Shown: in pieces, positions 1 through 54,477 of the stretch
How positions within the stretch are numbered: position 1 is the stretch's first letter
Layout: each line of letters starts with the position of its first letter
From: Verrucomicrobia bacterium ADurb.Bin070
Lineage (GTDB): Bacteria; Verrucomicrobiota; Kiritimatiellia; RFP12; UBA1067
Assembly: GCA_002071025.1 (NCBI GenBank)
Contig: MWEJ01000002.1
Span: 1-54,477 of the forward strand
DNA: 54,477 nucleotides
Direction of reading: 5' to 3'
The notes under the pieces: model-generated
What the model was told of the DNA's origin: nothing
Seen by the model: only the letters and a program-made list of their open reading frames with translations
Databases searched by the model: none
Position numbers and translations under genes: made by a program

Positions 1-924
1 GACATGGATCGCCGGGCTGCCGTATTTGAAACGCGCGGCCTGCTTCGGCGTCAGCTCGGAGTACTCGATCATGCCAGTGCGTCCGTTATCGAGCAGCGAC
101 ACTGCACCCATCTTTTCTGTCGGCGAATTCTTGAGGCAAAGTTTCAGCGACAGCTCGGCGCCGCAAAGCGCGTGGAGGCCGATAAAAGCGGGATCGGCGA
201 TGTCAACCAACGGGTTGTCCACCTGAAAATAGAAGACGCTGCGGATGCCCCGCGCGGTCATGTCGTCCAGGCAGCCGTTTTTGGCCAGCGCGGTCAATGT
301 GCCGCCATGTCCGTCCGGACTCACAAAGATTCGTCCCGGCGCTTCCAGAATCAACCGGCCCTCGGCATCCAGTGCGGGCCACACCCCCTGCTTGAAAAAG
401 ATCACATCGGCCGGATTTAGCCCGAAATAGTCGTGGTCCTCGAAACAGGCGCGCGTTGCGGCATCGTTCACATCGCTCGTCATGATGTAGAACGGCACGG
501 GTTTGCCGTACAGGCGGACGAGTCTGACGATTTTGCGCGCGTGAAAATAAAAGAGCGGCATACCCGAGACCGGACCGATCCCGTACGCGCCCTTTGGCCC
601 GTCGTACCCCAGCCGCGAGCCCTGGCCGCCCGCCACCAGCAACACCGCCACGCGCCCCTTGCGCAACTGCGCTTCGCCCTCGGCAAAAGCCTCGCCATAG
701 GTGCGCCGGCTCCACTTCACGACGGGCGCCGGACGCGGCGTCACGGCGGCCGCCACGTTCCTGCCGGCCAACATACGCTTCATGCGGGCGACTTCACCGA
801 AATCAATCTCGTCGATCTGAGCCAGCAACGCGTCGCGTTCCGCAGCGCCAAGTATGTCCCAAAAACGCAACACATGCGCCTGTCCGGCTTTCGCCAACTC
901 TTTTTTTGCCTGTTCAACTGTCAC
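1..924 (-). CDS. UDP-sugar pyrophosphorylase family protein (UAP1/UDPGP-like); C-terminus cut by window edge
   Basis: Absent from the ORF track because it runs off the window. Minus-strand translation from GTG at 924 (alternative GTG at 930) reads VTVEQAKKELAKAGQAHVLRFWDIL...GRVAVLLVAGGQGSRLGYDGPKGAYGI...FVSPDGHGG...YFQVDNPLVD with no stop down to position 1. The AGGQGSRLG, PDGHGG and VDN blocks are typical of the UDP-GlcNAc/UDP-glucose pyrophosphorylase type-1 family. Confidence 0.75.
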   Translation of the reverse strand, partial: MTVEQAKKELAKAGQAHVLRFWDILGAAERDALLAQIDEIDFGEVARMKRMLAGRNVAAAVTPRPAPVVKWSRRTYGEAFAEGEAQLRKGRVAVLLVAGGQGSRLGYDGPKGAYGIGPVSGMPLFYFHARKIVRLVRLYGKPVPFYIMTSDVNDAATRACFEDHDYFGLNPADVIFFKQGVWPALDAEGRLILEAPGRIFVSPDGHGGTLTALAKNGCLDDMTARGIRSVFYFQVDNPLVDIADPAFIGLHALCGAELSLKLCLKNSPTEKMGAVSLLDNGRTGMIEYSELTPKQAARFKYGSPAIHV

Positions 925-950
925 GCGCACATCACCTTTCCATCATGCCG

Positions 951-2075
951 TCAGTGTGCTTTCAAGGCATTCTGCCTGAGATACGCCTCGATGAACGGTT
1001 GGATGCGCCCGTCCATCACCCCCTGCACGTTTGACGTCTGCTCATCCGTGCGGTGGTCCTTCACCATCGTGTAGGGCTGGAACACGTAGGAGCGGATCTG
1101 GCTGCCCCATGCGATCTCTCCCTTTTCGCCGTAAAAACGCTCCATCTCCTTGCGCTTCTTGTCTTCGTAGTATTCGTACAGCTTGGCCTTCAGCATGCTC
1201 ATGGCCTTGGATTTGTTTTTGTGCTGCGAACGCTCCGACTGAACGGCGACCACGATGCCGGTCTCCAAATGGGTCAACCGCACCGCCGAATCGGTCTTGT
1301 TCACATGCTGACCGCCCGCGCCGCCCGACCGGTAGGTGTCGATCCGCAGGTCCTCGTCCTTGATCTCCACCTCGATTTCGTCCGTCAGTTCGGCGACCAC
1401 ATCCAACGACGAGAAGGAGGTGTGACGCCGTTTGTTGGCGTCGAACGGGCTGATGCGCACCAGACGGTGCACGCCGCGCTCCGCTTTCAGATACCCGTAG
1501 GCATACGGCCCGGTGACCAGAAATGTGACCGACTTCAGCCCCGCCTCTTCCCCCGGTTGCGAGTCGAGCACCTCGATCTCGAAACCGTTGTCCTCGCAGT
1601 ACATCCGGTACATCCGAAAGAGCATGTCGGCCCAATCGCAGGATTCCGTGCCACCCGCGCCGGAATGGAGCGTGAGGAAGGCGTTGCAGGCATCCAGCTT
1701 GCCGCCGAGCAGCGACTGCAGCCGCAGCTTCGACATCATCACGTCAGCCCGGTCGAACATGAGCACCAATTCAGCCAGGGCCTGCTGACGCTGGTCGCCT
1801 TCGTCTTCAGCCGCCGCCAGCTCAAGCATCACCTCGCCGTCTTCAATGAGGCGCATCAACTCGTCGAACGGCTTCACAAACGCGCGTTGGGCATTGGTCT
1901 TGCCGATGACCTCCTTGGCAGCGTTTGCATCATTCCAAAAGTCAGGCCGGGCCGCGCACTCTTCGAGTTCCTCGAGAATCACGCGACGGTTCGCGATGTC
2001 CAGGTACCCGCACATCTCCGCAAGCCCTTCACGCATCATCGCCAAACGTTCTTTCACATCATCGAATTCAATCAC
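951..2075 (-). CDS. prfB: peptide chain release factor 2
   Basis: 374 aa. Contains the SPF tripeptide (RISPFD) and GGQ (SGGAGGQHVNKTDSAVR), and the length is typical of RF2. It is one continuous frame with no internal UGA frameshift site. Confidence 0.95.
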   Translation of the reverse strand: MIEFDDVKERLAMMREGLAEMCGYLDIANRRVILEELEECAARPDFWNDANAAKEVIGKTNAQRAFVKPFDELMRLIEDGEVMLELAAAEDEGDQRQQALAELVLMFDRADVMMSKLRLQSLLGGKLDACNAFLTLHSGAGGTESCDWADMLFRMYRMYCEDNGFEIEVLDSQPGEEAGLKSVTFLVTGPYAYGYLKAERGVHRLVRISPFDANKRRHTSFSSLDVVAELTDEIEVEIKDEDLRIDTYRSGGAGGQHVNKTDSAVRLTHLETGIVVAVQSERSQHKNKSKAMSMLKAKLYEYYEDKKRKEMERFYGEKGEIAWGSQIRSYVFQPYTMVKDHRTDEQTSNVQGVMDGRIQPFIEAYLRQNALKAH

Positions 2076-2254
2076 AACAGCCTACCTTGCTCAAAAAAAA
2101 GAGTGGTCGCAACTATATCTTTTTTAATGCACGCTCGCAAGCACGCTTCCCACAACAGTTTCCTCTTGTAGCAACCAACCGTACCTTGCGGACCCCGTTC
2201 TCCCGCGTTTTCTGCGTGTGAGTTCCCGTACAAATCCGCTATACTCTCCGCGTC

Positions 2255-3349
2255 ATGACGAAATCGCTGCATGAATGTTTCCACCTTCCGAATCCCCGCC
2301 TGCCCCTGCTGTTCCTGGCTCCTATGGCCGGCTACACCCATGCCCCGATGCGCCGCCTGTGCCGACAGCACGGTGCCGCGCTCACGTATACCGAAATGAC
2401 GAATGACCTCGGCCTGCTGCATGCGTCCGACAAAACCTGGCACCTGCTCGAAACCTTTGAAGACGAGGGCCCCGTCGTGGCCCACCTCTACGGCTCCGAT
2501 CCTGTATCTCTGTCCGAGGCCGCCGCACGGGTCGAACAGACCGGACGCTTCGCTGGCATTGACCTTAACGCGGGGTGCCCGGTCCGCAAAATCACTGCGA
2601 ACGGCGCTGGCGCCGCTCTGATTCATGATCCCCGCCGCATTCATGCCATTCTCGCCGCCATGCGCCGCGCCGTCCGTTTGCCGTTGACTTTGAAGACACG
2701 CCTCGGGCCGTGCCCGGACCGCGTCGCAATCTTTGAAATCCTCGACGCCGCCGAGCAGGCCGGCGCCGACGCCCTCGCGCTGCACGGGCGCTTCACCTCG
2801 CAAGGCCATGGCGGTCCCGTGCATCTCGACCTGCTGGCCGAGGTCAAACAACGCGCGCGCCTCCCGATCATCGGCAACGGCGGCGTCACGTCGCCGCGAG
2901 ACGCCTGGCACATGCTGCAGGAGACCCGTGTCGACGCCGTCATGATCGCCCGCGCGGCGATCGGCAACCCCTGGATCTTTGAGGACACGCAGGCAGCGCT
3001 GGCCTGCGGCAACGAGCCCCCCGCAACCGCCTTTGCCGGCGCGCGCCCGCGCCGTGACCTCACGGAGATCCGCAACGCGCTGGAAACGCACATGGCGGCC
3101 GAAGTTGAACTGATCGAACGTATCCGCGAACGCTACGCGCTGCCCCGCAATGCGGCGGAGACAGACGAAACGCTGGCTACGACCTTCCGCTGCCATCTCT
3201 TCCGCTATCTGCACGGGCTCAAGGGCTCGTCGTACGTGCGAGCCCGCCTGCACGAACTTCAAACGCTCGATGCGATCCGAGCCGCCGTCGCAAGCTGTCT
3301 CGAACGTGAAGCCGCCTACCGCGCATCGGCACCGGATACGCAACGCTGA
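2255..3349 (+). CDS. tRNA-dihydrouridine synthase (Dus family)
   Basis: 364 aa. Motifs LAPMAGYTHAPMRRL, IDLNAGCPVRK, ALHGRF and GNGG follow the Dus TIM-barrel FMN pattern. ATG at 2255 is preceded by TATACT at about 2240. Confidence 0.85.
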   Translation: MTKSLHECFHLPNPRLPLLFLAPMAGYTHAPMRRLCRQHGAALTYTEMTNDLGLLHASDKTWHLLETFEDEGPVVAHLYGSDPVSLSEAAARVEQTGRFAGIDLNAGCPVRKITANGAGAALIHDPRRIHAILAAMRRAVRLPLTLKTRLGPCPDRVAIFEILDAAEQAGADALALHGRFTSQGHGGPVHLDLLAEVKQRARLPIIGNGGVTSPRDAWHMLQETRVDAVMIARAAIGNPWIFEDTQAALACGNEPPATAFAGARPRRDLTEIRNALETHMAAEVELIERIRERYALPRNAAETDETLATTFRCHLFRYLHGLKGSSYVRARLHELQTLDAIRAAVASCLEREAAYRASAPDTQR

Positions 3350-3370
3350 GCGCGGCTGCCGTGCGCCGGC

Positions 3371-5308
3371 TCACCGCGCGCCGAGCGTCACCCGCACCAT
3401 CACAGGATCCAGCGGATCGAGCCGGAACGCCAGCCGGCCGCCTTTTAAGATTCGCGGCGCCTGACCGAACTCCGCATGAAGTCCCGAAACCCCTCCCTCG
3501 ACCGTGACCTCGGCATCCGCCGGCACCGTGTCGCCGTTCACAGCCAGCAGGTAAAGATGCTGCCCCATGCGCCATGCGCGCGTTTCCACGGCTGCAGGCC
3601 CCTTGCAAGCCAGTTGCGGCAACGGTTCAACCGAGAGCAGGACCGGGATGTAACGCTTGATTTCTGCGCCCATCGCGCAGATGTCTGACCAGCGCCGCTC
3701 AAACGGATCGCGCTCGTGCATCTTGAACAGGTCAAAAAAGGAATAGAAGACCAATCCGTTCGCCCCGGCAGCCACGCACTGCCATGCCATGGCGCGCATC
3801 TCGGCCAATGTCGGCGCGCGCGTCTTTTCGCGGGCAGCACCCTTGCGGTACGCCCCCCAATCGAAGACTTGGGGCACCTGCCACACAGCCCGCGTGCGGA
3901 ACGTGAGGTCACGCGTGTCGCGCGTCCACTGCAACGCCGTGCCAACCGGCTTGTCCGGCAGCGGGTACGGATCGGTGCCGATCACATCAAAGGTGGGCAG
4001 GTAGGCGTCCACCTGGTTGTATTGATAGAGAACAACCCACGTGGGATGGTCCGGATCAAGTTCCTCCATCAACGACTGGCGGGCGGCGAGCCGATCGACC
4101 ATCGAGAGCGGCAGCTCGTCATTGATATACCACGCTATCAGTGCGGGATGCCTGCCATGCAACGCCACACGCCTCCGGATCTCCGCCCGCTCATCCTCCT
4201 CGGTCTTCATGGATGCGGGTGCCCAGCGCGTGCCTGAATAGTAATCTTTGATCGAGTAAAGCACCTTGAGGTTACGGGCCTGGCAGGCATCCATCTGATT
4301 CGTTGTCGGACTGCCGTACGGCATCAGACAGTTGAAGGGGCTCTTGGCATAAAGATCCAAATCATTCTCTTTGATGCCGCTCCAATACATCCCGAGCGGA
4401 AAAAAGGGCTGCCCCTCCACAATCAGCCGCTGGTGCGCGTCGATGAACACGCGCCGCTTGGGCAGCGTTTCGACACGCGAAAACCGCGTCTGAGCACTGC
4501 TGCAGGACTTCCCATCGCGCGCGGTCAAGGCGAAACGCACCGTGTAAGCGCCGACCGGCAACGTCCGAGCGTCCAGCGTGCACGCGGCATGCCGCGCGGT
4601 CAATGTCGTGGGCGCCAAGCGTTTCACCGTCCGGCCGTCGCCCGATTCAACACTGAACAGCCCGGTAACCTCTGAAGGCGCCACGCCCGACTCGTCCAGC
4701 GCGAGCACCGCATGCAAGGAAACCGGCCCTTCCGCCGCAACATGGCGATAACTGGAAAGGCTCACGGCTCGGACCAGCGGCGGCACGTGCCGCGTCACCT
4801 TGAGATCGTCGAACCACGCCTTGCCGGTCATGCCGCGGCGCACATACGGCGCAAGGCTGACGCGCGTGGCGTTGGTGGGGATCATCCGCGTGAAACCGTG
4901 AACGCGCTGCCAGCCCTCGCTCGTTCCGCGCACGCCCTCGGCATATGCTCCACCCAGATAACGGCTGCCGTCATACCACTCCATGCAGACCGTCGCCCCC
5001 GACTCCTCGCCTGAAAGACCTTCGGTCCTGACCCACCCTTCATAGGCATAGCAGCACCCGCGCTGCAGATCCAGCGCTTGCGTCGGAAACGAGTAGAAAG
5101 AGGGATCGCTGTTCTCGAACACCAGTCCGCGCGTACCCTCGCGCCCGGCGCCGTCCGCAAAACGATACACCGGTTTCCGTTCGTTCCAACTCACGGTGGC
5201 ACCGGAAGGCTCCGTCTCCTCGAAGCCAGGGTTTCGCACGAGATTCTCCTGCCCGCCGCAGCAGACGAACGCCGCCGCCATTCCCGCCAGCCCAAAACTG
5301 CGCACCAT
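3371..5308 (-). CDS. exported putative glycoside hydrolase with N-terminal carbohydrate-binding-module-like domain (probable lipoprotein)
   Basis: ORF-track frame 3371..5377. Start moved to ATG 5308, which follows GAGAAGGGGG plus 5 nt. N-terminus MVRSFGLAGMAAAFVCCGG resembles a lipoprotein signal. NLVRNPGFEE...W... is CBM4/9-like. The C-terminal half (HPALIAWYINDELP, DVIGTDPYP) resembles a clan GH-A TIM barrel. The family is not identifiable by eye. Confidence 0.5.
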   Translation of the reverse strand: MVRSFGLAGMAAAFVCCGGQENLVRNPGFEETEPSGATVSWNERKPVYRFADGAGREGTRGLVFENSDPSFYSFPTQALDLQRGCCYAYEGWVRTEGLSGEESGATVCMEWYDGSRYLGGAYAEGVRGTSEGWQRVHGFTRMIPTNATRVSLAPYVRRGMTGKAWFDDLKVTRHVPPLVRAVSLSSYRHVAAEGPVSLHAVLALDESGVAPSEVTGLFSVESGDGRTVKRLAPTTLTARHAACTLDARTLPVGAYTVRFALTARDGKSCSSAQTRFSRVETLPKRRVFIDAHQRLIVEGQPFFPLGMYWSGIKENDLDLYAKSPFNCLMPYGSPTTNQMDACQARNLKVLYSIKDYYSGTRWAPASMKTEEDERAEIRRRVALHGRHPALIAWYINDELPLSMVDRLAARQSLMEELDPDHPTWVVLYQYNQVDAYLPTFDVIGTDPYPLPDKPVGTALQWTRDTRDLTFRTRAVWQVPQVFDWGAYRKGAAREKTRAPTLAEMRAMAWQCVAAGANGLVFYSFFDLFKMHERDPFERRWSDICAMGAEIKRYIPVLLSVEPLPQLACKGPAAVETRAWRMGQHLYLLAVNGDTVPADAEVTVEGGVSGLHAEFGQAPRILKGGRLAFRLDPLDPVMVRVTLGAR

Positions 5309-5360
5309 ATAGGCCCCCTTCTCCAGTTTACCCAATACGCCAACGATACCCGGCGGCCGC

Positions 5361-6779
5361 TCATCGAAGCGCCGCACACACCTTCACGCCAAAGATCTCT
5401 TTGTTCAGATATTCGTCGAGCGCGACGACCGTCACATCACCCGGCGCAAGCGCACGAACCGTGCCGCTGGCGTCGACGGACGCGCGGTCGCGGCGAAACG
5501 TCCAATACTGGTCCGGCATTGCGGCTTGGCTGTCGGTGTGCGCACCGTCTCCGTCGTAACAGAACCACGTGACCGCGCCTTTAAGCCTTTCTGCGGCGAA
5601 CGCCCGGGTGTTGCCGACTGCCACGGAGACGGGCTTGACGTGAAAGACGCGATCCTGCCCGCCGCCGACGCGCGTCGTGTAGAGTAACCCGTGCGCGGGA
5701 TCAACCTGAATGACATCGAACGTCTGCTCGAAAACCGTACCGGCCTTCTTTTCCGGCAACACGCCCGCAAACGGCGTCCGCGCGATGTAGTCGCGATAGG
5801 CCGCGTCACACGCTTCCGTCACATGCAGGATGCCCTTGTAATAGTTCACGCGGTCGCTGTGGTGATGGCCCGTCAGATCGAGAAGGATCGTGCCGCGCGC
5901 ATCCGAAAAATCATAATCGCGGCCGCTGAGCGACACGCGTCCTCTGTTCTGGTAGGCTTCCAAGAGCTGGCGGAAGTCCGCGAACCTTTTCACTTCGCTA
6001 TCCGATGCCGTGATAGGCGCCAGCGGAATATGGTGGATCACGACGACTGAGTAGCCGTCCGGCACAGTGGCAAGCGCTCTTTCGGCCAGCCACGCGAGCT
6101 GCGTTGCGCCGATGACATATTTGACGCCCCAATAGACACGCGGGTCATCGCTTGCAGCGTCCGACGTATCCGCCACCACATAGCGGATCTTCGCCGCGGC
6201 ATCGTCGGCATAGTAATAGCAGGCTGTCGGGGCGTCATCGTTGGTCACCGCCGCGCGGCAACCGTTCGCCGTCATGTAGAAGTCCCTCGCCGTTTGCGAC
6301 GAATAGGTCCATCCGTCTGTGGAGGTGCGGCTCGTGCGGATCGTAAAATCGTGGTTACCCTTGGCGTTGAAAAGCATGCCGCCGGCCTGCTGGATCGGAG
6401 CCGACCAGAATTGGTTATACTGCGCCATCTCTGCGTCGAGGTCGTCCTTTGTACCGAACGCGGACGGAATGTCACCGCCACAAAACACCTTGTTCAACCC
6501 CGTGAGGCGTATCAACTCGGCGATAAGCCGTCCAGAGAAACGTTTGTTCGCGTTGACATGCGGATCGGTGAAGAAGAAAAAGCCGTCCGCGACGCCGGGC
6601 GTATTTTTGAGCGTTCGGATCTTCTCCGCGAGGCCGGCCACGTAAGAGCAATAATACTCAGGAAGCGGATCTGACACCACCCCTGCCCTACCCCCCGCCC
6701 AACCCACCGCCGCGAACGCCGAACCGCCGGCGAGAAACGACCGGCGTTTCAACGCCATGTACCCACTCGTATCTGACAT
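5361..6779 (-). CDS. Tat-exported metallophosphoesterase with C-terminal bacterial Ig-like (Big_2-like) domain
   Basis: ORF-track frame 5361..6977. Likely start is ATG 6779 (MSDTSGYMALKRRSFLAGGSAFAA, a twin-arginine signal) or ATG 6758. Calcineurin-like motifs FFFFTDPHV, GGDI, KGNHD, VVIHHIP and GHHHSD are present. The C-terminus ASGTVRALAPGDVTVVA is Big_2-like. Confidence 0.75.
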   Translation of the reverse strand: MSDTSGYMALKRRSFLAGGSAFAAVGWAGGRAGVVSDPLPEYYCSYVAGLAEKIRTLKNTPGVADGFFFFTDPHVNANKRFSGRLIAELIRLTGLNKVFCGGDIPSAFGTKDDLDAEMAQYNQFWSAPIQQAGGMLFNAKGNHDFTIRTSRTSTDGWTYSSQTARDFYMTANGCRAAVTNDDAPTACYYYADDAAAKIRYVVADTSDAASDDPRVYWGVKYVIGATQLAWLAERALATVPDGYSVVVIHHIPLAPITASDSEVKRFADFRQLLEAYQNRGRVSLSGRDYDFSDARGTILLDLTGHHHSDRVNYYKGILHVTEACDAAYRDYIARTPFAGVLPEKKAGTVFEQTFDVIQVDPAHGLLYTTRVGGGQDRVFHVKPVSVAVGNTRAFAAERLKGAVTWFCYDGDGAHTDSQAAMPDQYWTFRRDRASVDASGTVRALAPGDVTVVALDEYLNKEIFGVKVCAALR

Positions 6780-6982
6780 GTTTTGAAGCCCCACCGATGA
6801 ATGATGCAATGAGAACCGCATCCTCAGCCGCGTCAAACGACGCTCAAACCAAGACATTGTGGCACAGGCATCGGGAATGTTCAAGCGCCCCTGGCCTCTG
6901 CATTTCGCCCACAACGATGAGTTGCCGATCTTGCGGCAAGACGGTATGCTCATTGTCACATGATGCAAGGAGCACACATCTC

Positions 6983-7990
6983 ATGACCGCTCCGGCCACG
7001 CCATCGCGCGCGCAACGCAACCGGAGTCGGGCCGTCCGTGCAGGCCTGCTGCTTGTGATGTGCGTCGCAGCGCTGGCTGCTGTTGAAGGCGTCGCTCGCC
7101 ATCTGGGCGGTCGCTCGCTGACGGCCCGGCTCATTCCGCCGCTCCGCTACGAGCGCGTACGCCTGTGCGGCGCTGCTGCCAGCGGTACCGTTCTGGACGC
7201 CGGAGGCGGTTGGCTGAATGAAGGCAAACGCACCGAGATCCTGATCTGTTCGCGCTGGAACGGGAGCGCCTGGGAGCGTCCCGCCGACATCACGATCCGC
7301 AACGCCAAGCTTCGCGGCGCGATCCGCATCACCGGCATGGGACGCAACGGCCAAGGCGCCGCCGTGCGCGCCTCGTCCCGCACAGAGGGCCACACCGCGC
7401 GCGCGCAGGCGGCGGCACCGACCCGCGTCACGATCAGCAACGTCTGGATCGAAGCCGATGGACGCATTCCGATCTATCTCGCGCCGGGCGTCACGCATGT
7501 CACCGTCGAGGCGTGCGTCATCACCGGCCGCAGCCGCTCGGTCGCCTTCTATTTCGATGCGGAAAGCGGGCGCAACACCCTACGCGGCAACACCTTTGCC
7601 GCACGGGTGGCTCGCGAGGCGGTTGCCGTCGACGGTTCGGCCGGAAACCGCATCGTTGGCAATGTGTTCACGAGTATGCCGCTGGGCGGCATCTACCTTT
7701 ACCGCAATTGCGGCGAGGGCGGCACGGTGCGCCACCAGACGCCCAACGGCAACATCCTGGCGGACAACCGCTTCATGACGCGGGGGCTCGCCCGGTGCGC
7801 CTACGGCATCTGGCTGGGGTCGCGCAACGGGCGGCGCGCCTACTGCGGCTGCGACGCGGGCTACCCGTTCGGCAGCAGTCTCGACAACCGTGACTTCGCG
7901 GATGACAACATCGTCACGAACAACATGTTTACGCCGATGACGCCACGTGCCCTTCGCGATGACGGCAGCCACAACCGGATCGTGCTGTAA
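6983..7990 (+). CDS. membrane-anchored right-handed parallel beta-helix repeat protein
   Basis: ORF-track frame 6797..7990. Start moved to ATG 6983, which has AAGGAG at 6967-6972. It has an N-terminal hydrophobic anchor (AGLLLVMCVAALAAV). Repeated GN-x-F / N-x-I-x-GN turns (LRGNTFAA, NRIVGNVF, NILADNRF, NIVTNNMF) are typical of beta-helix repeats. Confidence 0.6.
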   Translation: MTAPATPSRAQRNRSRAVRAGLLLVMCVAALAAVEGVARHLGGRSLTARLIPPLRYERVRLCGAAASGTVLDAGGGWLNEGKRTEILICSRWNGSAWERPADITIRNAKLRGAIRITGMGRNGQGAAVRASSRTEGHTARAQAAAPTRVTISNVWIEADGRIPIYLAPGVTHVTVEACVITGRSRSVAFYFDAESGRNTLRGNTFAARVAREAVAVDGSAGNRIVGNVFTSMPLGGIYLYRNCGEGGTVRHQTPNGNILADNRFMTRGLARCAYGIWLGSRNGRRAYCGCDAGYPFGSSLDNRDFADDNIVTNNMFTPMTPRALRDDGSHNRIVL

Positions 7991-8064
7991 CGGGCTCAAG
8001 AACTGTTATTCTCAGTTGAGCGAGCCAACGATTATGTTAAACTGTCCCATTTCAAGGGAAATAG

Positions 8065-9417
8065 ATGATTGTGACACGCAGACATTTTTCGCGCTCCTCG
8101 CTGGCTGCCTTGTTCGCCGCCGGGCAAGCCCCTTTCGTCGTGCGCGCGCAAGACGCGCGTCGGTTTCGCGTCGTCCTGATCGGCTCGGGCTGGTGGGGCA
8201 CCAACATTCTGAACACGGCGCTGGACACCGGCGTGTGTGACCTTGCCGCACTCTGCGATGTTGACGAACGCATGCTGGCGCTCTGCTGCGCGAATCTTGC
8301 GAAACGCGGCGTCGCCCCGCCCAAACTCTACAAAGATTTCCGCGAATGCCTCGCCTCCGAAAAGCCCGACATCGCCCTGATCGCCACGCCGGATCATTGG
8401 CACGCCCTGATCATGATCGAAGCGTGTCGGCAGGGTGCTCACGTCTACGTCGAAAAGCCCATCAGCCACACGATCCTCGAAGGGCGCGCCATGGTCAACG
8501 CCGCCGCGAAATACGGCCGTGTGGTTCAGGTCGGAACACACCGCCGCGCCTCGCCGCACAACCAAAGCGCGCGCGAATTCATCCGCTCCGGCAAGCTCGG
8601 CGCCATCGGACTGATCCGCTGCTTCATCACCTACGGCGGCGGCCCCGAGAAACCTTGGCGCAACAGCGAGCCGCCCAAGGGACTGGACTGGGACTTCTGG
8701 TGCGGCCCCGCCCCGTTGCGGCACCATTGCGGCGACATCCAGAACGCTTGGGGCGGCGGCCTCCACCCGCGCGGGTTCCGGAACTTCATGGACTACGCCA
8801 ACGGCCAGCTCGGTGACTGGGGTATCCATTGGCTCGACCAAGTGTTGTGGATCACCGACCTCAAGCACCCGGCTTCCTGCCACTCCGCCGGCGGCCGACC
8901 GATCCGCGGGCCGGTGATCCTGACCGACGAGGAACAGACCAGTGACGCACCGGACATGCAGGTCGCAACATGGCGTTTCGCCGAGGGCCCAACCGTCACG
9001 TGGGAGCACCGCCTCTTTGCGGGCAACCCTCACGAAAAGGGCGAAAATGTCGGCGTCTATTTTTACGGCCAAAAAGGCGTGTTTCATCTGGGTTGGACGC
9101 AGGGCTGGAGTTTTTATCCCTCAAACCGCAAGGAGCCGGTCATCCATGAAGACGCCGCGCTCAACCAACCGGACGGCCAGAACATCAAGGAACTCTTCGC
9201 AGACTTCCTGGATGCGATCCGCACCGACCGCAAGCCTCTTTGCGACATCGAAAGTGCTCATCGGGCCACGACCCTCTGCCTGCTCGGCAACATCTCCATG
9301 AAGCTCGGACGCAGCGTGATGTGGGAAGGTGAAAAAGAAACAACCGGCGACCCCGAGGCGGACAAGCTGCTGCGCCGCACTTACCGCGGCGCGTGGCAAT
9401 ATCCCGACGTTACTTAA
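8065..9417 (+). CDS. Tat-signal Gfo/Idh/MocA family oxidoreductase
   Basis: 450 aa. The twin-arginine signal is MIVTRRHFSRSSLAALFAAG. The Rossmann start is RVVLIGSGWWG. The EKP motif (VYVEKPISH) is characteristic of the Gfo/Idh/MocA family. Confidence 0.85.
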   Translation: MIVTRRHFSRSSLAALFAAGQAPFVVRAQDARRFRVVLIGSGWWGTNILNTALDTGVCDLAALCDVDERMLALCCANLAKRGVAPPKLYKDFRECLASEKPDIALIATPDHWHALIMIEACRQGAHVYVEKPISHTILEGRAMVNAAAKYGRVVQVGTHRRASPHNQSAREFIRSGKLGAIGLIRCFITYGGGPEKPWRNSEPPKGLDWDFWCGPAPLRHHCGDIQNAWGGGLHPRGFRNFMDYANGQLGDWGIHWLDQVLWITDLKHPASCHSAGGRPIRGPVILTDEEQTSDAPDMQVATWRFAEGPTVTWEHRLFAGNPHEKGENVGVYFYGQKGVFHLGWTQGWSFYPSNRKEPVIHEDAALNQPDGQNIKELFADFLDAIRTDRKPLCDIESAHRATTLCLLGNISMKLGRSVMWEGEKETTGDPEADKLLRRTYRGAWQYPDVT

Positions 9418-9434
9418 TTGAAATCGATCGCTCC

Positions 9435-10730
9435 ATGACGCGCATACGCATCCCTTACCACACGTCCGCCCTAGAAGCGGATCTCCCGCCCGAATGCCAG
9501 ACGGTGATTCTGACGTCGTCCTGTCACGCCGCCACGGATGCCCGGCCGCCTTCAATCGAAGAGCAGCGTCGGCGTGTCGGGCGCGCGCTGGACCAGCCCA
9601 TCGGTTCGACGCCGCTTGAAGCACTCGCGGCCGGCCGGGCGACGGCCACGATCATCACCAGCGACCATACGCGCCCGGTGCCCAGCCGCATCACGCTGCC
9701 GCTTCTGCTTGAGCGCCTCCGCCGCGGCAACCCCTCGATCGACATTCGCATCCTCGTGGCCACCGGCTGCCACCGAGCGACGACCCCTGACGAGATGCGC
9801 GAGAAATTCGGCGAGGAGGTCGTGCGTCGAGAAACGTTTCTGATGCACGATTGCACGGACACCGCAAGCCTGCGCCAACTCGCGCGCCTGCCCTCCGGCG
9901 GCGAACTCTGGCTGAACCGCGCGGCGCTGGATACCGAGCTGCTGGTGGCTGAGGGGTTCATCGAACCCCACTTTTTCGCGGGTTTTTCCGGCGGACGCAA
10001 AAGCGTGCTGCCCGGCATCGCCGGCCGCGCCACCGTGCTCGCCAACCACTGCGCCGCCTTCATCGCCGACCCGTGCGCCCGCGCCGGCAGCTTGCAGGGC
10101 AACCCGATTCACCGCGACATGCTCTTCGCCGCGCGGCAGGCGCGCTTGGCGTTTATTCTCAACGTCACGATCAATGCCGACAAGAGCATTCGCGCCGCCT
10201 TTGCCGGCCACCCCGAAGAGGCGCACGCTGCCGGCTGCCGCCAACTCGCGAGTGAGGTCACCGTACCCCGCATGCCCGCTGACATCGTGATCACCGGCAA
10301 CGGCGGTTATCCGCTCGACCAGAACATTTATCAAGCCGTCAAGGGCATGACCGCCGCCGAAGCCTGTTGCAAGCCCGGCGGCACCCTGATCATGGTGGCG
10401 GGCTGCTGCGACGGCGCAGGCGGCGAACACTTTTTCAAGGCGCTGTCCGAAATGAAAAATCCGCAGGAGTTGCTGGACGCGATCGAGCGCGTGCCGCAGA
10501 ACAAGACCGCGCCCGATCAATGGGAAGTTCAAATCCTTGCTCGCATTCTGGCCAAACACCGTGTGATCTTAGTCAGTGATGTTTGCGACGCGGCCGTGAT
10601 CCGGAGCATGGGTATGGATGCGGCGACAACTCTTCCCGAAGCGATTGACAGCGCGCGACGCACGGCACCGCCGGACGCGCGCGTGACCGTCATTCCGGAT
10701 GGTGTATCCGTCATTGTGGAGAACACGTGA
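9435..10730 (+). CDS. larA: nickel-pincer-dependent 2-hydroxyacid (lactate) racemase, LarA family
   Basis: ORF-track frame 9393..10730. Start set to ATG 9435 (MTRIRIPY). Motifs SDHTRPVP and IEPHFFAGFSGGRKSVLPG...LANH contain the catalytic His, the cofactor-tethering Lys and the Ni-ligand His as I recall them from LarA. Confidence 0.8.
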   Translation: MTRIRIPYHTSALEADLPPECQTVILTSSCHAATDARPPSIEEQRRRVGRALDQPIGSTPLEALAAGRATATIITSDHTRPVPSRITLPLLLERLRRGNPSIDIRILVATGCHRATTPDEMREKFGEEVVRRETFLMHDCTDTASLRQLARLPSGGELWLNRAALDTELLVAEGFIEPHFFAGFSGGRKSVLPGIAGRATVLANHCAAFIADPCARAGSLQGNPIHRDMLFAARQARLAFILNVTINADKSIRAAFAGHPEEAHAAGCRQLASEVTVPRMPADIVITGNGGYPLDQNIYQAVKGMTAAEACCKPGGTLIMVAGCCDGAGGEHFFKALSEMKNPQELLDAIERVPQNKTAPDQWEVQILARILAKHRVILVSDVCDAAVIRSMGMDAATTLPEAIDSARRTAPPDARVTVIPDGVSVIVENT

Positions 10731-10731
10731 G

Positions 10732-11526
10732 ATGCGAATCCTAGTTTGTATTAAACAAGTCCCCGGCACGACGCAGGTGGACATCGATGAAAAAACCGGC
10801 GTGCTGAAGCGCGACGGCGTCGAATCAAAAATCAACCCGTACGATCTGTACGCGATCGAGACCGCGTTGCGCCTCAAGGCGCACTGGCCGGAGGCCACGA
10901 CCCTCGCGCTCACCATGGGCCCGCCGCAGGCTGAACAGTCGCTGCGCGAAGCGCTGATGATGGGCATCGACGAAGTGGCCCTGATCTCCGACCGCGCGTT
11001 CGCCGGCTCTGACGTGCTGGCGACCGCCTACACGCTGTCGCAGGCCATCCAGGCCATCGGCGACACCGGCATCATCATCTGCGGCCAGCAGACCACCGAC
11101 GGCGACACCGCGCAGGTCGGCCCGGAAATCGCAGAATTCCTGGACATCCCCCATGCGACCAACATCAGCGCCATCCCTGAATGCCAGACGCGCGCGGTGA
11201 CGGTGCAGGTCGATCTCCCCACAACCGAGGAGACCATCCGCCTACCGCTGCCCTGCCTGCTCTCCGTCAACAAGGGCATCCACACGCCCCGCCTGCCCTC
11301 GTTCAAACGCAAAAAAGAGACGCGCGAGGTGGCGGTGCGCCGCATGACGCTGGCTGACTTTCCAGACACCGACCCTGACCATTACGGACTGAACGGCTCG
11401 CCGACCAACGTGGTGCGGATCTTCCCGCCTGAACACCATGTCACCCGTGAAACGTGGGAAGGTTCTTCCGGCGAGTTGGCCGGAAGGCTCTGCACCTATT
11501 TGCGCGATTCAAAATTTCTGGTTTAG
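10732..11526 (+). CDS. etfB: electron transfer flavoprotein beta subunit, bifurcating type
   Basis: ORF-track frame 10699..11526. Start is ATG 10732, 1 nt after the larA stop (MRILVCIKQVPG). It contains GQQTTDGDTAQVGPEIAEFL, the DGDTAQVGP block I associate with NADH-binding (bifurcating) Etfs. Confidence 0.85.
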   Translation: MRILVCIKQVPGTTQVDIDEKTGVLKRDGVESKINPYDLYAIETALRLKAHWPEATTLALTMGPPQAEQSLREALMMGIDEVALISDRAFAGSDVLATAYTLSQAIQAIGDTGIIICGQQTTDGDTAQVGPEIAEFLDIPHATNISAIPECQTRAVTVQVDLPTTEETIRLPLPCLLSVNKGIHTPRLPSFKRKKETREVAVRRMTLADFPDTDPDHYGLNGSPTNVVRIFPPEHHVTRETWEGSSGELAGRLCTYLRDSKFLV

Positions 11527-11535
11527 GAACCTATC

Positions 11536-12732
11536 ATGGCAGAACTCATCGTCCATCAAGAAAAAATCCCGGATCTCGCGCACATCGCCGACCTGTGTCC
11601 GTTCGGCGCCATCGAGGTCAACGCGAACCGCGTCAGCATTTCGCCGGCGTGCCGCATGTGTAAGCTCTGCATCAAGAAAGGGCCTCCCGGCGCTTTTGAA
11701 CTTGTCGAAAGCCGGCTGGCTGAAATAGACAAAAACGCATGGCGCGGCGTCGCGGTCTATATCGACCAGACCGAAGGCGAGATCCATCCGGTTTCACTGG
11801 AACTGGTCGGCAAAGCCTGCGAACTGGCCGGCAAGATCGGCCAACCGGTCTACGCAGTAGTGGCCGGACATCGCCTCGCCGCATTGACCGAAGAGCTGCG
11901 GCATTACGGCATCGATACGATCACGGTCTACGACCACCCGCAACTGGAGCACTTCCGCATCGAACCCTACACGGCGGTGCTCGAAGACTTCATCAACCGC
12001 TGCAAACCCTCTACCGTGCTGGTCGGCGGCACGGCGATCGGCCGTTCACTGGCACCGCGCGTGGCCGCGCGCTTCCGCACCGGTTTGACCGCAGACTGCA
12101 CCTTTCTGGATATGCAGCCCAACACCGACCTCGACCAGATCCGTCCGGCGTTCGGCGGCAACATCATGGCGCACATCCGGACGCCGCGCCACCGGCCGCA
12201 GTTCGCCACCGTCCGCTATAAAATCTTTTCAGCGCCTCAACGCCGCGCAGAGCCGGACGGCGATGTGATCGCCGTGACGCCGAGCGACGCCATGCTGGCC
12301 TCCAGCATCGAAACGCTGTCGTCCCACCGCAAAGAGCCGGTCAAGAACATCGAAGACGCCGATGTGTTGGTCGTGGCGGGCCAAGGGATCCAGCGGCGCG
12401 AGAATCTTGATCTGCTACAACAGCTCGCCGACCGTCTGGGCGGCATGGTGGGCGGAACCCGTCCGGTCATCGAAGCCGGCTGGCTGGAACCGCGCCGCCA
12501 GATCGGGCTCAGCGGACGCACAGTCAAACCCAAGCTGATCATCACCTGCGGCGTATCCGGGTCAATTCAGTTTGTCGCCGGCATGAGCGGTGCGGAAAAA
12601 ATCATCGCCATCAACATCGACCCTGACGCTTCGATTTTCAAAATCGCGCACACGGCCATGATCGGCGACGTCTGTGAAATCATCCCCGAACTTTTGGACA
12701 CGCTTGCGAAGGGAGACAAAACCCATGTCTGA
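11536..12732 (+). CDS. etfA: electron transfer flavoprotein alpha subunit with N-terminal ferredoxin-like 4-Cys domain
   Basis: 398 aa. The N-terminus (LCPFGAIEV...[11 protein letters not shown]) supplies four Cys residues for one [4Fe-4S] cluster. The rest is EtfA-like ([24 protein letters not shown]). Confidence 0.85.
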
Positions 12733-14131
12733 GTCGCCTTTCAACCGTCTGACCGCCGCCGACATCGCCCACCTCAAATCCGTGGTGGAGCCGGAGGGGA
12801 AAGTCACGCCGCGCGAAGCCATCCATGAGGATTACAGCCACGACGAGATGGGCGCGGTGCATCACTTCCCCGATGTCTTGGTCGAGGCCGTGTCCACCGA
12901 GCAGGTCGCAGCCGTGCTGCGCTACGCAAACGACCGCCGCCTGCCGGTGACGCCTCGCGGACAAGGCACCGGTCTGGTTGGTGCCGCGGTCGCCCTCTAT
13001 GGCGGCATCATGCTGAGCACCGCGCGCATGAACCGTATCTTGGAACTGGACGAGGACAACCTCACGCTTACCGTCGAGCCCGGCGTGCTGCTGATGGACA
13101 TCGCCAAGTTTGTCGAAGAACACGACCTCTTCTATCCACCGGATCCCGGCGAGAAGAGCGCCTCGATCGGCGGCAACATCAGCACCAACGCGGGCGGCAT
13201 GCGTGCCGTCAAATACGGCGTGACGCGCGACTACGTGCGCGGCCTCGAAGTGGTCCTCGCCAGCGGCGACATCATCGAGGTCGGCGGCAAGATCGTCAAA
13301 AACAGTTCGGGGTACGGCGTCAAGGATCTGATCGTCGGCTCCGAAGGCACGCTCGGCTTTGTGACGAAAGCCATCCTCAAACTGCTGCCCCTTCCCAAGA
13401 AAGCCATCAGTCTGCTGGTACCCTTCGCCGATCTCGCGACCGCCATCGAAACGGTTCCCGTCATCATCCGGTCCAAGTACATCCCGACAGCGATCGAGTA
13501 CATGGAAAAACCGGTGATTCTCTGCGCCGAGCAATATCTGGGCAAGAAATTCCCCGACCACTCGTCCGACGCCTACCTGCTGCTGACTTTCGACGGCAAC
13601 AGCCGCGAAGAGGTCGAGGCCATCTACGAGAAGGTCGCCGAGGTTTGCCTGCAGGCCGGGGCCAAGGATGTGCTCATTTCCGACACCGACGAGCGTCAGG
13701 TCTCGATCTGGAGTGCGCGCGGTGCCTTTCTCGAGGCGATCAAGGCCTCGACCTCAGAAATGGAAGAGTGCGATGTGGTCGTGCCGCGCAACCATGTGGC
13801 CGATTTTGTGAAATACACCAAACAGGTCGAACGGGATGTCGGCGTGCGCCTGAGCGGTTTCGGCCATGCCGGCGACGGCAATCTGCACGTCTACGTGCTG
13901 CGCGACGACTTCGCCCCGGAGACCTACGCGCGCAAGCTCAACGAGGCCTTTGACCTGCTCTATGCCAAGGCGCGCGCGCTTGGCGGCCAGGTCTCGGGTG
14001 AGCACGGCATCGGTTTCGCCAAGAAAGCCTTTTTGGCCGAATCGCTCGGCGAGGTCTCCATCAGTCTGCTGCGCAGCATCAAACGGGCCTTCGACCCCAA
14101 CGGCATCCTCAACCCCGGCAAGGTCTGCTGA
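12725..14131 (+). CDS. FAD-linked oxidase, GlcD/D-lactate dehydrogenase family
   Basis: ORF-track frame 12674..14131. Start is ATG 12725 (MSESPF), overlapping the etfA stop by 8 nt. The FAD-binding PCMH pattern is [13 protein letters not shown], with [12 protein letters not shown] near the C-terminus. Confidence 0.85.
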
Positions 14132-15009
14132 TGAACAAGAGTCCCCTCACGCCCTTTGCACTCGAAGCTTATCTCGCCGATCGTAAACGTGACGTCGAGG
14201 AGCATCTGTTCGCCAGCCTGCCCGCCGCGGAGACACAACCCGCGATTCTTGCGGAGGCGATGCGCCACGCGGTTTTGTCGGGCGGCAAGCGCCTGCGGCC
14301 GATCCTCTGCCTGGCTGCCGCGGAAGCCGCCGGCGGCTCGGCTGCAGACGCATGCTGCGCGGCCACGGCGGTCGAGCTGCTCCACACCTACACGCTCGTG
14401 CATGACGACCTGCCCTGCATGGACAACGATCTGCTGCGCCGCGGCCAGCCCACCGTGCACGCCCGCTACGGCGAGGCGGTCGCGGTGCTGACCGGTGACG
14501 CCTTGCAGACGCTCGCCTTCGAAGTGCTGGCCAGCACACCGGAACGGCGCACCGGAACAGTGGCCCGGCTTGTCAAGGAGCTCGCCGCAGCCGCCGGTGC
14601 CGCCGGCGTGATCGCCGGACAGGTCGAGGACATCCGCTATGCCGCCGCACCCACGCGCGCCGTCATCGACTTTGTCTTCCAGCACAAAACCGCCGACCTC
14701 TTCAAAGCCGCCTGCCGCCTCGGCGCGATCGCCGCAGGCGGAGACGACGACACCGCCGTCGACCGGCTTGCGCGCTTTGCCGACGGACTGGGCTTCGCCT
14801 TTCAAATCGTCGACGATCTGCTCGACGCACAGGAGGCGTTGGCCGACGGCACCCCTGAACTCTCATGCCTCGCCGTGATGCCTGCCGACGCGGCGCGCGA
14901 CTGGGCGCGCAGCCTCACGGCGCAAGCCGTCGACGCGCTCGACGGCCTGCCGGGCGAGACCGCGCCGCTCGCGGCGCTGGCCGACCGCCTGCTCACGCGC
15001 ATCATCTGA
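14131..15009 (+). CDS. short-chain (E)-polyprenyl diphosphate synthase (FPP/GGPP synthase type)
   Basis: 292 aa. The first Asp-rich motif is LVHDDLPCMDNDLLRRG and the second is FQIVDDLLD. The start ATG overlaps the preceding stop (CTGATGA). Confidence 0.85.
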   Translation: MNKSPLTPFALEAYLADRKRDVEEHLFASLPAAETQPAILAEAMRHAVLSGGKRLRPILCLAAAEAAGGSAADACCAATAVELLHTYTLVHDDLPCMDNDLLRRGQPTVHARYGEAVAVLTGDALQTLAFEVLASTPERRTGTVARLVKELAAAAGAAGVIAGQVEDIRYAAAPTRAVIDFVFQHKTADLFKAACRLGAIAAGGDDDTAVDRLARFADGLGFAFQIVDDLLDAQEALADGTPELSCLAVMPADAARDWARSLTAQAVDALDGLPGETAPLAALADRLLTRII

Positions 15010-15016
15010 GCCCCTC

Positions 15017-15931
15017 ATGCCCACACCACTCATCCCGCACATCTTGATCACGGGCGCCACCGGCCTGCTGGGGCGGCCGCTGCTGCGCGCCTGCGTCAGC
15101 CGCCGCGAATGGCGCGTGACCGGCACCGCATTCCGACGTATCGGCCCCGGCCTGGAACGTCTGGACTTGTCGCAGACCGATGCCATTCCCGGCTTTCTCG
15201 ACCGGCTCGCGCCGGACATCATCATCCACACCGCCGCCGAGCGCCGCCCCGACGTGAGCGAGCGCGATCGCGCCGGCACGCAGCGCCTGAACGTCGGCAG
15301 CACCGCCGCCATCGCGCAGTGGGCCGCGTCGCGCGGAGCCTTTGTGATCTACATCTCCTCCGATTACGTGTTTGACGGCGCGCACCCGCCCTACCGCCCC
15401 GGGGACGCCACGCACCCGCTTAACGCCTACGGCCAAAGCAAGCTCGACGGCGAACGGGCGGTGCTGCGGGCCGGTTGCGATGCGGCCGTGCTGCGTGTGC
15501 CGCTCTTATACGGCGACGTGGAACGCCTGGACGAATCATCCGTGACGGTGCTGGCCGACGCCCTGATGAAAGCTGCCCCTGGCCAGCGGATCGCGATGGA
15601 GCACTGGGCCACGCGCTATCCCACGCACACGGCGGACGTCGCCGACGTGCTCGCCCGCATGACCGCGTACCGGCTGGCCCATCCCGGCTTCAGCGGTATC
15701 TTTCATTGGAGCGGCGACGAGGCGATGACCAAATACGACATGGCGCGTCTTTTCGCGCCGCTGGTCGGTGCCGATCCCGCGTGTCTCGTGCCGGACCCCG
15801 CGCCGCCCGCCGGCGCGCCGCGTCCCCGGGACGCCCATCTCGACACCTCCGACCTGGAGCGACTGGGCATCGGCCGCCGCACGGCCTTCGCCGCTGCCAT
15901 TCCCGCCATCCTCGCGCCGCACCTCCGCTGA
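15017..15931 (+). CDS. NAD(P)-dependent sugar-nucleotide reductase, RmlD-like (dTDP-4-dehydrorhamnose reductase family)
   Basis: 304 aa. Motifs are ILITGATGLLG, YISSDYVFDG and NAYGQSKLDGE (the YxxxK catalytic pair). Confidence 0.7.
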   Translation: MPTPLIPHILITGATGLLGRPLLRACVSRREWRVTGTAFRRIGPGLERLDLSQTDAIPGFLDRLAPDIIIHTAAERRPDVSERDRAGTQRLNVGSTAAIAQWAASRGAFVIYISSDYVFDGAHPPYRPGDATHPLNAYGQSKLDGERAVLRAGCDAAVLRVPLLYGDVERLDESSVTVLADALMKAAPGQRIAMEHWATRYPTHTADVADVLARMTAYRLAHPGFSGIFHWSGDEAMTKYDMARLFAPLVGADPACLVPDPAPPAGAPRPRDAHLDTSDLERLGIGRRTAFAAAIPAILAPHLR

Positions 15932-15935
15932 GCGG

Positions 15936-16628
15936 TCAACGGCGCGCGGCCTTCAGCCGCTCGATCTCGGCCAGCGAGTGATTCATGTGGTCGCGCTCGT
16001 CCAACCCTACCCGGCGCACGAGGTCAGCCAGAGTTTTCTGACGCGGATAATAGGCGAACCAGACGGAATCGACCGGCTGCTGCTCGAACTCCGGATGCTC
16101 GCGCGCGTAGAGCATGTATTCGTGTTCGGCGTGCGACTCGAAGGCCGCGTTCATCGCGAACGACCAGACGGGATTGAGCCGGTACATGACGCGCGTCAGG
16201 CAGAAGTAGACAAAGGTCATCGTACGCGGCAGCAGCAGATGCCGGAACCAGGAGAGCGGGATACCTTTCTGGTGGCAGAGGTCGGCCCACAGCAGCATGT
16301 GCCACTGCTCGTTGTCCTGCGCCTCGCGCCCCATCTGAATGTGGCGCAGCGCGACCTCGATCTGCTCGCGCGGCACCGGCCGCGTGCCGCAGTGCCACTT
16401 CGAGAGCAGGCGGTAGGCGCCATGTTCCCAAGCCCAATAGGGGTAGCGCGCCAGAATTTCCAGCACCATGACCTTAGGCAGCGACCTCGCCTTGCCGTAC
16501 AGAACATCAAAGGTCAGGAACATGATTTTGAGCATGAGATTCGCCGGCAGCCGCGGCGTCGCGAGCGTGCGCTTCATCTCCTCTTTCAGGTCGATTTCTT
16601 TCCCCATCGTAAATACGGCGTCTGTCAT
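15936..16628 (-). CDS. alternative oxidase (AOX/PTOX)-like di-iron carboxylate protein
   Basis: 230 aa. Four helix motifs occur in AOX order: LEILARYPYW, NEQWHMLLW (ExxH), FESHAEHEY and DERDHMNHS (ExxH). AGGAG lies 6 nt before the ATG at 16628. Confidence 0.65.
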   Translation of the reverse strand: MTDAVFTMGKEIDLKEEMKRTLATPRLPANLMLKIMFLTFDVLYGKARSLPKVMVLEILARYPYWAWEHGAYRLLSKWHCGTRPVPREQIEVALRHIQMGREAQDNEQWHMLLWADLCHQKGIPLSWFRHLLLPRTMTFVYFCLTRVMYRLNPVWSFAMNAAFESHAEHEYMLYAREHPEFEQQPVDSVWFAYYPRQKTLADLVRRVGLDERDHMNHSLAEIERLKAARR

Positions 16629-16759
16629 GATGCTCTCCTGCAGGCTGGCACACGGGTCTCTTGATAAAGTAAAAGATGATACAGGATTTTATCGCATGCC
16701 GCGCGAACAAACGCACGCCATTTCAACAGAAAAAACTGTCGCCACAGCGTGATTCCGCG

Positions 16760-16788
16760 TTGACAGCCGCGACGGTTTTTGACATAGT
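16760..16788 (+). promoter_or_regulatory. candidate sigma-70-type promoter for tRNA-Tyr/rpsU
   Basis: TTGACA at 16760-16765, a 17-nt spacer, then CATAGT at 16783-16788, ending 20 nt upstream of the mature tRNA 5' end. Confidence 0.3.
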
Positions 16789-16808
16789 GCGACCCGTGTT
16801 TTTCACAC

Positions 16809-16894
16809 GGTAGGGTACCGAAGTGGCCAACCGGGGCAGACTGTAAATCTGCTGGCTAACGCCTTCCTTGGTTCGAATCCAAGCCCTACCACCA
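16809..16894 (+). tRNA. tRNA-Tyr (anticodon GTA), class II with long variable arm, CCA encoded
   Basis: Folded by hand. Acceptor stem GGTAGGG/CCCTACC. Anticodon stem GCAGA/TCTGC with loop CTGTAAA. Variable arm GGC-TAAC-GCC. T arm CTTGG-TTCGAAT-CCAAG. Discriminator A followed by CCA. Confidence 0.92.
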
Positions 16895-16955
16895 TTTATT
16901 TGACCCGAGGTCCGGCAACGGTCGACGGTGCCGAGACACGGGGTGTTGAAAGGGG

Positions 16956-17162
16956 GTGACTAGCGTGATTCAACTCCGATTGAAAAAAGGTGAGTCTGTC
17001 GAGCGTGCGCTCAAGCGGCTCAAGAAGATCATGGACAAAGAAGGCCTGCTGAAGCAGCTCCGCAACAATCGTTACTACGAGAAACCGTGCGAAAAGGCTC
17101 GCCGTAAATCGGCACGCGCCCGTATCCGTAACAACTCCCGCCGAGCGATGCGAGAGATGTGA
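16956..17162 (+). CDS. rpsU: 30S ribosomal protein S21
   Basis: 68 aa with a GTG start after AAAGGGGG. The sequence IQLRLKKGESVERALKRLKKIMDKEGLLKQLRNNRYYEKPCEKARRK matches the S21 pattern. Confidence 0.9.
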   Translation: MTSVIQLRLKKGESVERALKRLKKIMDKEGLLKQLRNNRYYEKPCEKARRKSARARIRNNSRRAMREM

Positions 17163-17190
17163 GCGAGAAGGGTTGTCACCCAATAAAAGG

Positions 17191-17222
17191 AGCGTTTCGG
17201 AGTGATCCGGAACGCTTTTTTT
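17191..17222. terminator. intrinsic terminator shared by convergent rpsU and tsaC
   Basis: AGCGTTTCGG-agtgat-CCGGAACGCT stem-loop (one G-U pair) followed by T7 on the plus strand. It lies between the rpsU stop (17162) and the tsaC stop (17230). Confidence 0.75.
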
Positions 17223-17229
17223 GTCGACG

Positions 17230-17817
17230 TCAACCGCCGGCTGCCGCACGCCGCAGCGTTTCGGCGTCAATCGCTCCGTCGCGCAGGATCTCCAGCGCGC
17301 CGTTTTGGCCGACCCGCACCACACTGCTCGCCACACCGCCGGGGCAGACCCCGCCGTCGATCACGAGGTCGGCTTCAAGGCCGACGTCCCGCAGCGCGTC
17401 CACAGCGCTGACGGCAGGCATCGCGCCGCTCAGGTTGGCGCTCGTCACCCGCAGCGTGCCGCCGCATGCAGCCAACACTCTGCGCGTCGCGGGATGATCG
17501 GGGACACGGAACCCCTCTTCGCCTCCGCCGCACGGCAACACCAGTGTCAACGCGCCCGGCCAGAAGCGCTCCGCCAACCGCCGCGCAGCCAGTGGCAGAA
17601 CCGCGCCGAATGCGAGCACGGATGCCAGATCGGCCGCGAGCAGCGCGATCGGTTTGCCGATCGGCCGTCCCTTGATTGTGCAGATGCGCGCCACGGCTCC
17701 GGCACAGTCCGGGTGCGCCGCGATTCCGTACACGGTGTCCGTCGGGATGATCACCACGCCGCCGGCACGCAGCAGGCGCACCGCTTTTTCATGTTCTGTG
17801 CTCCACTCGCAGGTCAT
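17230..17817 (-). CDS. tsaC: L-threonylcarbamoyladenylate synthase (TsaC/YrdC/Sua5 family)
   Basis: 195 aa. Motifs are GGVVIIPTDTVYGIAA, RICTIKGRPIGKP and LRVTSANLSG. Confidence 0.85.
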   Translation of the reverse strand: MTCEWSTEHEKAVRLLRAGGVVIIPTDTVYGIAAHPDCAGAVARICTIKGRPIGKPIALLAADLASVLAFGAVLPLAARRLAERFWPGALTLVLPCGGGEEGFRVPDHPATRRVLAACGGTLRVTSANLSGAMPAVSAVDALRDVGLEADLVIDGGVCPGGVASSVVRVGQNGALEILRDGAIDAETLRRAAAGG

Positions 17818-17851
17818 GCCTTCTTTTTATCACAGGTGCGGAAGACGGCGC

Positions 17852-17917
17852 AAGGTGGACACCTTCTCGGCGGACGGGTAATGCGCTGAAAACCATGTTT
17901 TGAAGGTGTTCAACACC
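17852..17917. promoter_or_regulatory. two related short palindromes in the tsaC/epimerase divergent spacer (candidate operator sites)
   Basis: AAGGTG-ga-CACCTT at 17852-17865 and GGTGTT-c-AACACC at 17905-17917. The second is preceded by AA, so both contain AAGGTG. Confidence 0.25.
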
Positions 17918-18029
17918 CGGCAGGATTTGGTAACGTAACCCTGCTTTCCCGTTGTGGTCTTGTTGCGTTTGATGGCTACGGGGTCAGGGCATTTCACACG
18001 GCGACGCGACGGATGTGAAGGGATTACGG

Positions 18030-19076
18030 ATGATGAGTCAACGAGTCTTGGTGACAGGCGGCAGCGGATTTCTCGGGATCAACCTGATCCGGCATCTCAG
18101 GTCAAAAGGCATCACGGATATCCGCTCGATCGACCTGGTGCCGTTCGACTATCCCGAGAAGGACCAAATCCGATCGGTTGTCGGCGACATCCGCGACGTA
18201 GCGGCCTTGAAGCAGGTCATGCAAGGCGTCACTTGGGTGATCCACACGGCTGCGGCCTTGCCGCTTTATGCCGAACAGGACATCATGACCACCGACGTTG
18301 ACGGCACACGCAACGTGATGGCCGCCGCGCGCGAAGCCGGGGCCGAGCGCGCTGTCATGATCTCCTCCACGGCCGTTTACGGCATCCCCGACCACCATCC
18401 GCTTTACGAGACCGACCGACTGATCGGTGTCGGACCGTACGGACGCGCCAAAATATTGGCGGAAGAGGAGTGCCTCAAGGCGCGTGGGCAGGGCCTTTGC
18501 GTGCCGATCATCCGTCCCAAATCGTTCGTCGGCCCAGAGCGGCTCGGTGTGTTTGCCCTCTTCTATGACTGGGCCTTCACCGGTCACGGCTTCCCAATGA
18601 TCGGCAGCGGCTGCAACCGCTATCAGCTCCTCGACGTGGAGGATCTCTGCGAGGCGATCTGGCTGACACTCACGCTGGAGCCCGGCAAAGTTAACGACAC
18701 CTTCAACATCGGCGCGAAAGCGTTCACCACCATGCGCGAAGATTATCAGGCCGTACTGGATGTTGCGGGCCACGGCAAAAAAATCCGCGGATTTCCAGCC
18801 GCACCGATGATTTGGACACTGCGCTTTCTCGAACTGCTGCATCTCTCGCCGCTCTACAAATGGGTGTATGAAACCGCCTGCGAAGATTCTTTTGTCAGCA
18901 TTGAGAAAGCCGAACGTGTTCTCGGTTACGCACCGCGACACTCGAACAAAGACGCATTGATCCGCAACTATCGCTGGTACGTCGCCAATCTTGACGCCTT
19001 CAAAAACGCATCGGGCGTCTCCCATCGCGTGCCGTGGAAACAGGGTATCTTGCGTTTTGCCAAATGGTTCTTCTGA
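18030..19076 (+). CDS. NAD-dependent epimerase/dehydratase (extended SDR)
   Basis: ORF-track frame 18015..19076 (GTG). ATG 18030 is preferred (MMSQRVLVTGGSGFLG). The YxxxK pair is YGRAKILAEE. Confidence 0.8.
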   Translation: MMSQRVLVTGGSGFLGINLIRHLRSKGITDIRSIDLVPFDYPEKDQIRSVVGDIRDVAALKQVMQGVTWVIHTAAALPLYAEQDIMTTDVDGTRNVMAAAREAGAERAVMISSTAVYGIPDHHPLYETDRLIGVGPYGRAKILAEEECLKARGQGLCVPIIRPKSFVGPERLGVFALFYDWAFTGHGFPMIGSGCNRYQLLDVEDLCEAIWLTLTLEPGKVNDTFNIGAKAFTTMREDYQAVLDVAGHGKKIRGFPAAPMIWTLRFLELLHLSPLYKWVYETACEDSFVSIEKAERVLGYAPRHSNKDALIRNYRWYVANLDAFKNASGVSHRVPWKQGILRFAKWFF

Positions 19077-21082
19077 TGCACAACTCCACCGACACCGACA
19101 GGCAGCATGCACTGTGCAAGGCTGAGAGACTCATACCCAGGCAATGGACACTCGTGATGTGCCTGTGTGCGGCAAGCCTGCTCCACGCCGATCTCGAAGA
19201 GCTGCAACTGACGAGCCCGGACGGTTCCGTGCATGCTCGCGTCTCGGTTGACGCCGCCGGGCAGTTGACCTACGGGGTCCTGTACCGCGGTGCCGAGGTG
19301 CTTGCTCGTGCGCCTCTCGGCATCACGGTCGCGGGGTGTGACCTCGGGCAGGTCATCGCGTTTAAACCGTTGCGCGTGCATCGGACCGATGACCGTTTCC
19401 CGGTGCGCGGCGTACAGCAAGAGAGCCGTCTGACCGCACAGCGTGCACTCTGTTACGCGCAGCCCCGCTCTGGCCCGTCCTACGGGGTACAAGTCGTCGT
19501 GGCCGATACCGGCGTCGCCTGGCGGTTCGTGGTTCCCGGAGAGGGAACGCGGCGCGTCAATGGCGAGACCGCCTGCTGGCGTTTGCCGGTGGCAAGCCGC
19601 GTCTGGTTCGCCGAACGACGTTCCGACTGGAAGCTCAAGACATACGCCGGTGAATGGATCCGTGCACCGCTGCGCGACCTTCACGCCATCTCGCCTCAGG
19701 GACCGATCCAGACCATGCCGCTGATCGCCGAGTTGCCCGACGGGCAGGGCTACGCGGCGGTGACCGAGGCCGCGCTTTTCCATTACAGCGGCATGCGCCT
19801 TTCGGCAGAAACAGACGGCACCTTACGCGGCTGCTTCACGGAACAGGCTGGCTTTGACGTTGACGGACCGATCCAAACGCCCTGGCGTGTGTTGATGGTG
19901 GCCCCAACCCTCCACGCTTTGGTGAACAATGACCTGATTGCCCAACTTGCCCCGCCCCCTGACCCGGAACTCTTCCCCTCCGAGGCGTGGATCTCATGCG
20001 GCCGGAGCGTCTGGAGCTGGTGGCAGGGCCGTGAAGATTATATGCGGCCCGAAGCCGAGAAACGGATGATCGATCATGCGTCGGCCCTGAATTTCGAATT
20101 CACCACGCTGGACGAAGGATGGGAATCTTGGACAAATGCTTGGTCTGTCGTACGTGAACTCTGCGCGTACGCGCGCGACCGCAATGTGCGGGTCTTTGTC
20201 TGGAAGCATTCGAAACAGCTCAACTTGCCTGACCACGATTATGCGGCTTTACGCGGGTTTCTCGATCAAGTGAAGGAGGCCGGCGCCGCCGGCGTGAAGA
20301 TCGACTTCATGAACAGCGAGTCTTATGACACGATCGCTTTCGATGAGCGCGTGCTGCGCGAATCCGCGCGCCGCCAGCTTCTGGTCAACTTTCACGGCTG
20401 CCAGAAACCTTCCGGCGAAGCGCGCACCTATCCCAATGAACTCACCCGCGAAGGCGTGCGGGGGTTGGAACTCAACCGGATCGCCGAGCAGGCCCGGCGG
20501 CGCCGGGGTGACGCCGAAACGCCGCCCTATGCCCCCGGCGGCGAGAACCAAGATCTGCCCGCCTCACACAACGCGGCGTTGCCCTTCACGCGCTGCATCG
20601 CCGGCCACGCCGACTACACGCCTTTGGCTTTCTCGCGCCCCGGCAACACGACTTGGACGCATCAACTGGCGATGGCCTACTTGATGACCTCGCCCTTGCT
20701 CGTAATGGCTGAACACCCCCAGCGCCTGTTAGAGGACCCCGAACTCGCGCCGGCATTGCCTTTTGTGCGCGAGCTGCCGGTCTGCTGGGACGAGACGCGC
20801 GTGCTGGAAGGCAGCCGTATCGGCGAACTGGCTGCTTTCGCGCGTCGAAAAGGTGACACCTGGTTCATCGCTATGGTCAACGGCACCGACGGGCTCAAAC
20901 TGGTTTCGCTCGACCTGCAATTCACCGGATGGCCCGATGTCGCGGTCACAGAACTCGCCGACCGGCCTGACACGCCCACAGGTTTTGCTGCCGTTGCGCG
21001 GTCAGCCTCGGCACACGCGCCACTGATTGTGACGCTTCGCCCCTGTGGCGGTTATGTGGCCAAGCTTCAGCGCAAGAAATAG
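19076..21082 (+). CDS. glycoside hydrolase family 97 (paralog 1)
   Basis: ORF-track frame 19034..21082. ATG 19076 overlaps the epimerase stop (TGATG). After the signal peptide, LTSPDGSVHARVSVDAAGQLTYGVLYRGAEVL matches the GH97 N-terminal pattern. Catalytic-domain blocks are GVKIDFMN and FHGCQKPSGEARTYPNELTREGVRGLE. Confidence 0.75.
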   Translation: MHNSTDTDRQHALCKAERLIPRQWTLVMCLCAASLLHADLEELQLTSPDGSVHARVSVDAAGQLTYGVLYRGAEVLARAPLGITVAGCDLGQVIAFKPLRVHRTDDRFPVRGVQQESRLTAQRALCYAQPRSGPSYGVQVVVADTGVAWRFVVPGEGTRRVNGETACWRLPVASRVWFAERRSDWKLKTYAGEWIRAPLRDLHAISPQGPIQTMPLIAELPDGQGYAAVTEAALFHYSGMRLSAETDGTLRGCFTEQAGFDVDGPIQTPWRVLMVAPTLHALVNNDLIAQLAPPPDPELFPSEAWISCGRSVWSWWQGREDYMRPEAEKRMIDHASALNFEFTTLDEGWESWTNAWSVVRELCAYARDRNVRVFVWKHSKQLNLPDHDYAALRGFLDQVKEAGAAGVKIDFMNSESYDTIAFDERVLRESARRQLLVNFHGCQKPSGEARTYPNELTREGVRGLELNRIAEQARRRRGDAETPPYAPGGENQDLPASHNAALPFTRCIAGHADYTPLAFSRPGNTTWTHQLAMAYLMTSPLLVMAEHPQRLLEDPELAPALPFVRELPVCWDETRVLEGSRIGELAAFARRKGDTWFIAMVNGTDGLKLVSLDLQFTGWPDVAVTELADRPDTPTGFAAVARSASAHAPLIVTLRPCGGYVAKLQRKK

Positions 21083-21298
21083 CTGATTTCAACCTCGACA
21101 CCTGATGCAGCGGCACGTCCGAAGCGCGGATGCAGCAGGGCACCGTCAATCGGAACTGTCACACGCAGCAAAGGCTTCCACCGCTCCTTAACCGTATCCA
21201 GCGGCCAGAGTTCGAAACGCCGCACGACCATTTCAGCGGCCTCGGTCTGTATACAGACGCGACCGGCACAGGGGTTGACCAGATCTTTCCAGTCCTCG

Positions 21299-23113
21299 TC
21301 ACTCTTTAGCCGTGAGCATCAGGCAGGCACCGCCGCCCGGCGCGAGGGAGACGCGGATCGTGTCCGTGCGCGAAACCATGCGCGTCACCGATTTGCAGCT
21401 CTCCACATGGGTGCGAAAATCAGCCCCCTCGCCATCTTCCATCACCAGCGCTTCGTAACGTCCACCGCCAAGGAAGGCCAAGGGAACATCCAACACGCGG
21501 GGATCTTCGTTTGTGGCAGCCCCCACCAACCAGACGCCATCGGCCGCCTGACGCGCCATGACGATGTGCTCGCCGATGACGCCGCTCAGTGTCACGCTTT
21601 CACGCCATGGCTGTTGCTGCGCAGCGATGAAGCGGAGCAACTCGGGATGCTTACGGTAATTCTCCGGAATATCGGGAATGACCGTCGCGCCGGAAAAGGT
21701 GATCAAGGTGCGCGCCGCCTCGCCAGCGAGCGTCGAAGGAACCGGCGAGGGTTCGTCAACGCGGTGAGCCTGTGTCAGGTCGGCAAGTCCATTGTTCATG
21801 TCGATCGGCCCTGCCAGCATGTTGACAAAGACGGACGTCACAAATGTCTTGGGCTGAAACACGCGATGCGCATCGAGTTGGGCGTGGCAGAGCTCGCGCG
21901 TCACGGCGTTGGGCCATGTACGCATCTGGCCATAGGGGTGCACCGGCCCGTCATGAAAGTTGCAGAGCAGACGGTTTTTCGCGCACAGCGCGGTGATCAT
22001 GCGCGTACGCTCATTTTTCTCCTGCGGAGTCCCGACCATGAAACCGTACTTGATGCCGGCGGCGCCCCACTCACCGTACGCCCGGAGCGTCTGTTCAATC
22101 GGATAGGCGCGCCCGGCGACATCGTTCAAATAGAGCCAGATTCCCACGCCCTTCCCTTTGGCGTAGCGGATCAGCTTTTTCGCGTCACCCGCATATCCGC
22201 CCTTCATCGGATCCGATTTCGGATTAAACTCTTTGCCGTACCAATCGGCGTCAAGCACCAGGTAGCGGATCCTGTTTTCGGCCGCGAAATCCACCATGCG
22301 CACCCACGACGGATAAGACATGGCGTAGGTAAAGCCCTCCACCTGCGCGCCGTTGGCGCGCCAGTCCCACACCGCAACCCCTGGCCGTACCCACGAGAAA
22401 TCCTGTCCTTCGCCCGGCGGCGGATTGAGCAGTTCCACCATATGCGCGTCTACCATCGCGCCCGGCGTTCGCCCGAAAAGCAGTACGCGCCACGCCTCGC
22501 TGGGTGCCGACGCAATCTCGACAACCGTCTCACCCTGACGTGTCCGTAACGCGAGCGGATCCCCGTTGCCTAGATCAGCCTCGAGAACCGCCAGATAGGC
22601 ATGATCCGCCGCCTTGACCGTCATCGGCGGCATCCGCTTGCCGTCACTTTCGGACAGCCGTTCTGGACCTATGTTGTGGTGCTCGCCGTTGTAGTACCAA
22701 GCCGTGAAATCGCCCGCGAAGACAAACTGCGTGAGCGCCTTCCCCGCGCCGCCAAGGCAACGGAACGCCACGCCTTCGTCGTAGGCGCGCGCCACGATCT
22801 GATATGCCGTCAGATCGAGTGTCACCTCGTTGAACCGCTCCGGCACCTCAGCGCGCTTGCCCCACACCGGCTTCCAGACCGCCTCCACCGAACGCCTTTT
22901 CATCCCCGTCTGGACGCTGCCATCATAGCCGACCGGCGACGCTAGAATCAGTCGCCTGCCATCCGCCTGAACCGTGTACGTCACCCGTCCCCCCTCGCAG
23001 GTGAACGCCATCTCCAGTTTGCCGTCCGGCGATACGACAGACACCGGTTGCGCCGCCAGCAAAACGCTTGCGCAAACAGACGCTGCGCCGATTCTGATCC
23101 ATAAATGGTTCAT
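21299..23113 (-). CDS. glycoside hydrolase family 97 (paralog 2, divergent catalytic blocks)
   Basis: ORF-track frame 21299..23164. ATG 23113 follows AGAGGGG. The signal peptide is MNHLWIRIGAASVCASVLLAA. VVSPDGKLEMAFTCEGGRVTYTVQADGRRL is GH97-like. The blocks GIKYGFM and FHDGPVHPYGQMRTWPNAVTRELCHAQLD differ from paralog 1. Confidence 0.7.
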   Translation of the reverse strand: MNHLWIRIGAASVCASVLLAAQPVSVVSPDGKLEMAFTCEGGRVTYTVQADGRRLILASPVGYDGSVQTGMKRRSVEAVWKPVWGKRAEVPERFNEVTLDLTAYQIVARAYDEGVAFRCLGGAGKALTQFVFAGDFTAWYYNGEHHNIGPERLSESDGKRMPPMTVKAADHAYLAVLEADLGNGDPLALRTRQGETVVEIASAPSEAWRVLLFGRTPGAMVDAHMVELLNPPPGEGQDFSWVRPGVAVWDWRANGAQVEGFTYAMSYPSWVRMVDFAAENRIRYLVLDADWYGKEFNPKSDPMKGGYAGDAKKLIRYAKGKGVGIWLYLNDVAGRAYPIEQTLRAYGEWGAAGIKYGFMVGTPQEKNERTRMITALCAKNRLLCNFHDGPVHPYGQMRTWPNAVTRELCHAQLDAHRVFQPKTFVTSVFVNMLAGPIDMNNGLADLTQAHRVDEPSPVPSTLAGEAARTLITFSGATVIPDIPENYRKHPELLRFIAAQQQPWRESVTLSGVIGEHIVMARQAADGVWLVGAATNEDPRVLDVPLAFLGGGRYEALVMEDGEGADFRTHVESCKSVTRMVSRTDTIRVSLAPGGGACLMLTAKE

Positions 23114-23176
23114 CCCCTCTTCCCTTTCTGTAACCCAACACATGATGTCAAAAGCAGGGCGCAAGACGCAAGACCG

Positions 23177-26100
23177 TCACCCGCGGCCATGCCCAGCGAG
23201 TGCCTCCTCCACGGCTGCTAGCAGTTCACTGGCGGGATAAGGCTTGATCAGACATTTCCACCCGTGTTGCTTGATTGACGTCCAGCGTGAGCGCTCATCG
23301 GCATAGCCGCTGGCAAACAAGAACGGCATGCGGGGATGCGCAGCGCTGATGGTTTCGGCCAAATCGACGCCGTTGCCGTCACCCAGAACAACATCGCAAA
23401 AAATCAGGTCATACGCCTCTGCCGCGTCATCCACTTCCGCAAGCGCTTCGGCCACGCTGGTTACGACGCGGGTTCTAAAACCACGGGATGCGAGAATACG
23501 TTCCGCAACCCTCGCGACCTTGTCTTGGTCTTCAACCACCAAGATCCTTGTATCCTGACGGTTGACGCAAGACGTTTTTGATCCCGCGTTTCTTTGCGCC
23601 GCAGCCTCACCTTCGGCGGCGGGGAAATAGATCGTAAAACATGTCCCCCTGCCTGGCTCCGAATCAACCCGGACCCATCCTTTCATCTGACGGACGATCC
23701 CATAGACCGTTGAGAGCCCCAACCCCGTTCCCTTGTCTTTCGGCTTCGTAGTGAAGAAGGGGTCAAAAATTTTCTTCTGAATGTGGGGCGGGATGCCGCA
23801 CCCTGTATCGGTGATCGCCAAACTGACGTATGTTCCCGGCGAGGCCTCAGGGTGCAGTCTTGCGTCGGCGGCCGTCAGCGACACGCGCGCGGTTCGCAGC
23901 GTAAGGGTGCCGCCGTCCGGCATCGCGTCGCGCGCATTGACCGCCAAGTTCAAAAGCACCTGCTCGATGTGCCCGGCATCGGCGAGAATATCCGGAGCCG
24001 TATCATCCAAAGCCAGCACGATTGCGACATCTTCGCCGAGCAACTGCGAAAGCATCCGGTGACGGCTGCCGATCTCCTGATTGAGTTGGAAGCGCGTGAT
24101 CTCCATCGGGATATTACGGCTGAACGCCAACAATTGTCCGGTTAACCGCTTGGCTCGGCTGGCGGCGCCGATGATTTCCTGGATATCTGAAGCGCGCGGA
24201 TCAGGCGGTGGGGTTTGCAGCAGGGCCAATTCGCCAAATCCCAGAATCGTCTGGAGCATGTTGTTGAAATCGTGAGCCACCCCGCCGGCCAACATGCCGA
24301 TCGTTTCCAGTTTATTGGTCTGCGACAGACGCTCTTCGAGGTTCCGCTGATCGGTGATATCGAACAAGACGGTTTGAAATTCATCAACCGCCCCATCCGG
24401 CCCGATGATCGCGCGGCTCAGACAGCGCAACTGCCGCAACTCGCCGTCGGACCTTCGCGCGCTTACCGAATACTCTGCAATCGGCCGTTCGGGCGACACC
24501 CCCAGCAGCGTACTTTCCACACGCATGCGTTGATCCTGCTGTAAAAACTGAAATACGACGTTCCCCAAGAGTTCATGGCTCGCCCGCCCCAGGAACGCGC
24601 AGACGGCGCTGTTGACAAAGGTCAATCCCCCAGCCGGAGTAAACCGGCAAATGAGCGCCGGCATATCCTCCACCAAACTCTCATAGAGATGTTCCTGCAG
24701 TTTTTTAGCCGTGATGTTCCGGGCATAAACAAGCGCACCGTTCTCATTCTGATACTTGAACGGCGCAGAGGCGACCTCGACGGTCACCGGCGTGCCGTCC
24801 AGGCGCAGCAACGTTTGCTCGGCGGCGGGCACATACTCGCGCTTTTCAATGAGCTTCGAGATACGCGCTTCGATAAAAGCGCGGGAATCCGGATGGATGA
24901 AATCCAAAACGGATCTGCCCAGCAGTTGATCGGGCGACGACGCGCCAAACAGTTCGCAGGCGGACGGGTTGAGATAGGCGAATCGCTTGTTTGCCTGAAT
25001 GAAAATCGCCTCCGGCGCCTCTTCGATCAACTGCCGAAAGCGACGTTCGCTGCTGCGGTGCTGTTCGACAGCGTGTTGCCGGGCGTCCTCCAAGCGGAGG
25101 TGTTCGATCCCGAACGCCATGTCACCGGCCAGTTCCTGGAGTAGTTCCAGCATTTCTGGCGGATGCGGCCCCGGCTCTGGCGCGATGATCGTGAGTGCGC
25201 CGATCGTGGTGCCGGACGTGATGAGCGGGAAGCAGAGCAGCGAGCGCCCCTCGTTCCGTGAAGTTCGGAGCGTTCGAAGCCATGCGTCGGAAGATTGCGT
25301 TAAGTCGTCGCAACACCGTGGCTGCCCCGCGCGGATAACACGGCTGACCAACGACTCCTTGTCCGTACCGTTTTCGATCTGCATCAGATCCAGTGTTTCC
25401 AGCGTTTTCTCCTCAAAGCCGGCCTGAGCCACAACATGAAGGGACTTCGCCGTATCTTCCCGCGTGAGGCCAACCCATGCCGCCGTATACTTCCCCTCCT
25501 CAAGAATGAGCCGACACAGTTCACCGAGCAGCGCAGCCACGTCCGTACTGCGAATCAGGATCTGATTACAGTCATACAACATGCGGAGCATACGGTTACT
25601 CCTGGCCAAATCGTCGGTTTTCCGCGCCACCTGGCGACGCAACGTGAGGCTCCACATGATGAATCCGAGCAACACCCCTGCGGCGGCACCGCCTGCGAGT
25701 CTCGCCCAATTCGGCAATCGGGAAGCGACCGTTTCAGACGTCCAGCGTTTCAGCGACGTGTAATAGATCGAGTGCGGATTCTTCTTCATGCGGATCAGAT
25801 GCCGGTCGATCGACTCCGTCAGACGAGCGCGTCCTTCGGCGGGCGCCGCAAAAAAAAGGCGAGTGGGGCTGAAGATGATCGCGGTGTCTTCCAGATTGTA
25901 GGCTCGGCTTTGCTGCATCCCGTGAAACCGGTTCACGACCACGGCATCCACCCGCCCCTGCGCCACGTCGTGAAAGGCATTACGGTAATCGGGGAACGGC
26001 AGAATCGTGACGGGCACGTCGAATCCTGAAGACACCTGTTCAAAGGCCTCTTCCTGAATCGAACCGTCCAGAACGGCGACGCGCTTTCCTGCCAAATCCA

Positions 26101-26542
26101 GCAGCGACCTGATCCCGCTGCCATTCCGCGCATACACCTGAAACCAATCTGACAAGACCGGTTCGCGGTGAAATGCGAAGCGTGTGCCTCTGGACTTTGA
26201 CTGAGCCACATCCGGCATGAGGTCGATTTCACCTGTTGCCAGGCGGTTAAGCCCCTCCATCCAGGTCCCCGGCACAAACTCGAGCGTCCAGCCTTCCTCG
26301 TCGGCAATGTGCGAAAGGATATCGATGAAGATCCCTTCAGGACGTCCCGTCGCATTCAACGCGACCTTGGGACTGTTCTCATAAACACCGACCCGCACAC
26401 ACATTTCGGAAGCGCACGTCACACTCGCGACTAAGCCTGCCAATGCCGCCCCCACAGGACCATGCAAAAGCCTGCTCGTCACATGCACCCTATCCTCAAC
26501 CGCGTTCATGAGGCCTCCTGACAGACACTTATTTTTGAGCAT
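23177..26542 (-). CDS. hybrid sensor histidine kinase/response regulator with periplasmic solute-binding (SBP_bac_3-like) domain, GAF and PAS domains
   Basis: 1121 aa. The N-terminal region (VGVYENSPKV...PEGIFIDIL...LMPDVAQS) resembles an amino-acid-type binding protein, followed by a TM segment (LAGGAAAGVLLGFIMWSL). The H-box is GGVAHDFNNMLQ. HATPase N and G boxes are LNLAVNARDAM and GTGLGLSTVYG. The receiver is ILVVEDQD...DLIFCDVVL. An alternative start is ATG 26509. Confidence 0.85.
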   Translation of the reverse strand: MLKNKCLSGGLMNAVEDRVHVTSRLLHGPVGAALAGLVASVTCASEMCVRVGVYENSPKVALNATGRPEGIFIDILSHIADEEGWTLEFVPGTWMEGLNRLATGEIDLMPDVAQSKSRGTRFAFHREPVLSDWFQVYARNGSGIRSLLDLAGKRVAVLDGSIQEEAFEQVSSGFDVPVTILPFPDYRNAFHDVAQGRVDAVVVNRFHGMQQSRAYNLEDTAIIFSPTRLFFAAPAEGRARLTESIDRHLIRMKKNPHSIYYTSLKRWTSETVASRLPNWARLAGGAAAGVLLGFIMWSLTLRRQVARKTDDLARSNRMLRMLYDCNQILIRSTDVAALLGELCRLILEEGKYTAAWVGLTREDTAKSLHVVAQAGFEEKTLETLDLMQIENGTDKESLVSRVIRAGQPRCCDDLTQSSDAWLRTLRTSRNEGRSLLCFPLITSGTTIGALTIIAPEPGPHPPEMLELLQELAGDMAFGIEHLRLEDARQHAVEQHRSSERRFRQLIEEAPEAIFIQANKRFAYLNPSACELFGASSPDQLLGRSVLDFIHPDSRAFIEARISKLIEKREYVPAAEQTLLRLDGTPVTVEVASAPFKYQNENGALVYARNITAKKLQEHLYESLVEDMPALICRFTPAGGLTFVNSAVCAFLGRASHELLGNVVFQFLQQDQRMRVESTLLGVSPERPIAEYSVSARRSDGELRQLRCLSRAIIGPDGAVDEFQTVLFDITDQRNLEERLSQTNKLETIGMLAGGVAHDFNNMLQTILGFGELALLQTPPPDPRASDIQEIIGAASRAKRLTGQLLAFSRNIPMEITRFQLNQEIGSRHRMLSQLLGEDVAIVLALDDTAPDILADAGHIEQVLLNLAVNARDAMPDGGTLTLRTARVSLTAADARLHPEASPGTYVSLAITDTGCGIPPHIQKKIFDPFFTTKPKDKGTGLGLSTVYGIVRQMKGWVRVDSEPGRGTCFTIYFPAAEGEAAAQRNAGSKTSCVNRQDTRILVVEDQDKVARVAERILASRGFRTRVVTSVAEALAEVDDAAEAYDLIFCDVVLGDGNGVDLAETISAAHPRMPFLFASGYADERSRWTSIKQHGWKCLIKPYPASELLAAVEEALAGHGRG

Positions 26543-26789
26543 ACACCATTCCGATCACGTTGTGCAATCCCCGATCCGAAGCGCCCCACATGGATATGTG
26601 ATTTTGCATGAGCGTATCCGCCTGATCATGATGTATCCCGCAGTGGCTGAACATCCCGGAATGCAAAGCGTCCACCCCAAAATACGGTCAGCTTCGGATT
26701 TACAGCACACCGTTGTTTTGTTATCCTTAACACCAATAAACCGTTCGTCAGCACTCGTGATTTGAAGGGTCAACCGTAAGGAGCCGGTC

Positions 26790-29700
26790 ATGTCGGATTT
26801 CGACCAAGAACTGCACCGTATCAACGGCAAGATCAACCGTTGGCACGCCACGGAGCATCTGATCGTGGCGGCGGCCCTTCTGCTGACCGCGTGGGTGGCG
26901 CTGACGGCACTCGATGTGTGGCTCCGCCCGCGGACTTACGGACGGCTGTCGTTGTCGCTTGTCCTGATGGCTCTGGCCGGGGCCTCGCTGGTCTGGCTGG
27001 TGCGCGTCGTCAACCGCAAGCGTTCGCCAGCCGCTGTGGCCGCGTTTCTCGAAAAAAGGTTCCCGCAACTCGACAACCACCTCATCAACCGCGTGCTCTT
27101 TGCCAGCGAGCACGCGCCCTCTTCCTGGCTGCGCACTTATTTGAATGAAGGCGTGCCGGGATTCTCCGCGTTGCCGCTGCATGAGATCAAGGATCGTCGC
27201 CTGCGCAAGCGCGGCGCGATTGCCGTGGCGGCCGCAGGGCTTTTGCTGGCCGTGCCCGCGTTCGTGCTCGGCAACGCCTGGACCGTGGCGATGCAGCGCG
27301 TGTTGAATCCCTTCTCGCGCCTTTCGCCGCCGACCTTCGCGACGGTCCTCGCGGTGACTCCGGCGAGCAAGACCATCGCGCAGGGTTCCGGCATCGACCT
27401 GGTGGTGAAGGCCACGGGACGAGCCGGTCAGTTCGTGGATTTGGACCTTTATCCGGCCGATGACAAGCGTTCAACCGTGCGGGTCGGACAGTTCAAGGCG
27501 ACCGGCGTAGAAGAGGAGTTCCCCTACCGGGTCTCTAAAATAGCCACCTCGCTCCGCTACCGGTTCAAAGTCGGCGACGCCTATCCGACAGACACCTACA
27601 CAATCGACACCGTGCCACCGTTAGCGCTCTCCAGCCTGCAGCTCACTGTCACGCCGCCCGGCTACACGTCGCTGGCACCTCTCACATTCGATGCGCTGAC
27701 CAACGCGGTTGCGATCCCAGTTCGCTCCAAAGTCACTTTTCAGATAGCCTGCAACCGACCGCTCGAGACCTCCCAGGTCCTCCTTGACAAGGAAACGTTG
27801 ACGCTGACGCCCGGCACCGACAAGGCGAACTGGTCCGGCGGCATCGTGATTACAGACGGTGCCCTCTTTCAAATTGCGGCGCGCGACACTTACGGCCTTG
27901 AAATGCGAGTGCCGGTGCGCTTTGCCCTTATCGAAGACCGCGCACCCGGTATCCGCTTGGTGATCCCTTCAGCCGCGAAAGCGGTCCTGCCGCCCAACGC
28001 CGCGCCGGTTGTGCAATTCGAGGTCAGCGATGAATACGGTCTCGGCAAGGTGCGCATGGAGCGCGTCAACAAGGGCGCTAAGCCGGGGGCCGAGGGGGAG
28101 GTCCTGAAAGAGTGGGATCTTGCCGGTCAGAAGAGTTTTACGGAAAAGTGGACCGGCTCTCTGGAAGATGTGTCGGCCTCTTCGGCCTTGCGCATCGTGG
28201 CCTGCGACACCGCCGACGGCGACGCACCCAATCGGACGGTCAGCCAGCAGATCCTGTTTGAAATGACGACGCTCTCAGCGCAGCTTGCCGCCGAGCAGCA
28301 GAACCGCGGCGACGCGCGAAAGACGATCGGCGAGCTGGTCGCGCGCCAGCGGGCCGCGCTCACCACCACCGCGCGGTTGCAAGCAGACCTGCCCGCATAC
28401 GATGAGCAGCTCTGGCAGGAGGTCGCCGACAAGCAGAAGTCGATCCGCACGTATGCCGAGACCCTGCTGACGACCAAAGACGCGGCGGTCGGCACGGCAC
28501 GCGTCGCGTTGGACAAGGCGGTTAAAGGGCCGTTACCGGACGCCACCACGCGGCTGACCCACATGGTGACGGGAACGTCGGAAACACGCGAGGAAAATGC
28601 CAAGCTTGCCGTCGACGCGCAAAACACGGTGCTGCGGCTCTTGGTGCAGGCGGACGGCAATATGAACAAGGGGGAGGTCTCACAGGCCGCTGCCGGTGTT
28701 CTGGCCATGCTGGAGGGCATCCGCAAAGGACAGACCGCCAATCTCGCTGCCACATTGAAAGCCGTAGAAAAGGCGTCCGAACTGCAGGAAGCGATCATTG
28801 ACCGGCAGGACTATCTTTCGCAGGACATGGAGGCGATGATCGGCTTCTGCCGGTCAGAGGCCAAACAAGACCGTGACGACGAAGAGTTCGGCGCCCTGAT
28901 GAGCAAGATCGCCGACCGAGCGGTTGAACTGAAACTTCACCCCACCATGGTCACGATCGCCGAGGTCATGGAATCTGAACGGATCGCGGACGCCGTGCCT
29001 CCGCAGAACAGTGTGACCAACGGTATCGCCATGCTGATGGATCTCCTCAAGGAGTGGCGCGAGACCGAGACCAAGGATAAGACTGAAGACGCACTGGCTA
29101 TTATTAAGGATGCGAGGCAGTCCATCAAAAAGATGGAGGATTTGCAGGCGCGCGTCGTGGATGCCCTGCGCGAGACTGGCGGCCAGGGAGACAAGACCGA
29201 AAAAATCGACGATGACTTGCTTGAGGAAATCGTTGAACTCAAAGCAAACATGGCGCAGGCCATGCTGAAGGTCGCCACCGACCTGCAGGCCATGCCTGAG
29301 CTGGATGCCGTCAACGAACTGGTGACCGACACCTTCCAGACGTATGAAGAGATGAAGCAGGAGGAGGGGTCCGGCACCAACGCTGTAGTCGAGGTCGGCC
29401 TGCAAAAAGAGGACTTCTTGCTCGACACACTGATCATGACCGGACAGAAGGCGGACGAGATGGAGATGTGGCTTGTCGCTAAATCTGACAACGTTAAACG
29501 CAACATGGAGACGATCGACAAGGAAGAAATGAAGGGGCCGGTCGGACAGGTGACCATGCCGGAAGAGTTGCAGGACATCATCGGCGACCTGTTGGAGTCC
29601 GAAGAAGAGCAGTCGGAAAAGGCGGATGATTCCGTGACCAATCAAGGCATGGCCAACATTGACATGGGATGGGGCATTTCCGAAGGCGAAACCGTCAGTT

Positions 29701-30365
29701 ACAGCGCGGCCGGCAAATCCGGCAACGACCGTCCTGACCACAAGGATCAGGACGGTCGCTCGCAGGTTGGGAGGCAGGGCATGTCAGACGGCGAGGTGAT
29801 GTCGCGTTCCGGCAAGATCAACGAGGGCGACAAGAATCTTGATAAACGGCGCACGCAGGACTCCAACCAATCCGGTGACGTCGAGGAAGAGGGCCATTCG
29901 GACGCCGTGGCCACGGGCGGCGGCAAGAACTCCGGTTACTCGCAGGACAAGGGGATGGAGGGCGGCGAAGGTGCCACGCGGCGCGACACCAAGGTAGAAG
30001 CCGACTCCGCCGAGAGTACGCGCGCCCAGTTGACCCGTAACGCCGAAGCGGTGTATGCCCAGGCGCAACTCAACAACCTGCGGACTTACGATCTCAAGAA
30101 GTATATTGCATTCAGCAAGCAGATCGATCTGCTGCAGAAGCAAAACGCTTCGCCGGCAATGATTGCCGAACTGCACAAGAAAGCGTTGCAGGCGCTCAGC
30201 ACCACCTACACGTCGCTGGAGAACGGTATCGGCAACGCGGACATGGGGGCGGTCAGCAATACGGAGAACGCTGCGGAAGCGATCGCCGCATCGCCGGACG
30301 AAGCACCGGCCGAATACCGCGATATGGTGTCGGATTACTTCAAAGCGATCGGCGAGATGCAATAG
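26790..30365 (+). CDS. 1191-aa membrane protein: three N-terminal TM helices, beta-rich region, long helical/coiled-coil region, acidic low-complexity tail (function unknown)
   Basis: AAGGAG at 26778-26783, 6 nt before the ATG. TM segments are LIVAAALLLTAWVALTALDVWL, LSLSLVLMALAGASLVWLV and AIAVAAAGLLLAVPAFVLG. Residues ~180-480 are beta-like (V/T-rich). Residues ~480-900 are Ala/Leu/Glu/Lys/Gln-rich helical sequence. Residues ~900-1100 are rich in D/E/G/S/K. The overall architecture loosely recalls proteins I remember as annotated DUF4175, but this is unverified. Confidence 0.6.
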   Translation: MSDFDQELHRINGKINRWHATEHLIVAAALLLTAWVALTALDVWLRPRTYGRLSLSLVLMALAGASLVWLVRVVNRKRSPAAVAAFLEKRFPQLDNHLINRVLFASEHAPSSWLRTYLNEGVPGFSALPLHEIKDRRLRKRGAIAVAAAGLLLAVPAFVLGNAWTVAMQRVLNPFSRLSPPTFATVLAVTPASKTIAQGSGIDLVVKATGRAGQFVDLDLYPADDKRSTVRVGQFKATGVEEEFPYRVSKIATSLRYRFKVGDAYPTDTYTIDTVPPLALSSLQLTVTPPGYTSLAPLTFDALTNAVAIPVRSKVTFQIACNRPLETSQVLLDKETLTLTPGTDKANWSGGIVITDGALFQIAARDTYGLEMRVPVRFALIEDRAPGIRLVIPSAAKAVLPPNAAPVVQFEVSDEYGLGKVRMERVNKGAKPGAEGEVLKEWDLAGQKSFTEKWTGSLEDVSASSALRIVACDTADGDAPNRTVSQQILFEMTTLSAQLAAEQQNRGDARKTIGELVARQRAALTTTARLQADLPAYDEQLWQEVADKQKSIRTYAETLLTTKDAAVGTARVALDKAVKGPLPDATTRLTHMVTGTSETREENAKLAVDAQNTVLRLLVQADGNMNKGEVSQAAAGVLAMLEGIRKGQTANLAATLKAVEKASELQEAIIDRQDYLSQDMEAMIGFCRSEAKQDRDDEEFGALMSKIADRAVELKLHPTMVTIAEVMESERIADAVPPQNSVTNGIAMLMDLLKEWRETETKDKTEDALAIIKDARQSIKKMEDLQARVVDALRETGGQGDKTEKIDDDLLEEIVELKANMAQAMLKVATDLQAMPELDAVNELVTDTFQTYEEMKQEEGSGTNAVVEVGLQKEDFLLDTLIMTGQKADEMEMWLVAKSDNVKRNMETIDKEEMKGPVGQVTMPEELQDIIGDLLESEEEQSEKADDSVTNQGMANIDMGWGISEGETVSYSAAGKSGNDRPDHKDQDGRSQVGRQGMSDGEVMSRSGKINEGDKNLDKRRTQDSNQSGDVEEEGHSDAVATGGGKNSGYSQDKGMEGGEGATRRDTKVEADSAESTRAQLTRNAEAVYAQAQLNNLRTYDLKKYIAFSKQIDLLQKQNASPAMIAELHKKALQALSTTYTSLENGIGNADMGAVSNTENAAEAIAASPDEAPAEYRDMVSDYFKAIGEMQ

Positions 30366-30396
30366 TGTGCGGACGAGCCGCTCAAGGAGTCGTGTG

Positions 30397-32694
30397 GTGT
30401 TGAAGATTAGAGAGAAGACCGTCCCCCTCAAACGAAAAAGGTTGGACCGTCGTTGTGCGAGGCACCTTCCATTCTTCTTTATATCCGTCACGCTGTTCGC
30501 AGCCGGGCGGAGCGGGGCGCAGCAAGAGGCGTGGGCCGTACCCGGCGCGGCGCTGCGGGTAGACGTGACCGTCTCGCGTGAGCCTGACCATCCCGATCTG
30601 GGTGTTTTCGTTAAGATCCCCAACGGGGGCCTGTTACCCGGCAAATTCCGCATCCCTGATGTGCGCGACGCTCAGGGTAAACAGTTGGAAAGTCTCATTG
30701 TCGCGGACTCACAAACCGACGGTTTCGGAGTGCTGTTCGCCAAGCCTGGCGACGGGGAGACCGCTACGGTCTATATCACACCTTCCGCCAGTGCGCCACC
30801 GCGGCCTGCGAGCACGCGTCTTTTCCCGGCGACCTTTTTCTTTTCAAAAAACGGCAACGCCAGTCTCGAAGTGGCCAAGCGAATGGAGCGGGATTATCCG
30901 CCCGCACAAGGCGCATCGTTCGACGAATGGGATTATGGCATCGGATCGATGGTCAACCCCTTCGGCCCTGATGATGATTTTTCCACGTGGATTGTCGGCG
31001 CGTTTTTTTTGGAAAAGAAGGAGCGTATCTATTTTTGCACGATTTCGGATGAAGGTTCCGAGTTCGCGATCAACGGCAAGACGGTCCACAGTTGGCCCGG
31101 GATCCATACGCGGCAAGGCGGCGCCAAAGGGCAGCGCGGCGATTGGGTTGAACTTGGACCAGGACTGCACCGTATCGACTACTATCACTTCGAAAAAACC
31201 GGCCCTCAGGAAATCAACCTCTGCTGGAAGCGTCCCGGCATGGAGACGAAAGACGGGTTGCCGGAGCATGTGTCCGGACTCGCCCAGTCGGGACGGGCCG
31301 ACATCAAACGGATCGCGTTCAAGGACGGTCGCGTCGCGGGTGTCATCCGCGGCAACACCCAACGACTCGGCTATTACTGGATTGGTGAAAAGCCGCTGGT
31401 TTTGTTCGCGCTTTCGTACGGCGCGGTAACGCCGTCGGACACGCAGTCTGTCACATGGGAGTTCCCCCCCAACAAGCGCTTTGCCGAACCCGCGATTGAC
31501 TGGCTGGTTTCGGGGGACCCCGACACCATTTCCTATCCCGTTACGCTAGCCGTTTCTAATGCGGCGGGGCTCGCACGAACCACGGTGCACATGCGCTGTT
31601 TCTGGACCCCTCCCGCGCTCTCGTTGGACACCAAGAGCGACCGGCTCACGGTGAGAAAAGCCCTTTATGACATGTTGCGCGCTGTTCCTCAACCTGCCGA
31701 TCCCTGCGCTGACTGGAGCAACGATCACTGGGGCATGCTGATCGAACTGCTGGAACCCTATAACGCCGGTCCGATTCTGATCGAGCTTTTCAACCGCGGC
31801 TTCGACACGCTGCAGAAAAGGCCCGCCGAAGAGCGTTGGGTTTTGGAAGACCGATTCATTGAGACGCTGCGTCTGCAACGCAAAGACAAGCTCCTGCTGG
31901 ACTGGATCGCACGGCTGGAGAAAAACGAGAGAACCAGCGCGCGTAAATTTCGCTGGAAAGATGAGCGGGTGTGCGCCTATCTGTTTGACATCAACAATCC
32001 TGCGGCAGCCAAACGCGAAGTCGTGTTTTTAAAAGAAACGGCGATCGCACCGGACCAGACACAACTCGCGGCACTGCGCCAAGGGGATGTCGAGCGGGCT
32101 CTCGGTAATTATGACGCTGCCATGAAGTTCTACAAGGATGCGCAAGACCGATTCAGAAGCCGCAATAAAGTCGGCATGGCCGGCGGACGCTTGACGTATG
32201 TGGGAGCCCGCAAGCGGCGCGACGCCGAGCCCGAAACCAACACGACCGCCAAGGCGTCATCCAAGCGGCCTGCGATGCAGAGTCTCGCCTCGAGGATGAA
32301 GGTGGACGACTGGAAGGTCTATACCGTGCATGATGCGTCCATGTATGCAACGATCACGAGCTTCCTCGCCCAAGATGCGTTGCCGGAAGCCTTTCAGAAG
32401 CTGACCGATTGGGAGAACGAATCGCCTGCCTCCAAGCTCTCCGGAGACTACCCGATGGCGGAAGCCCGGGTTTATCTCTCTGTCGGTGATCTGCGCCGCG
32501 CGGTCAATGCGTTGGCGACCTATCGCAAGAGCGTGACCATGAGCGCCCAGCTCGCGGACGCCATGAAGCTGGAGATTGAGTGCCTGCAACAGCTCAACGA
32601 CAAAACACGTATCAAAGAAATCGCCGCTGATTTTGTTCAACGCTTCCCGGGGCATCCCTATGAAGCAGCCATGAAAGAGGTGCTCGCGCCATGA
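30397..32694 (+). CDS. secreted protein with PA14-like domain and C-terminal TPR-like helical repeats
   Basis: ORF-track frame 30163..32694 overlaps the previous gene. The start is placed at GTG 30397 (alternatives GTG 30394, TTG 30400) after AAGGAG at 30384-30389. The signal peptide is HLPFFFISVTLFAAGRSGAQQ. The PA14-like block is FCTISDEGSEFAINGKTVHSW...WVELGPGLHRIDYYHFEKTGPQEINLCWKRPG (about nt 30980-31240). The C-terminal third is helical, with ALGNYDAAMKFYKDA-type repeats. Confidence 0.6.
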   Translation: MLKIREKTVPLKRKRLDRRCARHLPFFFISVTLFAAGRSGAQQEAWAVPGAALRVDVTVSREPDHPDLGVFVKIPNGGLLPGKFRIPDVRDAQGKQLESLIVADSQTDGFGVLFAKPGDGETATVYITPSASAPPRPASTRLFPATFFFSKNGNASLEVAKRMERDYPPAQGASFDEWDYGIGSMVNPFGPDDDFSTWIVGAFFLEKKERIYFCTISDEGSEFAINGKTVHSWPGIHTRQGGAKGQRGDWVELGPGLHRIDYYHFEKTGPQEINLCWKRPGMETKDGLPEHVSGLAQSGRADIKRIAFKDGRVAGVIRGNTQRLGYYWIGEKPLVLFALSYGAVTPSDTQSVTWEFPPNKRFAEPAIDWLVSGDPDTISYPVTLAVSNAAGLARTTVHMRCFWTPPALSLDTKSDRLTVRKALYDMLRAVPQPADPCADWSNDHWGMLIELLEPYNAGPILIELFNRGFDTLQKRPAEERWVLEDRFIETLRLQRKDKLLLDWIARLEKNERTSARKFRWKDERVCAYLFDINNPAAAKREVVFLKETAIAPDQTQLAALRQGDVERALGNYDAAMKFYKDAQDRFRSRNKVGMAGGRLTYVGARKRRDAEPETNTTAKASSKRPAMQSLASRMKVDDWKVYTVHDASMYATITSFLAQDALPEAFQKLTDWENESPASKLSGDYPMAEARVYLSVGDLRRAVNALATYRKSVTMSAQLADAMKLEIECLQQLNDKTRIKEIAADFVQRFPGHPYEAAMKEVLAP

Positions 32695-33587
32695 TGACAT
32701 TCCGTATAGCAGCCCGTGCGGCAGGCGCTCTGCTGGTCGTTCTCGCGGCAACGCTGGCAGGCGCGGCGATCAAAATCGATCCCGGCAACATGTCGCCCTA
32801 TAGCAAAACCAAGGTCGGCATCAACCTGTATTCCAAACCCGATCCCTCGGCCGGAGGCGGCTTGCGCGGCATGATCGCCGGCAATCCATCCGAGGTGCTC
32901 GGCGTTCTGGCCATGCCTCAAAAATTCCCACACATTTCTGCACTGTCGGATGTGGAGGGCGGCGGCTCCACCAAGAATGCGCGCAACATCAACAAAGACA
33001 TGACCAATCAGGTCTATCTCGCCGCGTTGGGCGCGAATAATGCGTTCTCCTTCTACGGGTTGCCGCCCGGAAAATATGATCTTTTTGTGCTGTGCGAGAA
33101 CTGTTTTTACGAAGGCCTGCTGCTCTCGCGCGAACCGAACACATTGGCCGATCCTGACGTGCGCGCGATCAAAGCGAAGGTCAACGAGTCCAATCCTTTT
33201 TTCAACGTTAAAAACCAGCACCGCATCGAAGGGCAGGGCGGAACCTTTGGTAAAGCACGCGTTTTGGAACAGGAAGTCCGGACCCTGCCGGTCACCCTGC
33301 AAAGCGCCGAAGTCCTGAAGCACATACAAATCCGCAGCATCAAGCTCTGCCTGATGGAAAGTGTCGGGACCAGTAAGCTAGGCACCCATTGGGAGATGAA
33401 AAAGACCCGCGAGATCGCACGTCAGGAAATGGGCCCCCCCGACACCAAAGGACTGATTCCCGGCTACTTCTGCAAGCCGCTCCAAGGCATCCGCGTGGCG
33501 ACCTCTGTGAAGGATTTGGGGACGATCACGTTGGCCAGCGATCCCGCCCCCGGGACATCTGCCGTGCCAGCCCAAGAATCACGTTAA
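32691..33587 (+). CDS. secreted protein of unknown function
   Basis: 298 aa. The ATG overlaps the upstream stop (ATGATGA). The signal peptide is MMTFRIAARAAGALLVVLAATLAGAA. The segment FSFYGLPPGKYDLFVLCE resembles strands of carboxypeptidase-regulatory/prealbumin-like folds. Confidence 0.5.
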   Translation: MMTFRIAARAAGALLVVLAATLAGAAIKIDPGNMSPYSKTKVGINLYSKPDPSAGGGLRGMIAGNPSEVLGVLAMPQKFPHISALSDVEGGGSTKNARNINKDMTNQVYLAALGANNAFSFYGLPPGKYDLFVLCENCFYEGLLLSREPNTLADPDVRAIKAKVNESNPFFNVKNQHRIEGQGGTFGKARVLEQEVRTLPVTLQSAEVLKHIQIRSIKLCLMESVGTSKLGTHWEMKKTREIARQEMGPPDTKGLIPGYFCKPLQGIRVATSVKDLGTITLASDPAPGTSAVPAQESR

Positions 33588-33617
33588 GTCTGTCTGACAA
33601 TAAAGGAACACACACAC

Positions 33618-35003
33618 ATGGCAAAGTTATTCTTGCAACAGCCCGAGGGCGACCAATTGCTGACCGAACTCGCGCCGACCCAACCCTATCTGATCGGGCG
33701 CAGCGAAGACTGTTCTATCTGCATCCCCGTCGAAGCGATTTCCAGCCGGCACGCGCAACTCACCCCCGTCGACGAGGGCTGGATTCTTGAAGACCTGAAC
33801 AGTTCCAATGGAACGACAGTCAACGGGCAGACGTTGGGCAAGGCGATTCTCGCCAGCGGATGCCAGATCATTCTTGGCGGGCAGGTTGTTTTGCTCTTCA
33901 TTGAAGAACCTGCCGCTGAGCAAGCGAGCGAGCCTGCCGCCGCAGAAGCGCAGCCTGCCGTAAAAAAAGGCCGGCGCGAACTGAAGGTGCAGGGGGCGTC
34001 GGAAGAAGATCTCAAGCTCGTTAAGGCGATGTCGCTGCGCTCCGAGAAGATCCGGACGGAAATCGCCAAGGTCATCATCGGACAGGTCGACATCATCGAC
34101 CAAGTGATGATGGTCATCATCGCAGGCGGGCACGGTCTGCTTGTCGGTATGCCCGGCATGGCCAAAACCACGCTCTGCGCCACGATCGCCAAGGTGCTCG
34201 ACATGGAGTTTAAGCGCGTCCAATTCACGCCGGATTTGATGCCCACCGACATCACCGGCACCGAGATCCTGGAACACGACCCCGTGACGGACAAAAAGAG
34301 CTTCCGGTTTATCAAGGGGCCGATTTTCACCAACATGCTGCTGGCCGACGAAATCAACCGTACGCCGCCCAAGACTCAAGCCTCCCTGCTGGAAGCCATG
34401 CAGGAAAAATGCGTAACGGTCGGGAATCAGACTTACAAGCTCGACGCCCCCTTCTTTGTGCTCGCCACGCAGAATCCGATCGAACAGGAGGGCACCTACC
34501 CGCTGCCGGAAGCGCAGCAAGACCGTTTTATGTTCAACCTGTGGGTGGATTACCCAAAAGAGGACGAGGAAGAGACCGTGGTGAAGGCAACCACCGTTGC
34601 CAAAAGTGAACAACCTCAGAAGGTCATCACCAAGGACGAACTGCTCCAGCTCCAAGCTGTGGTGCGAAAGATTCCTGTATCCGATCACGTCATCAAATAT
34701 GCCGTCCGCCTCGTGCGCGCCACGCGGCCCCAAGACGAGAAAAGCCCGGATTTCATTAAGAAGTATGTCTCAAACGGTGCAGGCCCGCGTGCCGGACAGT
34801 TCCTCGTGATGGCAGCCAAAGCGCGTGCCGTGCTGGAAGGTCGAATCCACGTAAGCTGTGGCGATGTCGTGAAAGCAGCGGTGCCGGTGCTGCGCCACCG
34901 CATCATCGCTAACTTCGCGGCCGACTCAGAAGGACTCTCGACGACCGCTATTGTCGAGCGTTTGCTCAAGGCGGTCGAACAGCCCGACGACAAGGACTAT
35001 TGA
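33618..35003 (+). CDS. FHA domain fused to MoxR-class AAA+ ATPase (AAA_3)
   Basis: 461 aa. The N-terminal FHA pattern is YLIGRSEDCSICIP...ISSRHAQL...WILEDLNSSNGTTVNGQ. MoxR blocks are Walker A GMPGMAKT, Walker B LLADEINRTPPKTQASLLEAMQE and FFVLATQNPIEQEGTYPLPEAQQDRF. Confidence 0.85.
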   Translation: MAKLFLQQPEGDQLLTELAPTQPYLIGRSEDCSICIPVEAISSRHAQLTPVDEGWILEDLNSSNGTTVNGQTLGKAILASGCQIILGGQVVLLFIEEPAAEQASEPAAAEAQPAVKKGRRELKVQGASEEDLKLVKAMSLRSEKIRTEIAKVIIGQVDIIDQVMMVIIAGGHGLLVGMPGMAKTTLCATIAKVLDMEFKRVQFTPDLMPTDITGTEILEHDPVTDKKSFRFIKGPIFTNMLLADEINRTPPKTQASLLEAMQEKCVTVGNQTYKLDAPFFVLATQNPIEQEGTYPLPEAQQDRFMFNLWVDYPKEDEEETVVKATTVAKSEQPQKVITKDELLQLQAVVRKIPVSDHVIKYAVRLVRATRPQDEKSPDFIKKYVSNGAGPRAGQFLVMAAKARAVLEGRIHVSCGDVVKAAVPVLRHRIIANFAADSEGLSTTAIVERLLKAVEQPDDKDY

Positions 35004-35092
35004 CGTCGAACGCGTGCTGTCATCCCTTCACAGCCGCCCTCCCCTTTACGTGATCCGTTCGTCCTCCCCCTTCATGTTGGTTTGGAGTGCCT

Positions 35093-35350
35093 ATGACCGC
35101 AGAATCATCTGATACCGTATTTCTGTCTTTTGTCTGTCCCGCATGCAATCAAGAAATCGAGGCGCCGGCTGAAATAGCCGGGAGAGAGAGTGAATGTCCG
35201 GCGTGTGCGGCCCCGATTACTGTACCCTCAACTTCAGAACCGGGCACACTGTGGGCTTCGCAGCCCCTCTCCAAAAGCGGCCCCACGCAGGCCCAGCGTG
35301 ACGCCATGAAAAGCCGCACCATTCGTATTGAACTCCCTGAGAGTTGGTAA
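35093..35350 (+). CDS. small double-CxxC zinc-ribbon protein
   Basis: ORF-track frame 35087..35350 (GTG). ATG 35093 lies 5 nt after GGAG. The sequence FVCPACNQEIEAPAEIAGRESECPACAAPITVP carries four Cys residues as two CPAC knuckles. Confidence 0.55.
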   Translation: MTAESSDTVFLSFVCPACNQEIEAPAEIAGRESECPACAAPITVPSTSEPGTLWASQPLSKSGPTQAQRDAMKSRTIRIELPESW

Positions 35351-35382
35351 CCCCGTTTCCCTTGTTACGCCCCCCTTCTGTC

Positions 35383-36552
35383 ATGTCCCGCATCCTGTTT
35401 GTCAGTTCGACGTCTTTTTCCACGTGGCGCGGGGCCAGTCACCGCATGCGCCATGATCTCGAGGCGCTGGTCGCCTTGGGGCATGCCGTTGACCTCCTCG
35501 CCCCCCCGGGAAACGCTGCACCTGAAATCAGGGGAGTCCGCCATCTGACTGTTCATCGCCTGCCCTATTGCCAGGCACTGCCACCCGGCCCCTCGCTGCG
35601 ACGGTTCGTCACCGATGCCTTCATGGTGGCCAAGGCCGTCGCCGCCTGCAATCGGAACCTGTACACCCTTATGCACGGCATCGATGATGGCGGCGTCGTA
35701 GCAGGCCTCGCGGGTCGCCTGACTAAAACTCCTTGGGTGTTTGAACGTACGGGAGATTTTGCTCCTAAACAGCCGCACGGAGCGGACCGTCTCTGGCATG
35801 CCCTCCACCGGCTGTTGGAGCGGCGGGCGCTACGTCACGCATCAGCCGTCATTAGTAATGACTCTGGAATGATTGAGATCCTCAACCGGATGAACTGCAG
35901 CAGTCGCGCGTGCGTGATACCCGACATCCCCGCCATTGACGAACAGATTTCGCCGGCTGCCCGGAACCACGCCATGGCCCGCTATCGGACTGCGCCCGAC
36001 CAGAAACTGATCACATGCGTCGGTTCATACACGCGTTTCCAGGGGCTCGATCTTTTTTTCAACGCCATGCCCCATGTGCTGTCCGGCTACCCGAATGCAC
36101 GTTTCGTTGTTGTCGGCGGTAATGCTGCTGAAATCCGCCGCATGAACGTTGCGCTCGATCGTGCCGGCATCGCGGATATGGTCTGTTTCCCAGGTCGCAT
36201 CGAAACGACAGAGCTCGCGGCACTGCTGTCTGTTTCCGACGTTCTCGTTTCACCTCGTCGCGCCGGCGTTACGGCTCCGATCAAAGTCTTGGATTACCTC
36301 AAATCCGGCACGCCGATCGTCGCGGCTGACACCCCCGCCAACCGCGCGATCCTTTCTGCCGAAAACGCCGTCATCACGCCGCCGACCCCCGCAGAGTTTG
36401 CCGAGGGGATTCTACGCCTCTGCAACGATCCGCATCTGGGCGCTGAACTCGCGCGGCACGGTCGCCGGACCTTGCAGCAGGAACAGCGATCGCCGCAGGC
36501 CTTCCGCCAGATGCTCAGCCACTGTTACGCCTACGTCCTTTCAACCGCTTGA
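35383..36552 (+). CDS. glycosyltransferase, GT4-like (GT-B fold)
   Basis: ORF-track frame 35344..36552. Start is ATG 35383 (MSRILFVSS). The C-terminal half (FVVVGGN...LLSVSDVLVSPR...KVLDYLKSGTPIVA) fits the Glycos_transf_1 pattern. Confidence 0.7.
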   Translation: MSRILFVSSTSFSTWRGASHRMRHDLEALVALGHAVDLLAPPGNAAPEIRGVRHLTVHRLPYCQALPPGPSLRRFVTDAFMVAKAVAACNRNLYTLMHGIDDGGVVAGLAGRLTKTPWVFERTGDFAPKQPHGADRLWHALHRLLERRALRHASAVISNDSGMIEILNRMNCSSRACVIPDIPAIDEQISPAARNHAMARYRTAPDQKLITCVGSYTRFQGLDLFFNAMPHVLSGYPNARFVVVGGNAAEIRRMNVALDRAGIADMVCFPGRIETTELAALLSVSDVLVSPRRAGVTAPIKVLDYLKSGTPIVAADTPANRAILSAENAVITPPTPAEFAEGILRLCNDPHLGAELARHGRRTLQQEQRSPQAFRQMLSHCYAYVLSTA

Positions 36553-36562
36553 CCGCACACAT

Positions 36563-37564
36563 ATGGCACGCCGTCCCTTTATCCATGTCATCCGCTGGTT
36601 GGCCGTACCGGCCGTGCTGGTTACGGTAGCGACCAATGCCTATGTCCATCAGCCGCGCTACTGGCAACAGGTCCAGGCACAACATTTTTCAGCGCCGATC
36701 ACCGCTTGGGCCGAGCGCATCGGCAACGCTTCAGCCGATCTCACCGATGCCCTAGGTCTGACTGGAAGGGACGCAGAAATTGCGCTCGTGGCCCCGTTAC
36801 GGACCAACCTGATCGCATGCGCAGGTTTGCCTAATCGCATCGTCAGCGCTGACTCCGACGACATCGTCGTGCTGCGGAAAACAGGTTTCATTGTCGGGTA
36901 CTCGCCAGCGTTGAGACATCCTCTTTGGGTCGCTTATCAAACGTTTCCGGTGGCATCTGCCGAACTGCCCCCTCGCCCCTCGAGTTTCAAGCCTGATCCG
37001 AGAGCCAAACGATCGCCGCACCACAAAGAGTATACCAAGAGCGGATATGATCGCGGCCATATGGTCCCAAATTTAGCCATTGCATCCCGCTACGGCAAAG
37101 CCGCGCAGCTCGAAACATTTCTCACTTCCAATATCTGCCCGCAACGATCCGGTTTGAACCAAGGCCCCTGGTACGAACTCGAATACCGGATTTCGGAAAT
37201 CTGGCCGAAAAGCCTGGGAACGGTTTGGGTCATCGCCGGCGCGCTCCCGTCACCAGAAGACAGACGCCTGCGCTCCGGCATTGGCATCCCGACCGGTTTT
37301 TATCAGATCGTGGTCTCACAGCGTGACAACCGTCTGCGCGCGTTCGCGGTCTATATGCCTCAAACCGTCCGGCGACGCACCTACGCGCGTTCCACGCTTG
37401 TCTCGATCGATGAACTCGAGCGCATCACAGGTCTGGATTTTCTCAGCGAACTCCCGGACGAAGCCGAAGCTGCGCTCGAAGCGGCGACGCCCACACGCCT
37501 TTGGCCGACAGGCATCGGCGGCTTATTCCGTTTGTTGCGCGAACGATTCCGGCCGTATGATTGA
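36563..37564 (+). CDS. membrane-anchored DNA/RNA non-specific endonuclease (Endonuclease_NS/NucA family)
   Basis: ORF-track frame 36149..37564 overlaps the GT4 gene. Start is ATG 36563 (MARRPFIHVIRWLAVPAVLVTVATNAY, an anchor or signal). Active-site block is SGYDRGHMVPN, and NICPQ...LNQGPW lies downstream. Confidence 0.8.
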   Translation: MARRPFIHVIRWLAVPAVLVTVATNAYVHQPRYWQQVQAQHFSAPITAWAERIGNASADLTDALGLTGRDAEIALVAPLRTNLIACAGLPNRIVSADSDDIVVLRKTGFIVGYSPALRHPLWVAYQTFPVASAELPPRPSSFKPDPRAKRSPHHKEYTKSGYDRGHMVPNLAIASRYGKAAQLETFLTSNICPQRSGLNQGPWYELEYRISEIWPKSLGTVWVIAGALPSPEDRRLRSGIGIPTGFYQIVVSQRDNRLRAFAVYMPQTVRRRTYARSTLVSIDELERITGLDFLSELPDEAEAALEAATPTRLWPTGIGGLFRLLRERFRPYD

Positions 37565-37612
37565 CGCCATTCACAAGACAGATCGCGCACATTCGGCATG
37601 CAAGGTCCAGCG

Positions 37613-37777
37613 ATGAAATCAAAACCTCCCCAATGTCATACCCCCAAAGCACACCCAAAGACCGACCGCAAGCGGCTCGCCGACCGCGAACGCCGCGCGG
37701 CACTCCTGGTGGCGGCCCTCTTTTTCCTGGGGCTCTTCGTGCGGGTTCTGCGCCACTTCATTGACGGTTCGCGTTGA
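37613..37777 (+). CDS. speculative 54-codon ORF encoding a basic N-terminus plus one TM helix
   Basis: Below the ORF-track size cut-off; translated by hand as MKSKPPQCHTPKAHPKTDRKRLADRERRAALLVAALFFLGLFVRVLRHFIDGSR. The SD is weak (AAGG 8 nt upstream). It lies 48 nt after the nuclease stop. Confidence 0.25.
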   Translation: MKSKPPQCHTPKAHPKTDRKRLADRERRAALLVAALFFLGLFVRVLRHFIDGSR

Positions 37778-37790
37778 GGTCGCGCCCGGA

Positions 37791-40700
37791 TTAGGGCGAA
37801 TTGGTAATGACCAGAATCGGCTTACTGAACCTCGGGTCTTCATACTCGATGACCCATCGCATGAAGAGCTGGCCGCCGTTGGCATCCGCGAACTCATCAA
37901 GCAAGAATGGATTCTGAATAAACACGCGGGTGGTGTGATTGCTGTCGAACGACTCAGGAGCCAGCTTATACTGCGCCAGCATCGTCCACTCCGGCTTGGT
38001 CAGACTGTCTTTGGCCGAGATCTTGAATACGGCGTCACCAAACACGTGATCCCCCAGCAAGCTGGGCACATTGGTCCCATTCAACGCCAACCACGCGGTC
38101 ATGAAGTAGTTGGTTGTCGCCTCTTCGCGCTCTACCTTCAGGATGCCGCCCTCCAAATAATTCGTCGTCGTCGGATTGGCATTCAGCCAATAACGTTCGT
38201 ACAACTCCAATTCACGCCCGTAGTAATACGTAGGCGCCAACGGCTGGTCACCGAAACTCAGCAACCACGTCATAATGTCAGTCCCCAAATTCAGATCGCT
38301 GACATCCTGACGCAGCCCGAACGTGACGGCAATCGTCAGGTTGGTCTGCACGTGGTTCAGCGGCAGATTAAACGTCTCAACCTCGCCGCCAGTCAGATGC
38401 TCGACGCCGTTCACGGTGACCGACTTGATGCGATACCAGCTATCCGCTTCGTACAGGATATTCGTAGACCCGTCCCGGCGCACTTTGAACGCCAAGGGCG
38501 TCACGCGCTTGCCGTTCTGCACACCGTGCAGCGGCGTGAGCGACGAAACCACAACCACATTCGAGACCCCGGGCGCCAGCACGTTAAAGTCTTCAACCGT
38601 TTGCCCCACATTCAAACCGCCGGGTGTCCATGCCACCTGATTGGTCCAATCCGACACCAACGGCAAGGCATACCGCACGGAGTTCGTCAACACGCTCAGC
38701 GAACCGCCCTGTCCTTCTGTTCCGATATACTCAAACCGGAGATCAGGATGCGCGGCCGCCCACTCCGCGCCTGAATACGACCCGCCCCACTCCGGGCGGC
38801 GGTCATACACAACCGAGTGCTCGTACATACCCCAAGGGCGGCGCAAGCGGATCCCCAACGGCTTGCTGTTCGGGAATTTACCCGCAAAGTTCAGGTCGCT
38901 GTAATCCAGCTTCGGCAACGGCGGAACAACCCCCGCGATTTCTTCAGGCGGCACACTGGGATCTTGCCCGACCACGAAAAAGGCGTAGCCGTTCGTGACC
39001 GGCTGCTGTTCCGGCAGCGTCCCCATAAACGAAATGGTATACACGGGGTCGTATTCATTCGACGGGACCAGATCAAGATGCCAACCGGAAAGGCTGATTT
39101 CGGCAGGCACGGCGATCTCCACATACTTGTTTTGGCCGATATGCGCAGTCCCGCCTTCATAGACCTCGTACGCGTTGATCTCGTTCAGCCACACTGCGCC
39201 GACCGGCACATCGTACACGATGTAGTAAGCCGCCCAGCCGCCCGTCGAGGCAAACCGCTGATTCAAATCCACCGGATAATACCACGACGGCACGGTAAAG
39301 ACACTTTGATAGGCTTCCAGTTCAGTCTGCGCGGCATCCTCGTAGGTCGCCCGGACACGGAACTGAACGACCTGGTTCTTCTCTTGCGGAGAGACCACAT
39401 TGAACAGGTCCGTACGGTAAAGATGATTTTCCGCATCGTGCAGGTCCATCTCCAACGTGGCCACTTCTGCAGCCGGCCAGTTGTCAACGCCCCAGACGTT
39501 GGTCCCGACATAATAATCGACATACAGCCGAATGTTCTGCGGGGAGAGGCGGAGATTGCTCAGTTGCGCTTCGAAACCGACCTCGTCGGAGTGCAGCGGC
39601 TGGAAACGTTCCTCACTGAACCCGCCGCCCTCGACGCACAGGGCCCGCACATTGACGATCTCGAAACCGGGCAGGACCGGCTCGGTGACCGCAAGTTCCT
39701 CGACGCACACACGCTGACCGCCGCCCGTAGTCGGAATCACAAGCTTGGCGGCACGATAGGCCCGTCCGTCCGCCGGCACAAACGAGTACGTTTCATAGAG
39801 CTGGTTCGTGATCAGATAGGTGTGCGCCAACTGCCAGTCCGCATCCGGCGCGCGCGGCCCTGCGGCATGCGACGTGACATACAAATAAACGGCTGCGGGC
39901 GAGCTGGCATACATGCGCGCCATGAAGGTCAACGAGCCCAGGCCCGTCGGCAGCAGGGGTGTCTTCACGAAAGCCTCAGGATACAGGATCTGGTACGGGT
40001 CCGTCTCGAGAGTCTGGCTGTTGTTCAGGAAAAGGGCTTTTGTCTCATCCAGCATCACCCGCATCGGATCCGTATCGGTCACCTTCACATTGTACGCCCG
40101 CCAGTCCGCGTCATCCACGTCCGGTTCATCCCACACCACGGCATTGTCGATTTCCACAAGCGCATTGGTATAGATCCCGCTCCGGTCGTTCAGCACTCTC
40201 AGGTAGCCGGAAATGTTGGTGCCGAGGTAGGCGAGTTCATGGTTGAAAGAGGACATCGCCGTATTCACCACCACGGTCTGAATGCCGCTCCACAACGAGC
40301 TGTCCCACGACGGGGCAAACTGAACGACGAGCCGGGCAGGCGGCCGAACGACCCGATAATCGAACTCCAGCATGCCGGTGCCATTCACCATCCGCGGCGC
40401 CCTGACCGCTTGGTCCAGCCACTCGCCCTCGACGCCCAGCGAATCGATCTCGCGCCCGCCGCGCATGTGGTCAAGCTGCACCGTTTTCACCGACGTGCGC
40501 AGGAACGTCCCGGACCCCGTATCCTGAAGGGGCACCCAGGTCAGCCCATTATTCCGGCTGTAGGCCACCCCATAGCCGCCGAAAAGCCCGCCTCCGGCAG
40601 GCCCGACCCGGCCATCCGAGCCGCAGCCGAGCCGCAGTTCGAAGGGATACCAGCCCGTGCCGAGATACGCGAATGCTTCGGATGACGGGGTTTCCGTGTC

Positions 40701-43700
40701 CGTATTGCTCAAAATGACGGCACCGTTAATTTTGACCTGCACGCTGCCGATGAAATTCTCGGCAAAGATATTCGTGCTGCCCGCGCCATTCAGATAAATC
40801 CACCCGTTATAGACGTAGGTCGTATTCGTCACCCACCCCTCGTCCGTGTTCGCGTAACGCGTGGAGAGCTGGAGGGATGACATCGGGTTCACTTGCGTGG
40901 TGTTGAACGGCCCGGGAATCCGGCCTTCATTCACGCCCGCCACGCTGTTGGTGACGACCCATGCCTCAGTCGCCACCCACTCGTCATTCTCGCCCTCATT
41001 ATCGCCTTCCTCTTCGTCCGGACTCAGATCAGACGACTCTTGGCCGCGCCAACTGGTCATCTTGATCTCATCGACGACCACATCGACACGCAGATTATCC
41101 GTGCGCCCCAGCACCTGCATCATGATGAAATGCGAGCGCCAGGCATAAACCGGCACGTCGTAAACAAAGTAGTCAAAACCCGTCAGCGTCACCTCTTTGA
41201 ACAGACTCCACGCCAGCGTGCCCGGCGCCTGCGGCGGATCATCAGTCCCGTACTCGGTCGGCTGCAGAAAGACACCCAACTTCTGGGTGGGATTCACCGC
41301 ATAGATGCCTTTTGGCGAAACGCCAGAGAGCGCCTCCCAACGTCCGACCGGCGCGACCGACCAATTCAAAACATCGGCGGAGAAGTCGGTTTTGCTGCGA
41401 AGAATGGAGGTCAGCGAACCGGTAGGCGCGGCTCCTGCTGCGGTGGGCCGCGTGTAGACATCGGAAAAGCCCGCGCGACATTCAGACGACATGAAGCCAC
41501 ATGTGCCGCCCAACGTCAAGGCTGCGCCACCTTTCTGGCCGGAATCATTATACGTCAAGATGTTGTCGTACGTCCCGAATTTGCACCGGATCTCCGTTGT
41601 AATCCCGGACGTATACATCCTCAACTCACCGACCGTGCCCGATGTCAACTGCAAATCTTGATTGGGTGTGTTCTTGGCAAGCTGATAGGCGACACCGTTC
41701 TTCCACTTATACAGTTCAAACATGAGCCGCTTGTCACGGCTCAAATTGGCGGTATCCGGTATCTGCGTGACCCGGAATTCATAAAAATTATCCGGATCGG
41801 CGAAATATCCGAGCAGCGAAACCGTCGCTTCCTGAGGCGACAGCCCTCCTCCCGTAGCGACCATTCTGGCCTGTACCAAGTAGTTCTGCATCGCGAATCC
41901 CTGCTTATAGTAGGGCGCTTCATAAGGATTCGCCACCTGCCCCAAGCGGCACTTGAACGAGAGCCGTCCGATACCGTCCGGGAGCGTGCCGCCTTCACGG
42001 TTATGGATATAGCCGAGACCTAGACCTTCCGCGCCGCCTTTCAAGCGGATCGCCACGTTTCGGAACTTCAGGTCGGAAAGATCCGGCGTGTTGAACGAGT
42101 TGGCGGCAAGGCGGTCAACCACATAGGCCGAGCCGCCGCTTAGCCACCCGTTGAAAGTGGCGTACGGATAGGTGTTATAGACGTTAGTCTGGGCCGGTCT
42201 TCCCAAGAAAAATTCATCAATCGTCTTTGTGCCGTTTTCCGGCCAAGCGTCGAACGTGTTGCCGAACCGTTGCTTGGAGGCCTGCCCGTTGCTGTCGGTA
42301 AAGACATTCGGCGGCGCCGCCCAGACATTGAAATTCTGGTACTCGGCGCGGCTCGTCATATACTCCATCGTGTTGGCATTGAACAGCACCTGGATGTACC
42401 CGCCGCCCAGCGCCGTGACGCGCATCGGCGCGTCCGGCCGAGTCGACCGCGCCACGCAGACGCCGCCGAAGGGCACCACCCCGATCAGCGCCTGCGAGGG
42501 TTCGGCCCAATAGACCGGGTTGGTATCGAAACTGTCACTGCCGGCGACATATTTGCGATCGCCGCGGAAATAGAACTGCAGGTTCGTCTGCGCCCCGTTG
42601 GCGAGCGGAATCATGCCGCGCCACACATCGTTGCTGACCAGCGTCATCGGGATCGGGTTCTCGTCGTAATATGGCCCCGTCACCACCGAAACCGCGCCGT
42701 AAGGCGACGGATAGGGACGCAGGCGCGCGTAAAACTCGCGGCCGCCTTCAACGGAGGTGTCACCGCGCAAGGATCGCGGCGATAATCCCTCGCTTTGTTC
42801 CGGATTACCTGGCCACCACACGTATCCTGATTGCGTAAAATCCAAAGGTTTGTATCGATATCCCAAGAAGTTACAGACAAAATAATATTCTAAATCCCCA
42901 ACACGAGGCTGAGGCGGCAAAACAGCTTGGTAGATCTCGCCGTCACCATTACTACCCGTGCCCGCGACATACGTCATCGGCAAATTCGCCCACGTGTTTG
43001 AAAATTGATTTAAATAACGCCACCGATAGTAAACCAGCAACTCCCGATTGTACCCGATCAAACCGTACTGAGTGCGTGAATAATCACTCGTTCCAACATT
43101 GCTCACGACGCACCGGATCGAACACGATTCATCGAGAGCTGGATAACCTGGCGAAAAAATCACGTTTGTTTTTTCAACGATGACATCTGAAGGCGGGAAA
43201 GAAACGGCAATGTTGTCAACCGCCACAAACGCCTTGTCATCGTCTCCAGGATAATAGTAGACGGGCCCTGTCCGCCGAATACGCAAACGAGCGGCCCCAC
43301 GGTAATTGAGAGTCCGTTTATACCGGATAGGCGCTCCGTTGGTGGCATTAATAGGTAGTTCATCTAGAACTTGCCAATTATTTGAAAACTGGGCATTCTC
43401 ATACTCCAGCATGACATTCGTTACACCCCCACCCAAGTAGGTGTATTCCAACATATTCGTCGCGATTTCAATCGTTAAGTGATTGGTCTCAGCGGCTGTC
43501 ACGTTGATAGCATCGAAGTAAAACGTTCCAACACCCTCTGGATAATACGGTGTTTCAATACGTGCCGCTGCCGAATTTTGCAGGTTGGCCTGCCAATTGG
43601 TCTGAATAACAGAACTGTACGATGCCGGAGGAATGGTTTGTGCTGCTGGTATAAGGGCAGCAGTGCCTGTGCGACAACCGAGAAAGCGCCATATGTTTGT

Positions 43701-43976
43701 CCGGCTTCCGTCCTCCGAAACAACAGCATAAACATGATTCGTACCGTTCAAAAGCGCCTTACGTGCATCACCAGAACGACCGGGGGGCTCGGGCCCCTCA
43801 TGTGTCCAATACGGCAGGTAATAATCCTGCCGCTTATCGTCCAACAGCGAATGCCCCGTCCAGTTGTTAAAGAGCATTCTCCGCTCAACGGGCAATGTCG
43901 AGGTCTGGGCATTCGCATAACGAATTCCCAAAACGACAATCATCAGTACCCACAACCTATATGCCGTTCTCTTCAT
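37791..43976 (-). CDS. giant (2061 aa) secreted multidomain protein with PA14-like and lamin-tail-domain (LTD)-like modules
   Basis: GGGAG lies 6 nt before ATG 43976. The signal peptide is MKRTAYRLWVLMIVVLGIRYANAQ. The PA14-like block is YVYNGWIYLNGAGSTNIFAENFIGSVQVKINGAVIL...GWYPFELRLGCG (about nt 40520-40850). An acidic linker is SPDEEEGDNEGENDEW. The LTD-like block is AVWLNEINAYEV...NKYVEIAVPAEISLSGWHLDL (about nt 38800-39210). The protein is rich in Tyr, Trp, Asn and Thr throughout. Confidence 0.8.
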   Translation of the reverse strand: MKRTAYRLWVLMIVVLGIRYANAQTSTLPVERRMLFNNWTGHSLLDDKRQDYYLPYWTHEGPEPPGRSGDARKALLNGTNHVYAVVSEDGSRTNIWRFLGCRTGTAALIPAAQTIPPASYSSVIQTNWQANLQNSAAARIETPYYPEGVGTFYFDAINVTAAETNHLTIEIATNMLEYTYLGGGVTNVMLEYENAQFSNNWQVLDELPINATNGAPIRYKRTLNYRGAARLRIRRTGPVYYYPGDDDKAFVAVDNIAVSFPPSDVIVEKTNVIFSPGYPALDESCSIRCVVSNVGTSDYSRTQYGLIGYNRELLVYYRWRYLNQFSNTWANLPMTYVAGTGSNGDGEIYQAVLPPQPRVGDLEYYFVCNFLGYRYKPLDFTQSGYVWWPGNPEQSEGLSPRSLRGDTSVEGGREFYARLRPYPSPYGAVSVVTGPYYDENPIPMTLVSNDVWRGMIPLANGAQTNLQFYFRGDRKYVAGSDSFDTNPVYWAEPSQALIGVVPFGGVCVARSTRPDAPMRVTALGGGYIQVLFNANTMEYMTSRAEYQNFNVWAAPPNVFTDSNGQASKQRFGNTFDAWPENGTKTIDEFFLGRPAQTNVYNTYPYATFNGWLSGGSAYVVDRLAANSFNTPDLSDLKFRNVAIRLKGGAEGLGLGYIHNREGGTLPDGIGRLSFKCRLGQVANPYEAPYYKQGFAMQNYLVQARMVATGGGLSPQEATVSLLGYFADPDNFYEFRVTQIPDTANLSRDKRLMFELYKWKNGVAYQLAKNTPNQDLQLTSGTVGELRMYTSGITTEIRCKFGTYDNILTYNDSGQKGGAALTLGGTCGFMSSECRAGFSDVYTRPTAAGAAPTGSLTSILRSKTDFSADVLNWSVAPVGRWEALSGVSPKGIYAVNPTQKLGVFLQPTEYGTDDPPQAPGTLAWSLFKEVTLTGFDYFVYDVPVYAWRSHFIMMQVLGRTDNLRVDVVVDEIKMTSWRGQESSDLSPDEEEGDNEGENDEWVATEAWVVTNSVAGVNEGRIPGPFNTTQVNPMSSLQLSTRYANTDEGWVTNTTYVYNGWIYLNGAGSTNIFAENFIGSVQVKINGAVILSNTDTETPSSEAFAYLGTGWYPFELRLGCGSDGRVGPAGGGLFGGYGVAYSRNNGLTWVPLQDTGSGTFLRTSVKTVQLDHMRGGREIDSLGVEGEWLDQAVRAPRMVNGTGMLEFDYRVVRPPARLVVQFAPSWDSSLWSGIQTVVVNTAMSSFNHELAYLGTNISGYLRVLNDRSGIYTNALVEIDNAVVWDEPDVDDADWRAYNVKVTDTDPMRVMLDETKALFLNNSQTLETDPYQILYPEAFVKTPLLPTGLGSLTFMARMYASSPAAVYLYVTSHAAGPRAPDADWQLAHTYLITNQLYETYSFVPADGRAYRAAKLVIPTTGGGQRVCVEELAVTEPVLPGFEIVNVRALCVEGGGFSEERFQPLHSDEVGFEAQLSNLRLSPQNIRLYVDYYVGTNVWGVDNWPAAEVATLEMDLHDAENHLYRTDLFNVVSPQEKNQVVQFRVRATYEDAAQTELEAYQSVFTVPSWYYPVDLNQRFASTGGWAAYYIVYDVPVGAVWLNEINAYEVYEGGTAHIGQNKYVEIAVPAEISLSGWHLDLVPSNEYDPVYTISFMGTLPEQQPVTNGYAFFVVGQDPSVPPEEIAGVVPPLPKLDYSDLNFAGKFPNSKPLGIRLRRPWGMYEHSVVYDRRPEWGGSYSGAEWAAAHPDLRFEYIGTEGQGGSLSVLTNSVRYALPLVSDWTNQVAWTPGGLNVGQTVEDFNVLAPGVSNVVVVSSLTPLHGVQNGKRVTPLAFKVRRDGSTNILYEADSWYRIKSVTVNGVEHLTGGEVETFNLPLNHVQTNLTIAVTFGLRQDVSDLNLGTDIMTWLLSFGDQPLAPTYYYGRELELYERYWLNANPTTTNYLEGGILKVEREEATTNYFMTAWLALNGTNVPSLLGDHVFGDAVFKISAKDSLTKPEWTMLAQYKLAPESFDSNHTTRVFIQNPFLLDEFADANGGQLFMRWVIEYEDPRFSKPILVITNSP

Positions 43977-44047
43977 CCAGCACTCCCGCCTCTTTCTCGA
44001 TCCGTCAAATCACTGCCAAACTGCCGACGCCGCGCTTGCCGCGAGGC

Positions 44048-45046
44048 TCACTTCACGTGCTCGCTCCGCGCGGAGGACCATTCGCCGGAATCGGCCGGCA
44101 CATCGACGCCGTTGCACATCAAGCAGGTCAAGTCCTGCAGTTTGGACTTCGTGGGCCTCTCCGGGGCCACGATCCCGTCGACGTGGCCGTCCGCGAAGGC
44201 CACATGGGCGACATGCCGCTTGCCGATCTTGTGGTTGAACCCGAGGATCTCTTCATTCGTCGGCTTTTTGTTGTAGCCCCGAATCTCGACCTCCAGCACG
44301 CCGTCCGCCGCCTTGGTGTCTGTCTCGACCGACTCGTCGAAGTTCGCGCCTTCGACCCTGTAGGCCGGCAACTCGGCGAACAACAGCAGCGAGCCTGCGT
44401 TCCCGCGGTCCGACAAACTGTTCACGTTGACACCGCGTCCCGTCGCTTTCTTCGCGCCGCTGGTCCGATAATCGTAGCCGAAATAGGCGTTCATCACATA
44501 CGACCGGCGCACCGGCGCGTTCAACTTGTGGACGCCCTTGCGCTTGCACACCCCCTTGTGGGTGTCACACACGTACGTCGTCAGGTCCGCACCCACGTAG
44601 CTCCACAAAAGCCCGTTCGAGATCGAGTGGTACGTCGTGCTCTTGTCACCGAAAAAGCTGGCCGTCTTGGTCGATCCGCTCTGGGGGTTCCTGTTGGGCC
44701 ACGGGAACCCGCCCGCCGACCACGTCCACGACACCCACCCCGGCCGATGGTGGTACATCTCCTGGTACTCCCCGCCCACCATCGCGGGCCACGACCCCTC
44801 GTGCGACCCCGCCCAGGGCATGGTCTCATCCGGCTGCCAAACTCCGTTTTTACCGGGATGCGAATCGACCGCGTAAGACAAAGCAGCCTGCGCGAGATTT
44901 TTCAGGTTGGCCTTGCACCGCACCGCCTGACCGGAAGCCCGCGTCCTACCCACCTGAGTCGTCAACGCCGCCGCTAGGACCCCCAAAATCGATATCACAA
45001 CCAAGAGTTCAACCAGCGTAAAGCCTTTGATTGACCGACAAAACAT
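44048..45046 (-). CDS. prepilin-type N-terminal cleavage/methylation domain protein, DUF1559-like
   Basis: ORF-track frame 44048..45073 (TTG). ATG 45046 follows AGGAG. MFCRSIKGFTLVELLVVISILGVLAAAL is a class-III signal (G/FTLVE). The C-terminal RHVAHVAFADGHVDG resembles the H-X9-DG motif of this PVC-expanded family, though the spacing is not exactly 9. Confidence 0.8.
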   Translation of the reverse strand: MFCRSIKGFTLVELLVVISILGVLAAALTTQVGRTRASGQAVRCKANLKNLAQAALSYAVDSHPGKNGVWQPDETMPWAGSHEGSWPAMVGGEYQEMYHHRPGWVSWTWSAGGFPWPNRNPQSGSTKTASFFGDKSTTYHSISNGLLWSYVGADLTTYVCDTHKGVCKRKGVHKLNAPVRRSYVMNAYFGYDYRTSGAKKATGRGVNVNSLSDRGNAGSLLLFAELPAYRVEGANFDESVETDTKAADGVLEVEIRGYNKKPTNEEILGFNHKIGKRHVAHVAFADGHVDGIVAPERPTKSKLQDLTCLMCNGVDVPADSGEWSSARSEHVK

Positions 45047-45207
45047 AACACTCCTAAGTCCGCTTTTTATCAACCCGTATTGTCTCTTATCTCACCACAG
45101 GTGGCAAGGGTTTTTATCCGTCTTTTTTCGCTTGCGAATCCATCATGAATCCTGTGAAATAGGTCACAATTGTTTCTTCCATAGAAGGTTAAGAAGGATT
45201 CTCTCTT

Positions 45208-46926
45208 ATGCGTTGGTCGCGTTCGCTGCTCGCCACCCTGCGGGATGACCCCCAAGAGGCGGAAATCGTCAGTCACAAGCTCATGGTCCGCGCCGGACTC
45301 ATCCGCAAGCTCTCGGGCGGGCTTTACACCTTTATGCCCCTCGGCCTGCGCGCCCTGCACAAGGTTTCCCGCATCGTCCGCGAGGAGATGGACCGCGCCG
45401 GCGCCCAAGAGATCCTGATGCCGGCCCTCCAGCCCGCTGAACTTTGGGAACGTTCCGGCCGCCTTGCCACTATGGGCCCCGGCATGTTCCGGCTCAAAGA
45501 CCGCGCTGAACGCCTGATGGCTCTCGGCCCCACCCACGAGGAGGTGGTCACCGAGCTTCTCGCCGGGGAGGTCTCATCCTACCGCCAACTCCCCTGCACC
45601 GTCTACCAGATCCAAACGAAATTCCGCGATGAGATCCGCCCTCGCTTCGGCCTGATGCGCGCCAAGGAGTTCATCATGAAGGACGCCTACAGCTTCGACA
45701 CCTCGCTCGAAGCCGCCGACGTCTCCTATCAGGCCATGTTTGACGCCTACGTCCGCATCTTCCGGCGCTGCGGCCTGGATGCCCGCCCGGTCGAGGCCGA
45801 CACCGGCGACATCGGGGGCAAGTGGTCCCATGAATTCATGGTGCTCGCCGATTCGGGCGAGGACGGCATCGTCGATTGCCCGGCCTGCGGATATGCGGCG
45901 AATCAGGAGCGCGCCGAACGCGCAGACGTCCCCGCCGCCGACCCGGAGTGCCCGCCGCCGGCCGCTGTCGCTACACCCGGCGCGCGCACGATCGATGACC
46001 TGACCGCCTTTTTCGGCTGCACGGCCGAGCGTTTCATTAAAACATTGATTTACCTGGCCGACGGCAAACCGATCGCCGCCCTAGTCCCCGGAGACCGCGA
46101 CCTCAACGAGCACAAACTCAAGCGCCTGCTCAATGTCAAACAGCTCGCCTTGGCCGACGAGGCCACCATCGAAAACGTCACCGGCGCCCCGGTCGGCTTT
46201 GCCGGCCCGGTCGGTCTCGCCATTCCGGTCTACGCCGACCGGGCGCTGCGCGGCGCGGCCGACCGCACCACCGGCGCGAACAAGGCTGACACCCACTTGA
46301 CCCATGTCGCGCTCGCGCGTGACGCTGCGATCTCTGCGTTTGACGATCTCGTGGTCGCCGGACCGGGCGACGCCTGCCCCCGCTGCGGCAAGCCGATGCA
46401 GCTCAAGCGCGGCATCGAGGTCGGCCACGTCTTCAAACTCGGCACCAAATACACCGAATCGTTCGAGGCCTCCTTCCTGACCGACAAAGGCCAGAGCGAG
46501 TTGATGGTCATGGGGTGCTACGGCATCGGTGTTACCCGTACCCTGCAGGCCGTCATTGAGCAGAGCCATGACGCCGACGGCATCGTCTGGCCGATCTCGG
46601 TCGCCCCGTACGCCGTCTCCCTCCTGCTGCTCGACCCCAAGGACCCCACCGTGTGCGCCGTTGTGGACGCTCTCGAGCAGGCGCTCGCCGCCCGCGGCAT
46701 CGACGTTCTCGTCGATGACCGCGAGGAACGTCCCGGCGTCAAATTCAAGGACGCCGATCTGATCGGCTGCCCGATCCGCGTGGTCGTCGGGGCCAAAGGT
46801 CTGGCCAAAGGCGGCGTCGAGATCAAGCTGCGCACCTCCAAGGACGTCGCCGTCGTGCCGGCCGAACGGGCCTCGGTCGCCATCGCCGAGCAGGCCGCCG
46901 CTCTGGCGGCTGCTTTGGACACGTAA
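45208..46926 (+). CDS. proS: proline--tRNA ligase (bacterial type with editing domain)
   Basis: 572 aa. Motifs include MRWSRSLLATLRDDPQEAEIVSHKLMVRAGLIRK, FRDEIRPRFGLMRAKEF and GCYGIGVTR. Confidence 0.95.
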   Translation: MRWSRSLLATLRDDPQEAEIVSHKLMVRAGLIRKLSGGLYTFMPLGLRALHKVSRIVREEMDRAGAQEILMPALQPAELWERSGRLATMGPGMFRLKDRAERLMALGPTHEEVVTELLAGEVSSYRQLPCTVYQIQTKFRDEIRPRFGLMRAKEFIMKDAYSFDTSLEAADVSYQAMFDAYVRIFRRCGLDARPVEADTGDIGGKWSHEFMVLADSGEDGIVDCPACGYAANQERAERADVPAADPECPPPAAVATPGARTIDDLTAFFGCTAERFIKTLIYLADGKPIAALVPGDRDLNEHKLKRLLNVKQLALADEATIENVTGAPVGFAGPVGLAIPVYADRALRGAADRTTGANKADTHLTHVALARDAAISAFDDLVVAGPGDACPRCGKPMQLKRGIEVGHVFKLGTKYTESFEASFLTDKGQSELMVMGCYGIGVTRTLQAVIEQSHDADGIVWPISVAPYAVSLLLLDPKDPTVCAVVDALEQALAARGIDVLVDDREERPGVKFKDADLIGCPIRVVVGAKGLAKGGVEIKLRTSKDVAVVPAERASVAIAEQAAALAAALDT

Positions 46927-46952
46927 ACAGCCCCATTTTGAGGATCCCACCC

Positions 46953-47270
46953 ATGAAGATCGACGACCTGAAAGAAGCCGGCACCGCGTTGACCAAGCGC
47001 GAGCTCGTCGCCCAGATCGCATCGGAGACAGGGCTCACGCAGCTCGAAGTTTTCGACGTCGTTCAAAAAACGCTCGACGGCATTGTCGACGCGCTCAGTG
47101 CGGGGAAGCACGTGGAATTCCGCGAGTTCGGCGTGTTCGAGGTGACCACGCGCAAGGCGCGCATCGGACGCAATCCCAACAGACCCGAGGACGTCGTCAT
47201 GATCCCCGTGCGCCGCGTGGTCAAATTCAAACCCGGCAAACGCATGCGCGACATGCTGGCCAGCCAATAA
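46953..47270 (+). CDS. HU/IHF family DNA-binding protein
   Basis: ORF-track frame 46938..47270 (TTG). ATG 46953 is preferred. LTKRELVAQIASETGLTQLEVFDVVQKTLDGIVDAL...GRNPNRPEDVVMIPVRRVVKFKPGK shows the HU/IHF arm (GRNP...P). Confidence 0.85.
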   Translation: MKIDDLKEAGTALTKRELVAQIASETGLTQLEVFDVVQKTLDGIVDALSAGKHVEFREFGVFEVTTRKARIGRNPNRPEDVVMIPVRRVVKFKPGKRMRDMLASQ

Positions 47271-47275
47271 TCCCT

Positions 47276-48544
47276 ATGAGATCTACAGCCCTCTCGTTCG
47301 ACCCGCCGCGCGGCATGCGCGACTTTTATCCGGAAGACATGCGCTGGCGCAACCGCGTCTTTGATGCGTGGCGCGAGGCCTCCGTCAATTATGGTTTCCA
47401 GCCGTATGACGCCTGCGTCGTTGAAAGCCTCGACCTGCTGCAGCGCAAAAGCGGCGAGGAGGTTTCCGAACAGATCTACCACTTCGAGGACAAGAGCGGG
47501 CGCAAACTCGCCCTGCGTCCCGAAATGACGCCTACGCTCGCCCGCATGATCGCGGCGCGACAGGGTCAGCTCGGATTCCCGGTCAAGTGGTTCACGGTCG
47601 CCCAGTGCTTCCGCTATGAACGCATGACCCGCGGCCGCAAGCGTGAGCATTATCAGTGGAACATGGACATCATCGGCGAGGAGAGCGTCTCTGCCGAGAT
47701 CGAAATCCTAGCCGCCGCCGCCGCCGCGCTGCACGCGATGGGCATGCCTGCTGACGCCTACCGTATCCGCGTCAACAACCGGGCGTTGCTCGCTGAGCTG
47801 CTGGCCGCCTCCGGCATCGCGCCAAAGCATCATGCCGCCGTGTTCCTGGCGCTCGACAAACGCGGCAAAATAAGCGACGACGAGATCACCGCCCTGTTAC
47901 GCGCCGAGGGCCTCGACAGCGCGGCAATCAGCAAGACCTTCGAGCTGCTGGGGGTCGAAACGCTCGACCAGGCGGCCGCGCTCGCCGGGCCCGATTCGCC
48001 TGCGCTCGCCGCATTGCGTGAACTCTTCGCCCTCGCCGACGTCTACGGCATCGCCGACCGGCTGGAATTCGACATCGCCGTGATCCGCGGCCTAGCCTAT
48101 TACACCGGCATCGTCTTTGAAGCCTTCGACACGCAGCGCCGCTTTCGCGCGATCTTCGGTGGCGGCCGTTACGACAGCCTGCTCACCACTATCGGGGGCG
48201 CACCCACGCCCGCCGTCGGGCTCGGGTTCGGCGACGTCGTCGTGGTTGAAGTGCTGAAAGAGCTGCTGGGCGAGGCCGCAGCCGCCGACAAACGCGGCGT
48301 CGTCATCGGCTACATGTTCCCCGAACAGCGCGAAGCCGCCACGCGTCTCGCCCGCAGCCTGCGCGAACAGGGCGAGCGCGTCGACCTGATGCTGGCACGC
48401 CTCAAGCCCAAGCAATTCTTCGCGCGTGCCAGCGCCAGCGATGCGGCCGACGCGATCTTCATCGGTCCGGATGATGTCGCGGCCTGCAGCGCCAAGCGCA
48501 AAGACCTCGCCACGCGCGAGGAGACGGTGATCGCCCTGGCCTGA
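47276..48544 (+). CDS. hisS: histidine--tRNA ligase
   Basis: 422 aa. Motifs include PRGMRDFYPED, LALRPEMTPTLARM, FRYERMTRGRKREHYQ and GGGRYD. Confidence 0.93.
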   Translation: MRSTALSFDPPRGMRDFYPEDMRWRNRVFDAWREASVNYGFQPYDACVVESLDLLQRKSGEEVSEQIYHFEDKSGRKLALRPEMTPTLARMIAARQGQLGFPVKWFTVAQCFRYERMTRGRKREHYQWNMDIIGEESVSAEIEILAAAAAALHAMGMPADAYRIRVNNRALLAELLAASGIAPKHHAAVFLALDKRGKISDDEITALLRAEGLDSAAISKTFELLGVETLDQAAALAGPDSPALAALRELFALADVYGIADRLEFDIAVIRGLAYYTGIVFEAFDTQRRFRAIFGGGRYDSLLTTIGGAPTPAVGLGFGDVVVVEVLKELLGEAAAADKRGVVIGYMFPEQREAATRLARSLREQGERVDLMLARLKPKQFFARASASDAADAIFIGPDDVAACSAKRKDLATREETVIALA

Positions 48545-48592
48545 TCGTGTCGCGTTTTTTCAATCCGCTCGAATCAATCGGCCGAATCGACT

Positions 48593-49384
48593 TCACCCGA
48601 ACAGCCGCATCGCGTTCTCATACGTGACTGCAGCGATGTGATCAACGGTTGTGCCACGCACCTTCGCCAGACACTCGGCGACATGCACCACGAAAGCCGG
48701 CTCATTGCGCAGCGAGCGTTTGGGTACCGGTGCCAGAAACGGCGAATCCGTCTCGATCAGCAGCCGCTCATCCGGCACAAACACCGCGCTTCCACGCAAC
48801 ATGTCGGCGTTGCGGAAGGTCACGATGCCGCTGAAACTGATGGCCAGTGAACGATCGAGCAGGCGTGCGGCAAAGTTTTTGTCGCCGGTGAAGCAATGCA
48901 CGACGCCGCGCAGCCCCTCGCCGCGCCACGGCGTTTCGTCCAGCACCTGTAACGTGGCCTCTTCGGCGTCGCGCGTGTGAATGATCACCGGCAATCGCCA
49001 TTCATCAGCCAGCATCAACTCGGCACGGAACAGCGCGCGCTGCGCCTCGGCCGATTCAGGATGGTAGTGGAAATCCAGACCGGTCTCGCCCACCGCCGCC
49101 GGCGGCTGCGCTTCGGCGAGCTGGCGCAGCGTTTCGACATGCACCTCCGGCGATGCGGACGCTGCTTGGTCGCGATCAAATCCGATCGCCAACCGCACGC
49201 ACTCCGGATACGCCGCGGCCACCGCGAGCGCCCCGACGTTCAGCTCCGTGCTGCCGCCGACTGCCACGATCCGGCCCACACCGGCATCCATTGCCCGGTC
49301 AATAACCGCAAACATCTCCAGCGGCAATCCATCAAAATGCGCGTGCGTGTCATAATAAAGGCTCTTGTGTTCAGTGGCTGCCAT
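48593..49384 (-). CDS. tatD: TatD family metal-dependent hydrolase/DNase
   Basis: 263 aa. Motifs include YYDTHAHF, VGETGLDFHY, PVIIHTRDA, GVVHCFTG and ETDSPFLAP. Confidence 0.88.
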   Translation of the reverse strand: MAATEHKSLYYDTHAHFDGLPLEMFAVIDRAMDAGVGRIVAVGGSTELNVGALAVAAAYPECVRLAIGFDRDQAASASPEVHVETLRQLAEAQPPAAVGETGLDFHYHPESAEAQRALFRAELMLADEWRLPVIIHTRDAEEATLQVLDETPWRGEGLRGVVHCFTGDKNFAARLLDRSLAISFSGIVTFRNADMLRGSAVFVPDERLLIETDSPFLAPVPKRSLRNEPAFVVHVAECLAKVRGTTVDHIAAVTYENAMRLFG

Positions 49385-49393
49385 CCGTTCAAC

Positions 49394-49414
49394 TCCTAAA
49401 TCCTAATTCCTAAA
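49394..49414 (-). repeat. three tandem heptamers (minus strand TTTAGGA-ATTAGGA-TTTAGGA) directly upstream of the tatD start
   Basis: The plus strand reads TCCTAAA TCCTAAT TCCTAAA at 49394-49414. This is an AT-rich island in the 61-nt spacer between the Memo/AMMECR1 stop (49446) and the tatD ATG (49384). The proximal AGGA sits 9 nt from the ATG. Confidence 0.6.
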
Positions 49415-49445
49415 TTCCCAACATTTAGTTCGTCGCTCGTGCTGA

Positions 49446-50906
49446 TTATCGGCCCGGCCCGGCCTTTTCGTGAATCACCTGCGCCTCGAACACCAGAAAC
49501 TCGGCACCATCGCGCCAGGCCTCCGGAGGAAGTCCGGCCTTCATGGCGAGATGCGTGAGCGTCTCTTCGATGCCCCACCCTTGTTCCGGCGCGACCTGCG
49601 GCAGAAACACCGCGCTGCGCCCGCCCTTGGTCAGCACCATGCCGTGCGTGCCGATCACGATATCGCGCCACGACGCCACCGGACGCGGCGGCGTCAGCAT
49701 TGAGATCTCGATGTCGATTTCATCGAGTTCCTGTTCGGTGAGCGGCTCGAAGCGCGGATCATGGAAGGCCGCGTTGAGCGCCTGCTCGCGCACGACTTTC
49801 CAGATCTCGCGGCGCGGCACGATCTCGCCGATGCAGCCGCGCAGTTCGCCCCGCTTGTGCAGCGTCACAAACCCGCCGCGCACCGCGCGCAGTCCGGCTG
49901 TCAACGTTGCGGGTTCTCGTAAGGCCGCGCGCCGTTCGCCGCTCTTGAAGGCCTCCGTGATCGCCTCGCGCGCCCAAACCAACAATCGGCCGCAATCCTC
50001 GTCAGAGATTTTTTCAGCGGCCGTCGCCTCCGACCGAGCTTGACTCGCGGGCTTTGACCACGCCCCGGTCACCAGCGCGCCGATATAGCTCACCGAATTC
50101 CTCGTGTCATGCGTAAGCTTACCCGACGTTTCATACGCCGTCCGCTCGATCTTGGCATCGCCGGGAAGCATCGCCAGCAGAAATGCCAGCGGATCTCGGC
50201 CGCAAACCGTGGCCCCCGTCTCGTCCAGCCGCTTCAGGAAACCGGGGAGGTCCTTGCGGGCAAACAGATCGAAGATCCCCATATCCAGCGTTTCGATTTT
50301 CCTCTGCACATCGTTGGTGAACGGCAGATACCCGTAATTCGCGCCGTAATGCGTGAAGTCCGAGCTCGCGACCACGAGCGTCCGATCATCCAGCAGTTCC
50401 TTGAACGCGGCGGCCGCCGTCAGCAGATTCGCAGCGTCGAACTGCCCGCACACCACGCACACAACCGGCACGTTGGTGGCCAAACACGCTTGGATGAGCG
50501 GCAACTGGATCTGGTCGCTGTGCTCCTGCGCATGCGCCTGAGGCTCCTGCGTGACGAAGGGCAGCGCGCGCGCGCGTTTCACAAACTCAGTATCGACCGG
50601 CAGTTCGCCGAGCGGCGTGCGGAGGTGCGTCGCGTCAGGAATGCTGACCCGGTTGCGCATCCCCACGTAGTGGCTGGGCCCCATCACCACCACGCGGCCG
50701 ACCGACTTGGCATCAATCCGCAGAAAAACGCCTGCCGCCACGCGTCCGGAGTAACGGTATCCCGCATGCGGCACCACCGCCGCGCAAACATTTTTTCGGC
50801 GCACGGCCGTCACGTCTTTGCACAGGTCCGCGATTTCATCACGCAACGCACGTTCACTGTCCTGATACCAGCGGCCCGCCAACGGCGACACCATCACCTT
50901 TTTCAT
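49446..50906 (-). CDS. fused AmmeMemoRadiSam system protein B (Memo-like) + protein A (AMMECR1 domain)
   Basis: ORF-track frame 49446..51191. The preferred start is ATG 50906 (AAGGAGG plus 8 nt; MKKVMVSPLAGRWY). An alternative is ATG 51002 (GGGAGGA plus 7 nt). The Memo half has VVPHAGYRYSG, VVVMGPSH and SSDFTHYG. The AMMECR1 half has GGFVTLHKRGELRGCIGEI and HGMVLTKGGRSAVFLPQV. Confidence 0.85.
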   Translation of the reverse strand: MKKVMVSPLAGRWYQDSERALRDEIADLCKDVTAVRRKNVCAAVVPHAGYRYSGRVAAGVFLRIDAKSVGRVVVMGPSHYVGMRNRVSIPDATHLRTPLGELPVDTEFVKRARALPFVTQEPQAHAQEHSDQIQLPLIQACLATNVPVVCVVCGQFDAANLLTAAAAFKELLDDRTLVVASSDFTHYGANYGYLPFTNDVQRKIETLDMGIFDLFARKDLPGFLKRLDETGATVCGRDPLAFLLAMLPGDAKIERTAYETSGKLTHDTRNSVSYIGALVTGAWSKPASQARSEATAAEKISDEDCGRLLVWAREAITEAFKSGERRAALREPATLTAGLRAVRGGFVTLHKRGELRGCIGEIVPRREIWKVVREQALNAAFHDPRFEPLTEQELDEIDIEISMLTPPRPVASWRDIVIGTHGMVLTKGGRSAVFLPQVAPEQGWGIEETLTHLAMKAGLPPEAWRDGAEFLVFEAQVIHEKAGPGR

Positions 50907-51093
50907 CGTCACGTCCTCCTTACGCTGCGGCAGCGTCCGCTCGCCCGAACAGCCGGCCGCCACACACGCGAGCAGCACCATTTCCGGCAGAACACCCCGC
51001 ATGTCGTTTCCTCCCGCGCTTACCCCGCCCACGTCGCCATTTGCCGTACACGCGCCGGGTCCAGCCGACACACGCGCATCCTCCCCCGCCGCC

Positions 51094-51113
51094 GGCGGCA
51101 CAACGGTGCCGCC
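51094..51113 (-). other. perfect 8-bp GC hairpin in the radical-SAM/Memo spacer
   Basis: GGCGGCAC-aacg-GTGCCGCC on the plus strand. The stem arms are reverse complements, so the same stem forms on the minus strand with loop cgtt. It lies about 50 nt downstream of the radical SAM stop and has no U-tract. Confidence 0.4.
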
Positions 51114-51159
51114 ACCGCTGCCAGCAGGAAACAGCGGCGCGTGAGGCAAGCCGCGCGCG

Positions 51160-52152
51160 TCATGACCAAACCCCGTACACCGGCCTGCCACACTCCGGGC
51201 AGCCGCCGTCCGGTGTGACGCGGTTGGCCGTCACCACATACCGCTGACGCGTCACCACGCGCGCGCCACAGCCCGCACAAAACGTATCGTCGCCATCCGG
51301 CACCTCGGCATTGCCCACGTACACGTGCTTGAGTCCCGCCGCCCGGGCGCGCGTCCGCGCCCGCAGCAGCGTAGCCAGCGGCGTGGGCGGCAGATGCGTC
51401 ATGCGGAAGGCGGGGAAGAACCGCGAGAGATGCAGCGGAATCTCACACCCCGCATGGCCGGCCAGCCATTCGAACAGCCCGTCCAGCATGTCATCCGAAT
51501 CATTGAGCGTCGGGATCACCAGGTTCGTGATCTCGACATGCACGCGCGCCGCGATCATCTGCTGGACGGTCGCCAGTACCGGCGCCAAGCTGGCCTCGCA
51601 CACCTCCCGGTAAAACGCCTCGCTGAACCCCTTGATGTCCACGTTTGCAGCATCCACATGCGGCAACAGCGCGGCCAGCGGCTTCGCATGGATGTATCCG
51701 GCCGTCACCAACACATTGCGCAGACCGGCCGCGCGCGCGGCGATGCAGCAGTCGCGCACATACTCATAGTTGACCAGCGGTTCGTTGTAGGTGTAGGCCA
51801 CATGGCCACACCCCTGCTTTTTTGCCAGTGCGGGCAGCTCTGCCGGCGGCAGCGCGAACGCCGAGATCGCTTCAGGATTGCCCTGCGACATGTCCGCGTT
51901 CTGGCAGTGCTTGCAGTGAAGGTTGCAACCGGCCGAACCGAGCGACAGGATCGCCGCCCCCGGACAGAAGTGGAACAGCGGCTTTTTCTCCATCGGATCG
52001 ACATGCACCGCGCACGGGCGCGCATATGTCACGGCGACCAGCCGCCCGTCCAGATTCATCCGGACCCGGCACTCACCGCTGAACCCCGGCGGAATACGGC
52101 ACGCTTTCGGGCAGATGCCGCAGCGGACCACTCCTGCTGTCCGTTCTGACAT
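51160..52152 (-). CDS. AmmeMemoRadiSam system radical SAM enzyme
   Basis: ORF-track frame 51160..52197. Start is ATG 52152 (AAGGGGG plus 8 nt; MSERTAG). The N-terminal Cys cluster is CGICPKACRIPPGFSGEC. The radical SAM triad is CNLHCKHCQN. The C-terminal Cys pairs are CAGCG...CPECG. Confidence 0.85.
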   Translation of the reverse strand: MSERTAGVVRCGICPKACRIPPGFSGECRVRMNLDGRLVAVTYARPCAVHVDPMEKKPLFHFCPGAAILSLGSAGCNLHCKHCQNADMSQGNPEAISAFALPPAELPALAKKQGCGHVAYTYNEPLVNYEYVRDCCIAARAAGLRNVLVTAGYIHAKPLAALLPHVDAANVDIKGFSEAFYREVCEASLAPVLATVQQMIAARVHVEITNLVIPTLNDSDDMLDGLFEWLAGHAGCEIPLHLSRFFPAFRMTHLPPTPLATLLRARTRARAAGLKHVYVGNAEVPDGDDTFCAGCGARVVTRQRYVVTANRVTPDGGCPECGRPVYGVWS

Positions 52153-52248
52153 ACCGACCGCCCCCTTTCTTTGCCGCATGATCGCGCAACCCATCACGCC
52201 GCACGCTGACAGTACCTGTCTGACCGGAACCGCCGGTTGCGGACTCTG

Positions 52249-52719
52249 CTAAGGACGGATCGCTTCAACCTTGCCGCATGCCTCGTGCAGAAACGCCGAA
52301 ATCCCCTCCAGCCCCTCGGTGAACCGGGTGGCCAGAAAAACATCCACGGCTGCTTTAGCCATGTCCGGGCCCCAGATCATCTGACCCAGGCAGAGCACGT
52401 TGGCATTGTTGATCGCGCGACACATCCGCGCGGCGTAAACCGATTCCACAACCGCAGCGGTAACGCCCTTGAATCGATTGGCGACGATCGACATGCCCAT
52501 GCCTGTGCCGCAGAAAAGAATCGCCCGCGACGCCTTCCCGTCCTGCAGGGCCTTGCACACCGCCACCGCGCTCTCAAAATACGGGCAGGTGTTGCCGTCA
52601 CGCTCACTGAGGTCCGCGACCTCAAACCCGGCCTCCCGCAGATGCGCCGCCACCGCGTCTTTCAGCGGCACGGCATACGGATCTGCCGCAACCAGGATTC
52701 TTTTGTCGTCTGTCATCAT
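52249..52719 (-). CDS. rpiB: ribose-5-phosphate isomerase B (RpiB/LacAB family)
   Basis: ORF-track frame 52249..52803. Start is ATG 52719 or 52716 (MMTDDKRILVAAD). ILFCGTGMGMSIVANRFKGVTAA contains the catalytic Cys. Confidence 0.85.
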   Translation of the reverse strand: MMTDDKRILVAADPYAVPLKDAVAAHLREAGFEVADLSERDGNTCPYFESAVAVCKALQDGKASRAILFCGTGMGMSIVANRFKGVTAAVVESVYAARMCRAINNANVLCLGQMIWGPDMAKAAVDVFLATRFTEGLEGISAFLHEACGKVEAIRP

Positions 52720-52860
52720 CCCTACTTCTCCCGTGTATGCGCTTGTCACGCATGATGCCGTTACTATAGACCAAATCTTCCGTTTCGGGTAGCCGCAAAT
52801 CAACGAAGCGCCGCAGACGCGCCGCAGAGAGAAAAAATTACGCTTTGCCCTCTGCGGTGT

Positions 52861-53844
52861 GTGTGTGATAAACTGGTAAGTACTTTATTGGGGGATCTCG
52901 TGGATACCGTTCAGGCTTACTCTTTGATGTGCCTGATCCGCTTGTTCGAAGAGGCGATCGAGCGTCTTTTTCTTGAGGGGCGGATCATGGGTACCGCACA
53001 CACCTGCATCGGGCAGGAAGCCGTGGCTGTAGGCACGGCCGCGGCGCTTGAGGCGTGCGACGCCATGACCACTACACACCGCGGACACGGCCATTTTTTG
53101 GCACGCGGCGCCGACCCCGCGCGTGCTATGGCGGAGCTGTTCGGACGCGAGACAGGGTATTCGCGCGGCCGCGGCGGCAGCCAGATGATGATGGACCCTG
53201 ACATTGGCTTTTACGGCGCAAACGGCATCACCGGTGGCAGCATCCCCTTTGCCACGGGCGTCGCGCTCGACGCGAAACTGCGCGGCACCGGCCGTGTCAC
53301 CGTCTGCTTCTTCGGTGACGGCGCCTCCAACCAAGGTGTCTTCCACGAGTCGCTCAACCTCGCCGCGCTCTGGAAGCTGCCCGTCCTTTTCGTGGTCGAA
53401 AACAATGGCTATGCCATGTCCACATCCACCGTGCGCGGCCTGTCGAACACGCACATTGCCGAGCGCGCCGGCGCATACGGCATCCCCGGTGCCAGCGTGG
53501 ACGGCAACGACTTTTTCGCTGTGCGCGATTGCGTGGCGCAACATGCGTCCGCCGCTCGCGCCGGACAAGGCCCGGCCCTGCTGGAGTGTGTCACCTACCG
53601 GTTGTCGGGCCATTCGCGCGGCGATGCGCGTGTCTACCGCTCACGCGAAGAGGAGGCCGCCGCGTGGCGGAACGATCCGATCCTGCATCTGGTGGCGCGT
53701 CTCAAGGCCGACGGAATGCTCACCGAAGATAGCGCCAAAACCCTACGCGACGCGGCCCAAGCGCGCATCGATGAGGCGATCCGCTTCGCCGAATCTTCTC
53801 CGCTGCCGGACCCGGCCTCATTGCGGGAGGATCTGTTCGCCTAA
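52861..53844 (+). CDS. thiamine-diphosphate-dependent 2-oxoacid (pyruvate/acetoin) dehydrogenase E1 alpha subunit
   Basis: 327 aa. Motifs are IRLFEEAIERLFLEGRIMGTAHTCIGQEAVAVG, GGSQMM and the TPP motif FFGDGASNQGVFHESLNLAALWKLPVLFVVENNGYAMS. The start is uncertain: GTG 52861 in the track, with other in-frame GTG/ATG codons within about 60 nt. Confidence 0.85.
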   Translation: MCDKLVSTLLGDLVDTVQAYSLMCLIRLFEEAIERLFLEGRIMGTAHTCIGQEAVAVGTAAALEACDAMTTTHRGHGHFLARGADPARAMAELFGRETGYSRGRGGSQMMMDPDIGFYGANGITGGSIPFATGVALDAKLRGTGRVTVCFFGDGASNQGVFHESLNLAALWKLPVLFVVENNGYAMSTSTVRGLSNTHIAERAGAYGIPGASVDGNDFFAVRDCVAQHASAARAGQGPALLECVTYRLSGHSRGDARVYRSREEEAAAWRNDPILHLVARLKADGMLTEDSAKTLRDAAQARIDEAIRFAESSPLPDPASLREDLFA

Positions 53845-53884
53845 CCCTTCGTCTTTCCCCCTTACCACTCAACTTACGACCGTC

Positions 53885-54477
53885 ATGCGCTCTGTCACCT
53901 TCACACAACTTCTTCGCGAAACCCTGGCCGCCGAACTGAGGCGCGATCCCTCGGTCTTTCTGATGGGCGAGGATATCGGCGTCTACGGCGGCTCGTTCGG
54001 TGTCACGCGCGGGCTGATCGATGAATTCGGCAGCGAGCGCGTGCGTGACACCCCGATCTCCGAACAGGCGTTGACCGGTGTCGCGATCGGCGCGGCGGTC
54101 GCGGGGCAGCGTCCCGTGATCGAAATCATGTTCATGGATTTCATCACGCTGGCCGTCGACCAGCTCGTCAATATGGCCGCCAAGCTCCACCCGATCTACG
54201 GACGCTCCTGCCCGCTCGTCATCCGCACCCCGCCCGGCGGCGGCCGCGGCTACGGCGCCACCCACTCGCAGTCGCTCGAACGCCTCTTCGCCGGCGTCCC
54301 GGGCCTCAAGATCGCGGCACCCTCCAATGCCTCCGACGCCTCCGCGCTGCTGCAGACCGCCATCCGCGACAACAATCCCGTGCTGTTCCTTGAGCACAAG
54401 CTGCTCTACCCGCAGCGGTTTGACGTGGGCGACGAGCTGCCGGCACCGCTGCCGTTCGGCTTCGCGCGCGTCGCCCG
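53885..54477 (+). CDS. 2-oxoacid dehydrogenase E1 beta subunit (partial, runs off window)
   Basis: Absent from the ORF track because it has no stop in the window. Hand translation from ATG 53885 gives MRSVTFTQLLRETLAAELRRDPSVFLMGEDIGVYGGSFGVTRGLIDEFGSERVRDTPISEQALTGVAIGAA...IRTPPGGGRGYGATHSQSLE, which is typical of E1 beta. Confidence 0.85.
   Translation, partial: MRSVTFTQLLRETLAAELRRDPSVFLMGEDIGVYGGSFGVTRGLIDEFGSERVRDTPISEQALTGVAIGAAVAGQRPVIEIMFMDFITLAVDQLVNMAAKLHPIYGRSCPLVIRTPPGGGRGYGATHSQSLERLFAGVPGLKIAAPSNASDASALLQTAIRDNNPVLFLEHKLLYPQRFDVGDELPAPLPFGFARVA

Follow-up and report, generated by a model that had tools for sequence, protein, structure and literature searches.

The 54,477-nt stretch of DNA analysed here (the window) includes five genes, A to E, which share a strand and are separated by 31, -4, 30 and 89 nt, an arrangement that had been described in the original prediction and that was confirmed when the ORFs and spacers were rechecked. 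Shine-Dalgarno sequences of the AGGAG type lie 5' of A, B and D, with weaker ones 5' of C (AGAGG) and E (GGAG).

26699..26727, + strand: promoter-like site within the 247-nt divergent intergenic region 5' of A (consensus scan, 9/12 match)
26790..30365, + strand: gene A, 1191 aa (ORF)
30397..32694, + strand: gene B, 765 aa, GTG start (ORF; domains from Pfam matches of homologues and from a profile compared with the PDB)
32691..33587, + strand: gene C, 298 aa (ORF; overlaps B by 4 nt)
33618..35003, + strand: gene D, 461 aa (ORF, Pfam)
33687-33878, + strand: FHA domain of D, residues 24-87 (PF00498, 64.7 bits)
34131-34535, + strand: AAA_3 domain of D, residues 172-306 (Pfam, 203.8 bits; cut-off 27)
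34761-34961, + strand: AAA_lid_2 domain of D, residues 382-448 (Pfam, 55.1 bits; cut-off 22.7)
35093..35350, + strand: gene E, 85 aa (ORF; 2xCPAC zinc ribbon, weak Zn-ribbon matches only)

Proteins encoded by genes A to D

A is a predicted inner-membrane protein with tandem Ig-like domains and a large extracytoplasmic part. Its hydrophobic helices (residues 25-43, 53-71 and 142-160) form a TM hairpin (25-71) and a third TM segment (TM3), separated by a conserved basic loop (76-141) that contains an invariant FPQLDNHLIN motif and is probably cytoplasmic. In the AF2 model (pLDDT 74), a large ectodomain follows TM3: residues 185-492 form Ig-like domains in tandem and residues 495-947 helical bundles, after which come a Gly/Ser/Asp-rich segment (948-1073) and a set of C-terminal helices; by region-wise conservation the 948-1073 segment is highly conserved though predicted to be disordered. 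Hydrophobicity and the model agree with the three TM helices followed by beta-rich, helical and acidic-tail regions that had been attributed to A, the tail being acidic and Gly-rich. Foldseek searches with the model returned tandem-Ig matches only, no vWA fold was found in A by AF2 modelling and Foldseek, and the DVSAS motif at residue 459 falls inside an Ig-like domain. All 91 homologues of A were from Kiritimatiellia/PVC, and at E<=1e-10 the family counts 9,990 representative clusters.

A appears to be distantly related to DUF4175 (PF13779). This profile matched the A orthologues P0071/72/76 (28.7-40.1 bits) and P0432 (31.6 bits) above the cut-off of 27.3, with partial coverage restricted to the Ig-like region and to profile positions of about 182-320 out of 825. 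P0071/72/76 (best, 40.1 bits) are 45-49% identical to A over its full length. The A protein of the window had no match to PF13779 at E<=0.1, and most A-family members tested gave none.

B, for which gene callers on identical contigs also gave 765 aa, has a signal peptide, an N-terminal beta region, a PA14 domain (~188-290), a PKD/Ig domain (~316-399) and TPR-like repeats (~543-712). Pfam searches with the window's B alone gave sub-threshold TPR matches and no PA14; its homologues matched PA14, PKD and TPR, with PA14 (PF07691) in 4 of 22 (best E 7.7e-5). The B family profile matched the PDB entries 6qe7 (E 1.2e-5) and 6qdi for PA14, 6aem (E 3.8e-5) for PKD and TPR-like structures, with neither vWA nor DUF58 among the matches. 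The signal peptide, PA14 and TPR elements originally read in B were hence recovered, together with a PKD domain.

C, whose anticipated signal peptide was corroborated, had no sequence match in Pfam, NCBIfam or the PDB. Its AF2 model (pLDDT 82, pTM 0.79), all-beta plus one helix, contains a signal helix, a beta-sandwich (residues 56-141) and a helix-on-antiparallel-sheet domain (154-280), and a Foldseek search of the PDB gave nothing better than E 0.035 and no vWA match. C is thus predicted to be a secreted protein of no known family, with a fold that appears novel from the model. The claim that A, B and C hide no vWA or DUF58 fold stood up to AF2 modelling and Foldseek for A and C and to the profile comparison with the PDB for B.

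D is a cytoplasmic FHA-fused MoxR AAA+ ATPase and a predicted phosphothreonine reader, its domain assignment as FHA plus AAA_3 being upheld by Pfam. In aligned homologues K183/T184 and D244, belonging to the Walker A (GMPGMAKT) and Walker B (LLADEINR) motifs, are invariant, and the FHA residues G27, R28, S42, H45, S62, N64 and G65 are invariant in 44/44 fusions. The solved structures closest to the N-terminus of D were mycobacterial FHA domains, and the closest to its AAA+ part (residues 143-453) was 2R44 (E 4e-82), a 331-residue chain deposited as 'uncharacterized protein'.

A ten-gene cluster in PVC relatives and its split in the window's subclade

Among the 48 related loci with >=5.5 kb downstream of A, 32 contain A-B-C-D in this order, with B directly after A and C kept between B and D. 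The conserved part of the proposed five-gene unit is therefore a same-strand module of four genes, and E does not belong to it. E was found only in the three loci of the nearest relatives (L018, L020 and L026), is absent from L005 and L028, in which a glycosyltransferase gene lies ~60 nt past D, and is called as a gene in some identical contigs only. E is a lineage-specific accessory outside the conserved core.

The genes A to D make up the distal half of a ten-gene envelope cluster that is widespread among PVC bacteria, being conserved in Kiritimatiellota, Verrucomicrobiota and Lentisphaerota. The full order, DUF4159 – X1 – DUF58 – BatA/vWA – GATase1-like – X2 – A – B – C – FHA-MoxR, was identified by tblastn in 17 of the 36 related PVC loci with sufficient flank on both sides, the remainder containing A-D alone (7), A alone (8) or the upstream half plus A (4); for L003/L004 the order was read from precomputed Pfam labels. 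Full clusters occur in L007, L008 and L009, whose A proteins are 76-77% identical to that of the window, and in L013 (A 74% identical) X1 to X2 lie directly 5' of A on a contig that stops 28 nt past A. In over 40 loci X2 is the gene immediately 5' of A. Each full cluster has a single MoxR match, always D.

The upstream half encodes a lipoprotein-like DUF4159 protein, two secreted proteins, X1 (about 250-280 aa) and X2 (about 285 aa), a cytoplasmic DUF58 protein with a DxSxS motif (VYLLVDRSGSM), a membrane vWA protein, BatA, with an intact DASYS MIDAS (VAIVLDASYSM), and a GATase1-like membrane protein. The MIDAS D/S/S residues and the cytoplasmic loop QRRxTV..F.T.RFLK..RSSSR are >=90% conserved in 119 BatA orthologues. 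A is also linked to a MoxR in an alternative architecture, with the order FHA-less MoxR – 1166 aa – A – 1265 aa. In one lineage BatA-GATase1-like-X2 occurs without neighbouring DUF4159, X1 or DUF58, which makes it less certain that the components must always function together. The cluster is prone to fragmentation.

In the window's subclade the cluster is interrupted between X2 and A, with the DUF58/vWA half relocated to another site. In two split-type MAGs, whose A proteins share 80% and 74% identity with that of the window, this half is on a different contig of the same bin: A-D on DAOPZC010000102 (L006) with DUF4159 to X2 on DAOPZC010000004 (L082), and A-D on CAZKZI010000038 (L035) with the other half on CAZKZI010000065 (L107), placement in the same genome resting on MAG binning. 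In three lineages the detached half was found in the same conserved gene neighbourhood, carB ... TsaD. No MoxR was detected within 10 kb of the detached DUF58/vWA halves, and the BatA and A proteins of the same genomes are about equally identical to those of L007.

In the window itself, tblastn with two orthologous query sets detected no vWA, DUF58, BatA, DUF4159 or GATase1-like gene in the 54 kb (best E 0.07), and Pfam scans found none of these domains in the remaining ORFs. The original observation that no vWA or DUF58 gene lies nearby consequently extends to the entire window. The window's MoxR seems to be without a vWA partner because the operon is split, and DUF58 and BatA are, judging from the relatives, probably encoded elsewhere in the genome of this organism. 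The promoter-like site at 26699..26727 might mark the 5' end that the module acquired through the split, a weak suggestion given that the site itself is weak and that four such sites were found 5' of A against 2.6 expected, which is not above chance.

From the same missing neighbours the original prediction had derived a Bat-like system with no vWA or DUF58 partner, with A, B and C as direct targets of the FHA-MoxR and PA14/TPR modules in place of vWA. Such an autonomous A-B-C-D(-E) system accommodates the gene content of the window, the lack of a vWA fold in A or C, the 7/36 loci with A-D but no upstream half and the separation of BatA from DUF58 in one related lineage, which implies that the parts can uncouple. 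We nevertheless consider it improbable: DUF58 and BatA lie directly upstream, in one operon with B and C, in 17/36 loci, including the 76-77% identical relatives, D is the sole MoxR available to them there, the split-type MAGs retain the DUF58/vWA half with its MIDAS intact, and E is not conserved. B and C therefore accompany vWA proteins, and neither their replacing vWA nor the lack of a partner could be sustained.

The two halves may instead have become independent after the split, A-B-C-D as a self-sufficient phospho-regulated envelope module and the DUF58/BatA half with another MoxR or none, as could be argued from the stability of the split arrangement, with its carB ... TsaD context in three lineages, and from the occurrence of A alone or with a different MoxR. 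This seems unlikely, since no other MoxR adjoins the detached halves, the similar identities of BatA and A to L007 give no hint of relaxed or changed function, and bacterial genes that function together are often found apart. The best explanation overall, to which we assign a probability of roughly 0.7, is that A-B-C-D is the detached half of a ten-gene Bat-like envelope cluster with D as its single motor.

Relation to known MoxR systems

The 'broadly conserved operon' RL3499-RL3502 of Rhizobium leguminosarum has its MoxR gene first and also encodes DUF58 and two BatA-N/GATase1-like membrane proteins, and in alphaproteobacteria DUF4175/DUF4159 genes are located near operons of this type. Unlike the PVC cluster, RL3499-RL3502 is not known to include FHA or B or C. 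It has been placed with the Bat clusters of MoxR, DUF58 and vWA/BatA-type proteins (PMC5700661), and its mutation leads to cell-morphology and envelope-integrity defects, according to the title of a study cited there (Vanderlinde 2011).

The PVC cluster is a specific variant of these poorly understood MoxR/DUF58/vWA Bat (RL3499-type) systems. With the Bat operons (the Bacteroides fragilis aerotolerance operon, Borrelia BB0170-BB0176 and Leptospira bat) it shares one MoxR AAA_3 protein, DUF58, a MIDAS-containing BatA-type membrane vWA protein, secreted or membrane proteins with TPR, large beta-rich envelope proteins and a vWA domain facing the periplasm, as in BB0173, a BatA-type protein with three TM helices (PMC5700661). 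B, as a predicted secreted protein, would represent the TPR-containing partner typical of Bat and RL3499-type systems. The PVC cluster differs from Bat in having its MoxR at the 3' end and fused to FHA, a single BatA instead of a BatA/BatB pair, and the additional DUF4159, GATase1-like, X1, X2, DUF4175-like A, PA14/PKD/TPR B and putatively novel-fold C proteins; no BatD, BatE or SH3 matches were seen in it, and in the window it is moreover split. Deletion of bat in Leptospira gave no phenotype (PMC3557215), which counts against a settled role even for the Bat family.

MoxR ATPases typically work with vWA proteins (PMC9976466, PMC13036017), and in NorQ-NorD, RavA-ViaA and CbbQ-CbbO a hexameric MoxR with a vWA(-like) adaptor remodels its target (PMC9976466, PMC13036017, PMC6987120), a principle that may also apply here. 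Their targets are cytoplasmic or membrane enzymes, whereas the PVC system seems to act on structural proteins of the envelope, and NorQ, RavA and CbbQ lack the FHA domain of D. Actinobacterial Esr/PFNA-type clusters resemble the PVC cluster in tying MoxR/vWA to Ser/Thr phosphorylation through FHA (bioRxiv 10.64898/2026.09.08.750141; PMC8430577), but their FHA domain is a protein of its own, downstream of a kinase and phosphatase encoded in the cluster, and their sensor and effector parts differ; in the PVC cluster FHA is fused to the ATPase, with no linked kinase. Searches for Ser/Thr kinases and PP2C near the cluster showed no consistent linkage, with three sporadic matches in all and none in the window.

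The cluster could also be read as a MoxR-vWA biological-conflict or threat-sensing system (the ternary systems of Kaur/Aravind; the Esr pathway of actinobacteria) whose signalling output is FHA, since such systems join MoxR, vWA, kinases and FHA proteins (PMC7159879; bioRxiv 10.64898/2026.09.08.750141) and D has a secondary match to bpMoxR (PF20030, 42.8 bits). We regard it as highly improbable because AAA_3 scores far higher in D, whose closest structure over the AAA+ part is 2R44, the window and the full clusters contain no beta-propeller sensor, effector domain or kinase, there was no PADLOC match, and the partners are a housekeeping-type DUF58/BatA/GATase1-like set in conserved chromosomal contexts.

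Proposed mechanism and role of the cluster

As a detached half of a Bat-like cluster, A-B-C-D would contribute D as the single AAA+ motor of the whole ten-gene system. Through its FHA domain D would sense threonine phosphorylation by a kinase whose gene lies elsewhere, and the cytoplasmic DUF58 protein would serve as the adaptor for D. Together, D and DUF58 may engage the membrane subunits A, BatA and GATase1-like at their conserved cytoplasmic loops, driving the assembly or remodelling of a periplasmic scaffold composed of A (through its Ig/helical ectodomain), BatA (through its vWA domain, which would face the periplasm), B, C, X1, X2 and DUF4159, in which B (PA14/PKD/TPR) probably binds glycan and protein.

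The FHA fusion on D is the one unusual feature of the cluster, and the novelty of this PVC variant lies in that invariant fusion and in the A-B-C module. The role of the cluster is likely to be cell-envelope maintenance. More tentatively, and with considerable doubt, the FHA-MoxR could be a MoxR chaperone under the direct control of Ser/Thr-kinase signalling, the first of its kind, coupling cytoplasmic phosphorylation to a PVC-specific periplasmic scaffold (A with its conserved but disordered docking segment, B, C and the BatA vWA domain), and in fragmented lineages the A-B-C-D half may also act without DUF58/vWA.

Gene content of the window

The five same-strand ORFs of the original prediction were reproduced with their coordinates, spacers (31, −4, 30 and 89 nt) and SD-like sequences (AAGGAG, AAGGA or GGAG upstream of the ORFs). 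In identical public contigs the gene callers agree on the models of A to D, and E is called on about half.

Features of the A–E operon
26790-30365, plus strand: A, 1191 aa
30397-32694, plus strand: B, GTG start, 765 aa
32691-33587, plus strand: C, 298 aa, 4-nt overlap with B
33618-35003, plus strand: D, FHA-MoxR, 461 aa
35093-35350, plus strand: E, 85 aa

The FHA and AAA_3 domains of D were recovered by Pfam (64.7 and 203.8 bits, respectively), together with AAA_lid_2 (55.1 bits). The absence of a vWA or DUF58 gene from the window was also borne out, since tblastn with two orthologous query sets (best E 0.07) detected no gene for a vWA protein, DUF58, BatA (the membrane vWA protein with a MIDAS), DUF4159 or the GATase1-like protein in the 54 kb, and Pfam scans of the remaining window ORFs returned none of these. 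The possibility that A, B or C hides a vWA or DUF58 domain was rejected on the structural models of A and C and the B-family profile, none of which revealed such a domain against the PDB.

Divergent from A, a minus-strand gene (23177-26542) encodes a 1121-aa hybrid histidine kinase with SBP_bac_3, GAF, two PAS, HisKA, HATPase and REC domains. It was rejected as a regulator of the module, being missing from locus L020 (A 97% identical to that of the window), where a GH97 gene directly abuts A; the kinase is therefore a strain-level indel. Just upstream of kinase and module lie convergent GH97 glycoside hydrolase paralogues (19034-21082, plus; 21299-23164, minus). On the far side, a 2061-aa secreted protein without Pfam match (37791-43976, minus) adjoins a protein whose N-terminus bears a prepilin-type methylation motif (44048-45073, minus). 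LarA lactate racemase, EtfB, EtfA and an FAD-linked oxidase, encoded on one strand at 9393-14131, look like an electron-bifurcating lactate-utilisation cluster. At 14001-16000, over the polyprenyl synthase and RmlD-like genes, the GC content rises locally to 0.695, compared with about 0.62 on either side. Three large consecutive ORFs without Pfam match (423, 668 and 538 aa; 2072-6977, minus) may include shadow ORFs, the 423-aa one overlapping a plus-strand Dus gene.

Gene order in related loci and the detached half

Every homologue of A came from a Kiritimatiellia or other PVC MAG. The first distant homologue inspected, P0089 (31% identical to A), belongs to an operon with DUF58 and BatA/vWA genes, in the order DUF4159 – 251 aa – DUF58 – BatA/vWA – GATase1-like – A – B-like – C-like – FHA-MoxR. 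Profiling by tblastn of 76 loci, one genome per species, from Kiritimatiellia, Verrucomicrobiota, Lentisphaerae, Chthoniobacterales and one Omnitrophota bin yielded the ten-gene consensus DUF4159 – X1 – DUF58 – BatA – GATase1-like – X2 – A – B – C – D, X1 and X2 being secreted proteins.

Arrangements in the 36 loci with sufficient flank on both sides
Full set: 17/36
A-B-C-D only (window type): 7/36
Upstream half plus A: 4/36, Chthoniobacterales
A alone: 8/36, mostly rumen Kiritimatiellae, A flanked by unrelated genes

The original prediction had envisaged an autonomous Bat-like system in which PA14/TPR modules replace the vWA components, and the lack of a partner in the window had suggested as much. 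This reading is contradicted by the full loci of relatives (17 of the 36), in which B and C sit with DUF58 and BatA, and by the retention of the DUF58/vWA half elsewhere in MAGs of the split type; B and C accompany vWA proteins and do not substitute for them. The expectation that the five genes co-occur in other genomes held for A-B-C-D, which recur in this order; it failed for E, which is present in the nearest relatives only and was discarded as a core component.

L007, L008 and L009, which are closely related to the window (A 76-77% identical), carry the full set, and in L013 (74%) the genes from X1 onward directly precede A, just after which the contig stops. The split form is found in the nearest relatives, namely L020, L005/L026/L028 (88%), L019/L006 (80%), L011 (77%) and L015 (70%), so the break between X2 and A arose within the window subclade. 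The four Chthoniobacterales loci that combine the upstream half with A (L069/L074/L076/L079) have a divergently oriented B-like gene ahead of DUF4159 (about 1-630, minus), and in them B-C-D do not follow A. An additional B-like paralogue follows D in L070 (18194-19795). An alternative architecture surrounds an A homologue (43% identical) on the 849-kb contig JBMNHG010000003.1 (L001/L051), in the order MoxR without FHA (332 aa), 1166-aa protein, A and 1265-aa protein with FlgD_ig, with no B, C, DUF58 or BatA within 10 kb.

The BatA of L007 has many homologues of 73-92% identity in this clade. One of them, P0111, lies on DAOPZC010000004.1 in the series DUF4159 – X1 – DUF58 – BatA – GATase1-like – X2, followed by unrelated genes on the opposite strand, and the same MAG carries A-B-C-D on DAOPZC010000102.1 (L006). 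A second MAG is alike, with the half on CAZKZI010000065.1 (L107) and A-D on CAZKZI010000038.1 (L035, A 74%); the same-genome evidence for the two halves comes from these MAG bins of relatives. The same location of the detached half, between carB (upstream) and TsaD (downstream), recurs in further assemblies, and another context was also seen. The detached BatA retains a canonical MIDAS (VAIVLDASYSM), the DUF58 protein has VYLLVDRSGSM, and conservation of the BatA MIDAS residues reaches at least 90% across 119 orthologues. In the P0151 lineage (L089-L095), a 423-aa protein and a GFO_IDH_MocA oxidoreductase precede BatA-GATase1-like-X2, with no adjacent DUF4159, X1 or DUF58, so that further fragmentation is possible. 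The P0151 BatA shares 76% identity with its L007 counterpart, about the value expected of the window lineage; its cluster holds 59 member sequences from anaerobic-digester metagenomes.

Each cluster has one DUF58, one BatA-vWA and one MoxR; in the full clusters the sole MoxR is D. No MoxR was found within 10 kb of any detached half examined. That the two halves have been functionally independent since the split is unlikely, the detached half having no alternative MoxR to accompany it.

Conserved features of the module proteins

Protein A, without Pfam family match, belongs to a very large family, counted at 9,990 representative clusters (E<=1e-10). Some of its orthologues exceed the gathering score for DUF4175, over part of the profile, and A itself gives no match. 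The AF2 model (58-sequence alignment, pLDDT 74) comprises N-terminal TM helices, a helical loop (80-133), a third TM helix, tandem Ig-like domains (185-492, pLDDT about 90), helical bundles (495-947) and C-terminal helices. Foldseek matched it to tandem-Ig proteins only, and the sequence profiles of A and C gave nothing informative against the PDB. The loop is strongly basic and therefore probably cytoplasmic by the positive-inside rule; containing an invariant FPQLDNHLIN, it is the second most conserved part of A. Most conserved is the stretch 948-1073 (window 29631-30008), where 39 of 126 columns reach 95% conservation or more in 58 homologues; Gly, Ser, Asp, Glu, Lys and Arg abound in it (…DQDGRSQVGRQGMSDGE…ATGGGKNSG…). 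Residues 947-1073 have pLDDT <50 in the AF2 model, which predicts the stretch to be disordered throughout, and it looks like a candidate fold-on-binding interface.

Searched alone with Pfam, B gave sub-threshold TPR matches only. The PA14 domain originally proposed for B was upheld by its homologues, 4 of 22 of which match PF07691, and by the B-family profile, which matches the PA14 of 6qe7 (E 1.2e-5) as well as PKD (6aem, E 3.8e-5) and TPR-like structures. C was modelled confidently (pLDDT 82, pTM 0.79) as a signal helix followed by a beta-sandwich and a helix-on-sheet domain, with no Pfam family match and no PDB match better than E 0.035. E gave weak zinc-ribbon matches.

The AAA+ part of D is closest to 2R44, deposited as an 'uncharacterized protein' (E 4e-82), and mycobacterial FHA domains are the nearest match of its N-terminal FHA. 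No aligned homologue departs from the Walker A and B residues. The FHA is strongly constrained, its canonical pThr-binding residues being invariant in 44/44 fusions. The proposed check for Ser/Thr kinases and PP2C phosphatases, run on module neighbourhoods, showed none to be consistently linked, with 3 sporadic matches among most loci (L096-L111 excluded) and none in the window, the tblastn queries being approximate PknB and PstP sequences. A conflict or defence role, such as that of bpMoxR systems, is unlikely; the AAA_3 score is far above that of bpMoxR and no propeller or effector domain is present, and this candidate was dismissed on domain content and the absence of any PADLOC match.

A probable split MoxR-DUF58-vWA envelope cluster

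The module is part of a Bat/RL3499-type MoxR-DUF58-vWA envelope cluster, a known and mechanistically obscure kind, and its apparent lack of a vWA/DUF58 partner probably results from the operon split. MoxR ATPases typically partner vWA proteins (PMC9976466, PMC13036017), and one BatA-type protein resides in the inner membrane with its vWA turned towards the periplasm (PMC5700661). According to its title, Vanderlinde 2011, cited in PMC5700661, ascribes envelope and morphology defects to RL3499-RL3502 mutation; deletion of the Leptospira bat genes was without phenotype (PMC3557215). In our literature search we came across no description of the A-B-C module, of a MoxR fused to an FHA domain or of the ten-gene PVC cluster, and no mention of DUF4159 together with DUF58, and DUF4175 turned up only for the unrelated Acinetobacter AdvA.

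We propose that D may be the motor for the entire system, with a pThr mark serving for its recruitment or gating. D and the cytoplasmic DUF58 would act on the conserved loops that A, BatA and the GATase1-like protein expose to the cytoplasm, and this action would assemble or remodel a periplasmic scaffold of the A ectodomain, BatA vWA, B, C, X1, X2 and DUF4159. As a candidate ligand that folds on binding, the conserved disordered segment of A might engage the MIDAS, for instance.

A partner gene missing from a 54-kb window is not evidence of a system without that partner. Bat/RL3499-type clusters are widespread and their molecular function is obscure; the PVC version, with ten genes, a single motor fused to an FHA domain and partners that are secreted or in the membrane, offers as handles for their study a regulatory input via the FHA domain, A, B and C as candidate client or scaffold proteins, and two candidate interfaces in A that stand out by their conservation, the FPQLDNHLIN cytoplasmic loop and the disordered segment 948-1073.

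Follow-up and report, generated by a model that had tools for sequence, protein, structure and literature searches.

A Kiritimatiellia gene cassette that pairs a divergent pilin-like protein with a giant secreted protein, a candidate for display on a pseudopilus

What does a prepilin-like protein do when its gene lies directly upstream of a gene for a secreted protein of about 2,000 residues? The question is raised by a 54,477-nucleotide stretch of contig MWEJ01000002.1 from Verrucomicrobia bacterium ADurb.Bin070, a member of Kiritimatiellia (the window). An earlier note on this DNA had placed the smaller protein among the DUF1559 type and proposed that it may anchor or present the larger one, here called the giant, on a pseudopilus. 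In Planctomycetota, Verrucomicrobiota, Lentisphaerota and related bacteria, few protein families have expanded as far, or are as poorly understood, as the DUF1559/H-X9-DG pilin-like proteins. Our literature search for DUF1559, H-X9-DG, and Kiritimatiellota together with pilin found no functional work.

Layout of the locus and the pilin-like protein

The pilin-like gene (44048..45046, minus strand, 332 aa) starts at an ATG with a Shine-Dalgarno sequence, AGGAG, just before it. A longer form beginning at a TTG at 45073 was dropped; the conserved 'RSVM' codons 5' of the ATG fall on this AGGAG. An intergenic spacer of 71 nt (43977..44047, minus strand) separates it from the giant gene (37791..43976, minus strand, 2,061 aa, Sec signal peptide). 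This order of a class-III-signal protein, a 71-nt gap and a large signal-peptide protein is the one described in the earlier note, and the ORFs bear it out. No terminator-like hairpin was found in the spacer (folding z-score 0.25), which contains a GGGAG ribosome-binding site before the giant's ATG, and the spacers of orthologous loci are mostly -39 to +90 nt. The short spacer, lack of a terminator and ribosome-binding site fit co-transcription of the two genes. A sigma-70-like promoter match (45079..45107, minus strand, TTGCCA-17-GACAAT) lies 5' of the pilin-like gene, inside the divergent region common with proS; it is a consensus match only, and such matches in the 5' region are no more numerous than in shuffled sequence. 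In a six-frame scan, the class-III motif of the pilin-like gene was the sole one in the window. Pfam scans of ORFs in the window agreed with the earlier note in finding no ATPase, platform, secretin or prepilin peptidase of a type II secretion system (T2SS) or type IV pilus. Two GH97 enzymes are also encoded in the window.

The pilin-like protein carries a class-III signal with an 8-residue leader (MFCRSIK-G/FTLVELLVVISILGVLAAAL). The leader is short and basic, the first helix segment (alpha1-N) is hydrophobic, and MFCRSIK-G/FTLVELLVV places G at -1, F at +1 and E at +5, all three of them invariant. The protein matches N_methyl in Pfam (PF07963, E 2.4e-8) and TIGR02532 (29.7 bits against a cutoff of 16.3), and F9, T10, E13 and L24 are invariant in alignments of 28 and of 121 sequences. 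Both sequence marks named by the earlier note, KGFTLVELLVV and a C-terminal FADGHVDG, are thus present. In the AF2 model (pLDDT 92.9, pTM 0.86), a long alpha1 helix of 50 residues (residues 11-60) packs on an antiparallel beta-sheet, as expected of a pilin, with strands within residues 221-293. The head is alpha/beta, ending with GFNH-x13-DGHVD and two C-terminal helices. Profile matches to pilins in the PDB cover residues 1-70 only, and a Foldseek search of the PDB with the model returned nothing at E<1, so the fold cannot be assigned beyond alpha1.

The conserved C-terminal motif of the head (44177..44233, minus strand, residues 272-290; in full ...HVAFADGHVDG) includes H272, K276, H281 and D286-G287-H288. 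It reads FNH272-KIGK276-RHVAHVAFA-D286G287, placing K276 at X9 and histidines at X13, X7 and X4. In the alignments of orthologues, the nearly invariant K276 replaces the canonical His of the H-X9-DG spacing, and the His at X13 (H272) is invariant in the subfamily. The window protein does not match PF07596 (SBP_bac_10) at E<=1; TIGR04294 aligns to residues 280-289 with an E of 0.11 and 12.4 bits (cutoff 19), leaving the protein below the curated cutoffs of both models. PF07596 matches 16 of 28 orthologues (best E 3.5e-9) and TIGR04294 matches 21 of 28; PF07596 is precomputed for many members of the subfamily, several of which JGI calls H-X9-DG proteins. By these matches the protein is a divergent branch of the DUF1559/H-X9-DG lineage, with a membership that is indirect, via its orthologues. 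The label 'DUF1559-type' therefore holds for the family and fails for the window protein taken by itself. The branch shares with DUF1559/H-X9-DG proteins the class-III signal, a helix ending in C-x-x-N-L-K-x-L, a YxMN-type central motif and a C-terminal ...FADGxV. It differs in being single-copy, tied to one partner gene and outside the large paralogous expansion.

The head also contains a set of invariant or nearly invariant residues, H163, E225, D248, E266, H272, H281, D286 and H288, which could form a metal-binding or catalytic site. They lend some weight to a role outside any filament, in which the protein, processed or not, would use its N-terminal helix to stay in the inner membrane and act on the giant in the periplasm, be it as a chaperone, as a metal-dependent enzyme or as a factor for maturation or modification. 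Among solved pilins, none resembles the head in structure beyond alpha1, and DUF1559 proteins in PVC genomes are too numerous for all of them to be filament subunits. A small membrane protein that is co-conserved with the pair (see below) might join such a complex. We nevertheless consider this role quite unlikely: a complete and invariant class-III signal, the glutamate at +5 (E5) and a 50-residue alpha1 are hallmarks of subunits that assemble into filaments, and no enzyme family matches the pilin-like protein.

Anatomy of the giant protein

The giant begins with a Sec-type signal peptide (MKRTAYRLWVLMIVVLGIRYANA/Q, residues 1-23) and contains an acidic linker from residue 981 (SSDLSPDEEEGDNEGENDEW). 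Its composition (Y 5.9, W 2.4, N 6.1 and T 7.4%) matches the Tyr/Trp/Asn/Thr-rich character given in the earlier note, which had also reported the signal peptide and the linker. Three regions can be told apart. The N-terminal 'head' (residues ~24-1000; 40977..43907, minus strand) is common to paralogues that lack a pilin gene and is homogenised within genomes. An optional module, M0 (residues ~1040-1165; 40482..40859, minus strand), is confined to the nearest relatives plus a few others and is modelled by AF2 as a small beta-sandwich. The C-terminal module spans residues 1451-2061 (37794..39626, minus strand). No outer-membrane anchor, beta-barrel or sorting signal is recognisable in the giant.

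M0 is the stretch that the earlier note had called PA14-like, and the C-terminal module includes the one it had called LTD-like (residues ~1590-1720, VWLNEINA...YVEIAVP...LSGW). Neither name was borne out: at a threshold of E<=1, the Pfam models for PA14, GLEYA and LTD matched none of 20 family members, nor the window giant itself. Searches of Pfam, NCBIfam and PDB sequences, with the single sequence and with 20-member scans or a profile, returned no matches for the giant, and the PA14, LTD and enzyme readings are therefore unsupported. AF2 modelled the PA14- and LTD-labelled regions as beta-sandwiches, so their resemblance to PA14 and LTD may lie at the level of the fold.

The AF2 model of residues 991-2061 (pLDDT 83.7) is a chain of jelly-roll or sandwich domains. 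Whole-chain Foldseek matched this half to sandwiches of the CBM22, MAM, CBM4, SGBP-B and reelin type. The matches to CBM22 (4xup), CBM4 (3k4z), MAM-Ig (2c9a, 8a1f) and SGBP-B (7kwb) have a probability of 1.0 and TM scores of 0.1-0.3, so low that 'CBM-like' refers to the fold class only. As modelled, the C-terminal half is an all-beta chain of sandwiches, putatively CBM/MAM-like in fold class.

Could the giant mainly be an enzyme, for example with a novel polysaccharide-degrading activity, and not a protein for binding or display? The two GH97 enzymes of the window would suit such a role, the model begins only after the N-terminal 990 residues, and Kiritimatiellia are glycan degraders (PMC5148204). 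However, no catalytic family was found in Pfam, NCBIfam and PDB profile searches with 20 diverse members. The modelled half consists entirely of beta-sandwiches, and homology to it extends to one or more N-terminal domains, N1a resembling the sandwich M1b (hhalign 91.8%). An enzyme is thus very improbable. Membership of a known enzyme class, which the earlier note had named as evidence against its proposal, did not appear in any of the 20 members.

Conservation of the pairing across Kiritimatiellia

We surveyed the surroundings of 82 homologous giant genes, 1.15 Mb of DNA in total. Every ORF with a class-III motif in this DNA (39 of 39) lies directly upstream of a giant gene on the same strand, and none occurs elsewhere in it. 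A giant also follows each of four further subfamily pilins that lie on long contigs. For control, 24 unrelated prepilin-like ORFs were taken from a metagenome scan with the pilin alignment, in which generic FTLVELLVV prepilins dominated and no true member of the subfamily was retrieved; none of the 24 has an ORF of at least 1,500 aa downstream. Judged from gene order, the pairing is beyond chance, and a functional coupling of the pilin-like protein and the giant is strongly supported. The view of the two as a pair is upheld. The earlier note had also asked whether the adjacency recurs in related genomes; it does, in at least two kinds of genomic context.

The adjacency is kept from 97% to about 30% identity. 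Among 31 informative loci, 18 lie by proS, in the same proS-HU-hisS neighbourhood, and 13 in other contexts. Part of the conservation is thus plain synteny, and one may ask whether the two genes only share a promoter and a niche function, such as remodelling of the cell surface, and are inherited together without physical contact of their products. A mirror-tree analysis does not speak against this, as the correlation between pilin and giant distance matrices is generic (r 0.66-0.75) and alike for every segment of the giant; it does not single out the C-terminal module over the head. In a distant clade (24-28% identity), a neighbouring pilin is missing from most giants that have C1/C2-like regions and is present at only 3 loci. 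However, the adjacency persists in the 13 other contexts and at identities as low as about 30%, with different genes around it; the flanks contain no other prepilin-like gene, and the presence of the pilin is perfectly concordant with that of the C-terminal module. We therefore regard inheritance without contact as improbable. A Rosetta-stone search for pilin-giant fusions found the class-III or FADGH motif in 0 of 212 giant-family proteins.

The concordance with the C-terminal module can be stated as follows. Among relatives of at least 30% identity, all 31 complete giants with the module (residues 1451-2061) are pilin-linked and none of the 7 complete paralogues that lack it has a pilin, with no discordant case; these counts are not phylogenetically independent, and the association could arise if a duplicated or converted tract simply left out both flanks. 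A phmmer search with the module found 267 representatives among 1.84 billion. Among the matches listed that have at least 900 aa, the module is always at the C-terminal end, and none is fused to a pilin.

Many genomes contain a second giant that shares the head but ends in another tail and lacks a pilin gene. These pilin-less paralogues are scattered in the tree, each beside a pilin-linked copy from the same MAG. Within a genome, the N-terminal ~1,000 aa of the two copies are nearly identical and the tails differ, the near-identical tract running from the giant's start codon to about residue 1,000-1,100. For instance, the giants of loci L013 and L016 have the same amino acids throughout residues 100-700 (100% identity), and their DNA is 95.7% identical over 3,250 nt from the start codon. 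The type-2 tail domain matched the pilus-like Amuc_1099 family only non-significantly (E 0.14).

A third gene travels with the pair. The small convergent ORF (37598..37777, plus strand, 59 aa) has its 3' end 14 nt from that of the giant. Its product has a basic N-terminus and one TM helix, with the motif LTPxERxALxLVxxLFxLGxLVR, and gave no match in Pfam. An HMM of the ORF yielded 31 matches, all convergent and directly 3' of a giant. It is present in 25-26 of 36 pilin-linked loci versus 0 of 9 loci of pilin-less paralogues. From this distribution, the small membrane-protein gene is the third linked component of the locus. Neither this gene nor the pilin-less paralogues had been described in the earlier note. 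By these comparisons, a cassette of a divergent pilin, a Sec-exported giant of ~2,000 aa and a small convergent membrane-protein gene is conserved across uncultured Kiritimatiellia.

A candidate display mechanism and its relation to known systems

Display on a pseudopilus is, in our view, the most likely mechanism of the pair. We envisage the following scheme. The giant would be taken into the periplasm by Sec. Its C-terminal module of ~600 aa would serve as a 'handle' that binds the globular head of the dedicated pilin-like partner. That partner would be processed by a prepilin peptidase and enter a T2SS or type IV filament machine encoded elsewhere in the genome. The giant would then cross the outer membrane and be kept on a short (pseudo)pilus, with the CBM/MAM-like sandwiches of its N-terminal ~1,000-1,400 aa exposed as a distal ligand-binding 'head', the ligand probably being a glycan. 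The second, pilin-less copy presumably uses another route or anchor. We give this Kiritimatiellia-specific three-gene cassette, with the giant carried and shown on a (pseudo)pilus by a dedicated pilin, slightly less than an even chance of being correct. The scheme is compatible with the invariant E5, the 50-residue alpha1 and the linkage to the giant's C-terminal module. A periplasmic role outside a filament suits those data equally well, as does a role in export. An invariant E5 would more readily be expected of a subunit that sits beneath another pilin than of one at the apex.

In the export role, the pilin-like protein would be a substrate-specific pseudopilin at the tip of a T2SS. It would recognise the giant, probably by its C-terminal module, and push it through the secretin, after which the giant would be released or otherwise held; the pilin would be needed for secretion and not for display. 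The linkage evidence for this role is identical to that for display, and a giant with a Sec signal only, and no recognisable outer-membrane anchor, beta-barrel or sorting signal, would suit it. The T2SS is a generic route for large folded periplasmic proteins in diderms, although no T2SS is known in which every substrate needs its own pseudopilin. Since the pilin-less paralogues, which have the same head, must also be exported, the pilin is not generally required to export this fold. We regard an export adaptor as unlikely. In its favour, and in favour of display too, the cultured Kiritimatiella glycovorans encodes a T2SS (PMC5148204).

Several known systems couple a pilin to a non-pilin protein. 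In type IVa pili, minor pilins are genetically linked to a larger Sec-signal tip protein, PilY1/PilC, whose C-terminal part is pilus-proximal and whose N-terminal part is variable and ligand-binding. The locus resembles this arrangement in linking a pilin-like gene to a gene for a much larger non-pilin Sec-signal protein. However, PilY1/PilC has no sequence or profile similarity to the giant (Pfam, NCBIfam, PDB), and the modelled C-terminal half of the giant consists of beta-sandwiches only, without a PilY1-type propeller. Here there is one pilin gene as opposed to four to five minor pilins, and the neighbourhood lacks assembly genes. For an export adaptor, the known analogues are the large type IVb minor pilins CofB and TcpB, on whose binding the secreted proteins CofJ and TcpF, encoded alongside, depend for their export; the giant too is encoded beside its pilin. 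CofJ and TcpF are small (about 35 kDa), bind via an N-terminal peptide and have their genes inside a complete pilus operon, whereas in the giant it is the C-terminal module that is linked to the pilin, in a locus with no adjoining machinery. The Verru_Chthon cassette (TIGR02596, TIGR02598, TIGR02599, TIGR02600) is another combination of prepilin-type proteins with a large non-pilin protein in PVC lineages. The giant matches no NCBIfam model, that of protein A (TIGR02600) included, and the pilin matches proteins C and D over the N-terminal helix only, with scores far short of the cutoffs (18.5 versus 70 bits and 15.5 versus 256.5 bits).

Giant genes of Omnitrophota follow T2SS-like loci and small genes with a class-III signal (bioRxiv 10.1101/2023.11.21.568195). 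Their products, too, are very large, have little annotation and contain domains of an attachment or carbohydrate-binding-like kind, with class-III-signal genes associated in the genome. Those proteins differ in being far larger, with many TM regions, SecA-like domains and a full secretion locus of >10 genes adjoining (bioRxiv 10.1101/2023.11.21.568195). The Kiritimatiellia protein, from a different phylum, is a soluble Sec substrate of 2 kaa with one pilin-like gene and no nearby machinery.

A more specific form of the display mechanism can be imagined, which we regard as speculative and doubtful. A retractable type IV filament would bear the multi-CBM-like head through a cargo-specific DUF1559-like pilin that grips the C-terminal handle, and would capture polysaccharides or prey surfaces for Kiritimatiellia, which lack SusC/D-type glycan uptake; in every genome, a further copy of the head, independent of a pilin, would be maintained and homogenised with the first by gene conversion. 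If true, it would give a first function to a DUF1559/H-X9-DG protein, that of a cargo-specific adaptor pilin, and would suggest that the DUF1559 expansions of PVC bacteria are libraries of cargo adaptors.

The pilin subfamily described here is partnered one-to-one with a specific module of the secreted giant, and this partnership is conserved and independent of context. This turns a branch of the vaguely understood DUF1559 family into a concrete, testable hypothesis of a binary interaction, for which the pilin-less paralogue, with the same head and a different tail, is a natural negative control within the same genomes. The cassette parallels the association of giant genes with T2SS-like loci in Omnitrophota (bioRxiv 10.1101/2023.11.21.568195). 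It bears on how very large surface proteins may be exported and displayed by the uncultured, glycan-degrading Kiritimatiellia of guts, digesters and sediments.

The pilin-giant gene pair in the window

The pilin gene (44048..45046, minus strand, 332 aa) has an ATG start codon with AGGAG in front of it, and the giant gene (37791..43976, minus strand, 2,061 aa) follows after 71 nt. The ORFs, gap and export signals described in the earlier note were all found. The pilin N-terminus, MFCRSIK-G|FTLVELLVV, carries the full class III (prepilin) signal, G occupying -1, F +1 and E +5, and ...GFNHKIGKRHVAHVAFADGHVDG lies near the C-terminus. The giant carries a Sec signal peptide (…IRYANA|QTST). The acidic linker claimed for it is present at residues 981-1000, and its content of Tyr, Trp, Asn and Thr is moderately high. 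The class-III motif occurs once in the six frames of the whole 54-kb window. The two genes form a unit of their own there. Their upstream neighbours are proS, which is divergent, an HU gene and hisS, and a convergent Endonuclease_NS gene is found on the downstream side. As noted before, T2SS and type IV pilus assembly genes are absent among the Pfam-scanned ORFs of the window. No terminator-like hairpin was found in the 71-nt gap (folding z-score 0.25), and a weak sigma-70-like site is located upstream of the pilin gene. An in-frame 'RSVM' before the pilin ATG (window 45047-45073) is kept in many orthologues. This stretch overlaps the AGGAG Shine-Dalgarno sequence, and the leader is therefore probably overcalled where a gene caller starts the ORF further upstream.

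In Pfam, the window pilin matched N_methyl alone (E 2.4e-8), and its NCBIfam matches were confined to N-terminal pilin/pseudopilin models; it matched neither PF07596 (DUF1559) nor TIGR04294 (H-X9-DG). Among 28 orthologues, however, 16 matched PF07596 (best E 3.5e-9) and 21 matched TIGR04294. Judged through its orthologues only, the pilin is a divergent branch of the DUF1559/H-X9-DG lineage; the earlier label 'DUF1559-type' holds by way of the orthologues and not for the window protein itself. In alignments of 28 and 121 members, the invariant residues are F9, T10, E13, C44 (in RCKANLKNL), W104, C160, E225, E266 and G269 (E-I-L-G-F-N-H in the window), H272, D286, G287 and H288. The X9 position is K276, with the invariant His at X13. 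The AF2 model of the pilin is confident (pLDDT 92.9, pTM 0.86). Its α1 helix covers residues 11-60; after a hairpin and helices comes a sheet of six strands (221-293), and two helices form the C-terminus. Solved pilins match only its first 70 residues in sequence, and a Foldseek search of the model against the PDB gave no match with E<1; the head is thus without a solved structural relative. The conserved His, Asp and Glu residues H163, E225, D248, E266, H272, H281, D286 and H288 might form a metal or active site and make the protein an enzyme, or it could be a non-filament periplasmic partner of the giant. We consider this quite unlikely; the protein has the features of type-IV-pilin-like proteins.

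Elsewhere in the window, a plus-strand cluster (26790-35003) resembles a Bat/MoxR-type operon. It encodes a TM protein of 1,191 aa whose coiled region is highly acidic, two proteins without Pfam match (843 and 298 aa) and an FHA-MoxR AAA ATPase. At 28-30 kb the AT skew is unusual (+0.26) and the GC skew positive. Two GH97 glycoside hydrolase genes (19034-21082, plus; 21299-23164, minus), with the gene of a large hybrid sensor kinase after them (23177-26542, minus; SBP_bac_3-GAF-PAS-HisKA-REC), fit a glycan-degrading lifestyle. Three ORFs in a row (2072-6977, minus; 423, 668 and 538 aa) lack Pfam matches, although their GC3 is coding-like. A local GC peak at 14001-16000 (0.695 vs ~0.60-0.62 elsewhere) spans polyprenyl synthetase and RmlD-like genes.

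Linkage of pilin and giant across genomes

The giant family occurs almost exclusively in MAGs labelled Kiritimatiellia or Kiritimatiellae, with relatives in 72 clusters of a 5.8-billion-protein set and 159 in GTDB species representatives. One of them, at locus L006 from 'Kiritimatiellae bacterium STCSWMC_188', shares 94-98% identity with the window giant over the segments that L006 covers. We scanned all six frames of 82 giant loci (1.15 Mb) for a relaxed class-III motif. All 39 class-III ORFs found lie directly upstream of a giant on the same strand, the gap being -39 to +90 nt in most, and the flanks contain none elsewhere. The control was a set of 24 unrelated metagenome prepilin-like ORFs with 4.8 kb or more of sequence behind them, and in no case did an ORF of at least 1,500 aa follow. 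In the reverse search, the pilin family comprised > 120 close clusters (271-350 aa), and each of four further pilins, on long contigs not examined before, is followed by a giant of 1,857-2,628 aa, one of them broken up by frameshifts. In all, the survey yielded at least 38 pilin-giant pairs. Downstream of the giant fragmented by frameshifts, which is on a long-read contig, lies another N_methyl gene, different from the first (256 aa; L164:16159-16929). In 18 loci proS lies on the upstream side of the pair, and in 13 the surroundings differ; ProRS identity is 70-93%, against 30-75% for the pair. The linkage therefore outlasts synteny and much sequence change. The pilin-giant pairing is real and specific, and mere co-location of proteins that make no contact is very doubtful, although mirror-tree correlations between pilin and giant were non-discriminating, which counts against our favoured model.

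A third gene often completes the cassette. A 59-aa ORF (37598..37777, plus strand) is convergent with the giant gene, their 3' ends being 14 nt apart. Its product has a single TM helix after a basic N-terminus and no Pfam match. Six ORFs of this kind were made into an HMM, which gave 31 matches among 20,147 small ORFs of giant loci, every one convergent and directly 3' of a giant (-8 to +163 nt). This gene is present in 25-26 of 36 pilin-linked loci and in none of 9 pilin-less paralogue loci, and the genes past it vary from locus to locus. The pilin-like protein, the Sec-exported all-beta giant and often the small TM protein form a conserved, specific, operon-like cassette.

The pilin tracks the C-terminal module of the giant

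Family comparison revealed that the giants are modular. The signal peptide and a conserved LPxxRxMLFNxW are followed by N1 (to residue 480, with long insertions in some members), N2 (481-980), an optional M0 (1040-1165), M1 (1166-1450), C1 (1451-1800) and C2 (1801-2061). Among relatives of at least 30% identity, all 31 complete giants with C1+C2 have an upstream pilin, while none of the seven complete paralogues without C2, mostly also without C1, has one (L003, L016, L020, L025, L030, L047 and L057), with no discordant case. Two extra pilin-less loci reach the contig end and are outside this count. Fisher's exact p for this association is ~8e-8, on phylogenetically non-independent cases. L057 lies in the complete genome OW818680.1, which also carries L053. 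Within this closer clade, the pilin thus tracks the C-terminal module. A distant clade (24-28% identity), whose giants are 2,200-3,700 aa long and come for the most part from gut or rumen MAGs, has a pilin in only 3 loci despite C1/C2-like regions, which limits the rule to the closer clade and also counts against the favoured model.

In a tree of the N2 region, the pilin-less paralogues are scattered, each beside a pilin-linked copy from its own MAG (L016-L013, L030-L022, L036-L038). The L013 and L016 proteins are 100% identical over residues 100-700 and ~20% identical past residue ~1,100, and their genes have a common 3,250-nt tract of 95.7% identity from both start codons, whereas giant orthologues between species are only ~50% identical. 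Many genomes therefore hold two giants that share one homogenised N-terminal head and differ in their tails, and the pilin gene accompanies only tails of the window's type. L025 and L006 belong to one MAG, and the window's own species also appears to carry a pilin-less paralogue. Such within-MAG pairs (L013:6000-9243 vs L016:6000-9237; L022 vs L030; L038 vs L036) have a tract of 1.6-3.3 kb at 80-96% DNA identity and unrelated tails. Gene conversion, or a partial duplication of the head in recent times, is what these tracts suggest; in short-read MAGs, chimeric assembly of repeats is a less likely source of the likeness.

The pilin-less tail has its own conserved ~90-aa terminal domain (...WxEYVxGxDPTN...RFFRVKVxMP). 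Eight pilin-less paralogues (P0021, P0036, P0038, P0041, P0045, P0046, P0050 and P0057) have a common uncharacterised domain in their last ~110 aa, with the consensus TPVPVPYAWL...DxDGDGxxxWxEYVxGxDPTN...VSNG...WxPDLGxARVYTVxGxTNL...RFFRVKVxMP; its sole match, to the Amuc_1099 pilus-like family, is non-significant (E 0.14). At L003:15413-23377, the pilin-less paralogue is directly followed by a > 3,000-aa protein with Peptidase_C25, weak LTD and CLIPPER domains, a giant surface-protein gene in tandem.

Fold of the giant and a possible mechanism

No Pfam or NCBIfam family matched the giant or 20 diverse relatives at E≤1, and the PA14-like and LTD-like modules proposed earlier were not reproduced. 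The family profile found nothing among PDB sequences. The AF2 model of residues 991-2061 (pLDDT 83.7, 52-sequence alignment) has a partly disordered linker and then a chain of about seven beta-sandwich domains. Foldseek matched it to CBM22, CBM4, MAM-Ig, reelin and Eph ligand-binding domains and to a Bacteroides surface glycan-binding protein with high probabilities, the low TM-scores (0.1-0.3) indicating fold class only. That the giant is chiefly an enzyme is highly improbable. With hhalign, the N-terminal domain 30-270 is homologous to the modelled sandwich 1301-1450 (91.8% probability), so at least part of the unmodelled N-terminal half consists of the same kind of domain. A phmmer search with the C-terminal module against 1.84 billion representatives matched 267 proteins. 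Among the matches listed, the module is the C-terminal end of every protein of at least 900 aa and is never fused to a pilin; the lack of fusion proteins is a further point against the favoured model.

We infer the following mechanism for the pair. The C-terminal module may be a handle by which the dedicated pilin grips the giant; the pilin would carry and hold it on a filament machine, of T2SS or type IV kind, whose genes lie elsewhere, and the homogenised N-terminal sandwich array would be displayed as a binding head. Our confidence in this model is slightly short of even. A glutamate at +5 is more typical of a non-apical subunit, which weakens it. The pilin could instead be an export adaptor that does not retain the giant, which is unlikely. 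Two points of background favour display on a filament machine: Kiritimatiella glycovorans, which is in culture, encodes a T2SS but no TonB-dependent glycan uptake (PMC5148204), and in Omnitrophota both T2SS-like loci and class-III-signal genes precede giant genes (bioRxiv 10.1101/2023.11.21.568195).

The closest working likeness is to systems in which a minor pilin is paired with a large partner protein, such as PilY1/PilC or CofB-CofJ and TcpB-TcpF. Membership in these families fails on fold, sequence and gene set: the giant has a sandwich tail and no PilY1-type propeller, and the cassette has no sequence similarity to these systems, no minor-pilin set and no adjacent machine. An NCBIfam search ruled out identity with the Verru_Chthon cassette. 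Our literature search returned no function for DUF1559 and no description of the pilin-giant pair. The pairing is experimentally tractable, with the pilin-less paralogue of the same head and a different tail as a built-in negative control.
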